Source: Chara braunii
Taxonomy: Eukaryota; Plantae; Charophyceae
Direction: 5' to 3'
Length of the DNA stretch: 64,000 bases
Assembly (NCBI GenBank): GCA_003427395.1
Contig: BFEA01000010.1
Coordinates: 3,856,888-3,920,887, forward strand
The notes beneath the pieces were generated by a model. That model saw nothing but the letters and a program-made list of their open reading frames with translations. It did not search any database and had not been told where the DNA came from. The translations under genes and the position numbers were made by a program. Position 1 is the stretch's first letter, and each line of letters starts with the position of its first letter. Of this stretch, positions 1-64,000 are shown in pieces.

Positions 1-433
1 AAAAGAAAAATGTCGGGTGGATGGTTTGGCAAAGCTTTGCGTGCAGGGGGAATCCATCTCGGCAAAAAGTGGCTCGGAGGTCGTGGCAGTTGTTAAACCT
101 CCAGAGATGGAGGTGCCCCTTCTATAGTGCAATGCATATCACAGCTTCTTCATCTCCAATCTTAGCTGTGTGTCTAATCAGTGCTTCCAACTCGGGGAGC
201 AAATATTTTGGAGGTGCCTGCCAGAAAGCTTAGCAGCATGCTAGGTCTGATGATATTGGTGGTCTCGAATCTGCTTGTTCAGGGTTGTACAGATGCTTGT
301 CCCCTCCTCCCCCACTCACTCTCAGTCAATCTACGTTGACCCTGTTGTTGTGAAATTGGGCAGTCTTGCTGATGGTTTATCATCGCTTCGCTGTGCTCGT
401 CTGCTTGTTCGTTTGCTTCATACAATACTACAG

Positions 434-541
434 ATCACAGAGGAGGTTGATACAGATCCACGAGCTGCTTATTTTCGTCAAGCTAGAAATGGGTTGCATA
501 TACGAATGGCCTTACTTAAGCTGCTATTGCTGGGGTGGTAA
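434..541 (+). CDS. PYRB: Terminal coding exon of plant-type aspartate carbamoyltransferase (ATCase); upstream exons lie outside the window
   Basis: After a CAG acceptor (431-433), phase-0 translation gives [35 protein letters not shown], matching the plant ATCase C-terminus ([28 protein letters not shown]). The rest of ORF 275..541 is intron. Confidence 0.92.
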
Positions 542-657
542 TGAATTGTGACCGAGAGTGTGTCATCCGTCTATAATGTTGTGTCCTTCATTTTGGGGTG
601 GTAATGAATTGTGCCCCGAGAGTGTGTCATCCGTCTATAATGTTGTTCATTTCATTC
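531..657 (+). repeat. ~63-bp tandem duplication spanning the PYRB stop codon and proximal 3' UTR
   Basis: tggggtggtaatgaattgtg..ccgagagtgtgtcatccgtctataatgttgt starts at both 531 and 594. Confidence 0.9.
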
Positions 658-1684
658 TTGGCACGCGTGACGATTCCTCATTTGTTTAGGTTTCTGTGAC
701 TTTCTGAGCTTCGTTTCAGTTTTTTTTTTTTTTTTTCCCCTGTTGCCTCGGACAGGCGGAGAGGTGGTGTTAGTGTGTATAGATCAGTCAAACTTGCTTC
801 CTTTCTTTTCTTTGAATATCTCCACTTCTTTTTCTTTTTGTTTCGGTAATGGATAGTCAATGAGCACTTTTTTTTCTTTTGTTTTTTGGGAACTAACCAC
901 CGCTGCCTCTGAGCCTCTTTTTTCCTGCGCTGGATGTGCGCCAAGTTCTGAACAAAATGGTGCGGTGCTTGTTATTTCGTTTTTTTGTTTGGCTGGTGCT
1001 GCCAGCCAAAGAGGTCTGGGAGGCTGAACCCCCGAAGAATGCGGTTTGTGATAAAAATCCGTCGGCCTCTTACGTGAGAAAGGTAAACTTCAAAGATGAT
1101 TTGGCTTGTGTCTTTCCGCCTGTCTGAGGGAACCCTCGATGTCCATTCAACAACCAGAGGAGTGCTGATGAAATGGTCAGCTTTGTGAAAATACTCTTCA
1201 TGAGCAGCCAGCAGTTTTAATCTGGACAGCCATATCATTTCAGTTGTTATTAGTTAGGGGTAATTTTGATCTGTACAGCCATATCACGGATGATAGTCTA
1301 CGGAATATTTCACAACGGTATGTCATGCGTACAGCCTGGATTGTTATTGGGGCGCTCTTGGTCGTTTCTCTCTGATCGGTATTCCTCTCTCTAGAGTCTC
1401 TTCGGTCTTGTGTGCCAAAGCTTTGATATATTTCCAATATTCCACTGACCCCCGAGCATGGGTCCTTTCGTTACTAGTCAGTTTAGAGCCTACTCACACT
1501 AGAGCTTTCTTGCCTGAATACGGTAGTGATTACAGGAATGCCAACTGACTTTCTGACATTCGTGCTTGTTGTGTCTTTTCCATCTGTTTGTTTCGTTCTG
1601 CTGGGCTCATTCTATGGGTCTGTAGTTTCTGTACTGAATGCACTTCGCTCTCTTTTTCTCTCTGTACGCCTTTGTTTCTCTCTG

Positions 1685-1792
<108 letters not shown>

Positions 1793-3622
1793 TCTCTTTT
1801 TCTGCCGCGCTATACCTCTCACCCCCATCCCGGAGGGAGAGCGGAGTTTCCAGCAGATGATATTCCCACTCTAGGAAGATTCTCATGCCCGGCCGGCTGG
1901 GCACCTGGGCGTGGGGGGGTCTGACGCCCAGGGTACCCAGGCACGCAAACAATGTATATATATTTGGTTCTCTGCGCTCTCCCAGAGGACCCCAAATACG
2001 GGCTCGTTTCTTTTTCTGCGAGTTGGCTGTCAGGGGGGTATAAATTGGTTTGAAAATTGAAAGGGGCTACAGGGGTTTAAAGGAGGGTGCCTTAGTGTGA
2101 TTCTGTTATGTTCTTTTTTATCTCCGATTCTGTGAGGAATTTTAATGTGACCCTCAGCCAAAAGTTGTTTGTATTGCAATTCTACACAACCTTTTTTCTT
2201 GGGGAATTTTTTTTATTTTTTTTTTGTTTTGCTGCTGGGGCTACCCGGAACCTGGAACGCTGCCCGGGGGTCATGGCTGGCCGTGCACCCAGGCGTGTAC
2301 CCGGGCATAAGTGGGTGCCCAGGCGCCGGGAAAAACAGCCTAGTTCCCTCGCCACACAAATACCCCTTGAAAGTTGAAACCAGATTTCAATTTTGCACCA
2401 AAAAAAAAGATCAAATTTAACTGGATGGAGATTCTAAATTCTGATGACATTTGTCATTTCTCAAATGTAAGTAGATGGTGTGATTCTGATAACATTTGTT
2501 GTTGAGATTATCATCGTGAGCATGATGATGAGGATTGTCAGCATCAGCAGCACAGGTTCCATTCTGGATTTTTTTCCCCATCCTCGGGATCGGGGTTAAT
2601 GCTCGTCTTCTGTTGTTTATGTCTCGTTTGGGGCTTCTTGATAAAATGATTTTGTCACAAGCAACTGCTGGTAAGCAGAGATCAACTCTTTTTGGACATG
2701 GCAGTGTTCTGGTTAACCACTTCGGAGGTGGACGCGGGGAAAGGATGGGAGAACTGAGGACGATAACTGTGTACTCTGTGTCGTTTCTACCTTTTGCTGC
2801 AGCGAATAAAGTCACATTGCTTTATTATGCCATGGAGTTGTGCATCTTTTGGGAGATCTTTTCAGATCAGATCATTACCATGCGCAATCACTGCTCCCCT
2901 TTAGTGATTGTTCATTGCGGTGCTTCCTGGTGATCGGCGTTAAGCTGCACATTCTGGACTGGACGGGCCTTAGATGTTTAGAAGAGAACAGAAGGATGGC
3001 TCTATTAAACCCACCGTTACCTTCCCCCAGCTACGCAGTGTTGAGGGACGATGGTTGATCATGAGTATATTTAATTTGGTTCAGGCTGGCCTGTACATCC
3101 CATGAAACGGCAATCGTGTTGTCAACTGGCACACCTTCGGGAGGTACCGGTGGTTCAAAGGGGATTGTTCTTTTTCATGCTCCCCCTTTTTGTAAGGATG
3201 AATGTTGTGTTTGCTATACCTCTAGTGGTCTCTTTTTGCGGTCATTGCTTCACATTTCATGCCCACTGGCATTCGTGCGCAGTTTGCCAGGACATCACTC
3301 CGTGGCAGTCCCCCTGTTGTGCTGCACAGGCCATGAGCACAGTTATGCTATGATGTCCTTTGTACCGCATATGGTTAACCAGCACCCGTATTTCTTGGTA
3401 GACTCGCAGGAGGTAAAGCGGGAAATGCTAATGACTGAACTCAGTTGGTGGACAAAGCTCACAGAGGACCAGCCAGGAGATCTCTCTCCTTCACAAGTGG
3501 GAGATCTTGAAATTCACAAAGTGGGAGTAGATGATGGTCTGAGGAGTGCCTCGATGATCTGCAGTGCAAAAACATTGAGAGAAAAAATACAGCTGTCCCC
3601 CGATGAGGAGAAGACAGCTTAA

Positions 3623-3773
3623 ACCACCAGTACCTCACCCTGCTTGAGAAAAACAACGCAGACGTATACGCGCCGCGTCGGGCGGGGTACCCACCGGGGT
3701 GCGACCGGTAGCCCACAAAAAACGAGCAAAAAAAAAATCAAACAGACGGGCGCGCGGGGCGGGGGAAGGAGGG

Positions 3774-3832
<59 letters not shown>

Positions 3833-3883
3833 GGNNNNNNNNNNNNNNNNNNNNNNNNNNNNNNNNNNACACACTGGCTGACG

Positions 3884-3922
<39 letters not shown>

Positions 3923-4014
3923 GAGATAAGAATGAATCTTCCGCCTTATCGCGGAAAGATTCATTCTCATTTCATGAGTGAGAGAGAGGGAGAGGGAGAG
4001 AGCGAGGTGTAAGT

Positions 4015-4057
<43 letters not shown>

Positions 4058-4304
4058 CTCAGGAAGATTCATTCTCGATGGAAACGTCTGAATCGTGATT
4101 TCGTTTTGTTTTTTTTATTTATTCAGATTGTTGTCCTCGTTTTTTTTTGTTTTTTTCTTTTCTTTCTTTTTTGCTGTTGTGTACTACCGGTTGCCCAAGG
4201 CTCGGCAATAAAGTCGAGGCTCAGCAATAAAGTCGAGGCTCCGCAAGGACCGGCCTACCGGTAGCCTGAGCCACGGGCCTTGACAACCGGTAGGTACTGG
4301 TGGT
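3623..4304. mobile_element. Non-autonomous DNA transposon with 13-bp TIRs flanked by TTAA (piggyBac- or Kolobok-type target), containing GA/TC microsatellites
   Basis: TTAA(3619-3622)+accaccagtacct ... aggtactggtggt(4292-4304)+TTAA(4305-4308); perfect 13-bp inverted repeat. Confidence 0.6.
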
Positions 4305-4308
4305 TTAA

Positions 4309-5491
4309 ACCACCACTACCTTTCCCAGGCAAAAGCAAAGTCCATCTAGTAGCTTGGGGGACGCCGACAGAATTAAAAAAAAAAAAAAAAAGTTTCAAAT
4401 CCAGGGATGTTGGGGAAGTTCCTCTTGAGGGTGGAAGTTGGCCACTTTGTAGAAGAGTTTGCTTTGTTGTTTTGTTTTGATTTTGTTCCGATGTTGTTTT
4501 AGTGCCCTGCCAGCCAGGCAGGGCGTATTTCACGGGTGGCACATTACTGTCTCGATGCTGTAGCATCCTGTTACGCCCTTAATCACAGCATAAGGGAGCT
4601 TTTTTTTGTTTTGTTTTTCTTCCTCCGTGTTTGTCCCCTACACGCCCTCACTGAGGGCACAGTCACTGGAGCACCTCATATAACATACCTGGCAGTTATC
4701 GTGGCGTTTGGGATGTTTTTTTCTTTTTCTTTTTCCCCCCCCCCCCCCCCTTGTTTCTTCTTGGATGAAACTCCCCTGGCTTGGCAAAACCTGGAGGGAG
4801 ATCCCACTACCGATGTATGTGGAGTAGCGGATAGGGCGTGTGACCTTTCGGCGCCATTGGTGAGACCGGTGATCAGTGGTGTTGTTTTTCTTGGTTTTTG
4901 GGGCGGGGGAACATATGACTTTTGGGGGGCTCCCATTGGGTGGCATTTCTTTCGCTTTTGTTGCGGTGCTCCTCTGGGGGTCATGAACGTGCGTGAAAAT
5001 CATACCAACTTTTTTTGGTTGGATTTTCACGCACCTTCCACTTACGTTTGCATCGTTGCCCATGCGTCAAAAGAGGCCGAAAATGAAAATGTTCCCCTTT
5101 TCTCATCATGAAGGGATGTCAGTTGATGTCGGAGTCTTCCACAACTTGTCTGTCATTTCAAGCCTCTCGTTGTGGAACGTTAACAAATGTGTGTTGGCGT
5201 CATGTACATGGTCCATGAACCGTCCACATGCACAACATACCAGCGGAATCATCAGAAGATCCACAACCTGACAGCTGACCGCAGTTCACAGCGGGTGGAC
5301 AACATTGTGTTGTCAGAATTAAGGCATTTCTGTTTTTTCAATATTTATCGCAGAGTAAAGGATGCCACACAGATGTCGCCCGCACGTCCCGCAACCGTCA
5401 CACTACTCCACATACATCGTTAGTGGGATCTCCCTCCTGGTGCGTTGTGAAAGTCAGGCTCGGCAAAAACAGGATCAGAGGTGGTGGTGGT
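4309..5491. mobile_element. Second related TTAA-flanked non-autonomous element, directly adjacent to the first and sharing the TTAA at 4305-4308
   Basis: accaccactacct(4309-4321) ... aggtggtggtggt(5479-5491)+TTAA(5492-5495), 12/13 inverted match; a ggctcggcaa motif lies near the right end of both elements. Confidence 0.5.
4794..5436. mobile_element. MITE with 34-bp TIRs and 3-bp CTG TSD (PIF/Harbinger-like)
   Basis: gagggagatcccactaccgatgtatgtggagtag (4794-4827) vs 5403-5436, 33/34 inverted identity; CTG at 4791-4793 and 5437-5439. Confidence 0.8.
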
Positions 5492-5691
5492 TTAAAAAAA
5501 TATAAATAAAAGAGGAGAAAAATGAAGGATAGGTGAAAGCTAAAAAAAGAGGTGAAATTGAGAGAAGAATATAGCTTTTTTTTAAAAAAAAAAAAAAAAA
5601 AAAGAGCTACCTGGCCCTGGTAGCTAAATGGTACACATATTCTGGACATGTAGGGGAAACCGCCATACAAAACAGAGAGCCCGTGTTCTTA

Positions 5692-6160
5692 CCATTAGGT
5701 TGGCTGAAAGAGGCTTACAAAAAAAAAAAAAAAGAGGTTATAAAAAATGCGAGGATATGAGTCCTCGGCAGGCCTAAGGGGCCCCTTGCAGCATATGTGC
5801 CCCCCCTAAGTGAAGGCGGGCCTAACAAATCACGAGAGGCCCTTGGCTGTAAATTTTGCATTTGGGGTCCAGCCAGTTTCGTCACGCCAGTTGGTTGAAG
5901 GGAAACACAGTCCGAGCAGCGTGGAAATTCCCAGGCCTTTTTCCATTAGGTTGGCTGAAAGAGGCTTACAAAAAAAAAAAAAGGAGGTTATAAAAAATGC
6001 GAGGATATGGGTCCTCGGCAGGCCCAAGGGCCCCCCTGCAGCATATGTGCCAGCCCTAAGTGAAGGTGGGCCTAACAAATCACGAGAGGCCCTTGGCTGT
6101 CGATTTTGTCCAGGCAGTTTCCTCGCGCCAGTCGGTAGAAGGGAAACACAGTCCGAACAG
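5692..6160 (+). repeat. ~250-bp tandem duplication of flank plus the 5' start of a family A LTR (LTR starts TGCGAGG at 5748 and 5998)
   Basis: ccattaggttggctgaaagaggcttac(a)n..tgcgaggatatg at 5692 and 5943; the LTR part matches 25166 onward. Confidence 0.85.
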
Positions 6161-6898
6161 CTGAACAGATGGCTACCAAGCTCCAAATGACATCAGGGAA
6201 TCACCCTGAGTCAAATGGCCAGGCAGAACAGATGAACTGGGTAGTACACCTGCTTCGGCATTATATTAAGCCAAGTCAGGATGACTGGGACGAGAAGTTA
6301 CCTCTCGTCCCCAGCCTGTACAACATCGATATGACTTTCAACCAGCTGCATCTTGGTTGGAAGCCCAGAAGTGCACTTGATCTTCTGCTACCAGAAAGGC
6401 AACCCACTGCAGCACCTGGCAGCATAGAGTTTGCTATCAAGTATGAACAGATGCTGCAGCAGGCCGTTTAACATATTAGGAAGTCTCAGGATGCTATGAT
6501 CGCATCTGAGAATAAACATAGACGGTCCTCTTAACTTTCAGGTAGGTGATGGAGTCTGGGTAAAGTCATCTGAACTGGGTCAGGAGATGGGGATTTCACG
6601 AAAACCGATGCCACAGTACTTTGGGCCCTAGGAGATCTTATACATTGTAGGGGATCAACCGGATGGGCCTTCATACGTGATTCACATTCCTCCACGCTTG
6701 CGTACTTACCCTGTTTTCCATGCATCCAAGCTGGCACCTTTCGCTGCTACAGATCAGTTTCCCTCCAGGAGATCAATGCTGACCCCAACCATGGATGGCG
6801 AAGTGGACATAGACCAGATTGTGGTGGAGCATCGTCTGATGCCAGTTCCTCGACCACCTGGCAGAGGCCGCCCTCCTAAGCAAAAAATGCAATACCGG
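6160..6898 (+). pseudogene. Family A (copy A1) integrase C-terminal region and N-terminal half of chromodomain, interrupted by element B
   Basis: TSGNHPESNGQAEQMN (integrase core end), YPVFHASKL, then DIDQIVVEH..GRGRPPKQKMQYR; contains stops and frameshifts. Confidence 0.88.
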
Positions 6899-9736
6899 TG
6901 TCGAACAACTGACTCTCTTTATACACTATCGGCCATGCCCATACCCGACCGGACTTTTGAGGAGAGTGAATTCACCCCTGCCTTTCTTTAGCGCCCGGAC
7001 TTAGGCAGGAACTGCCTCCCGGGAACCTTTTGAGCCCTGAGCGCTTTCTGACAGGAAGGTGGAAACAGTCGGCCAACACTGAGCGGACCTTTCCTGGCCC
7101 GCTGGCGTCTAGCCGGCATATGGCGCATTGGAATGGTGGGTTCACACTGTCGTCGTGCAACCCGCCGAACACTCGAAACACTCAGCGGTTCGAACGCTAA
7201 GTTTTGAAAGTTTGGCTCACGCCTTCAGTGCGTAACCAGAGGAGAAGGGAACAAGGGGATGTGAAACTAAAGGCGAGAAGAAGGGAAATTTGGCGAAGAC
7301 TTTAATTTCGCGGCCTTCACACGTGGGACTTGAGCTCCAGAAGACAGAGAAGAAGAGCATAAAGAGAGGAGAGGTGAGGAGAACGGGAGGAGAAAAGTTA
7401 TTGGGAGTTCGGGAGGGTGCTCGAAGCGTACGAGAATTGCACACGGACGGTCCAGTCCGCTGAGATACGAGCGTACGAGCGGATTGCGCACGCAAGGCGA
7501 GAACGAGGGAACTCAGAAGAGGGATCTCGCTACATCTGGATGTAGACAAAGGAGAGGACGGCTGGCGACACAACCACGAGCGGTCACCATGCGGAGAGGA
7601 CGGCTGGCGACACAACCACGGGCGGTCACCGAGCGCACGGTGAAGCCAGCGCGCTCGAGAGGTTCTTGTGGCAAGACGAACTGAGACGAAGGAACACGAG
7701 GGAGAGGTCGTGCGCAAAGGTGTTAGTTCGTTCGAGAGTGTTCGGGGATGTGCGAGCGCTCGAGCTCAGCGTGCACCGAGCAGGCGCCGTGAGCAGGGAA
7801 AACGGGAACGAAAGAGAGGGATAGAGAAGTAAGAGAGAGGGAGGGTAGGCGGAAGTACGAGGCGAGCAGAGGCCCACACGGCCTCTCGGGGCGATCGACA
7901 GAACCGCAATCGGAACGTGCATCAGGGACCCGGAGGGAAGAGCGAGAAGAGAGAAGAGGGGAGCATGCTCGAGGTGTCAGCTATTGGAGGAATGGGGAGT
8001 GCCGCAAAACGGAGAGCAGCTCAGTAAGATAGCGGGTGGGAAGGCGACTTCTGGATAGCAGCGGGAGAGGTGTGGGACGAAAGAGCGAGCAGACGCTCAA
8101 ACAACCGGAGGGTGGAGGCACGTGCCGAGCATCGGCGAAGGCGCGAGGTCGGAGGTTTCAAGAGGCGCGCTATGGGCAGCACCAACTAGGCTGCGGACTT
8201 GGCCGAACATGTGTCTTCCCTGACTGGGTTCGTTACCAGGGAAGTCGCCACTTCACTTTGCGAACGTCCCTTGGCCATAAGGCCTTCGACAGGATCTTGT
8301 GGTCAAAGTGCTGGTTACATGTTAATTGAGACTTTCCTTTCTGATTTTCGTTCCCCCTCTCTGTCTGTCTTCCGGATCCGGGCGGTAGGTGCGCATGGAC
8401 CCCACCAACCCCCTCATCCTGCTCTTTCTTCAATGCACGTCTCTCATTGCTCCTCGTTGCCTGCTTTCCTAACCGTCGTCAAGAAGATCGGAGTGCGCCC
8501 CCTTCTTCTCGCAGATTTCGTGAGGTCATTCTCCATCCGCCCCTTCCTTTGGCTCCTCTCTTCCTCGGCCTTCTGCCCCGACCTCTTAGATCGAATTCGA
8601 TCCTCCTCTTACTGTCGACGTTTCGCTACCTCCAGCGCAATCGATTTCCTTGACAGTTACTAAGAAATTTGAAATCAGCCCCGTCGGTTAGCCCCCCTTC
8701 CCATCTCGCTTTGGTTATGAATCTGGTACACTTCTCGATCTTGGTGCACCTGGCCGGTTCGTCTCTCCCTCCTTCCATCAGCGTGTTTTCAGACTTTGCC
8801 AATTTTTTGCGTCGGCCCCACCTGTTCGCTTCTCCCTACCTCACTTAGCCTACGAACCTGGTACGGTTCCGGATCTCGCTGCATCTGGCCTGTTCGTCTT
8901 CCCTTCATTTCGTTAATACGTACCTGGCCGTTTTCCATCTTCTCAGCTTGATCCTCGGGAAGAGGCTGCATCATCTATCCAGATCCCCCGGCTAGCCAGG
9001 GCGGCCTTTCCTGTATCGCTGAGGTTCGAGGCTGAGGCCATCCCAAGTCCTAGATACTTAGTGCCCAACCGAAGAGGACCCCACAACACCTGCTTCCATC
9101 GAGCTGACCGTGCGGTCGTTTGATCACCCTCGTATCATCGTCCCTGACCGGCCCCACCATTATCGTTAGTGGCCATCCCTTTCTCTTTCCGAGCATCGTT
9201 CGGGCGGCCGCTCTTCCGTGGAAAACGATCCAGCTTGACTGACAATTGGAGATGCCGTCCACAGCCATTGATTTCCCCTAGTCACAGCAAGACGTGAACA
9301 GGCCCCGCTTCGCGTCGCGTGGAAGTTACCAAGCTGTGGGGGGCGGCTGCAAGATCCTTAGCCTCACATCCAGCTTCAAGCACGCCCCTTGACCGACTTT
9401 GGCAAGCTCCGCGGCTGTCATCAATCATCCCGGCATCACTTTCCTTAAGTATCTTCCCCCCCTTAGTCCCAACGCCAGCCGGTCCTTCTCCCTTCTCGGG
9501 TGCCTTGTTAAAATTCTGGTTTCTCGTCCGCGCTAGGCCTCGCTTGCAACCACCGTCTCGGATCGTCCTTGCCTGTCTGAAGGTTAGTACGGGGAATAAA
9601 AAAACAAGATCACCCCCAAGACCTTCATCTGTTCGCATTCACGCACCAGATCATACAAAAAATAAGAAAAACACCCCAAAAAGCTTTCTTTTGTTGGGTA
9701 CAAAGGGGTACGCGACTGGTAGGCAGCCGCCCGACA
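6899..9736 (-). repeat. 3' LTR of element B (~2.84 kb, internally rearranged)
   Basis: 6899-7239, 7240-7905 and 9070-9736 align with the LTR at 22029-24993. Confidence 0.88.
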
Positions 9737-9974
9737 ACCAGCCCATACCCCAATTCTCGCCGTCCGCGGCAAGCTCCTCTGTAGCCCCTTTTCCCAAGCA
9801 ATGGTCCCTTTTTCTTTCCCCGGGCACACCTGTTTAGCATATTTTCTTCCCCTTGGTTTGCATTACCCCTCTTATCGGAGTACGTTCCCCCCTTCTTACC
9901 CTCGTTGATTAGTTTCTTTCCCTTGGAGCTATGATACAAGACCTAACTTTTTTATTTCTAAACGACATCGTCTA

Positions 9975-10112
9975 ATTATGGTACAGTCCCCCCTGAGTTT
10001 TTCCTCCTCCGGAATTATGATACATGCTTCTCCTAGCCATGGTACAGCCTCCCTTAGTTTCCCTCCTTTGGAATTATGGTACATGCTTTTCCTAGCTATG
10101 GTGCAGCCTCCC
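9975..10112. repeat. ~60-bp tandem repeat (about 2.5 units) at the 3' end of element B's internal region
   Basis: atggtacagcctccc..ggaattatggtacatgcttttcctagc repeated. Confidence 0.75.
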
Positions 10113-13100
10113 CTCTTCGAGGAATTCTATACTCGTCTCCGCCTCCTCATTCTTTTCTCTCGCCTTTCTCTCTTTCATTTCCTCTCTTCTCTTGGAGCAA
10201 AAAGCTAGCCAACCAGTGGATGAGGCCGTACAGGGTCCTAAAGAGATTGGATGGGGGAGCATACCTTCTATCGCGAGGGCCCGCCCCAAACTTTGTCGAT
10301 GGAGGGGGACCTTTAGAGATGACCTGAAAGGGAAGGGGAAGGAAGCAGTCGACGGGGAAGGAACCATCGCCCACGAGGAGGAAACCTCGAAACAAGGGGC
10401 CTCTTCACGACCACCTAGGAAGGGGGACAAGGTTCGGAAACCTTCCCTACCAAAAACGCCTAGGAGAAAGAAGAGGTCAAGGGACGATGGCAGTGATACA
10501 GACCAATTGAGAAAACGCAGGCTGAGAGAAAGAAGAAGCGCTTCAAGAAAGGCCTTGAGAGCCAAGCGCGACGAGTCGTACATTAGGACAAGGTCACGAG
10601 CCCCTATCGACTTTCGTAGGAACCGCAAATTCTTGTCCCACCTTTCGTTTTTTTTCATCCTCTCCTTCTCGTGTTTCTCCCTACCTCGGTAAGTCCGGCG
10701 TCAAGATTTTCGGCTATTTGTTGTATCCTTGCTTCCAACAACTCCCCGTTATGTTGGTCTTCCACGAGACACTCGTCCATGTGTCGACGTGGAATTCGAT
10801 GAGCAGGCGGCAGTGTCTTCCAAACCAAAAGGTGTAAAGGGGATAGCCAGTGCTCGATTTAATTGTGATATTGTCGGCCCAAACTCCATAACGCAAATAC
10901 TTCGGCCATTGTTCCTCTCGCCCCTTGCACCACTTTGCTAAAGCATCTACCAGCGTTTGGTGACCTCTCTCGACCGGAGCATTGCTTTGGGGGTGGTAGG
11001 CGGTTGTGTAGGCCGCCTTAACCCCTGCCTTTTCCAATATTGCTTTGAGGAATTCGGACCCCTTATCCATGACTATCTTCCCGACACACCCGTATCTTGC
11101 GATGTACTCTAGGAGAAAATCACTCACCTCTTCGGCCGTCTTCTTCTTAATGGCCTTAGCTTCTACGAATCCCGTGGGGTCATCTCGGGCATTAATGATG
11201 TACCGAAGTCCGCCGACTCCCTTGGGCATGGTCACCAAGTCAATATGGACCTTCTCGCTCGGGATAGTGGGGAGTGATGGTACAAGGGGCTCCTTATTGC
11301 GAACTGTTGCCCTTTTTTGGCAAGCTTCACAGGTCGAACAATACTTTTCAACCTCCCCGTACTGCCCTTCCTACCAATAAAGCCGTCGAACTTTATCAAA
11401 CGTCCCTTTTACCCCCCTATGTCTTCCGACGACCTTGTCGTGCAGTTCTTCTATGACAGTCTTCCTTTCCTCCGGATCGCAAAGTACCCTCATGGGGATT
11501 GCAAACTTGGTGGGTCTCTTAAAGAGGTGGCCCCCTCGTAGACAATACCCGAACGCCTCCCTTTTGTCGCGGTACTTCCCGTCATACAGATTTGCGAGGA
11601 ACATCCTTGGGCCTTCGTCTCCCTCTGCGCCGGTTACCGCTAATTGCGCCTTGTTAGCGGCGATTTGGATTATCCCATCCTTGGCCATTGATTGTGTCGC
11701 TTCTTCTAGTCTCGGATAATCCTCCTCTCGGATGGGAAGCCTAGACAAGTCGTCGGCGACCTGGTTTTTGGCCCCGGAGATTCTTTCGACCCTATAATCG
11801 TAGAGCCTAATGTGGATTATCCATCTCGCAATAGTCGGGTCGGTCAGTGAGAAGTCCTTTTGGAGGACAGCGGTCACCGCGGTTGGGTCCACTCTTAGGA
11901 GGAATCGTCTCCCGTAGATGTAGTGCCGAAAGGTCTTTAGGTAGTGCAATACCCCTGACACTTCTTTCTTGAATTGGCTATAGTTTCTCTCAGCGGGGTT
12001 CAATGCCCTACTCTCAAATCGCAGGGGTTTTTCTTTCCTATCTTGGCCCTTTTGTGACCTCCTACAGAACATGGTCCTGCGTCCGTAGAGACTACAAACG
12101 GGCGGTTTTCCTCGTCGTCGAAGTACGAAATGCCTAGGACTTGCCCTCCCTCTCGGAATTCCTCCTTGAGAATCTCCATGGCCGCGGCCTTCTCGGCTCC
12201 CCAGACCCAACCTTCAACTTTCCTAAGCAACTTTCTAAGGGGTTCTCCCTTCTCACTGTAGGACTTTATAAAAATCCTCCAGTAGCCCACCACCCCTAGA
12301 AAGGGTCGCACCTCCGTGATCGATTTTAGCGGTGACGACCTTGTCATTAACTTTCCTAGTTTCTCAGGGTCGGGCCTCCGTCCGTCCTTGTCACATATGA
12401 ACCCTAGTATCTTGATCGATTATACCGCCCAACGATTTTTTGTCCCACTCACGGTGAGGTTCGCATCGTCTAGTTTTAAAAGCACGCTCCCCACATCGGT
12501 CATGTGATCTACCACGAATTTCCTGACCCCCGGAAAGACCTCTGTCTCATCTTTTTCAACCGGCCCCTTGATAGGGAAATCATCCAGGAAGACTTCCACC
12601 TTACCCGGAATGAACTCCGTGAGAACGACTAGCATGCCCCTTTGAAAAACGGTGACGCCGTTGGTCCATCCCATAGGTACCACCATCATTTGCACCAATC
12701 CTAGGGGCGTGTGCATCGCGGTCATATGCCTATCCGTATAATCTAAAGGGATCTCGTCATATCCCGATCGAGTAGATGGATCGACCTGCCGACCCCTCTG
12801 CCAAGAGATCTGCTTCCGGTATTGATCCTACGTCCCTTATAGCAACCTCGTTGGTCTTTCGGAGATCCTGAATCCACCGAAGCTTGTTACTACCCCCTTT
12901 TCTAATGAAAAACCATTTGTTGGAGTAGGCGCTATCGCACGGCTCGGCTACGAAAGTCCGGATGTTTTCTTTTATAAAGGTCACAATTTCCTCCTTTTCC
13001 TTTTGGGCGTACTTCCACGGGGGTCTATCTTTCCACGGAACGTGGGGGACAGTGTGGATTCTCGCGGGTTCGGCATACCGAGGGTCTATCCTTCCCCTTT

Positions 13101-14975
13101 CCGAATCATCGAAGGCTATTGCCTTGTCACAACCCCTCGGGACTGTGGTTATATACCCTTTCTCCTCGGGGGTGAGGTTCATCTTTGCCAACCTATCCGC
13201 CGTCCGCCGTAATTCGTTGCCCCTCTGTTGCCTTCTGCTCTCGAATAACCTCGACTATCTCCTCTTCCGATATCGTGGCTTCCCCTGTCCTGTCCCGACT
13301 GATTGCGGCGGGTTTTTTTTTAACCGCCACAGTTTTATGTTTCCTATCTCCGCCGGCTAGAGGGATTCCCCCAAAAAGGACAGTCTCACGCACCCACCAA
13401 ATTTCTCTCCTTCACCCTCTTTTTCGTATCCGTCTCCATTGATTATTATCCGGTATCCAATCTCCTCAAATTCTCCTCGACCATTCGGAGGCTCCACCTC
13501 GAAAAAGGGTGACTCTTCTAGGCGAACCTGACACACCCGTGACTGGACTCCTTCCCTCCTTGGAACACTGGTGCGGTTCCGCTCATCCTGGGCATCCACC
13601 GTCCTTAGGACCACTCGGATTCTCTCCGCCGGCTAGAGGGATTCCCCCAAAAAAGACAATCTCACGCACCCACCAAATTCCTCTCCTTCATCCTCCTTTT
13701 CGTATCCGACTCCATTGATTATTATCCAGTCTCCAATCTCCTCGACTTCTACTCGACTGGAGGCTCCACCTCGAAAAAGGGTGACTCTTCTAGGTGAACC
13801 TAACACACCCGTGCCTTGACTCCTTTCCTCCTTAGAACACTGGTGCGGTTCCGCTCATCCTGGGCATCCACCGTCCTTAGGACCACTCGGATTCCGTCTG
13901 GACTTTGGATCGAGAGGGTCAAGCTTTCGTCCGGAAGGTTGACCGTGGTAGAGTGGACCGCCCTCAGCCATGTCCGGTCAAGGGTTAACTCTGACGAACA
14001 CTCTTTTACCGAGAAAATTGGAACGGTAGTCTCTGCTCCTGCGACCTCAATCACGGGGTTGTGGCAGACCCCTTCCGCCGGTTGGAGCTTGTTATCTGCT
14101 ACCACCATTGACATGGCGACTCTCCTATCCACTTCCAGACCCAGCTCCTTCGCAATGGAATCTCGNCACACCGTCGNTTCGGATCCATTATCCACTACCA
14201 CCATTGACATGGCGACTCCCCTATCCACTTCCAGACCCAGCTCCTTTGCAATGGAATCTCGANACACCGTCGATTCGGATCCATTATCTACTAAGGCTCT
14301 CATCTTCTTCCCACTCACCACGGTTTGGAGCTGGCCGCTTCCTAGTACATATAATTTCTTGGTCTCTTCTTCCGAGAAGAAATTTGCCGGCATCTCTTGC
14401 ATGGTAATTCGAGAGGCTTGCACTTCCTCCTTAGCGGGTCCTTCCCCTGGAACGGTCGGCCCTCCGACAAGCGGAATCCTCACTTTTTTAGTGATGCTCA
14501 AGAGTTCGTCCTTGGCGTTTTTGCTCGCCTCTAAGTACTCCAGAAGGGTATATTGCATTGGCTGCATTAGAGTCCTCCGCAGGGGCGCAACCGTGTCTAT
14601 CTCGTCCAAGGTGCACTTCATTTCGAACTTCTTTGGTCCTCTCTTCCTTGACGATTTTGGTGACGTAGGCTCGTCCCCCTTTTTTTCTTCCGTGGCTTTC
14701 GCGTCGACCATCGATTGGTCATCGTCCCCATTTCTTTTCCCCCCATCCACTGCTGTGACTTCCTTGCCTTTGGACGGCCCGACCCCTACTTGGGTCCTCA
14801 CTCTTAGGCACGTTTTCTCTTCTTCAGACTTGCTCTCTACGAACTTGATGCTAGAGACTTGCGGCTCCCTTATGGACACACCACCCGACGATTCCGTAAT
14901 TTGAGCTGGCAGTCCCGTCGACCTCAAGCTTCTTCCCCAGGCTTGTCTCTCGTAGGGCAATCCTGTTGTCCACAT
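10092..14975 (-). pseudogene. Element B pol (protease, RT, RNase H, integrase), decayed
   Basis: Protease ALVDNGSEST; RT LRWIQDL, PMGWTN, VFLDDFPIKG; RH STDA..RFESR..ERNYSQ..NQVADDLSR; INT CEACQK, IVMDKGSEF, TTAYHPQSNAPVERGH; the GPY-like KLANQWMRPYRV segment is inverted. Confidence 0.92.
13348..13893. repeat. ~274-bp tandem duplication between protease and RT of element B
   Basis: ctccgccggctagagggattccccc...ccttaggaccactcggatt occurs twice. Confidence 0.85.
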
Positions 14976-15049
14976 TTATCTTCATCGAGGGGTAGAAGGA
15001 GACCGCCTCTCCATCATCTCCCCACACGACCCACTCATTCAACTTCACC

Positions 15050-16819
15050 ACCCCTAACCTTTAGGGCTTTCGCGAGGTGAGGGCACTCCCGCTTGATGTG
15101 ACCATCTTCATTGCAATAGACACACCTGCTCCGAGGCTGCGGATTGTTAGGGCGAGGCCACACTTGAGGCGCTGTCCCTATAGTCGTCGAAGGACTGGGT
15201 GGCTGCGAAGCCCTAGCCTGCCGAGCCCCCGCGGCCTTGGGTTGGGGAGTGTCTCCCCGCCTTCCATCTCTAGCGTCCTTCCAATGGGAGTTCCCCCAAT
15301 CAGAGCCCCAATTTCCTCAAATTTCCCGACCATTTCTCCAACTCCCCTGGTTTCCTGTTGGTCCCCCTCCCCGATATGGGCCGGGGGGTCCAGGCGGTGG
15401 CCTATCGTTTTCACGAGGACCGTCGTTCCTTTGAGTGCGTATACTTCGGAGAGCCATATCAAGGCTTTCCTTCATGTATTCCTGGACGTCTACTCCCCGT
15501 CCTGTAAAGACCACCTCGGCGACCTTCTCAAAATTCGCCGAGTCCCTGGGCGCCTTCTCGAGGACTTCTTTCCTTTTTTCCTCGGGTAGATGTAACATGA
15601 ACATGACACACCTATCTACTTCCGATAGCATCCCCCTATCCACCAAGGCTTGGGATAAGCACTTGAACCTTCTAGTGAAGGCCACCAAGCTCTCCCTTTC
15701 CCCCCTTGATACTCGGCGTAGCCCTTCTATCGTCGGAATCAAGTCATCGCAAGCGAAGGTCCGCAAAAGGCTACTCTTGAAGGTCTTCCACCTTCCATCT
15801 ATCGGGTATATTGCCCTAATCACCTGATCCAGTTTGGGATCCGAGTGTTGTATAAAGTGGTCGATCCACTCCTTTGCTGATAACTTCTTTCGGAATGCAT
15901 AACTTTCTCATTTTTCGACGAACCCCGTCACATCTCGCCCATTAAAGTAGAGTGCCCCGAGGGCCAGGTGGACGTCGTAGTAGGGGACTCGCTGATCGTC
16001 ATATCGACGAAAGTAGGAGCCTTCCGCCGGCCCGTCTATTACCGGGTCATAGGGCTTGTAGCAAGCGGGGTCTAATTCCTCCATTCGCGGTCGAGCCCCC
16101 GGAGGCCCCTAGGGTTCCTCCTCGCGGTGGCCTTTATCATTTGGCTCTTCACGTTCCCAAGGTGCGAGTCCTCGGCCCCTACACCCCTTCCAGGTGTCTC
16201 TGAACCCCCCCACATTTCTCCCCATTGCTTCCTCCGTCATCCATGTAGGGTCTGTTTCTCGCCCGCGCCACCTTCGCGGTCCTCCGCTAGTCTCTCTCCG
16301 TTGCTCTTCTCCCAATTCTCTCCTTCTTAGGCTCCCCTCTTCATCCCTCCTAGGTGCCCAGCATCCGAGCCTGTCACGCGGGAATTCTTGCCCTTCTCCG
16401 ACTCTTTCTTCCGTGTCCTCTTGGTCTGCCCATCGGGTCTCGACAAGGAAGCTCTTTGAGGCCTCTGCCGTCCTTTCTCTCACTGATATTCGCGGCTCCA
16501 CTTCTCGGTGCAAGCGTTCATCGGTACTCGCTCGCTGCCCTGCAACTCTTTCTTCGAGAGATGTCTCCAGGCTCAGTCTCGCTCGCTGCCCTGCAACTCT
16601 TTCTCCGAGAGATGTCTTCGGGCTCCTTATGGCCCTACCCATTGGTTCCATCCGTTCGGTCGCTTCCTCGGTTGGCTTACTTAGCCTTGCTCCCAATTCG
16701 GTATCTTTCTCAGTTTGGTGGTCGGGCGAGTCCGGGATCCTGCAGAGGGTCAGGATCCTATACAATTCCGTCCTCACCTTCTCCAGACCTACCAGTTCTC
16801 CGTTGTTAGGCTCGTTCAT
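15050..16819 (-). pseudogene. Element B gag (frameshifted)
   Basis: ATG at 16819; capsid-like YFNGRDVTGFVEK*ESYA near 15900-15950; ORF 15317..15823; CCHC knuckle CVYCNEDGHIKREC near 15085-15126. Confidence 0.85.
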
Positions 16820-16832
16820 GCCTCAAGTTCCT

Positions 16833-17545
16833 TCACCGACATGCAATAGCGACCCGAATGAGATCCGAGGGGTCCAGCCCTTCCAAGCCTGCCTCGCAGA
16901 TCTCGCGTAAGTACCTCCATGAGATGATCGACACCTTCACGTTTCGACCCCAACTTTCAAAGGCGTACCCCAAGTCCTCTAACGACAACCAATCGTCCTG
17001 GTGCGGGTTTCGAAAGCACCACAACAAGAGGGCGTGAAAATTCGACTCGGTGAACTGAAATTGATTCAAGATTGAGACTCTACGTTCCATCGCTCTTTTG
17101 ACCATCTCGGAGGGGTAGACCCTCTCGAGGATGAAGCGGGGTACTCCCACCGGCTCGCTGGTGACAAATTGAGGCACCTCCTCCCAGCCTGCGTACATTA
17201 CTTGATATACCCTATGGTACCCTTCTTGAGGCCTTCCTTCCTCGACTATTCTCTCTAAACGGTCTCTAACGGATTGCGGTCTTCCCCCAACTTCAAACTT
17301 TGGATCACCTCGAGGAACCCCTCCTTCGAAAGGAAGATTTTAGCTTCCCCGATCACTAAGCCTCTTTCGTTACGTACCGATAGTCGGACGAACGCCTTTC
17401 CCCGATGGATCTCGGCCACTTCCTTTTGAATGGTTCGTGTCGGGGCTTCCAAACTTGCCTTTGGTTATGTGATATGAAAACCCTCTCCTATTTCTTCTTT
17501 GGGCTCCACCGAGGCCCAAAAGGTTCCGGGAGCCCTCCTTATCAT
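16833..17545 (-). pseudogene. Accessory ORF Y4 (~237 codons, unknown function, paralogue of Y1-Y3)
   Basis: ATG overlaps the Y3 stop (TGATG); in-frame TAA at 17465-17467 and a frameshift near 17280; motifs RGKAFVRL, GEAKIFLSKE, EEVPQ..VPRF, FHALLLWCFRNP. Confidence 0.7.
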
Positions 17546-18279
17546 CACCCCATCTGAGGCTCGTACCCCCTCCGGTTAGTCACTTGCTCCTCCCCGAAGA
17601 GGTGGGCGTATGGGACGTCAGCAACATGAGCTCTTACTCCCTTGAATTCCCTCAATTTCTCGAATATAGGCGCTAAATCTTTCCTTGGGGGAGCTCCAGC
17701 ATCGACACATCGAGTGTAGAGCCAAAATAGCCCTCGCGTCCGAACCCCGGATTGTTGCGCGACCCGGAGTAACTCTACCACTCCCCTCTCAGGGTCCCGC
17801 ATGAGCAATCGTACCAAGAAACCGGGTAAAATCGCGTGGAGAACCTTGGAAGCTCGAGGAACTTCGCCTGGCTCGGCGAAGGACACCTGCGTCCACGATT
17901 TGAAGGTTCCCTCCTCGTATCCGCTTAGTACCAGATCGTCTGCTACCTTCCTTGCGGACTCGCGATATTCCGTGTGAGTCTTCAAACCGGTCACTAAACC
18001 CTTCCAGACCTCGGTCCACGAGTCCTCATCAAGGAAGACTGTAGCCTGAACTTTGAGGAACCGACCAAGGTGCGACGGACCCCCTCTTTGTACCCTTTCC
18101 TTCCAGGTGAGTCGTCGAGCTCTAACCCACACGTAAGCGTCTCCTTTAATAAGTTCTCCTTTCTCAATGCTTATCCAATAAGGCGTTACCCGAGGATCTC
18201 CAGGAATCAAGACTTGGCTCCCTTCACTCACCTCTAGCGCTTCCAATACCTCGCTGTTACTAAGGGCAAACTTAACCAT
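17545..18279 (-). CDS. Accessory ORF Y3, intact 244-aa protein of unknown function
   Basis: Uninterrupted ATG-TGA ORF; motifs KGDAYVWVRAR, KVQATVFLDED, EVPRA..LPGF, LFWLYTRCVDAGAPPR are shared with its neighbours. Confidence 0.8.
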   Translation of the reverse strand: MVKFALSNSEVLEALEVSEGSQVLIPGDPRVTPYWISIEKGELIKGDAYVWVRARRLTWKERVQRGGPSHLGRFLKVQATVFLDEDSWTEVWKGLVTGLKTHTEYRESARKVADDLVLSGYEEGTFKSWTQVSFAEPGEVPRASKVLHAILPGFLVRLLMRDPERGVVELLRVAQQSGVRTRGLFWLYTRCVDAGAPPRKDLAPIFEKLREFKGVRAHVADVPYAHLFGEEQVTNRRGYEPQMG

Positions 18280-18282
18280 CTA

Positions 18283-19047
18283 CTACGGTCGTCCGAACAC
18301 CCACTCGCAATAGGCCTTCGGTGAGAGGCAGATAGATTTCTCCAGCGACCCGAGCCGCCTATAAATGCCCCAGAGTTTCCCTCGACGAGGGGCCCCGCGG
18401 TCGACACAGTAGGTATAGAGCAACCACAGGGTTCCAAGGGGCAGGCCGAAACGCCTCCCTCTTTCTAGGAGCCCGACTATCTTGTTCTCGTTAGTCCCGG
18501 AAAACACAAAGTGTGGAACCCTTATGGTCACCGGATAACTTGCCCTTGGAAGCTTATTCCCCCGAGCGAATCTTTCCGCCTCTATTGCCACAAAGCCAAA
18601 CTCCATCCGGGTGCTAACTATCCACCTTTTCTGCACCTCTCTCACTTCTTGGAGTAATAGACCCAGCCCACCCCCTTGGCCTAAGACCAGGGGTACTATG
18701 ATCTTGGCCCAAGCGGCTGGTTCGATGAAGATTATCGCGGTGGCTTTGAGGTGTGTTTCAGTCGCTTTCTTCCTTACCCCCTTGGCCTAAGACCAGGGGT
18801 ACTATGATCTTGGCCCAAGCGGATGGTTCGATGAAGATTATCGCGGTGACTTTGAGGTGTGTCTCAGTCGCTTTCTTCCTTACTTCCTTAGACTCTACCC
18901 ACACGAAATTCCCCCAGCAGTGATTTCTCCTCCCTCCAATTTCCTCCAATGGGGAACCTCCCCGTTACTGGGAACCCAGCTACGAATTCCCCGCTTGTCT
19001 AAGGGGGATTTGACAAAATGACTGAGGTCCCCGTTAAAAAGGACCAT
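18283..19047 (-). pseudogene. Accessory ORF Y2 (paralogue of Y3), disrupted by a frameshift and a ~106-bp tandem duplication (18671-18883)
   Basis: MVLFNGDL..VPHWRKLEGGEI / FVWVESK..KVTAIIFIEPSAW / LPRA..VPHFVF..LWLLYTYCVDRGAPRR. Confidence 0.78.
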
Positions 19048-19733
19048 TCATCTAAAATAGTTTTTGGCGAATCCCAAACACCCTTCGGAGATCCTCTCGC
19101 GAATCCGGTCGGCTCTAGCCCTGTATGGCACTGGGTTATCCACGCAATAGGTGAAGTACCAATGAAGCGACCGAAAGGACAATCCTCTCTCTTTCTCTCG
19201 CTTTATACCCTTTACGACCTTCTCGTACCCGGCCCCTTCCCCACACACTCTCCTGAAGACGAAGGACGGGAAGATAGCTTGGACACATCCCGTAGCGCGA
19301 GGGTACTCCTCGTCACGAGCGCAAGTCACTCGTAAGTGGATCGACAGGGCACTTCCTCGAGAAATTGTTTTAGAATAGGCCCTACTCGCACCTCCCAGCG
19401 ATCCGCCCGATACCACCCTAGTGCCCAGTGGGTGATGTATTCCACCGCCTCACGACTCAAGTAGATTGTGCTTTCCGCGCGAACCACTGCTCGTCGGGCC
19501 TTCCCCCCGTTCCTAGGTTTATTCCTGATCCACTGATCCCCCTCCCAAATTCCTACGGCGAAACGCGCTCAGAGAAAAACCCCCTTCTCGAGTTCCACGC
19601 CTCTCTCGCGCCCGGCCAAATATCTCTCAGTACGGTGGTCTAAGGGGACACTAAAGCACTCTCTCTCCTTGTGCAGGTCGGCCTTCTCGATTTGGATTCG
19701 ACCGTCGTCTGTCGCTTCTACAATCCTAACCAT
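19048..19733 (-). pseudogene. Accessory ORF Y1 (paralogue of Y3), one in-frame stop and one frameshift
   Basis: MVRIVEAT..ERGVELEKGVFL*AR..RAESTIYLSRE / EEYPRA..FPSFVF..LHWYFTYCVDNPVPYR; TGA at 19569-19571, frameshift near 19330. Confidence 0.75.
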
Positions 19734-20100
19734 GCCCTCCCTGGCTTTGAACCACCTCCACGATGATCCCTACCAATACCTTCCAACCGTCCAACCCGTC
19801 AAGATATGCTTCCGATATTGTGGGGGCAGGTCGCTCTCCTCGTCGGAAGGTCCGGTAACCCAGCGTATAGAAATACCGGATCCCGTAATTTTTTGAAAGC
19901 TCTCTCTCTAGTTGAGCGTGAACAACAGCCTCTTCCCAACTATCAAGGAAGTCTTCCCCTCAATCCGCCCCTTCTTCTTCATAGAGTGCTATATCAAAAT
20001 CCCTGGTCCACTGATAAAAGTTGTAACACCATACGTCTACACCCCCACGACTACCCACGCTAATGTCTGTCGGCTCAACCTCCAGAACCCCCAGGCTCAT
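19726..20100 (-). pseudogene. Accessory ORF X2 (124 codons, paralogue of X1; one in-frame TGA)
   Basis: MSLGVLEVEPTDISVGSRGGVDVWCYNFYQWTRDFDIALYEEEGAD*GEDFLDSWEEAVVH..YGIRYFYTLGYRTFRRGERPAP..YLDGLDGWKVLVGIIVEVV; TGA at 19960-19962. Confidence 0.82.
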
Positions 20101-20107
20101 AGGCTCC

Positions 20108-20455
20108 TCACTCCCCCACTACTTCCTCTATGATCGTGACCAGCACTGTCCACCCGTCCGAACCGTCGAGATAGACGTTCGGAATTACGGGCGCGGGTCG
20201 CCCGCCCCTAGAGTAGGTCCGGTACCCCAGAGAGTAGAAGTACCTAAACCCGTATGCTCTGAACTCTTCTCTTTCCATGCGAGAGTGTCCGATTGCCTCC
20301 TCCCATCCGCGGAGGAAATCCCCTTGATCATGTCCTTCCTCTACGTAAATGGCAACGTCGAAATCTCCCATCCACAGATGAAAAGTATAACACCACACGT
20401 CGACTCCTTTGTAACCACTCACACTAATCCCTTCCGGAACTGCCCCTAGGTTCAT
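20108..20455 (-). CDS. Accessory ORF X1, intact 115-aa aromatic/acidic protein of unknown function
   Basis: Intact ATG-TGA ORF, colinear over its whole length with X2 (GVDVWCY.F..W..DFD.A.Y.EEG; YG.RYFY.LGYRT..RG.RPAP; YLDG.DGW.VLV.II.EVV). Confidence 0.82.
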   Translation of the reverse strand: MNLGAVPEGISVSGYKGVDVWCYTFHLWMGDFDVAIYVEEGHDQGDFLRGWEEAIGHSRMEREEFRAYGFRYFYSLGYRTYSRGGRPAPVIPNVYLDGSDGWTVLVTIIEEVVGE

Positions 20456-21106
20456 ATGATCATCCTAATCAATAGAAGTCCCTTTTGTTTTCCTCACTTT
20501 TGGTCACTCGAGAGACCACCCCTACCTTGCAAGGAGAAGGTGTTTGTGAGCCCAACAGGATCAAATGGACCAGAGAAGGAACGCCGTCTCACTCGGTTAC
20601 CTTTCTGTCCTCCCCCGCTGAGAGGTCCTCCTAGTTTCAAGTATAGGGACTAGCCACGAACACAGGTTATCCCCGAAGAAGGGTGGCAACCCCCACCTTG
20701 GAGTCGGACCGAAGTCACACACCAGTGCCCGGACCGAAGTCACACACCAGTGCCCTATATCCCCCACCGAACCGACCTTTAGTCCTAAGTTTCCTAAGTT
20801 AGCCTATCCGGCACCACGCCCCTACTCGGCCCACCTCAAGCGTGGAATTACCCGGGTCCCAGGACTTTTATCCACCTATTAATTGATGATCGCTAGCCTA
20901 TCTACTCCCTCCCATTCTCCTCCTTGGATCGTGAACTCTTCTCACTCCGTTCCCTCCTTCCTTTTCGCCACCGCCTGATTCTTTTCTCTCTTGGAATCGG
21001 AGTACCTTATCGGGGTACAAGAAAAAAGGGCGGGGAAGCAGAATTCAGCAAGAGAGTCCCTCAGGTTTGGCCATTTTTAATACGTGCATTCTAATCTTCG
21101 TTTCCT

Positions 21107-21541
21107 TTAGTACTCATTATCATAATCCCAGTAATCCCCAAGTTCCGAGTCCGAGAAATCGGCGAGACACCGGTCCACCCAAGACCCGGCCTCCGAGCCT
21201 TCCCCCGTTACGTTCTCGAATCCCCAATCGTCCCCCTCGTCCGAACTCTTGGCTAGATTTGACACCCCTTCCCCCTTTTTCTCGTTGTGAGCCGAACTGC
21301 CCCTTTCTTCCGAACCCTGGTCTCCCTTCCCTGCTACCGCGCGTCTCGCCGTTAGTCCATGAGGACCAAGGACAATAGGCAACGCCCTTTCCCTCCACAC
21401 AGAAGGTATCCCTGGCCCCTCTCGAACCCCGCTTTATTCTCTCTCCCTAGTGTCCACTATCTCTTCCCCACGTGCGGACCCACTCGCACAATTCTCCCGG
21501 ACGACACTTCCCCCGCTTGTTTGATTGCTTTTCACCCTCAT
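21107..21541 (-). pseudogene. Possible further leader ORF0 (~144 codons, low complexity, acidic D/W/Y-rich C-terminus)
   Basis: ATG at 21541 is in frame with ORF 21107..21400 across a single TAA; ends SWVDRCLADFSDSELGDYWDYDNEY*. Confidence 0.35.
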
Positions 21542-22007
21542 TCAAACCCCACAAGCAAACTATTTTACCCTCTTAATTTGTAGATTTTCTCGAAGCAAAC
21601 ACACAAAAACATCCCACCTCCCAGCAAGGATCTGACCTGGATTTTCGAAAGTCGTAAGCAGGGCCGAAGTCGCAAGCGGGGCCGGCGCGGACCTGCAAAA
21701 TCAAGAAATTTCAACACCCCAAGTTCCTCGCACCCAAACAGCCCAGCAACCCCTCCACACAGAAAATAAGGCCTCAATCGAACACACGCCCAGAAGTCGC
21801 CCAAAAAAAAAGTCGTCGTCAAAAAAGTCGTCGTGAAAAAAGTTGTGTTCGAAGGTTGCCGCCAAAAAGTGTCGAGGAACGTCGATGCCGAAAAACCGTC
21901 GAAAAAGTCGATGCTGATAACCAAAAAAAAAACCTCCGCAACCTGTCACGCTCGTCCTCCCCCAACCCATGTTCCTTGAGCCGGATGAGGCTGCGGGAGG
22001 AAGCTCA

Positions 22008-22025
22008 TCCTCGGCAACAATGCCA
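22008..22025 (-). promoter_or_regulatory. Primer-binding site of element B, tRNA-Asp-like
   Basis: TGGCATTGTTGCCGAGGA, 3 nt after the 5' LTR; 14/18 match to TGGCGCCGTTGCCGGGGA, with all four differences being transitions. Confidence 0.7.
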
Positions 22026-22028
22026 ATT

Positions 22029-23079
22029 TGTCGAACAACTGGCTCTCTTTATACCCTATCGGCGACAACTTACCTCCCATGCCCATACCCGACCGGACTT
22101 TTGAGGAGAGTGAACTCACCCCCGCCTTTCCTAGCGCCCGGACTTGGGCAGGAACCGCCTCCCGGGAATCTTTTGAGCCCTGAGCGCCTCTTCCGGCAGG
22201 AAGGTGGAAACAGTGGTCCAACACCGAGCGGACCTTTCCTGGCCCGCCGGCATCTAGCCGGCATAAGGCGCGTTGGAATGGTGGGTTCACACCGTCGTCG
22301 TGCAACCCGCCGAACACTCGAAACACTCAGCGTTCGAAAGGAATTAGGGGAAGGGAAAATTTTGAAAGCTCGGCTCACGCCGTCAGCGCGTAACCAGCAA
22401 AACGCCGCATCGGAACGAAAATCAGAAAGGAAAGTCTCGATCAACATGTAACCACCAAACACAGTCCCGAAATGAGAGTCACAATGGAAAATCCCGATTG
22501 CTTGGCACAGTGTTCGGACAAGAGTCTGAAAGGAAATCCTCGATTGCTTGGCTCAAGTGACACAGTATCGGAACAAGAGTCTAGAAGGTAAGTCTCGATC
22601 GCTTGGCTCACAGTGTCGGAGCAAGAGTCTAAAGGGTAAGTCTCGATTGCTTCAAGTTGGTTCCCGCAACCAGCCAACACAGTATCGGAAAGCGAGCCTG
22701 GAAGGAAAGTCTCGATTGCTTGGGTGTAACCAGCAAGCACCGTATTGAAACAAGAGTCTAAAAGGAAAACCTCGATTGCTTGGATCACGTAACCAGCAAA
22801 CACAGCGTTGGAACAAAAGTATGAAAGGAAAATCTCTATTACTTGGTTCACGTAACCAGCAAAACACAGTGTTGGAACAAGTGTTTGGAAGGAAAGCCTC
22901 TATTGCCGGCACGTAGTGTCGGAAAGGCACCTAGCAAAAAAAAAATTACGAGCTTTGCGCTCACGGACAGGGGCCAACGCTGCCCTGGTAACCCGCCCCG
23001 TTCTAGGACCGGTGCAGATACCTTAACCCAGGGCCAAGGCTCTGCCAGCACACGCGAGAGCCCTCTGCCTCTCCTTTCC

Positions 23080-23154
<75 letters not shown>

Positions 23155-23263
23155 NNNNNNNNNNNNNNNNNNNNNNNNNNNNNNNNNNNNNNNNNNNNNN
23201 NNNNNNNNNNNNNNNNNNNNNNNNNNNNNNNNNNNNNNNNNNNNNNNNNNNNNNNNNNNNNNN

Positions 23264-23299
<36 letters not shown>

Positions 23300-24993
23300 G
23301 CGAGATGAGAAGGGGGGCTAACCGACGGGGCTGATTTCAAATTTCTTAGTAACTGTCAAGGAAATCGGTTGCGCTGGAGGCAGCGAAACGTTGGCAGTAA
23401 GAGGGGGATCGCATTCGATCTAAGAGGTCCGGGATGAAGGCTGAGGAAGAGAGGAGCCAAAGGAAGGGGCGGATGGAGAATGACCTCACGAAATCTGTGA
23501 GAAGAAGGGGGCGCACTCCGATCTTCTTGACAACGGTTAGGAAAGCAGGCAGCGAGGAACAACGGGAGACGTGCATTGGAGAAAGAGCGGGATGCGCGGG
23601 TTGGGGGGATCCATGCGCACCTACCGCCCGGATCCGGAAGACAAACAGCGAGGGGGATCCTATTGGAGACTCACATGGAAAGAGGATCGAGAGCTATGCG
23701 CGGGAGCAGGAGAAGGGAACAAGGGGAGGAGAAAGTAAGGGCGGGAAGAAGGGAAATTTGGCGAAGACTTCAGTTTCGCGGCCTGCACGCGTGGGACTTG
23801 AGCTCCAGAAGAGTGAGAAGAAGAGTATAAAGAGAGGAGAGGCGAGGAGAACAGGAGGAGAAAAGTTATTGGGAGTTCGGGAGGGTGCTCGGAGCGCACG
23901 AGAATTGCGCATGAACGGTCCGGTCAGCTGAGAAACGGGCGTACGAGCGGATTGGGCACGCAGGGAGAGAACGAGGGAACTCAGAAGAGGGCTCGCACTA
24001 CGTTCGGACGCAGACAAAGGAGAGGACGGCTGGCGACGCAACCACGGGCGGTCACCGAGTGCACGGTGAAGCCAGCTCGCTCGAGTGGTTCTTGTGGCAA
24101 GACGAACGGAGATGAAGGAACACTAGGGAGAGGTCGTGTGCAAAGGTGTTAGTTCGTTCGAGAGTGTTCGGGGATGTGCGAGCGCTCGAGCTTAGAGTGC
24201 ACCGAGCAAGCGTCCTGAGCAGGGAAGACGGGAGCGAAAGAGAGGGATAAAGAAGTAAGAGAGAGGAAGGGTAGGCGGAAGTACGAGGCGAGCAGAGGCC
24301 CCCACGGCCTCTCGGGGCGATCGGCAGAACCCCAGCTGAAGAGGATCCCACAGCACCTGCTTCCGTTGAGCTGACCGCGCGGTCGTTTGATCACCCTCGT
24401 ATCATCATCCCTGGCCGGCCCCTCCATTATCGTTAGTGGCCATCCCTTTCCTTTTCCGAGCATCTTTTCGGCGGCCGCTCTTCAGTGGAAAACGATCCAG
24501 CTTGACTGCCAGCTGGAGATGCCGTCTACGTCCATTGATTTCCCCTAGTCACAGCAAGTCGTGAACAGGCCCCGCTTCGCGCCGCGTGGAAGTTACCAAG
24601 CTGTGGGGGGCGGCTGCAAGATCCTTAGCCTCACATCCAGCTTCAAGCACACCCCTTGACCCACTTTGGCGAGCTCCGTGGCTGTCATCAGTCATCCCGA
24701 CATCACTTTCCTTAAGTATCTTCCCCCCCTTAGTCCCAACGCCAGCCGCTCCTTCTCCCTTCTCGGGTGCCTTGTCAAAATTCTGGTTTCTCGTCCACGC
24801 TAGGCCTCGCTTGCAACCACCGTCTCGGGTCGTCCTTGCCTGTCCGAAGGTCAGTATGGGGAATGAAAAAAACAAGATCACCCCCAAGACCCTCATCCAT
24901 TCGCATTCACGCACCAGAACATCATCTGGACCCCAAAAAACTTTCTTTTGTTGGGTACAAAGGAGTACCCGGCTGGTAGGCAGCCGCCCGACA
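22029..24993 (-). repeat. 5' LTR of element B (~2.97 kb, includes a tandem array, TC/CA microsatellites and an N gap)
   Basis: tgtcgaacaact...ccgcccgaca termini match the other LTR; adjacent to the PBS. Confidence 0.88.
22387..22930. repeat. Degenerate tandem array, about 9 units of 45-70 bp, inside the 5' LTR of B
   Basis: Recurrent gtaaccagc..acagtgtcggaacaagagtct..aaggaaa..ctcgattgcttgg. Confidence 0.85.
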
Positions 24994-25125
24994 CCGGGTA
25001 AGATTCAGACATCATCTGGACCCCAACGAAGATCGGTGGTTCACCAGAGAAGAACTCATAAGAACTGCACCTCAAGTCGTTGCAGGCTATGAAAGAGATC
25101 TTAAAGGGAAGATGCTTGTAGATTA
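24994..25125 (+). pseudogene. C-terminal half of the A1 integrase chromodomain
   Basis: RVRFRHHLDPNEDRWFTREELIRTAPQVVAGYERDLKGKMLVD*. Confidence 0.85.
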
Positions 25126-25165
25126 GAAAACTTCTCTGAGGACTATGAAGTGCAGGAGGAGGGAA

Positions 25166-26167
25166 TGCGAGGATATGGGTCCTTGGCAGGCCTAAGGGGC
25201 CCCCTGCAGCATATGTGCCCGCCCTAAGTGAAGGCGGGCCTAACAAATCACGAGAGGCCCTTGGCTGTCAATTTCGCATTTGGGGTCCAAGCAGTTTCGT
25301 CGCGCCAGTTGGTTGAAGGGAAACACAGTCCGAGCAGCGTGGAAATTCCCAGGCCTTCTAGGCCTTTCCGAAAGCACAGGCCCTGGGCGAGATTCGAAGC
25401 CTCATACACAGACAGTTGGGAGGCCCAACCGAATGAGGCCAGTAGCTGCACTAGACGTGCAGCATCCTGGGGCCTACCGAAAGCTTCTGGGCCCAGGCTA
25501 GTCCAACCAGGCTGCCGAACGAGGCAGGCTCTGTCCATACAGAAAAGAGCTCGCTGCCTGGCCAGCCATTCGGGCACTCGCATGCTGGCGGCAGCGCTGC
25601 TGGAGCTGAAGCTCGTGGGCTGCTGCTAGCGCTGAGCGGCGAGGTGCAGGCACGTGCGGTCGTGCAGTGAGCAAGGCGTTGCTGAGGGCAGCACCATAGC
25701 CAAGCCTCCATAGCTGGCAGGGCTTGGATGGACATTGAGGCCCAGGGGTGGTCTTCATATGTACAAAAAAGGAAGACGTGGGAGAGAGTAAAGGGAGAGA
25801 GAGAAGGATGATGATGATGATGATGTGAGGGCACATACCTGGTATTGGTGATGGTCCTGCATGGGCGACATCTTCAAGTACTTCGGGTGTTGTGGACGTC
25901 AACAATTGCATTGTCAATTAGTAGGCTAGTAGTAGTTGTGAAGGGAGTAGGCTGGGCGCGGAGCGCCAAGTAGGGAGATAGAGACTGGATACATATGTTG
26001 GTGGTGGCGAGAGCAAGCTTTCATTGACATTGACTTTCAGTGCTATGATTTTCCATTGGTGTTATATTGGTGCAATGTTGCTTCCTGAACACTGTGTTAT
26101 GATTTGGCTTTCAATGTGATTGTGCAATCTGAATATTGTCATCTCGCTTTTGTTCATTTGCCTTGCA
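25166..26167 (+). repeat. Family A LTR shared by copies A1 and A2
   Basis: Preceded by PPT aggaggagggaa; termini TGCGAGG...CCTTGCA; followed by a tRNA-iMet-type PBS tggtatcgaagc at 26171. Confidence 0.85.
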
Positions 26168-26599
26168 ATTTGGTATCGAAGCTGGTTCGAAGTGCGCTCA
26201 TTGGTTCTTCACAATAGATGTTCGGTGCTTCGCATGAGGTGTGGGGCAGTGATAAGGCTTGGGCATTGAACGTAAGGCGGCCCAGGGTCGTGTGGGCGCG
26301 CCAGGAAGCTATGTGGTGACATTAGGGTTGTACGCTAGATGATGAAAGCTCGATGATGTGGCATTTAAGCTTCTAGCGTACAAGGTGGAACTGCATTCTG
26401 CTGTTGGTTGTGTCGAGGCAAAGACCCGTCATCATAAATGCACATCAGGTTGCCGGTGAGAAATCTGTGGTTGGGGGTAGCAGGTGTTGATTCTGGTTGT
26501 GATCGTCGTCTTGTCTACGACGTTAAATAATTCCTGAGGAGTTACGGGTGCAATTTGGTATCGAAGCTCGTTGCAACCTGTTTCTTGGTATTGACGTTA

Positions 26600-29036
26600 A
26601 ATCGGTCGTACTATCGACGATAGTGGTTACTACAGTCCCACTGTCAAGCCAGGCCCAGGTTAGTGTGCAGCAACCTGTTTCGGTGGCTATGCAGCCACTA
26701 CAGCAATCCCCTGGGCCAATGCAGCTTATGCAATGAATGCCCAAAATATCCTTGCTGAGTCCTAAGCCCTTCTCCGGCGACAGGAAGAAGGATGAGGATT
26801 TGGACACTTGGGTAAGGACGGTGCCTACCTATGTGAGGCACAAGTTTATCAGGCCGGAGCAAGAAGTTGTAGTGGCTGCCTCCTTTCTAGAGGGGTCAGC
26901 AGCCCGCTTGTTGAATGACATAGTGCAACAGCAAGGCTACAGTCAAAATTTCGATGCCTGGGCCCAGGCCCAGACATTGGAAGAGTTCGTACAGTCCGTG
27001 TATAATAGGTGGCATGACCCACAAGGGGCCCAACAGGCCAGAAAACACATACGCGATCAACAGTCTTGTGCCAAAAGGTACAAGAATGTTAGAGAGCTTA
27101 CGAATTCCGTAGAACGTCTGTTCGTGGTACCTGGTGTATACTATGACGAACAGGTACTCATTACGGATTACCTTAGATGTCTGCCTTTAAAGGTTAGGAC
27201 AAAGTTGGTAGACGAGGCCTATGTCGAACAACACAACTTTGTTTCATTCAACAAGAAGGCCTTAGACATAAAGGCAAAATTGGGATCTGTGCATCAGAGT
27301 CAGGGGGATGATCGGAAGAAGAGACTACCCCAGAACTGGAAGAAGAAAGGTCAACTAATGTTCGTTGACCACGATGGTCAGGCGACAAAAATTGACGACT
27401 TCCCAGACCTTGGGGAGGAGACAGAGCACGATGGGGCCAGCGAGGCTTCGGATGGGGGAGTCGTAACACCCATCAAGGAAAAGACTAGGGGGACCGGGAA
27501 GAAGAAGGTAGGCCGATCTACGGGTTAGGGCGACCAAGGAACGAGTATGAGGTGTGGAGGGACCGAGTCGCTAGGGCCACGTGCATGAACTGTGGCAACT
27601 ACGGTCACACGTCCCAAACGTGCCGAGGCAAGAAAGTCCTGACAAGGGTAGCCTCCCCAATGGTGGTGGGACTATCTTCGAACCCTGGTGGTGCTTCTGC
27701 TAGCACTTCGCAGGGAGACACCTCGGGCCAGTAGGAGTTTTAGCCGTTCTTACTCGCGCTGAAGTGTGGTAACATTGCCTTCCCCACTTCAGGCGTTGGC
27801 CAGGGCTAGTGACCCACGTATCGCCCGACACACATATTCAGACCCACCGACGCTCTGTTCGAAAGATGTGTCTGAGGCCCTAGAAGAGTTAGAGACTGAG
27901 TGGTCAGAGAAGGACCCCAGAGACTCTTGGGCGATGACTTGTAGAGGTCCAAAGGGTGAACATTTCGTGGTAAAGGTTGATGTAGGGGACCGCAAAATTG
28001 GCGCCTTCGCAGACATAGGCTCTACACAAAACTTCATCGGTCGTGCTTGTGTGGATAGACTGCGCTTAGGGGACCAAGTGCAGCGGCTTAGCAGAACAGC
28101 AGCTTCTACGCTACCCAACAAGCACCAAATGGTAGTTAAAGACTATGTCAAGGACGTAGTTTGTTCCTTCTCTTATGGAGGAGGGGAAGTGAGACATAAA
28201 ATTTCATTCCTCGTCAATGATGAACTGCCCTTGTCTCTGAGAAAGGGGAGGTTGTTAAAATACTCTCAAAGATAGAATCAGTCGTCGCACAATATTTCGA
28301 CTTTTTTTAGGACCCCACAGGCGTGGTAGAGAGGGAGGTGGTCCATGCAATAGAGGTTGTCCCAAGTAGTAAGGTACCTAGAGGACGAATCTATAGGATG
28401 TCTCCTGCACAGTTGGATGAGCTCCGCTGCCAGCTCAAGGAGCTCACAGAAAAGGGATGGATTCGGCCTAGTACCTTTCCTTACGGCGCGCCGTCTTATT
28501 TGTCCCAAGGAAGGGAGGTACCTTGAGGATGTGCATTGATTATAGGGGCCTCAATGCCATCACAGTTAAGAACGCGGAGCCCCTACCCCGCATCGACGAC
28601 CTCTTGGATAGAGTGCAGGGATGTCAATACTTCACCAAGATAGATCTGAAGTCCGGATACCATCAAATTGCCATTAGACCTGAGGACCAGCACAAAACCG
28701 CATTTCAGACCAGGTATGGTCTGTACGAGTTTGTGGTGATGCCCTTTGGCCTATGCAATGCACCTGGTACTTTCCAACACGCGATGAACAAAATCTTTCA
28801 TGAGTACATAGACAAGTTTATCGTCGTGTACCTGGACAATATTCTTATCTGTAGTAGGATTGTAGAGGAGAACGCTGAGCACTTGAAAATAGTGCTAGGT
28901 CTCCTCAGACAGCACCGGTACAAGGTTAACTTGGAGAAATGCGAGTTTGGTTGCACCAAGATCGTGTACTTGGGTCATGAAATCTCAGCAGATGGACCGA
29001 GGCCGGATGATGCTAAGGTGGCCAGCATACGAGATT
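26600..29036 (+). pseudogene. Family A copy A2 gag-protease-RT, truncated at element C
   Basis: Gag PKPFSGD..W, CMNCGNYGHTSQTC; protease FADIGSTQNFI; [37 protein letters not shown]. Confidence 0.92.
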
Positions 29037-31458
29037 GGCCCGGGCTACCCCTAGGACAGACAGGCCCTAAGCGGCCTATGCTGCTAGACGGTCCTATAGC
29101 CTATAGCCGGGTCCGGTAGAGGCCGAGAGGCCGAAACAGCAACGGTACCGGTCGGTCAGTCAGTCCGGTCTAAGTCCTAGTAGTCTATAGATAGGTTAGG
29201 CCCATCGGTTCAGGACTTTTGGCAATTCATTTCTTGCGAACAGCGTTGGAGAAGCCAAGCAAGTTGGTGGCGGTACCTGTCTATTGGCGGCATCCTGAGA
29301 CAGACCACAACAGCGGCCATAGCCGGCCCTCTCTGAGCTTGCCACACTTGGGGCACCCTCAGCGCATCTACCCTTGGGGGTATTTGCGTATGGCCGGGCT
29401 ACGTTGAGGCTCTACACTGAGTGGTTCGTGGGTGGTGGCAGCCATAGCTGCCTGTTCCTTCGTCAGAGTTGTCCATCGGCACTGAAGACTTCATCGCAGG
29501 ACATGTTCTTCATCAGGGTGGTTGGCGCTGGCCTCTAAGAGGCTATTCAGATGCAACGCTACTAACTGGGTGTAGGATAGAGAGTGGGGTGTGAGTTTTG
29601 AGTGTGGCGAGATACTGGAACAAACTCTGTTACGATAATTGTGTGAGTGGTTCAGCATCAGTGACAGTTTCAATTGTGATCTTCGCAGGTTCTTTCTTGT
29701 GATTGGTTGTTGGGAGTTGTGTCAGAGAGCGAGAAACACTGTGTGTCTTCTCCCCTGCTATGCATAATTGTCTTCTGCTGTTTATCTTCACCTGTGTGCA
29801 GTGTGGACTCTGTCTCCTCTCTCCCCATCTCTTGTGCATGTATGGGCATGTATGAGATTGTCTGTTTGTGAGTGGCGAGAAAATTCGTCAAAGAACCAAG
29901 ATCATAACAGTTGGTATCGGAGCGAGATTGAAATTGGAGCACTGAGGGTTGAGCGCACTGAGGCATCTTTTTAATCTTGGCGATATACTGGTGAGAGCTT
30001 CATGGCGATTCATCCTCCCCAGTACTGAGTCAGCAGGGAAGAAGACTTTCAGCGGTGAATTCAAGTGTTCAGAGGCTGTATTGAACAAGCGCACTGAGCC
30101 TGTCAGGGCGCTTGGCAAGAAGTGGCGAGTACAGGGCTAATTCGCCATAGCCAACCCTGAGGGTGATACAGCGAATTACCCCAGAGTGGCTAATTACTCC
30201 AGAGGACATCAGGGAACCCTGAGCGACATCATCTCTGGGTGGCGCTGATAGAGATTGATGCAGGATATCAATCTCCGGGAGGAATAACCCCATCTGGGGC
30301 TATTTTTAGCATCAGCGGCTACCTGGCACTTTGGCGAGATATTTTGGAGTTGGCGAGTTAGGTGCCACAGGACCAGATACAGGGTATCTGGAGTGAAGGG
30401 GTGCAGCGCCACAGGATCCTGAAGAGGATCAACAATTTTGAGGAGGTTCTGTGCGTGGGATTGTCTGGGAGAAGCTCAGGAGGAAATTGGCAAGATAAGG
30501 GTTTCATCTGCCATAGCCAGATCTTCATCATCACCTGCAAGATTCTCTGCAAGTGAGTCCGTTCCATGCACCTACCTGAATTGCGATCCAGATAGTAGTA
30601 GATTAGTGAAAGATTATGGCCTATCTGTCTGTCAGTGCCTGGATATGAAAATCGCTGACTGCATGACAGCCATAACTATCTCTCTCCCTACCTCTCTCTG
30701 CTCATGTCTCATTATCTGTTGACTCTTTCTAGTCCAAACTTGTCCTGCGACAACTATACTATATTGCATTTGTTCTGGGATGATCAAACAGTGAATTCTG
30801 TACTGGAAAAGTAGTGATGCTGGGAATTGCTGTTTTGCGCCGAGTCTATTTTTAGCCTGTGCTACCTAGGGTCAGTCATAACTTCAATTTTGTCCGTCAG
30901 AATTCAGTTTTGTCATTCCCCAGTGAATCACAATTTGAAAACAGTCAGTACTGTCAAATCGCAGAGTTGGATTTCTAGTTTTTCACTGGATACAGTGAAA
31001 TCTGTGATTCGCCATACCCTAGGGTATGACCTCTAGAGTCATTAGTGTCTGAAATTGAGTCTGAGTCAGGATATCGGGTATCTGTCTATATCGCTTGTTG
31101 TGATTGATCTCTCTGTGTCTGTACTAACCATTTCCATCATTCCCACTGATTACACTTGTTTCTAGTGGACACTGAAATTTCTAGTGGGTCTCTGGAAAAC
31201 TAGTGGAATGACTGTGTGACTTCCAGTGTGGTCCAGGGTCAATAAAAGGAAATCGTGTGACTGATTTTGCTGGACTGACAGTCTATCTGACACCTGACCC
31301 CAGAGACACCCTTCTAACCCCAAACCGTTGATTGCCTACTCACCCACCTACTCCAGTGTTGAGTGCTGCAGCGATTCCAAAGTATCTGCAGAAATCTGCA
31401 TATCGCTGCAATTTTTTCTGCTGTTATTTTATTTTTGGTTTTTATTTGAACTGGGAAA

Positions 31459-33068
31459 ATGTCGGATAAGGGGAATGAGCAGCAGCCACATGTAGAGGTT
31501 ATGGTGAAGGCAGAAGGTGAACAACCTTCTTCCTCCACTACTCCCCGTCCACCTCTGACTGCTACTCAGTGGCAAAAGAAGGAGGCAGAAAAACAACTCA
31601 GACTGCAACAGGCCAGAGTGGCTGAATTGGAACGGGTGGAGGCTGCTAAGCTAGAGGCTGCAACAGATCACTCCAGAAGGGAGTATCTGTTGCAGCAGCT
31701 AGACAAGTCTCTTGCTGATGATCGATGCTCCCAGGTCACCAAGCACATGGCTGAGATGATCCTGCTGGAGCACAAGATCACCAGCTCCCAGTTCACAAAT
31801 TGGGATGATCGTTTTGTGCGCTGGAGCATCGGGTTGACGAGCTGTCAGCTTAGCAGTCCAAGATCCTGGACTCTATCCAGGCCTTGTCTGCTCAGCTGGC
31901 AACCGCCAAGCTGATTACTCCTCAGCTCCTTCTGCTGGAACCCAAAACCTCTCCTCCTCCTTCACCACCTCCTTCCCCTCCTACATCTGATGGGGGATCT
32001 GTATATTCTTCCCGGTCATCTACTCCTTCCCAAAAGGCCTCAGCAAAGGCCACCTATACTGCTGTGACTGCAGCAGACAGAGGGCCCAAGATCCCTGCTC
32101 CCAACAAGTTCAGGGGCGATGACCCCAAGACTGATGTTGGGGACTGGGCTGCTGGGACCAGAGCCTACTTGAGGGGCTTTGTCTGTGCAGAACAGACCAA
32201 GGTGGCAACTGTTTTGGGGCTGCTGGAACGGCCTACATTGAAGTGGGCCACCTCAACTTCCAGTAGTCTGCAACAGTCCATGGAGGACTGGGCTTTGGGT
32301 TAGGGGTAGATAAACCTCTGCAGGCCCTGAAGGACCGGTTTGCAGACAAGGAGCGGGCCCGCAAGGCTGTAGACAGGATTGCTCGCCTGGGACAGCAGCG
32401 GTACAGCGACACCCTACAAGCCTTGTTTGCTGAGTTCGAGCAGCTCACCTCCACCCCTAGACTGGTCATGTTACCTGATGATATGCTAACCAGTTTTTGC
32501 AGGGCAGCGCCTGAGAAGTTTGTTGTTGCACTCTACAACGCTGGGTATAAGGATTGGAGGTCCTTTGGTCGCGCAGCCCTGGAAATGGAGGGTAAGCTCC
32601 ATGTCCAGGCCCCAACCTCTGACAGGAGGAAGGGTGCCTTCCCTAAAGGCAACAGAAGGGGAAAGGTCGCCCTTACTCATGTGGGATCTACCTCAGGATT
32701 CACAGCCTGATGTGCCTTCAGGTGACACCGGATCTGCTGCTGAGACAGATGTTGCAGCAGTAGTGACTCAGGCTGTATTGGGAGATCTGCAAGCGCAGAA
32801 AAAGTATTCCCCCTCCACAGCCTCAGCCTCTACTAAGGGGAAGGATAAGGGACGTCGACCTTCCTCTTCCCAGCGCCCTAATCTGCCTAGAGACGTCCGC
32901 GTGCCAGCTGACCCTCTCAATCCCTCCTCGCTCCCCTTGCATGACCTCAAGATCCAGGAGGGAGTCTGGAGAAGAAGAAAGGAGAAGGGGGTCTGGCTGA
33001 GATGTGAGGGACAACACTTCTTAAAGGACTGCCCTTACATGCCAGGCCCGGGTCAGTCAAAAAACTGA
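31459..33068 (+). pseudogene. Element C gag (frameshifts and stops)
   Basis: Coiled-coil N-terminus, PNKFRGDDP..W capsid motif, degenerate knuckle [14 protein letters not shown]. Confidence 0.85.
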
Positions 33069-36000
33069 AACAGACCCTGGGGACTGCAGTTCCCTCCAGT
33101 GCTGCATCTTCATCTATTCAGGTAGGTAAATCTGCAGTTGTTTCAGCTGAGACTGTTGGTGACGATATGTGTTTGGGGACTGCCCGGGCAGCATCCTTCT
33201 GCTATGAGGATCCTGACCCGGATCAGGACCCGGGGCAGGATGAGCTTCAGTCCATTGCTGCCTTCTTCTTCCACTTGAGAGAGCAGAAGAAGAAGGGTCT
33301 GTCTGAACTCATCATGCTTCGGCCACTGATCAACCGCACCAGGATCACTGGGCTTTTGGACTGTGGAGCCACCCGGAACTTCATATCTCCCAGTGCAGTC
33401 AAAAAACTGCATCTGGGTATGAAAGTTCAGCAGCTGCAGCAGCCGCTGCAAGTGCGGATTGGTGACTCTACAGTGATCAGCATCAGGGAGAAAGTCAAAG
33501 GCATTCCTGTGACCTTTGACATTGTGGGGAAAATCAGACACAGTCTGAACTTTTATGTCTTCCCTGAGTTGCCATTTGAGTTGGTGTTCTCCATGCAGTG
33601 TTTAAGGGCTGTCAACCCTAGGATCGACTGGCAGATTCCTAGAGTTGAGCTACCAGACCGCCAGGGTGTGTATCAGCAGTGCATGATTGCTGCTGAACAT
33701 CACCCTAAGACCTTCTGCTACTGCCTGAGAGCGAGGGGGTTCCATGCTCTCTCTCGCCAGTACCACCATGAGCCTCTGTTCATTGCTTTGGTCAAGCAAA
33801 CAGATGTTCCCCCTGTTTCCTGTCCTCCTGAGATACAGCAGGTAGTGGATCAGTATGCTGATCTGATGCAGGAGCCCTTTGGGTTACCCAACCGGCCAAC
33901 CAAGCATCACATCGAGCTGCTACCTGGAGCGATCCCTCCTAAGGGTCACGTCTATAGGATGTCCCCTGCTGAGCTCGAGGAGCTCAGAAAGCAGCTTGAG
34001 ACCCTGACCAGCAAGGGCTGGATCAGACCCAGCACATCTGAGTTCGGTGCACCTGTTCTCTTTGTACCTAAAAGGAACGGCGAGTTCAGGATGTGCATTG
34101 ACTACAGGGGCCTCAACAAGATCACTAGGAAGAGTAATGAGCCACTTCCCAGGATCGATGACCTCCTGGATATGGTGCAGGGCTGCACAGTGTTCAGCAA
34201 AGTCGACCTCAAGTCTGGCTACCACCAGATTGAGATGGCAGAGGAGGATGTCTACAAGACAGCCTTCAAGACCAGGTATGGAGCTTACGAGTTCCTGGTC
34301 ATGCCATTTGGACTTTGCAATGCCCCAGGCACATTACAGACAGAGATGCACCGCATCTTCAGGCCTTACCTGGACAAGTTTATGGTTATCTACCTGGATG
34401 ATATCCTGGTATTCAGCAAAACTGTCAGGGAACATGTGGAGCACTTGGCTCTAGTTCTTCAGTCGTTACGCGACAGCTAGTACAAGATCAACAGAGAGAA
34501 GTCCTCTTTTGGAGTTCCCTTTGTCATCTATCTGGGTCACGTAATCTCTGGAGATGGCCTGACTCTTGAAGCAACCAAGATTGTTGTTATTGAGGAGTGG
34601 CCCCAGCCACAGACAGTGAGGGATGTCCGGTCCTTCATGGGCTTGGCCTCCTACTACAGAAAGTTTGTCAGGAACTTTTCTGCAGTGGCCGCACCCCTGA
34701 CCAACCTAACAAAAAAGGACACTCCCTTTCTTTGATCCCTCCACTGTCAGCTGGCCTTCACACGACTCAAGAAGGCCTTGACTTGTGCGCCTGTACTAAA
34801 GTTACCTGACCCCACTCTGCCATTTATCCTGACCACTGACGCCAGTCAGTATGGTATTGGGGCAGTACTTGAGCAGGATGATGGGAATGGTCTACGGCCT
34901 GTGGAGTCTATGAATAAGAAGATCAAGACTCAAAAGCTTCAGGACCTCTACCTACGAGAAAGAGTTGTATGCTCTTGTCTGTGCCTTGAAACATTGGAAG
35001 CACTTTCTCCTGGGCAGGCACTTCAAGATCTTTTCAGATCACTCCACCCTACAGTGGATGAAGTCCCAGGGAGAGTTGAACGATAAACTGGCACGGTATA
35101 TTCAGTTCATAGACATGTTTGACTTTGAACTGAAACACAAGAAGGGCTGCTACAACAAGGTGGCAGATGCCCTCTCTCGTAGGCCTGACTCTTTTGCTCT
35201 GATCTCCTCTACTCACTCCTTTGGAGAGGAGACTCGTCAGACCATTGCTCATCTACTGCCTCAGGACGAGACTTTTGGACCCATTGTCAGGAATTTGCAA
35301 GCAGATCCTAACTCTGAACCAGGCTATGTTCTGAGTTCAGACCTGCTGTACACCTACAGCAGAGGTGAGGAGCGCTTGTTCATTCCCCAGGACCAGCGGC
35401 TCAGGACACTGCTGCTATCAGAGTGTCATGATGCCCGTGGACACTTCGGGTTCCTAAAGTCTTATGTAGCCTTGTCGCAACGCTTCTTCTGGAAGGAGAT
35501 GCGGAGTGAGATGCTGCGTTATGTGGACACCTGTGAGCTCTGCCAAAGGAACAAGGTTCAGCGTAAACCTCCTTTGGGACTACTCAAACCCTTACCCATA
35601 CCTGATTGCCCTGCCCAATCTGTGTCGATAGACTTCACAGATCTAGGCAAGACCACCCCTCGTGGCATGCGTTAGGTTATGGTCTGCGTGGACAAGTTCT
35701 CCAAATACGCAGAGTTCATCCCCTTGCCAGAGGTAGCTAGGGTACCGGCTGTGAGAGCAGCCTTCTCTGAGAGGTGGGTCACACACCATGGACCGCCCAC
35801 CTCTATCGTCAGTGATCGTGCCCCCAGATTTTGCAGCGATGAGTGGCAGTCCTACTGCAAGGACTATTTGCACTCACGTCTGGACATGACCTCTGGTCAT
35901 CATTCTGAAGCCAATGGATTGGCTGAGGTGATGAACCAAGTCTTGTTCCAGCTGTTGCGTCCTGTCATCTCTCCAGATCAACAGGACTGGGATCTTCACT

Positions 36001-36722
36001 TAGCGAGGGCATAACTCATGTATAACATGTCTGTCCACTCCTCGACAGGGTTCAGTCCCTACCGGTTACACTGGGGACGTGAACCGTGCCAGCCTCTCGA
36101 TGATATCATTGATAAGGCTAAGCCTGATCTGACACCAGGCACCGCAGAGTTCGCCAGACGCTATCGTCTGGATGTGGAAAGAGTCCGCGCGAACTTGTTC
36201 AAGGCCCAAAAGGCCATAATTGAACAAGTCAATCGCCACAGGCGGCCTTCCCCCATCCGTACTGGTGATCATGTCTGGGTGGCCAGTTCTGAGCTGTCAA
36301 GGGAGGAGGATATCTCCCCGAAGTTGCTGCCACGCTATTTGGGTCCGTGGCAGGTCTTAAATACAGTAGGCACTGACCCTTTCGGCCCGTCGTATGTTAT
36401 CGACGTCCTGCTGCATCTATGCACCTATCCGGTCTTCCATGCATCCAAGCTGCTGCCTTTCACGCCTGCTGATGCATTCCCTGACCGGCCCCCTCAATGG
36501 GGCCCACCAATCCTTGGTAAGGGATATGATGTGGTGGCCACTGAGGATGAGTGGGGCACAGGCCCCAACCGGCAGTATCTTGTCAGGTTCGCTTTCCAGC
36601 CCCCTTCTGAGAAACGGTGGTTCTACAGAAGAGACCTGATCAAGACAGCAAAGTCTGTTGTACTGCGCTATGAGGCGGCTCAGAAGGGTGACCTTCGCCG
36701 TTTGCCTCATCTGCACCCCTAG
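33059..36722 (+). pseudogene. Element C pol (PR-RT-RH-INT-chromodomain)
   Basis: [11 protein letters not shown]; [10 protein letters not shown]; [13 protein letters not shown]; HDARGHFG..CELCQRNK; SIDFTD, SDRAPRF; GPWQV; QYLVRF..EKRWF. Confidence 0.95.
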
Positions 36723-39700
36723 CTCGGAGGTCCTCGCTCCCGGGGAGGGTAAGCCTGCAATGACTTGCTGATTTCTATTGCCGAAATTAACAGCGGGGCT
36801 GTACACTAACCCGGTAGGTTAGATTCATAATTTTGTTTGGCAGAAGGCTAACCGAGAGACCTACCTGTAGGGAAATTCTTGAGGGACAGATCTGTAAATC
36901 TGGGAAAATATAGGCCAGTACTAACCTGAATTCCTACAGCTACCCTAACTGCTGATAGCAGGCCCGGGCTACCCCTAGGACAGACAGGCCCTAAGTGGCC
37001 TATGCTGCTAGACGGTCCTATAGCCTATACCCGGGTCCGGTAGAGGCCGAGAGGCCGAAACAGCAACGGTATCGGTCGATCAGTCAGTCCGGTCTAAGTC
37101 CTAGTAGTCTATAGATAGGTTAGGCCCATCGGTTCAGGACTTTTGGAAGTTCATTTCTCGCGAACAGCGTTGGAGAAGCCAAGCAAGTTGGTGGCGGTAC
37201 CTGTCTATCGGCGGCATCCTGAGACAGACCGCAACAACGACCATAGCCGGCCCTCTCTGAGCTTGCCACACTTGGGGCACCCTCAGCGCATCTACCCCTG
37301 GGGGTATCTGCGTATGGCCGGGCTATGTTGAGGCTCTACATTGAGTGGTTCGTGGGTGGTGGCAGCCATAGCTGCTTGTTCCTTCGTCAGGGTTGTCCAT
37401 CGGCACTGAAGACTTCATCGCAGAACCTGTTCTTCATCAGGGTGGTTGGCGCTGGCCTCTTAGAGGCTATTCAGATGCAGCGCTACTAACTGGGTGTAGG
37501 ATAGAGAGTGGGGTGTGAGTTCTGAGTGTGGCGAGATACTGGAACAAACTCTGTTACGATAACTGTGTGAGTGGTTCAGCATCAGTGACAGTTTCAATTG
37601 TGATCTTCGCAGGTTCTTTCTTGTAATTGGTTGTTGGGAGTTGTGTCAGAGAGCGAGAAACACTGTGTGTCTTCTCCCCTGCTGTGCATAATTGTCTTCC
37701 GCTGTTTATCTTCACCTATGTGCAATGTGGACTCTGTCTCCTCTCTCCCCATCTCTTGTGCATGTATGGGCATGTATGAGACTGTCTGTGTGTGAGTGGT
37801 GAGAAAATTCGTCAAACAACCAAGATCATAACACTATGTTCGTCACTCACCCAACTTTGTTGTTCACACACACAGGATCACCCTGGATATCCCACACGCG
37901 ACACACTGTACACACACACACACACACACACATACACTACACCCTTCTTCCAGCTATGGCGGCTATGGCAGCTACTACCTCTACCGCTATGTCTAAACTC
38001 TCCTTCTTGCCCACTTCGTCTTCGGGCATACTGCAGACCACCTCGCACAAGTCGCTGTGGCAGCACTTCCGCATGGCTTACGCAAGAGTGAATGAATGGT
38101 TGGGCGTTGCCTCTTGATTTATACTTTTGCAACACGTTGGTCTGCCCCTTTCCCATGCCCGTGGTGCACACAGTCCCATACGGTACTTGCTTGACCAGAC
38201 TAGGACTGATTGGGATTGGGTACCGCTGACTCAGCACAGGTGGACTCCACCACTTGCCCACTTGCCTCTGGACTACTAGACTTGGCCCTTCGACACTGTA
38301 GCAGCTACGACCTTGACCCTTCAGGACTGTAGCAGCTACGACCTTGACCTTTCAAAAGTCCTACAGCTACAACTTCTAGGACCTACTAAGACCTACAAAC
38401 AACAGGTCTACAGATCGAACCCCTACCACCTACGGACCCTACGACAATCTACCAATTGTTACGAATACACAGATCACGGGTTCAACTATCGGGGTTGACA
38501 CAGATACTGTACACAGGTAAGGTGAGGACTAGGGATCGAACCCTGGGATCTGCATCCGCTACTGCGAACAGGTGAATACCATTTCACTCCCACCGTCCTA
38601 AATTTGAGGTCCTCCGAGAATAATTCAGTCAAAGGCAGGACCTTTACCTTTCTTATCTCTCTCGTAGGCTCTAACTATGTCGGGAGCTGTTTCTAGGCGT
38701 TCTATTCTTGTAAACCAGCGGTCGTCCTCTCGTTCGTGATAAGCAAACTGGACCTTATATTGTTTTTGTGAACGACCTCTACTTCGTGTTCTAAGCACGT
38801 CTTCACCTACAATTCCGTCAATGTCGTACCTTCCGTCCATGTCGGGGGGGATCATGGACCTTCTAGATGAAAATTGTTGACTTGTGACACATGGCAACAA
38901 CTTCGACGCATGAAACATGGGGTAGGTGTGGAGGTGTGCTGGGATCTCTACTGTGTAGGACGACCCATCCTCTCTGCCCTTAACTTCTAAAACTGGCCAC
39001 GGTCCTCTATACGCGGGCAGTAACTTTTGTGAGATGTTTTCCTCAGGAGCAAACTCTTTGGACTTGACCTAGACCAGGTCGCCTACTTGAAACTGTGACG
39101 GGCGATGGTGCTTGTTAGCTTGTTCTATCATTCGATGCTGGGCCTTTTTGAGGTTCTTTACAACGGCAGCTAACTGTTTCTCGTGCTGTATCGTGAACTC
39201 TTTGGTACCGGGCGGTAACCTGTGAATCTGGTCTTGGTTAAGTCCCTCAAACGGTCTGCGCAGTCTAAAGGACTTGTGCAACTCATTGGGAGTGCGACAC
39301 GTGGCTAATTGCACGCTGTTATTATAGGCATTGGCTACCTTGGGCAACATCTCATCCCAATTGACTTGATCGGGTCTAATATACATACGCAGAACTGGGT
39401 ACAGGATCTTATTCATCTGTTCAGTCTGACCGTTAGTCTTGGGATGCCGGCCAGACGACATTAGCAACTTTGACCCATAGACTTTCATGAGTTCCTGCGA
39501 GTTCTGACTAGTGAACCGGGTGTCTCTGTCGCTAACTATAGACAACGGAATCCCATGATCACTAACCCAATAGTCAAAAAACTTATGAATTACTAATTCA
39601 GTGCGTGCCTCTGCAGGCAAAGGAACAAAAACTGCATATTTGCTAAATCTATCAACTATCACCATAACTTCGCTCTTTCCATGTCTGCTCTTAAAACCAG

Positions 39701-39752
39701 CATCCATGAAGTCGATGGAGACGGAATCCCCAGGCTGGTCAGGGATAGGCAA

Positions 39753-42700
39753 AGCCCCTACAATAGAAGGACGGGGTTGTTGCCATCCCACTAAGGCAGG
39801 AGGGGGACAGAATGGAGGTTGGTCTCTCCCCCAGTGCAAGGGGGGGTGACCCTCCCGGGATGGAGATTTGTTAACATTTGGTCCCTTCCCGGGCTGAGGG
39901 ATGGAGACTTTAGGAAAAAGGCGGAAGCCTTTTTGAGCCGCCATTACCCGGTCGGTATTCAGGCTATCCTTCCACAGTTTGAGGGGCTGATGAGGGTGGC
40001 CACCATAGATTTGTACGTTCTTTTTGAAGAGGACAAGGATTCAAACCTGGAATGGTTCAACCATGGTGCCTTAATGGAGCTCCCTCTTCAAAAAGTAAAA
40101 GCCAATCCCTTTTGGACTGAAGAGGATGTGCATACCTGTTTGGCGAGAATCCTCAGGAATGGACTGTTGTGCACAATCAACTGGTCCGAACGCCCATGGA
40201 TAAGAATTTGAACCGGACAGGAATTGATTGGGAATAAAAAATGGACGACATTGACGTCCTGTACGGCAGGGACCCCCGGTGGAGGGAGTGCCTTCGATGC
40301 GCGGATCTCGACCTGAGGTCCCTAAATGTGAATGGTTTGGCCTCCTTTAATCCCTCTAAGAAGCAAGCAATTTGGGATCAACTGAAGGGTGTGGGGGGAA
40401 GGGTATGGCCAGACGTCATCTACATCCAGGAGACGCATTTAATGGACAAGCCGGAGCACCACCGGGCCCATACGACGGTCTGGTCATACCAGGCCTTCAG
40501 GGCACACGCAGTAACCCCGGGATCGTCGGGGTTGGCAATCTGGGTACCGCCAGAATCCCGACTCGAGGTGGTTAACTGGACGGGGGATGAGGAACAAGAG
40601 AAGTGGGTGTCAGTCTTGGGAATGATGGAACTTGAGTTAGTATGTATTTTTTGCATCTACGCTCCCAACACAACAATCGACAAGAACCGTTTCTTCACCC
40701 ACCTCACAACCCTGGTACCACAGGGCGTCCCGATTGTTATTGCAGGGGACTTCAATGCCGCATCGGACAGATGGATGGACAGATGGCACATTCAATCGCC
40801 CTGTCCAAACTACATAGAGGAGGATGAGAAACTAATTGCAGACCTCTGCAGTACACTCAACTTGATTGATGCATACCGATATCTGCACCCGACGGAGAGA
40901 GCCTACACGTGCTTTCGCACCAATGACCCGTCAAGGCACTCAAAATCACGGATAGACTTGATTTTAATATCTGAGGAAATAAAAAATGCCCTACAGCGCA
41001 CAGTGATTTTGCCATTGAGCCCCCACCCCGGTCTGGATCACTGCTCATGTGGAGCTGTTTTCTCCTTTCGGAAGCGTCCAGACCAGTTCCCGGCTTACTA
41101 TAAACTTAATACGTCCCTGCTTAAAGATGATTCCTTTCTCACATACATTCGGGACGCCTGGGGATACTGGCGAGATTAAAGACCGATTTTTTATTCCGAG
41201 GTAAGATGGTTTACTAACGGGCTCTTTTTTTTTACCAAAAAATGTAAGGACTTCTCCAAACTTGTTGCGGCCAGACGAAATGCACATGAAATGGACATTC
41301 ACAGACAGTTTCACAACCTGGTCAACCAGGACAATTCTAGCGACCACACCCCGACGATTCAGAGGCTAAAAGAGCAACTCTTACAGATCGCAGCACACAG
41401 ATGGCAAGGAATCAGAATCCGAGGTAAGCTAAAATAATAGACTATCGAAGGCACCATGGACTCACAATTTTTCAGCATGGCATCAATAAGAGCACACCGC
41501 ACCGCCATTGAGGCCTTTATTGATCCCGTGACCAATGAACTGGTCACAACCACGGCCCATTGTGTAAGGATCGCCAGATCCTTCTATCAGGACCTCTTCG
41601 CCTCACACGTCCCATAGCAGACAAATGTCGACCGTCTTATAGAGATGGACGAATTCCTACGCCCGATGGAAACTGTCTCTCCCCCTCGCAGAAGGACAAA
41701 CTGGACCGTCATATCACTAAGGACGAAATTTGGACAACACTCATGCAAATGAATGAAGAGAAAACTCCGGGTCTAGATGTGTTCCCAAAAGAATTTTGGG
41801 AAGCCATGTGGCCCTTCCTCAGCGATGATTTGATGCTGTTCTACAAAGCGGTCTGGGAGTCGGGGGATTTGGGGGAATTGGCAGGGCAAGGGGTGTTGTC
41901 CCTGATTCACAAAAAGGAGACAAGATGAATATTCGCAACTACCGGCCAATTACTCTTTTGACGGTGGTCTACAAGATGTTGTCCAAAGCACTGGCAAATA
42001 GATTAATCGACGTAATCGAGGATCTCATCCACCCGGCCCAGACATGATTCCTCCGCAATAGGAATATTCAGGAGAATATACCGCTGATCAATGAGATGAT
42101 CAGCTTGGCGCAGCAATCCAAGAGCAATGCAGCCTTCATCTTCATCGATTTCGAAAAAGCATATGATCATGTTGACTGGCTATTCTTGGACAGATGTCTG
42201 GACCGAATGAGCTTCGGCACGGAGTTCCGACAATGGATAAATATATTGCACCAGAACGCAACCACAAGGGTGCAGATTAACGGCCCGGGTCCCTGGCTCC
42301 AGAAATAAAGTTACAACGCTCTGTGAGACAGGGTGACCCCATTGCCCCTTTCCTCTTCATCATCATAATGGAAGCATTGGCAGCCAATCTACGGCATAGC
42401 AAGGACCTGGCGAGGATTCGGATCATGGGCATCCCGGAGGACGCAATTCCGGTATGCTCCTGACCTGACGATCATGGTTGACGCCACACAAAACAATATG
42501 GAGGAAATTCACAGGCTAATGGACCGCTTCTGTCTCCTCTTGGACATGGCTGTCAACTGGGGACAAAAAAAGGCTGGTGGCTCCATCACCAAGGGGGGCG
42601 CCCCCCTGAGAGACAGCAGGTCACATGGGTGCCCCGGGAGACCCCAATCCGGGTTTTAGGGGTCAAGATGTCTGCAGAAGGAAGGACCCCGGAGAACGAC

Positions 42701-45237
42701 GAGTGGATCTCAGCCTCGGCCCTTGCTAAACTCTCCCAATTGAATCACAGGAACACGTCACTTTTCGGACGTGCGCTGATTATTAATAACGTGGTCCTCG
42801 CATCCCTATGGTACAAGGCTGTTCTTTGGCCACTGAGCGAAGGGGCCCTCAAGTCCCTGAAGAGAAAGGTGCCGACTTACCTTTGGAGGGGGGACAGCGA
42901 AAACCCCCACGCTATTAGCCGGGTCGCATGGGACTCGGTTACTCAGCCCAAGGCAAAGGGGGGCCTTGGTATCTTGGACCCCCTCACTCAGACACAGGCC
43001 CTTAGCCTACAATGGATAGTGAGGCTAATTTTCATGAACCCGCTGGTGTGGAGGCCCCTCGCCCTTCAACGTTTAGCTCGTTTTGCTCCAGAGGCCCCCC
43101 CCACTGTCCACCCGCTCCAGTGGTTGGATGATCGCTATTGGAGGGTACCGCGTAGCCCCCGAGGGGGCGCGAGAAGGGGAGATGACTTCTGGCCCCGACT
43201 GTTAAAAACCTGGAGAAGACTTCCCCCTCCGTGCCGCCCACCCCCGAGCAGGTGGGAGGAGGTGGCAAGACAACCCCTCTTCGGCAACCGCTGGATCACC
43301 AATGGTCAGAGTCAGATTTACTGCAATTCCGACCCCCCGTGGAAAGGATGGGTAAAAAATGGGGTAACACGCTGGGGGATCTATGGGACGCAGAAGAAAA
43401 CGATTGGAGGAGTCCGAGGGCAATGAGGGAGTATCTGAGATACTGTCATAACATTGAAGCTACGCTGGAAGAGATCATAGAAGCCCTCCCGGTGGGATGG
43501 AGGAGGATCCTATGCAGAGGGCCACTGCTACAGGATGGGGACTGGGTTTCTAAGGATGGGGTAAGGGCTAAAGTGGGGTGTGTGCACCAAACCCGACCGG
43601 AGGACGTATTGATAGAGTGGTTCCAGGTAAAGGAAAGTGGTCTGTTAGTAGGAAGCCGGGACCCTTTCCAATGGGTCCCCAAGGTGACCCTATACAGGAT
43701 CAGAATCATTGGCGAAGGAGAGAATCGGAGGGCATTTATGTCAGAGCTGGCCAAACAAGACCTGCCTATGGACCCGTTGGAATGGATCTGGACCCATAAG
43801 GAGCGCCACAAGTCGGGCCAATCCTCCACCACCACATTGGCGGACCTTTCTGTAAAAGCAACCTACCGAAAGATTAGAACTAAACGTTGCCTGGAAGAAG
43901 TCGTAATGGATAGATGGCAGAGGCACCTCAACGTGGACCGACAGCTCCTCACACCAATCCGGTGGTTTAGAGACACTAAGTGCAGACCTGCAAAGATCAC
44001 GTCATTGCAGTGGCAGATCCTGCACCACTGCCTGCCAACAAACGATTGGTTGATAGACCACTCCCAGCTGGAACAGCAGGGCCGGGCCCTCCCGTGATGC
44101 TTGCGCTGTCTGTCGGCCTTTCCTACGAAGAGGAGAGCGGAAACAATAGAGCACATTTTCCTACAGTGCCCGATAGCGGTTCTAACCTGGCGATGGTGGG
44201 ACAGAGTGTGGCAGCAAATGGTTCCTGGGCACCAATGGCCGTGGGATTGGCGTGCCATCCTCCTGGGACACTACTCGCCTCTCCAAGGAGACAATTTTGC
44301 CTGGAACATATTCCAGCTGGGCAGAAGAACGGTCCTGTGGGTTCTTTGGTGGCAACGCTGCGTTTGGTTTTTTACCAGGTTCGGGTGGAAGGTGAAGAGA
44401 GGGTGGAACAGTTCAAACACCACATTCATATGGAACTGGAGTCCAGATGGAAATCTGTCAAACTCACTCTTGACACCCTCCACAGGGCAACAGACATTAA
44501 GGACAGGATAACACAGTTCTCCAAGGAATGGCTGGGAGGGGAGCGAGAGGGATGGGTAGCAAAGGTATGTTGGTCAGGGGAAGGGATTGAAGAGGAGGGG
44601 ATCACGGTGCACCGGGATTATCATCTACAGTTTAAAGACTGGATGAATATCGACTGCAACGTCCCCCTGAGGCCTGCAAAAGACTTTCCGGACCCATTCC
44701 CGCCCCACCCACTGTCCCTGGAAATGAGGGTGATGGGCTAATTGGTTACTCTTACCGACAAAATCAATCGATACAACCTGCATATTCATTTTGCATGTCG
44801 CAGCCAGTTGGGTTTTGGTTAAAAAGTATATGCTTTTGTTGGTTTTGTTTGCTTGGTATGTGGGGCTGCAATATTGCTGCAGCTTTTCATCATTTTCGAG
44901 GCAGGGAGATGGAAGGAGAACCTACTGGTGCCCCCCAGAGGCTCCTCCCGGATCCCGGACCAGGCCCACGGCTCATGACACTTCTATACCTGCTCAGTCA
45001 ATCCTCTGCCTTCCAGAGTAATGAATGTTGGCAGGCATTTTCTACTTTTCTACTTTTCTACTTTACTTTCTCCTGAGACATTCTGATTACATTTTGTATA
45101 TGGGACGCTGGACCCGTTTTCCAGCAGGTGATGCTCCCCACCAATAGATGGAGCCTCTCCCCGGGTGGTAGAGGTGTCTGCTCTTATCAGCACCACTACC
45201 ACCGGGGGGGGTGTTTAAAAAAAAAAAAAAAAAAAAA
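39753..45237 (+). mobile_element. 5'-truncated L1/Tx1-type LINE inserted in D integrase
   Basis: Poly(A) 45217-45238; TSD aggcaa (39747-39752 / 45238-45243); removal restores LGLLRPLPIPDQPG of D integrase. Confidence 0.92.
40241..44741 (+). pseudogene. LINE ORF2 (APE endonuclease, RT, CCHC), decayed
   Basis: SLNVNGL, IQETH, IYAPN, GDFN, SRIDLIL, LDH; KTPGLD..EFW, NYRPITLL, IDFEKAYD, RQGDP; C..C..ETIEHIFLQCP. Confidence 0.93.
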
Positions 45238-45368
45238 AGGCAAGGGTCGAAGAAGACCTAGAGGGGCATACGTAGTTGTCTTATTTATTTGGCATACTTT
45301 GCAACTGCGAACATATTCTATGCAGTCGGCTTTCATTCCCGGCCAAGTGTACGCACGCATCAGATTGG

Positions 45369-46083
45369 CTAAAGTCTTTTACCAACCAAAATGTCCCTCT
45401 GTATCATGGCATTTCCCTAGGATCAGGCTACGGGTCTCCTCACTGTTGGGAACGCACAGACGTTCCACTACATTGGTCTTCTCGAATAATAGTCCCTCTG
45501 TAGTGTGGTAATCTGGTTCGGTCTCTGGGGTCATTTAACTCTCTTGAGGAGGTCACTATAAACAGGGTCATGCGCATATGCCTGTCGTACTTTCTCTTGC
45601 AGGTTTGTCTCTATGTCGAGATAGTGGAGTATAGCTCCAAAGTAGTCTGATCTCCTACTTAGAGCATCCGCAACTACATTGTACTTGCCTTTGACCAGTT
45701 TGGGCTCAAAGTCATACTGATCTATCTAAAGTCTTTTACCAACCAAAATGTCCCTCTGTATCATGGCATTCCCCTAGGATCAGGCTACGGGTCTCCTCAC
45801 TGTTGGGAACGCATAGACGGTCCACTACATTGGTCTTCTCGAATAATAGTCCCTCTGTAGTGTGATAATCTGGTTCAGTCTCTGGGGCCTCTTAACTCTC
45901 TTGAGGAGGTCACTATAAACAGGGTCTTGCGCATATGCCTGTCGTACTTTGTCTTGCGGGTTTGTCCCTATGTCGAGATAGTGGAGTATAGCTCCAAAGT
46001 AGCCTGATCTCCTACTTTGATCATCCGCAACTACATTGTACTTGCCCTTGACCGGTTTGGGCTCAAAGTCATACTGATCTATC
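45369..46083. repeat. ~357-bp tandem duplication in D pol
   Basis: ctaaagtctttt..ccaaccaaaatgtccctctg...gtcatactgatctatct occurs twice. Confidence 0.88.
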
Positions 46084-49000
46084 TTAGCGGCCTGCCTAGT
46101 CAACGTAGGTGTCATTTTGGCCTGTGTCTTCAGCCACCTAAGAGTCTCGTGGTCTAAATACACTTTGAAGTGTCTCCCAAGCAGGTAATGCTTCCAGTGT
46201 TCTAAGGCATGCCTGAAAGCGTAGAGTTCTCTCTCGTAACTCGAGGTAGCTACCTTCTCTGAGGGCATCCTCGCTGTTATGAACTCTACGAGTCTGTAGT
46301 CATTGCCCTCGTCTTGTTGTAACACGACGCCTATACCATACTGACTCGCGTCCGTGGTGACGACAAATGGCAAAGACGGATCTGCTACTTTGAGGACAGG
46401 GTACTTTATTAACGCGCGCTTTGACTTCTGGAGCGCGAACGTACAATCTTTGTCCCACTGCCAGATTGTTTTTTTCTTTAGCAACCGACGAAGGGGAGCT
46501 ACGATAGTCGAGAAGTTCTTCATGAACTTCCTATAGTAGTTAGCCAGACCTAGGAATGACCAGAACTCTGTCAGTATTTGGGGTGTCGGCCAATCTCTAA
46601 TCGCCGCTATTTTACTGTCCTTTGGCTTAATGCCATCTTCGTCTAAAATGTGGCCCAAGTACAAAACCAGTGTCTTGGCCCACTCGCACTTCTTCGCACT
46701 GATCTTGAAGTTTGTCTGAGTTTCTTCAAGACCTGCCTCAAATGACCCTGATGCTCTTGGAGGGTCCTATTGAAAACTAAGATGTCGTTTAAATAAACTA
46801 CGACGAATCTATCTAACCAAGGCCTAAACAAATCATTCATACATCGTTGAAATGTAGTTGGCTCATTGGTCAGTTCAAAGGGCATCACTATGAACTCATA
46901 ATGCCCATATCTAGTCCGGAAGGCAGTCTTGTACTGGTCATCAGGAGGAACCTCTATCTGATGATATCCAGACTTTAAATCTATCTTTGAAAAATATCTG
47001 CAAACTTGCACCCGATTTAGGAGATCGTATATTCAAGGCAGCGGTTCAACGTTCTTTACTGTGATCGCATTCAGACCCCTATAATCTATACACATGCATA
47101 ACTCTCCCTCCTTTTGGGGGACAAATAATACTGGTGCTCCATAAGGAGACGAACTGGGCCTAATCCAACCCTTTTCTAGGAGCTCGTCTAACTGCTTGCG
47201 CAGCTCCTTTAACTCCCTTGGGGACATCCTGTAGACTGCTCCCTTAGGAGTCCTACTGCCAGACTCTATCTCTATCCGGTGTTGGATCGGCCGCGGTACT
47301 ACTCCGGCCGGCGGCTCTGCTATGTCTTTAAACTCTTCCAGCATCTTGGCAATGGTTGGATCCATGGGTGTGTCTTCTTTAGGCTTAGTGACAGGCCTTA
47401 CATAAGCTACGAAGACCTGCTCCTCTAACTGCTCCTTTCTCACTAATCGCGCGAACGCGGAAGCACTGAGACAACAATGTGCCAGAGAGTTGTCTACTCC
47501 CGACACATGAAACAGACGGATCGTCTTAACCTCACCTGACGGACTAGGGAGCCTACACTCATGCTCTCTCAAATGGAGTGTGGGCCCTGCTGCCTCTCCC
47601 TACTCTGCTTCTAAAAACTTCTACATCTACTAACACTAGTTGTACTTTACTTTCCTTCTTCATTTTGGTCAGGCTGACATCCTTTCTTTCAATTCTTCTG
47701 CCACGCCTGTGAGGGAAGTGCCTAGAGAGATGCTAACACAAGCAATCTCTGGACAACTAACTAGGCACTGGCCTGCAACCTCTGTCATAGGCTCACGTGG
47801 TGTGGGAGTTTCCTGATGGTGCGCGCACACTTCCCTGCATGACCTAGTGGTAGGGGCAGTTGTGACCCTTACTGGCGGCTGCCTTTTGACCCCTGGGCAT
47901 CGGGCTTCCCTATACTTCGAACAATATTTGATAATATGGGCAGGGTCACTGCAGTAGATGCACTCCCCCTGCTCCATACGTCGTTGCCACACACGTTGGT
48001 TCAAGCCCAAGTCTTCCCAAGGCCGGCCCTGTGGTCAACCTGCGTGCCAACCTCCTTGCCTCTAAGGTGACTTTCTACCTTTGCGGTGCGGCGATCGACT
48101 AGGCCCTGAGCGATTCGGCGGGGGACCTTGACCCCAACCTCCCCCTTGACGGTTCCTTTCGCCGCCAACGCCATGTGCACCCGGACCTCGACCACCCATG
48201 ACCCGGCCCCCTCTACCTACGGCCTTCCTCCAACCGTGACAGCAACATCCGTCTTCCCCTGACTTACACCACTGTCCTCCTCCTCTAGCCCCAATTCAAT
48301 CTGGCTGTAGGGGACTTCGTTCGTACCACCCTCATCCAAAGTAAGGATCAGGTGACCCTTGGCCCTAACCTGACCTGAGATGGTATGTCCCTTCCACTTT
48401 TTTCCCTTGTCTAAGTCTTTATGCCAAAAAGTGGAAACTGGTATGGACGTTGCCTCGAACAGGACCACTTCCCTACTTAACGCATCATACGTAATATTGG
48501 TCTGTTGGGTCTTATCAAAGAAATGCCCTCGCAGGGGCTCTGGCATGACACGATAAAATAAGTTAACGAAGTGGGTCTAAGGGACCCCGTGGTCTGGGAT
48601 GGCTACAAGGTCATCCATCACTGCTTTGAGTGCTCTTGCACTCTTCCACTGCCTGGAGTGGATTGTTTGCAATTTATCGGAGGCCCTGATGCCCCTTGTG
48701 ACGTCAGCGAGCGCATGGAAGGCCATGAGGACTTGTTCCTCTGGCGCGATATGCTGTAAATACACATACGTGTTAATGTTGGTCTCCCAATTATCAAAAA
48801 TATCGTCCTTTTTCCCGCTATAAGAATCAGGAAATTTGAGCTTGACAGACTCTTTGCGGAGACGCGTTTTAGCCTCTGCCGTGGCCATTACCTTGGCGCC
48901 TTCAATGACGCCTGCACATAACTTTTATGCGTCTTCCTTTAATATCTTAACTTCGGTGACCCACGTCGTGCGCAAACTTTCTAAACCCGGTCTGGATGGA

Positions 49001-51060
49001 ATGGAGGGTCACTTCTTGGCCCTTATTAGCTTGATACTGCTCAGTCCAGGCCTGTCCCAAAATCTCGAGATAACTCAAGATCTTATCTAGTTTGGCCGGA
49101 ATATCCTGTTGTGCTCCCACTTCTTGCTTAGACGATTGTATCTTTTCTACTTCTCTGGCCATCCGGTTGGCCTCGTTCCTCCTCCTCTTCTTCTCCTTTG
49201 CCAGACGCAACTTTCACTCCAAATCTTTTTTCATCCTGCAACATGTGGCGGTCCAGGGGGTCCTCGATAGCTTCCAGCTCCCTGGGGACTGCTTCTTTCT
49301 CCTCCCGAGGCACATATAACACTGCCTCGTCATCTTCTCCAAGTGATAAATTAGCCACCCATTCGGATATCTTCTTCTCCATCCACTTATCTTCCTCCTT
49401 CGTGTCACTGCTTTCTCCTCATTCTCCCATACGCCTCCTGTGGAGGGCCTGCTCCACCTCCTTCGTGTCACTACTTTCTCCTCGTTCTCCCATACGCCTC
49501 CTGAGGAGGGTCTGCTCTTCTTCTTCTGGCTGCTCCTCTATCTCCTCTTCTTTTGCAACTAGTATTCTCTTTTCTTCCTCCTGTTGCAATCGTTGCATCT
49601 CCTCCTCCAGCTTCTTCTTCTTTGCCGCCTGCTCCTCGGCTATCGCCATCATCTTCGCCTGTCTAAGGNNNNNNNNNNNNNNNNNNNNNNNNNNNNNNNN
49701 NNNNNNNNNNNNNNNNNNNNNNNNNNNNNNNNNNNNNNNNNNNNNNNNNNNNNNNNNNNNNNNNNNNNNNNNNNNNNNNNNNNNNNNNNNNNNNNNNNNN
49801 NNNNNNNNNNNNNNNNNNNNNNNNNNNNNNNNNNNNNNNNNNNNNNNNNNNNNNNNNNNNNNNNNNNNNNNNNNNNNNNNNNNNNNNNNNNNNNNNNNNN
49901 NNNNNNNNNNNNNNNNNNNNNNNNNNNNNNNNNNNNNNNNNNNNNNNNNNNNNNNNNNNNNNNNNNNNNNNNNNNNNNNNNNNNNNNNTGGCGGCGGCTC
50001 GCTCCTCTTGAGCCTGGGTGTAAGGGGTAGTACTCTTTCCACTACGTCCACCATGGTGTCAGGTGCACAACTAGATATTAGTTTCACTCCTCACCACTTA
50101 GACTTCTACCCCCTGATTGACACAACCTACTGACTCAATTTATGGACCACAGAATCCGGACAGGATCCTGTCAACTAGGGTTACTGGCCTGGACCTAAAC
50201 TATGGTTGTCGCTACAGGACTTGTTGTTGACCAGGAGGCAACTAGGGTTACTGGCCTGGACCTAAACTATGGTTGTCGCTACAGGACTTGTTGCTGATCA
50301 GGAGGCAGTGTCCATCTCTCCTCACCACTTAGACTTCTACCCCCTGACTGACACAATCTACTGACTCAATCTATGGACCACAAAATCCGGACAGGATTCT
50401 GTCAATTAGGGTCACTAGCCTTGACCTAAACTATGGTTGTCGCTACAGGACTTGTTGCTGATCAAGAGGCAATGTCCATCTGGAAAAAAAAAAAAAAAAA
50501 CAAAGACGGGAGATAGCCGCGGTGGAAGATAGAGACGAGGAAGAAGAAGAAGGTTGGTGAGGAAGAAGAAGAAGGTTGGTGAGGAAGAAGAAGAAGGCAG
50601 CCATAGTCGGACGAAGAGTTGACCGGAGTTGACCGGGGGTTGACTAGGAATTTGACTTGGGTTGACCACAGCGTTGACCAGGGTGTAGACCAGCGTTGAC
50701 TAAGGCGTTGACCAAGATTGTTGGCCACGACTTTGACCAAGCTGGAGCCGGTATAATCTCGCCAAGCCTTCAGCTTATCCCCTCGCCCTATGGATGTGCA
50801 CACACCCTGTGGTACTTGCTGAGTCAAGTCAGTTTGTCTCTTCTTTCTGCATCGAGTCTCTTTTGTCTAGGTGTTAGGACTCTGTGGATGAAGGATAGGG
50901 CCTTGTTGACCAAACCCACACGGGCTGAGTAGGGCTAAAGATTGTGTCTGGCGACTCGACTGTCCCGGAGGACACGAACCCTCCCAAGGACCGGTATTGA
51001 CCGGCGGGCTGCTCGGTGTGGCACAGTAGGCCCAGAATCCGAGTTCTGGGCTGCACAACA

Positions 51061-51472
51061 GGCCGTCTAAGTCTTGAGAGGACTTGCTGATTGCGTCGTC
51101 CGGTTTGCGACGTTAAATAATTCCTGAGGAGTTACGGGGGATCTCCTTAAATGCCTCCTAATCAACAACAAGTCCTGTAGTGACAACCATAGTTTAGGTC
51201 CAGGCTAGATCCTGTCCGGATTCTGTGGTCCATAGATTGAGTCAGTAGGTTGTGTCAGTCAGCGGGTAGAAGTCTAAGTGGTGAGGAAGACTTGGGCTTG
51301 GACCAGCGTGTGTGGCAACAACGTATGGAGCAGGGGCAGTGCATATACTGCGGTGACCCTGCCCATATTATCAAATATTGTCCAAAGAATAGGGAAGCCC
51401 GATTCGCTGCCCAGGGGTCAAAAGGCAGCCGCCAGTAGGGATCACAACTGCCCTACCACTAAATGCAATCAG
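51061..51472 (+). mobile_element. Internally deleted family D fragment in the opposite orientation (leader fused to gag knuckle region)
   Basis: Reverse complement of ~50085-50250 joined to reverse complement of ~47845-48017 (CIYCGDPAHIIKYCP). Confidence 0.8.
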
Positions 51473-51473
51473 A

Positions 51474-51699
51474 CTCCCTTTCTTTCACACCTCACATGCA
51501 TGTAAACAGGTAGCGCAACAAACTGGCGTCAAGCGCCCGCTCAGAACTTAGAGATATGGTAACCAAGAACACAGTTCAGACACAAGCTCACTTCAGATGG
51601 CTATGGCGCATCAGTGCCTGTACAACTCTCTGTTCGTCACTCACCCAACTCTGCTGTTCACACACAGGATCACCCTGGATATCCCACACGCAACACACT

Positions 51700-51739
<40 letters not shown>

Positions 51740-51980
51740 CACCCTTCTTCCAGCTATGGCGGCTATGGGCGCTACTACCTCTACCGCTATGGGCTAAACT
51801 CCCCTTTTCGCCCACTTCGTCTTCGGGCATACTGCATACCACCTCACACAAGTCGTTGTGGCAGCGCTTCCGCATGGCTTACTGAGGAATGAATGAATGG
51901 CTGGGCGCTGCCTCTCGTTGGTCTGCCCCTTTCCCATGCTCGTGGTGCACACAACCCCATACGGTACTTGCTTGACTGGG
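51474..51980 (-). repeat. Family D LTR fragment containing a (CA)n tract
   Basis: 51628-51977 aligns with 37834-38195. Confidence 0.75.
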
Positions 51981-54900
51981 GTTAGTCAAAGTGTTTCTTA
52001 GGTTCCCACTAGTCAGACTGCTGGCTTGCAAGTCACCCATCAAACTCAACTCACTCGGAGGATTATGAGATCCTCCAAGCGGAAGCTCTTCATAACGAGT
52101 TGCAACAGCAGTTGAGAGATGCAGCAGAGAGAAGACAAAGAGCGATAACGTGAAAACCTAGATTAGGAGCAAGGAGGCAGGAGTTAGGAAAGTTAGAAGC
52201 ACTGGATGAATCTACACTGGACCTTGCAATACAAGCGTTGCGTCGCTCGTTGCTATGTGTGGAAAACGCAGGCTGTCCAGCAGGAAGTGTTGGCTCAACA
52301 AGTGGCTGGTCAGAACCGGATTCTGGCTGCACTGCAGGCTCCTCGTCCAATGATGAGGCAGCCTCAATACGCTGTAGCTCCCCCTTCAGTTGCAGGTCCC
52401 TTAGTCATGCCATTGCCGGTAGGGCCCTCCTCTCCTATGTTTGGTCTGCCTCCTTCAAGTGGTTTAGTAGCAGTTAGTGGCCCGGTCCTTAGTACTTCTC
52501 CTGTACTATCGAGGACGGTGGCAGCTACAGTCCCATCGTCAGGGCAGGCTTAGGTCAACGAGCAACAACTTGTCTCAGTGGCTATGCAGCCACTGCAACA
52601 ATATCCTGGGCCAATCCAACCCACGCAGTGGATGCCCAAGATTCCCTTGGTAAGTCCTAAACCTTTTTTCGGCGACAGGAAAAAGCATGAAGACTTGGAC
52701 ACTTGGGTGAAAACTCTGCTTACTTATTTGAGGCACAAGCTCACAAGGCCAGAACAGGAAGTTATAGTCACTGCCTCCTTTTTAGAGGGATCGGCAACAC
52801 GATGGTTAAACGGTCTAGTGCAGCAGCAGGGCTATGGTCAAAACTTTGATGTCCGGGTCCACGCCGAGACATTAGAGTACTTTGTACGGACTGTGTATAA
52901 CAGTTGGCATGACCCTTAAGGGGCACAAACGGCCTCTGACGCAATCAACAGTCTCGGTTCCAAACGGTACCGGACTATGCTAGAGGTCACAGACGTCGTA
53001 GAACGTATGATCGTTGTGCATGGTGTACGATATAACCCATATGTACTCCTCACAGACTATCTGAGATGTCTATCTACAGACGTCAAGAATAAGCTTGTGG
53101 ATGAGGCCAATGTCGACGTCCATAATTTCGCTTCTTTCAGCAAGAAAGCCTTAGACATAGAGGCTAAGCTTGGGTCCGCTCATCAGGGTCAGGTAGATAG
53201 TAGAAGGAAGAAACTTCCCCAAGACTGGGGGAAGAAGGACAATCTCATGTTCGTCGATGATGATGGTCAGGCGACGGAGATTGACGACTTCCCTGACTAT
53301 CGGGAAGACACAGAGCAGGATGGGTCTAGTGAGACTTCGGACGGGGGAGTTGTAGCACGCATCACGAAAAACACAAAGGGGACCGGGAAGCAGAAGGTAG
53401 GCTGGTCCAAGGGTCAGGGCGACCAAGGAACGCCCGCATGGGTAAAACTTGGTTTAGATTACGAGGTGTGGAAGGACCGAGATGCTAGGGGCACCTGTCT
53501 AAACTGTGGCAACTATGGCCACACGTCCAGGACATGCTGAGGTAAGAAGGTCACCACGAAGGTAACCTCTCGAATAGTGGTGGGCTTATCTTCGAACCCT
53601 GGTGGTGCTTCTACGAGCACTTCACAAGGAAACACCTTGGGTCAGAAGGAGTGTTAACCGTTCAGACACATTCAAATCCACCGATGTTCTGCAAAGGTCC
53701 TAGGGGTGAGCATTTCGTGGTAGAGGTTGATGTAGGTGGCCACAAAGTGGGCGCACTCGCGGACATAGGCTCTACAAGAAATTTCATTAGTCATGTTTGT
53801 ATGGATAGACTGCGCTTAGGGGACCAACTTCATCGGCTTAGCAGATATGTAGCCTGTACGCTAGCCAACAAGCATATCATGGTGGTCCAAGACTATGTCA
53901 AGGACATAGTCTGCACCTTGCAGTACAGAGGAAGGGAACTGAAACACAAGATCTCGTTCCTAGTCAGCGACGAACTGCCATTCGATATGTTGCTAGGCAT
54001 GTACTACCTTAAGGTTGCTCAACCTAACTGCTATAAGCAGAATCACGAGGAGGGCAAGTACCTAGTCTTTGTCTCTGAGAAAGGGGAGGTTGTAAAATCA
54101 CCCCCATAGATAGAAGTAGTCGTTGCTCAGTTATCAGACCTTTTTTAGGAGCTTAGTGGTGTGGTGGAAAGGACGATTGTCCATGCGATAAAAGTCGTCC
54201 CTAGTAGCAAAGTACCTAGAGGACAGATCTATACGATGTCTCCTGCGGAGTTGTATGAGCTCCGCCGCCAGCTAAAAGAGCTTACAGAGAAGGGATGGAT
54301 TCGGCCTAGTACCTGGGAGGTACACTGAGGAAGTGCGTTGACTATAGGGGCTTCAATGCCATCACCGTTAAGAACGTGGAGCCCCTACCCCGCATTAACG
54401 ACCTATTGGATAAAGTGCAGGGATGCGGGTACTTCACAAAGATAGATATGAAGTCCAGATACCATCTGATTGCCATTACATCAGAGGACCAACACAAAAT
54501 CGCTCTTCAGACCAGGTACGGTCTGTACGAGTTTCTAGTGATGTTATTTGGCCTATGCAATGCACCTAGAACATTCCAACACGCGATGAATATTATCTTT
54601 CATGACTACTTAGACAAGTTTATCGTCGTGTACCTCAACCGTATCCTTATCTTTAGTAAAACGATAGGAAAGAAGGTTAACAATAGTCGTATTTTTCATC
54701 ACCACTTTAGGACACCCTTCACCACTTCAGCCTGCCTAAACAGGTGGTTTTCAGCGTCTTCAGACCTTTCACCAGTTCAAGATCATTCAGGTCTGAAAAT
54801 CATGAATGGTCATGAAGTGGTGAAAGCTCCGAAGACCTTGAAAACCACCTGTTTAGGCAGGTTGCATCCTCAAGTGGTGAAGAGTGGTATTCATGGTCTT

Positions 54901-57380
54901 GAGACCTTTCACCACTTCAGGACCATTCAAGATTTTCAGACTGCCCAAAACTCTCACTTGACCATTTCAGGACACCCTTCACCACTTTAGGATACAGCCT
55001 GCGTAAACATGTGGTTTTTAGGGTCTTCGGACCTTTCACCACTTCAGGACCATTCAGGATTTTCAGACTGCCCAAAACTCTCACTTCAGAATTTTCATTC
55101 CTGAATTTTCAGCTACCCGATAACCGCTTGTGGAGTATAGAGGAGCACGTTGAACACTTGAAAACAATGCTAGATCTCCTAAGGCAGCACCAGCACACGG
55201 TCAACTTGGAGAAATGCGAGTTCGGTCGCACCAAGATCTTGTACCTGGGTCATGATATTTCTACGGATCGGTTGACGCCACATGATGCCAGAGTGGCCAA
55301 CATATGTGACTAGCCCAGACCTCAGACTATTACTGAGGTCCGGTCGTTCTTGGGGATGACGGGCTACTATCGTCCGTTTGTCAAAAACTATAGTACTATA
55401 GCTTCCCCATTAACCGACCTAACCCGCCTTGACACCCCTTGGGAGTGGACCGAAGAGTGTGAAGCAAGCTTCAAGAAATTGAAGTATGCCTTAACACACT
55501 GTGAAGTCCTCAAACTTCCAGATCATGAACAACCCTTTGTTGTGACCACAGACATCAGCCAATATGGCATAGGCGTGGTCCTTGTGCAAAAGGAGGCAAA
55601 AAAGTTTAGGCCTATCGAGTACATGTATCTTCTCAAAAGCTAGCAAAGTCTACGTATGAGTGTGAGCTCTATGCCCTTTACATAGCGCTGGTCCATTGGA
55701 AAAAGTATCTCCTAGGCAAATTCGTCTACTTGAGATTTGACCATGAGACTTTGCGCTGGATCAAGTCTCCGCCTGTACTCTCTGATGCATTTAAAAGGTG
55801 GATTCAAGTGATAGACATGCATGACATTCAACTTGACCCAATCAAGGGAGACTATCAACTTGACCCAATCAAGGGAGAGTACAATAAAGTGCAAGATGCA
55901 CTATCGGGTAGGGCAGATTATCTGGGCGCGCTAGTGACTGAGTTTGGTATATCAGGTGATGTAACTTGATCCTTGGTGGAAGCCTATCAAGCGGATGACG
56001 TTATGTCATAAATCATCCATATGTTATAAGTAAAAGACATAGTAACTTCTGACCAGTTTACTGTAGTCAATGGTTTGTTGTTTCTTGAGAAGGCTGCGAA
56101 TAAAAGGTTGTGTGTACCCGATAGGTAGTCTTCGCTTAGTTTGTTTTTTAGGTGAATGTCATGATGCAAGTGGGCATTTCGGCTATTAAAAAACAACAGC
56201 TAACCTAATGCAGAGATTTTGGTGGTCGTCTACGATGCAAGATGCAAAGAAGTATGTTGAAACATGTCAGGTTTGCCAACGGGACAAACCTAGTGACCGA
56301 TTCCTGAAGGTTGCAGTCAAAGTGTGTCCATGGACTTCATGGATACCCTGGTGACCAGCAAGAGGGGGAAAGGACAAATCTTCGTTGTAGACTACCGATA
56401 TGCCACGTATGCAAGACTAATTGCTCTGCAAGAAACAACAAAGACTGATTATGTCATCAAGCTGTTTATGGATATCTGGGTGTGGGACTTTGGTTTGCCC
56501 AAGTCCATCGCCAGTGATAGGGATGTCCGCTTTACTAGCGAATTGTGGCAAAACATTGCCCAACAGCAGGGTACCAGACTGCAGATAACATCAGGGAATC
56601 ACCCTGAGTAAAATGGCCAAGAGAAACAAATGAACCGAGTAGTGCAACACCTGCTAAGGCATTACATCAAGCCAAGTCAGGATGAATGGGACAAGAAATT
56701 GCCTCTCGTCGCCAGCCTGCTCAACAACACTGTGCACATCACTACTGGCATGACTCCCAACCAACTACATCTTGGTTGCAAGCCCAGATCCACCCTTGAT
56801 TTCCTATTGCTTGAAAACCATTCAACTGCAGCATCCGATAGCATAGAATTTGTTGTCAAATACGAACAGATGCTGCAATAGGCTGTTGAACAATCTTAGG
56901 ATGCTTGCATCTGAGAACAACACAGACGGCCTTCTAACTACCAGTTGGGGAACAAAGTCTGGGTTAAGTCATCTGAGTTGGGTTAGGAGATAGGAATCTC
57001 TAAAAAGCTAATGCCACAGTATTCCGGTCCTTGGGAGGTCCTAGACAGAGATGGGGATCAGATGGACAGACCTTCCTATGTGATTCGCATCCCACCTCAC
57101 CTCCGCACACACCCAGTCTTTCACGCGTCAAGATTGGCACCTTTCGCAGAGACTGCCCAGTTTCCCTCCCGACGGTCAAGGCTGCCCCCAACCATGAATG
57201 GTGAGGTCGACATTGACGGGATTGTGGAGCACAGGGTGATGCATGTACCAAAACCTCCCAGCAGAGGCCGTCCTCCCAAACGAAGGTCGCCGGTTCACTA
57301 GAGAAGAACTCCAGCGAACAACACCCCAACTGATTGCAGGCTACGAGAAAGAACTTGAGGGAAAGTAGCCTGCAAATTAA
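51981..57380 (+). pseudogene. Family A copy A3 gag-pol (5'-truncated, heavily decayed)
   Basis: Gag CLNCGNYGHTSRTC; protease LADIGSTRNFI; RT and RH motifs; INT SMDFMD, SDRDVRF, HPVFHASRL, chromodomain. Confidence 0.92.
54667..55135. mobile_element. ~470-bp non-coding foldback/repeat insertion in A3 RT
   Basis: Interrupts ..ILIFSK | IEEHVEHLK; inverted arms ~54720-54779 and 54813-54880 plus repeated ttcaccacttcaggac units. Confidence 0.6.
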
Positions 57381-57420
57381 AAAACTTCTCAGGGGACTAT
57401 CGAAGTAAAGGAGGAGGGAA

Positions 57421-58254
57421 TGCGAGGATGTGGCTCCTCGGCAGGCCTAAAGGAGGAGGGAATGCGAGGATGTGGCTCCTCGGCAGGCCTGAGGGGCCCT
57501 TGGTGCAAATGTGCCCGCCGTAAGTGAAGGCGGGCCTAACAAATCATAAGAGGCCCAATACTGTCATATTCGTATTTGGGGTGCAGGCAGTTGTGTCGCA
57601 TCAATTGGTTGAGGGCACCCAGGCCCCGAGCAACAAAGAATTTTCACGGCCTTCCAGGCCTTTATAAAATGCAGGCCCTCAGCAGGAATTGCAACAACAT
57701 ACACTGACAATTGGGGAGCCTAACTGAACGAGGCCCAACAGCTACAGTTGAGGCACAACCTGTTGGGGCCTACCGAAACCTTTTTTGGGCACAGGCCCAG
57801 CCCAGCCAGGCCGCCAGGGGCATGCAGACTCTTTCTATATAAGAAAGAGCTCGCTGCCTTAAGCTCATTCAGGCACTTGCCAGCTTTGCGGGAACGCTGC
57901 TGGAGCGGACGCTCTCGTGCTGCTGTTGTGCGCTAAGGGCAAGGTGTTGTGCACGTGCGGCCGTGTGAGAAGAAGGGTGTTGCGGAGGACAGCGCCATAA
58001 CCCAGCCTCCATAGCTGGCTTGGGCTTGGACTACAGTGAGGCGTAGGGGTGGTCTTCGGGTGTATAGAGGAAAGACGTGGGTGGAAATCGAGGAAGAAGG
58101 CAGGATGATGATGATGATGATAATGATGTGCGGGCACATACCTAGTATTGACGATGGTCAGTGCTGCTTTCTGGACACTGTGATACTTTCTGACCTTCAA
58201 TGTGATTGTGCAATCTGGATTTGATCATCTCGGCTATTGCTCATTTTCCTTGCA
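57421..58254 (+). repeat. Family A LTR shared by copies A3 and A4, with a 42-bp duplication of PPT plus LTR start
   Basis: PPT aaaggaggagggaa, termini TGCGAGG..CCTTGCA, PBS-like ttgtatcagagt at 58258; 57406-57447 repeated at 57448-57489. Confidence 0.85.
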
Positions 58255-59377
58255 ATTTTGTATCAGAGTCAGTTCAAAGTGCGCTTTACTGGTTCTTCGC
58301 AATAGTTGTTCGGTCCTCCGCATAAGGTGTGGGGCAGTGATAAGGCTTGGGCGTTGGACGATAGGCGACCGAGGGTCGTGTGGGCGCGCCGAGAAGGCTA
58401 TGTGGTGACATAAGGGGTGTACGTTGGATGATGATAGCTCGCTGATGTGGCATTTAAGCCGGGCTGGAACTGCATTTCGTAGTGGGTTGTGCCGAGCCAA
58501 TCATAAATGCATGTCAGGTTGCTGGTGTGAGGAAGGGAGTTCTGTCTTGAGAGTCCTCTCAATGTGAGGCATAGCGAGCACTCAACCTGGAGTGTCGCCA
58601 TCCTTCCTGGGCAACAAGCTGGTGGGAGACGGGCGAAGCTTCTGAAGGGCCCTAGACGAAGCACTCGGGTCACGGTCACCATGCCAACCCACTGGGACTA
58701 GTACGCGCATGCTTTGGCTCAAGTCCTTGGTTTTGTTGTTACGCAATAGAGGTCATGTTGGGCATGCCAGTCCTTTGACAGATGCTCACCAGACCGTCTG
58801 TAAATATTTTTGGCAGGTTCCGGACTTGAACCTGGTTGTGATCGTCGTCCTGTCTGCGACGTTAAATAATTCGTAAGGACCTTGCGGGCTGTCCTTAAAC
58901 TTCCTCTTGATCAGCCAGATCAAACCGGAAGTAAGGTTTGTTGCATGCGAGGGTAAACAAAGTGCAAGGGCTGGCAGGCTTAGCATAGACTTGGGGCACA
59001 TTGGTGGGCCGAATTGCACACCTTCAGACACGTCGCTCAACCAGATGCTTAGGGCGTCGACACAAAGTGACTACTCAAGAGGGATACAGGGAGAGGGGGG
59101 ATTCCGATAATTGTTTGCTGAGATACTGATTAGATAAAGTGCCATCCAACATACATCTCCATACGTGAACTGTTTGTTGCATTGCATTTTGTTCTATAAT
59201 AATCTAAGAATAGAAATAGTGTCACATGTAGCGTGTAGGTTCTGACACTAGTTGTTGTTGACCACTTAACCACTCTCCAGCATTACCGAAAGTAGTTGAA
59301 TATCATACTCGGTTAGGTGTCATGCTGAGGTAGGATTCCGTGTGGATTCTAGTTTAGACCACACACCACTATAGCCC

Positions 59378-62300
59378 ATGAATGATGCAAGCAATAGTGA
59401 GGAGGAACGAGGAGTAGAACCTCTTAGAGTTACACGTAGAACTGGTCTCAGTCGTCCAATCGCTTTCCAAGAGTTAGCTCCAGGAGAGGAAAGGAGGCTG
59501 CAAAGGGAAGTTAGGGAGAGGGAGGCATATCAGAAGTCTAGGGCAGCAGCAGCCGGCTTAGAGGCCGAAATGGCTACCGCCTTCATGACACAGGCCTCGT
59601 CCCAGGCCTCTTCGTCAGGGGTTAGGCAAAGTGTTTCTCAGGTTTCCACTAGTCGGACTGCTGGCTTGCAAGTCAGCCCGCAGACTCAACTCACGGCGAA
59701 GGATTATGAAATCCTCCAAGCGGAAGCTCTTCATAACGAGCTGAAGCAACAGTTGAGAGATGCAACAGAGAGAAGGCAAAGAGCGATAACGAGAAAAGCT
59801 AGATTAGGAGCAAGGAGGCAGCAACTAGGGAAGTTAGAAGCACTTGATGAGTCTACATTGGACCCTGTAACACAAGTGTTGCGTCGCTCGGTGCAATGCG
59901 AGGCAAAAATGCAGGTTGTCCAGCAAGAAGTGTTGGCTCAACCAGTGACCGGTCAAGACCGGATTCTGGCTGCACTGCAGGCTCCTCGTCCAATGATGCT
60001 GTAACTCCCCCTTCATGTGCAGGTCCCTCAGTGACGTTGTTGCCGGTAGGGCCCTCCTCTCCTATGTTTGGCACACCTCCTTCAAGTCGTTAAGTAAAAG
60101 TTAGTGGTTCGGTTATCATGCAGCAACCTGTATCATTAAGGACGGTGGAATCTACAGTCTCATCATTAGGGCAGGCTCAAGTTATTGTGCAGCAACCTGT
60201 CTCAGTGGCTATGCAACCACTGCAGCAATCTCCTGGGCCAATCCAACCCATGCACTGGATGCCCAAGATTCCCTTGTTGAGTCTTAAACCTGTTTCCGGC
60301 GACAGGAAAAAGGATGAGGACCTGGACACCTGGTGAGAATTATGCTTACTTATGCGAGGCACAAGCTAGTCGCTGCCTCCTTTTTAGAGGGATCGGCAAC
60401 ACGATGGTTAAACGGTCTAATGCAGCAACAAGGCTATGGTCAAAACTTTGATGCCTGGGCCCAGGCCCAGACATTAGAGGACTTCGTACGGATTGTGTAC
60501 AACAGGTGCATGACCCTCAAAGGCTCAAAAGGCCACTGGCGCAATCAACAGTCTCAGTTCCAAACGGTACCGGACTGTGCGGGAGGTCACAAACGTCGTA
60601 GAACGTCTGATCATAGTGTCTGGTGTACGATATGACCATATGTACTCCTCACAGACTATTTGAGATGTCTGCCTACAAACGTCAAGAATAAGCTGGTGGA
60701 TGAGGTCAATGTCGACATCCATAACTTCGCTTCTTTCATCAAGAAAGCCTTAGACATAGAGGCTAAGCTTGGGTCCGCTCATCAGGGTCATGTAGATAGG
60801 AGGAAGAAACTTCCCTAAGATTGGAGGAAGAAGGGCAATCTCATGTTCGTCAACCATGATGGTCAGGCGGCGGAGATTGACGACTTCCCTGACTATGGGG
60901 AAGACACAGAGCAAGATGGGTTTTTGAGATGTTTGCCTACAAACGTCAAGAATAAGCTGGTGGATGAGGTCAATGTCGACGTCCATAACTTCGCTTCTTT
61001 CATCAAGAAAGCCTTAGACATAGAGGCTAAGCTTGGGTCCGCTCATCAGGGTCATGTAGATAGAAGGAGGAAGAAACTTCCCGAAGATTGGAGGAAGAAG
61101 GGCAATCTCATGTTCGTCGATCATGATGGTGAGGCGACGGAGATTGACGACTTCCCTGACTATGGGGAAGACAAAGAGCAGGATGGGTCTAGTGAGACTT
61201 CGAACGGGGGAGTCGTAGCACACATCAAGGAAAAGAAAAGGGGGACCGGGAAGTAGAAGGTAGGCTGGTCCAAGGGTCAGGGCGACCAAGGAATGCCCGC
61301 TAGGGGCACCTGTCTAAAGTATGGCCACACATCCAGGACATGCCGAGGTAAGAAGGTCACCACGAAGGTAGCCTCTCTAGTAGTGGTGGGCTTATCTTCG
61401 AACCCTGGTGGTACTTTTGCGAGCACTTCACAGGGAAACACATTGGGTTAGTTGGAGTGTTAACCGCTCTTACTCGTGCTGAAGTGGTACGTTGCCTTCA
61501 CCACTTCAGGCGTTGGCCAAGGCTAGTGACCCATCCATCGCCCTGCAGACACATTCAGACTCACCGATGCTCTATTAGAGAGATGTATGAGTCCATAGAA
61601 GAATTACAGTCAGAGTGGTCAGGGAAGGACCCCAAAGACTCTTGGGCGATGATCAGCAAAGGTGCTACGGGTGAGCATTTCATGGTAGAGGTTGATGTAG
61701 ATGGCCACAACGAGGGCGCCTTCGCAGACATAGACTCTACACGAAATTTCATCATTCGTGCTTGTGTAGGTAGATTGCGCTTAGGGGACCAAGTGCAACG
61801 GCTTAGCAGATCTATAGCCTCTACGCTAGCCAACGAGCACAACATGGTGATCCAAGACTATGTCAAGGACGTAGTCTACACCTTCTCCTATGGAGGATGA
61901 GAATTGAAACACAAGATCTCGTTCCTAGTCAGCGACAAACTGCCATTCGATATGTTGCTAGGCATGTACTACCTTGAGGTTGCTCAACCTCAATTTGATT
62001 AGGATAGAAAGGTGATGATTCACTAGCTGCCAAACGGTAGGACCGTTACGGTGCAGAAGCTCAAAGCTAGCCGTTTAGAGGAAAACTACAACTGCATCTC
62101 TTTCTATAACTGCCATAAGCAGAATTGCAAGGAGGGTATATACCCAGTCTTTGTCCTTGAGAAAGGGGAGGCCGCTGCATATGTGAATCCTCTTTCTATA
62201 ACTGCGATAAGCAAAATCGCGAGGAAAGTTTGTACCTAGTCTTTGTCTTTGAGAAAGGGGAGGCCGTAGAATCACCCTAAGAGATAGAAGTAGTCATTGC

Positions 62301-64000
62301 TCAGTATTCAGACCTTTTTTAGGAGCCCAGTGGTGTGGTGGAAAGGAAGGTTGTCCATGCGATAGAAGTCGTCCCTAGTTGCAAAGTACCTAGAGGACGG
62401 ATCTATAGGGTGTTTCCTACGAAGTTGGATGAGCTCCGCCGCCATCTAAAACGGCTTACAGAGAAGGGATGGATTCGGACTAGTACCTCTCCTTATGGTG
62501 CACCCGTTTTATTCGTTTTTAAGAAGGGAGGTACACTGAGGAACTGCATTGACTATAGGGGTCTCAATACCATCGCCATCAAGAACGCAGAGCCCCTACC
62601 CCGCATCGACGACCTATTGGATAGAGTGCAGGGATGTCAGTACTTCACAAACATAGATCTTAAGTCCGGATACCATTAGATTCCCATTAGACCAGAGGAC
62701 CAACACAAAACCACTCTTCAGACCAAATGCGGTCTGTATGAGTTTGTGGTGATGTCGTTTGGCCTATGCAATGCACGTGGGTCATTCCAGCATGCGATGA
62801 ATAGTATCTTTCATGACTACTTAGACAAGTTTATCGCCGTGTACCTCGACGGTATCCTTATCTTTAGTAAGATTGTAGAGGAGTACGTTGAGCACTTGAA
62901 AATAGTGCTACGTCTCCTAAGGCCTCACCAGTACACGGTCAACTTGAAGAAATGCGAGTTCGGTCGCACCAAGATCTTGTACTTGGGTCATGAAATTTAT
63001 GCGGGGATCGGTTGAGGTCGGATAATGCCAAAGTGGCCATCATACATAAAAACTATAGTACTATAGCTTCCCTATTAACCGACCTAACCCGCCTTGATAC
63101 CCCTTGGGAGTGGACCGAAGAGTGTGAAGCAAGCTTCAAGTAATTGAAGTATGCCTTGACTCACTATGAAGTCCTCAAGCTTCCAAATTTTGAACAACCC
63201 TTTATTGTGACCACAGACGCCAGCCAATATGGCATAGGCGCGGTCCTTGCAAAAAAGGAGGGGAAAAACTTAAGCTTATCGAGTACATGAGCAAAACGAT
63301 GTTTTTTTAAAAGCTAGCAAAGTTCACATATGAGCGTGAGCTCTATGCCCTCTATAGAGCGCTGGTCCATTGGAGAAAGTATCTCCTGGGCAGATTCGTC
63401 TACTACTTGAGATCTGACCATGAGACTTTGCGCTGGATCAAGACTCGGCCTGTACTCTTTGACGCATTTAAAAACCGGATTCAAGTGATAGACATGTATG
63501 ACTGTGGACTTGACCCAATCAAGGGAGAGAACAACAAAGTGGTTGATGCACTATCGGGTAGGGCAAATTATCTGGGCGCACTAGTGACTGAGTTTGGTAT
63601 ATCAGATGATGTAACTTGATCATTGGTAGAAGCCTATCAAGAGGATGAAGTTATGTCAGAAATCATCCGTAAGTTACAAGTAAAAGGCAAAGTAACTTCT
63701 GACCAGTTTACCGTAGTCAATGGCTTGCTATGTCTTGAGAAGGTTGGGAATAAAAGGTTGTGTGTACCCGAAAGGGAGTTTTTGCTTAGTTTGTTTTAAG
63801 GTGAATGTCGTGATGCAACTAGGCATTTCGACTATAGAAAAACATCAGCTAACCGAGTGCAGAGATTCTGGTAGTCGTCTATGATGCAAGATGCGAAGCA
63901 GTACGCTCAAACATGCCAGGTTTGCCAACGGGACAAACCTAGGACTCAGGCTCCGCCTGGGCTCATCAAGGCCTTGCCGATTCCTGAAGGTCCCAGTCAA
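59378..64000 (+). pseudogene. Family A copy A4 gag-pol, running off the window end
   Basis: Gag ATG at 59378, internal ~265-bp duplication near 60660-61185, protease [33 protein letters not shown] zinc finger TCQVCQRDK. Confidence 0.92.

Follow-up and report, generated by a model that had tools for sequence, protein, structure and literature searches.

Organization of the element

On the minus strand of the window, a 64,000-nucleotide stretch of the Chara braunii genome (contig BFEA01000010.1), lies an LTR element of 18,095 bp (6899-24993) whose ends read TG...CA and which is flanked by CCGG on both sides (Table 1). Two LTRs, the TG...CA ends, a target-site duplication (TSD) and the order gag, then PR-RT-RNase H-integrase, identify it as a member of Ty3/gypsy; Pfam recovers gag (Retrotrans_gag, a weak match with E 0.003), protease, RT, RNase H and integrase in the order of this group. 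Between leader and gag, six further genes (X1, X2 and Y1-Y4) form a closely packed cassette, and leader and cassette together place 5.2 kb ahead of gag.

Table 1. Features of the element and its six-gene cassette, in the direction of transcription (positions refer to the window).
Feature	Position	Strand	Remarks
TSD, left copy	24994..24997	-	4 bp, CCGG
5' LTR	22029..24993	-	TG start, CA end; interrupted ~22398-23707; ~1.63 kb aligns to 3' LTR
PBS-like site	22008..22025	-	begins TGG, 3 nt past LTR
Leader	20456..22007	-	non-coding, 1.55 kb
X1	20108..20455	-	115 aa, open, acidic (pI 4.7), aromatic-rich
X2	19726..20100	-	124 codons; 61% identity with X1; a single internal stop
Y1	19048..19733	-	~225 codons; basic (pI 9.6); two stops plus a frameshift
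Y2	18283..19047	-	~219 codons, basic (pI 10.1), one frameshift and 106-bp tandem duplication (18670-18883)
Y3	17545..18279	-	244 aa, open
Y4	16833..17545	-	~237 codons; the Y gene with the greatest divergence; one stop plus a frameshift
gag	15000..16819	-	long N-terminal region, CCHC knuckle, 3 internal stops; 3' end approximate
pol	10600..14999	-	order PR-RT-RNase H-integrase, broken; ends approximate
3' LTR	6899..9736	-	interrupted ~7909-9063
TSD, right copy	6895..6898	-	4 bp, CCGG

The LTRs have diverged by 8.0% (K2P 0.085; three collinear blocks, 1628 aligned bases). The PBS-like site may be a decayed tRNA-Asp site; tRNA genes were not found within the 64-kb window. Pfam gives no chromodomain match in the integrase tail or in the three frames down to 9800 of this decayed copy, from which the domain may have been lost earlier, and no match to a second RNase H in or after pol; the distance from RNase H to the integrase zinc finger is about 110 residues. 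The RT matches 5 of 411 candidates, all of them Chara braunii proteins (50-73% identity), and is 23-33% identical to the other gypsy RTs of the window. The pol motifs may resemble those of fungal Ylt1-like elements.

The inserts in the two LTRs lie at different places, yet have a 362-bp segment in common (23296-23657 and 8352-8713; opposite orientation, 93%); the insert of the 5' LTR also contains a decayed array of about eight units of 46-69 bp (22389-22923). Besides the duplication in Y2, the coding parts contain tandem duplications of 272 bp (13347-13894), 96 bp (14092-14293) and 51 bp (16527-16625), the last of which is absent from other copies.

Six genes in two duplicated families

The preliminary description had placed six minus-strand ORFs here, tiled nearly gap-free ahead of gag, four of them fragmented by single stops and frameshifts. 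Our coordinates agree, with gaps or overlaps of 0-8 nt inside the cassette. X1 and X2 are separated by 7 nt, X2 and Y1 overlap by 8 nt, the ATG of Y2 immediately follows the stop of Y1, one extra stop codon intervenes between Y2 and Y3, the stop of Y3 overlaps the start of Y4 by 1 nt, and a 13-nt gap precedes gag. X1 and Y3 are open; the other four genes together carry 4 stops, 3 frameshifts and the 106-bp tandem duplication. Read end to end, the cassette shows 14 breaks (about six natural gene ends and about eight lesions) versus 28.5 +/- 2.7 in 100 shuffles (minimum 23), and the leader 11 versus 10.6. Fewer breaks than in shuffles are also seen in the 3' UTR (2 vs 6.8) and in the 3' portion of the 5' LTR (3 vs 7.8), so this test alone is not specific, and we treat it as supporting, not decisive. 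The lesion load of the cassette is close to that of gag-pol (15 in 6.1 kb): this copy is dead, and its cassette decays at the same rate as gag-pol.

Comparison of the translations with 1000 shuffles separates two families. X1 and X2 are paralogs with z 59.5 (70 of 115 residues in common), Y2 and Y3 with z 20.8; the scores are 7.2 for Y1/Y2, 5.9 for Y1/Y3 and 5.7 for Y3/Y4. The remaining pairings of Y4 are weak (2.4 with Y1, 3.0 with Y2), and a profile made without Y4 recovers it at E 0.0007. All eight X-Y pairs are at chance level. Over 114 codon pairs, X1/X2 have dN 0.29 and dS 2.17 (dN/dS about 0.13), their divergence is concentrated at third positions, and the annotated frame is the only stop-free one of six: the X family is under purifying selection. 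Y2/Y3, a pair too diverged for this measure, give a dN/dS of 0.81 with an interval up to 1. Coding status and duplication in two families had been proposed beforehand, with a dN/dS near 1 named as counter-evidence; the paralogy scores and the X1/X2 ratio bear the proposal out, and that counter-evidence did not appear. We are highly confident that the cassette is real, element-borne and was once selected.

Depletion of AUG and probable translation of the cassette

With amino acids and codon usage held fixed, out-of-frame ATGs number 13 in the cassette against an expectation of 27.0 +/- 3.6, and none of 2000 shuffles went so low; for gag-pol, 47 are found and 48.3 expected. ATG is the most depleted of the 64 triplets in the cassette, its out-of-frame count lies under the null in each of the six genes, and four other retroelement ORF sets in the window lie above theirs. 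No depletion is seen on the opposite strand of the cassette. AUG avoidance is hence strand-specific and ends at gag. The leader, which holds 10 uORFs, has 10 ATGs versus 16.9 and here, too, ATG is the lowest of 64 triplets (P 0.05). The ATG content of the cassette is halved, not absent: 27 ATGs remain, and 3 of 36 listed ATGs differ by a letter in other copies. Since CpG content is similar in cassette and gag-pol, methylation decay does not explain the scarcity. AUG avoidance within ORFs is relevant only if scanning ribosomes cross them, which argues for a scanning-type reading and gives direct support to the label "operon-like" under which the cassette had been described.

We consider it probable that the six genes are read by polycistronic scanning and reinitiation from a single long RNA. 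According to this model, 40S subunits would load at the cap and a part of them initiate at each cassette AUG, while the remaining subunits would slip past and cross the AUG-poor ORFs; ribosomes finishing one ORF could begin anew at the adjoining AUG, as happens in tungro- and badnaviruses, and gag would be reached by the same process or via a separate route. Against scanning stand the 27 remaining ATGs, the strong start of Y1 and the presence of TGGGA before only one of seven starts. Likewise, a stable leader hairpin was not found in 200-nt windows of this decayed copy. Poly(A) RNA from three runs (6-13% of each sampled) yielded 4, 185 and 1 reads; the 185 come from both strands and mostly from other copies, so they resemble DNA or background, and translation is inferred rather than observed. 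Splice joints were not seen in the RNA, at a coverage too low to be informative.

Four of seven starts have another ATG at most 25 nt upstream (20463, 19051, 17553 and 16842, minus strand), where a rough estimate predicts about one. Three of these upstream ATGs open mini-ORFs of 2-8 codons, whose stops overlap the starts of X1, Y4 and gag.

Other copies of the family

Further copies were sought in four DNA runs, which derive from one study and at most two samples and are possibly the source of the assembly. In all four, over 3200 contigs fall on 14500-22500, about half of them less than 90% identical, and 30 of 30 bins are covered. Each cassette ORF is covered by multiple diverged contigs, some of which bridge leader and X1 or Y3 and Y4. 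Contig depth, which gives no copy number, drops in the cassette relative to the leader and gag. Target-site duplications or terminal inverted repeats (TIRs) beyond chance are absent from the cassette borders (longest direct word 7 nt, versus 7-12 in random pairs). A separate insertion unique to this copy, with a TSD of its own, had been named as counter-evidence; the many copies that hold the cassette and the plain borders speak against it, and the genes are cargo of a multi-copy Ty3/gypsy family of Chara.

A Y2 ortholog is contained in the Chara gene model GBG85750.1 (P0007), which is uninterrupted over both Y2 breaks and identical in 107 of 183 columns. A 90-aa relative (P0005) is 62% identical to the N-terminal part of Y3, and one Y3 match also comes from C. 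braunii. GBG85750.1 itself is chimeric: part of a DUF659 hAT-like transposase is fused to a Y2 exon of this retrotransposon family, probably through gene prediction. Three reads from the RNA runs follow the element as far as the gag start at 16816 and diverge beyond it, which suggests a sister subfamily with a different gag N-terminus.

The end of the leader before X1 (20374-21174) has the highest contig depth, several-fold above cassette or gag; it possibly contains a packaging signal or sequence common to further subfamilies. Rfam gives no match for this part, and a perfect 25-bp tandem pair lies at 20705-20755. In each of the four DNA runs, one contig skips X1 almost wholly (20117-20452), which suggests that some copy has only one X gene or a highly diverged one.

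Properties of the proteins and possible function

Known domains had not been recognized in the preliminary description, which named a match to an already described accessory family as counter-evidence; the libraries searched contain no named match. No cellular homolog of the cassette proteins was found. Y1-Y3 are basic and soluble. None of the six proteins has a clear transmembrane stretch (maximum 19-residue hydropathy 0.9-1.2; Y2 1.8), and the trait of MDG1 sORF2 and FAST-like proteins, a central hydrophobic helix beside a polybasic stretch, is absent. Cell-to-cell movement by an MDG1 sORF2-type membrane protein, one of the roles proposed earlier, is unlikely for this reason.

X1 is predicted to adopt a small alpha/beta fold. 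Tombusvirus p19 is a homodimer that binds 21-nt siRNA duplexes; p19 structures occupy the top rows for the X1 model, with most of both chains covered, at a score below threshold. A p19-like fold of X is accordingly a doubtful prediction, and an anti-silencing role of the proteins would rest on this sub-threshold match. Tentatively, and with less than even confidence, the proteins may be soluble counter-defence factors, the acidic X binding small RNA or a host protein and the basic Y binding nucleic acid; gene duplication and fast divergence would then reflect an arms race. The whole account, i.e. six genes in two duplicated families on one RNA, read by scanning and reinitiation and serving the element against host RNA silencing, is one that we favor by a slight degree. 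Its boldest form is improbable: a lineage of charophyte retrotransposons would have evolved a seven-cistron, virus-style RNA, a eukaryotic operon translated through scanning and reinitiation, with the X genes as duplicated siRNA sponges of p19 type and the Y genes as a new family of nucleic-acid binders. If true, it would represent an LTR retrotransposon with its own RNA-silencing suppressor, and might be connected to how plant-virus suppressors and pararetroviral polycistronic translation arose.

Comparison with known systems

Extra ORFs ahead of gag are already known. In Drosophila, elements of the MDG1 group (412, Mdg1, Stalker, Blood, Tabor) carry two such ORFs in the same sense, sORF1 and sORF2, which are under purifying selection and translated on unspliced LTR-to-LTR RNA (10.1101/2025.03.14.642691). 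These ORFs are short (~110 and ~70 aa) and sORF2 is a membrane protein, whereas the Chara genes encode six soluble proteins of 115-244 aa in two paralogous families; similarity between the two sets was not found. Among large plant-lineage Ty3/gypsy elements, REXdb reports sense extra ORFs in the 5' part of 21% of Ogre, 23% of TatII and 33% of Tekay elements, counting only ORFs of at least 250 codons (PMC6317226), a minimum at which all six Chara ORFs would have been missed. Ogre is described with one or two extra ORFs and planarian Burro-like elements with an upstream accessory ORF (PMC6431247); Retrosat2 carries ORF0 before gag (PMC3485330). However, Ogre and TatII possess aRH, the extra archaeal-type RNase H of Tat/Ogre, and Tekay a chromodomain, neither of which was found here; the TSD is 5 bp in Ogre and Athila (98% and 95%; PMC6317226) but the 4-bp CCGG in the one Chara insertion. 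The 4-bp NCGN TSD and the absence of an extra pol domain resemble the Phygy non-chromoviruses of Physcomitrella (PMC6317226); in contrast, Phygy elements measure 7.7-10 kb, have no extra ORFs, mostly use tRNA-Trp, and their polyprotein spans almost all of the internal part.

By analogy, the arrangement may also be compared with RTBV and badnaviruses, in which small AUG-poor ORFs with close or fused stops and starts precede a capsid-RT polyprotein (PMC5902531). These viruses are non-integrating and have two ORFs over ~900 nt and a shunt hairpin, whereas the Chara element combines LTRs and an integrase with six ORFs over 3.6 kb, and no hairpin was detected in it.

The preliminary description usually allowed known Ty3/gypsy elements at most one or two extra ORFs. 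It missed the MDG1 pair and the 5' ORFs of Tekay and TatII; a multi-gene 5' cassette does not occur among the extra ORFs treated in PMC7264820. Our literature search turned up neither a description of six genes in two families ahead of gag nor one of this Chara family, a prior mention of which is possible; the main text of the largest survey (PMC6317226) does not mention Chara.

Alternative explanations and significance

It is rather unlikely that the genes, as real cargo, are each expressed from their own spliced or internally started mRNA like retroviral accessory genes, the packing saving space. AG dinucleotides just ahead of several starts, the strong Y1 start, which would impede scanning, and the splicing used by retroviral and Bagy2 env-like ORFs (PMC7264820) fit this model; but monocistronic mRNAs leave AUG avoidance in six ORFs, sparing gag-pol, unexplained, and the coding sequence at most junctions is rich in purines and lacks pyrimidine tracts. 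Plant reinitiation past long ORFs requires help (PMC5902531), and one family, most likely the basic, soluble Y, could provide it as a translation transactivator like CaMV TAV, in which case the cassette would mainly serve its own expression and that of gag. Stops and starts abut at all five internal junctions, which fits this reading. We nevertheless judge it improbable: TAV-type reinitiation works without AUG-poor ORFs, Pfam and PDB scans reveal no TAV similarity, and four diverged paralogs would suit an arms race better than housekeeping.

Two further explanations concern the origin and purpose of the genes. Their position is that of sORF1/sORF2 (10.1101/2025.03.14.642691), and extra ORFs of plant elements have been suggested to act at plasmodesmata (PMC7264820); the proteins might carry the element or its particles from cell to cell, either via plasmodesmata or, like MDG1 sORF2, by fusing membranes. 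Lacking a clear transmembrane segment and a movement-protein match in Pfam, they are poor candidates, and we give this little credence. Least of all do we believe that the cassette was taken over in one piece from an unknown charophyte virus, to which its selection and AUG signals would date back, and has since been a passenger without use to the element. Neutral cargo would not be expected to leave the Y2 ortholog (58%) and the Y3 relative (62% identity) open; moreover, the decay of the cassette equals that of gag-pol, its borders lack TSD and TIR, and IMG/VR and BFVD contain no relative. The virus-like packing, the failure to find cellular homologs, the dip in contig depth and the contig in each of four runs that skips most of X1 would agree with capture, and the cassette may have a viral origin and have been put to use by the element later.

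What extra ORFs do in plant LTR retrotransposons is still an open question (PMC7264820). The locus offers six selected genes and two unnamed protein families; two of the genes are intact and could be expressed as they stand. The AUG avoidance, which ceases at gag, is a measurable signature predicting ribosome reading of several long ORFs per RNA. Polycistronic translation beyond the Caulimoviridae, and the question whether retrotransposons carry silencing suppressors, can be tested directly on this element.

Genomic context

The element is nested in another gypsy copy, whose halves (25021-26461 and 6164-6879) match the continuous stretch 56562-58530, with about 48 extra bases around the insertion point. 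Relatives of X or Y are absent from 26600-64000, a part of the window that consists of nested retroelements: three related gypsy copies at 26.6-29, 52.5-56 and 60-64 kb, a Tf2-like gypsy with an SH3 domain at 33-36.7 kb, and a minus-strand gypsy at 39-47.6 kb that is interrupted by a LINE with an AP endonuclease (from 40.2 kb).
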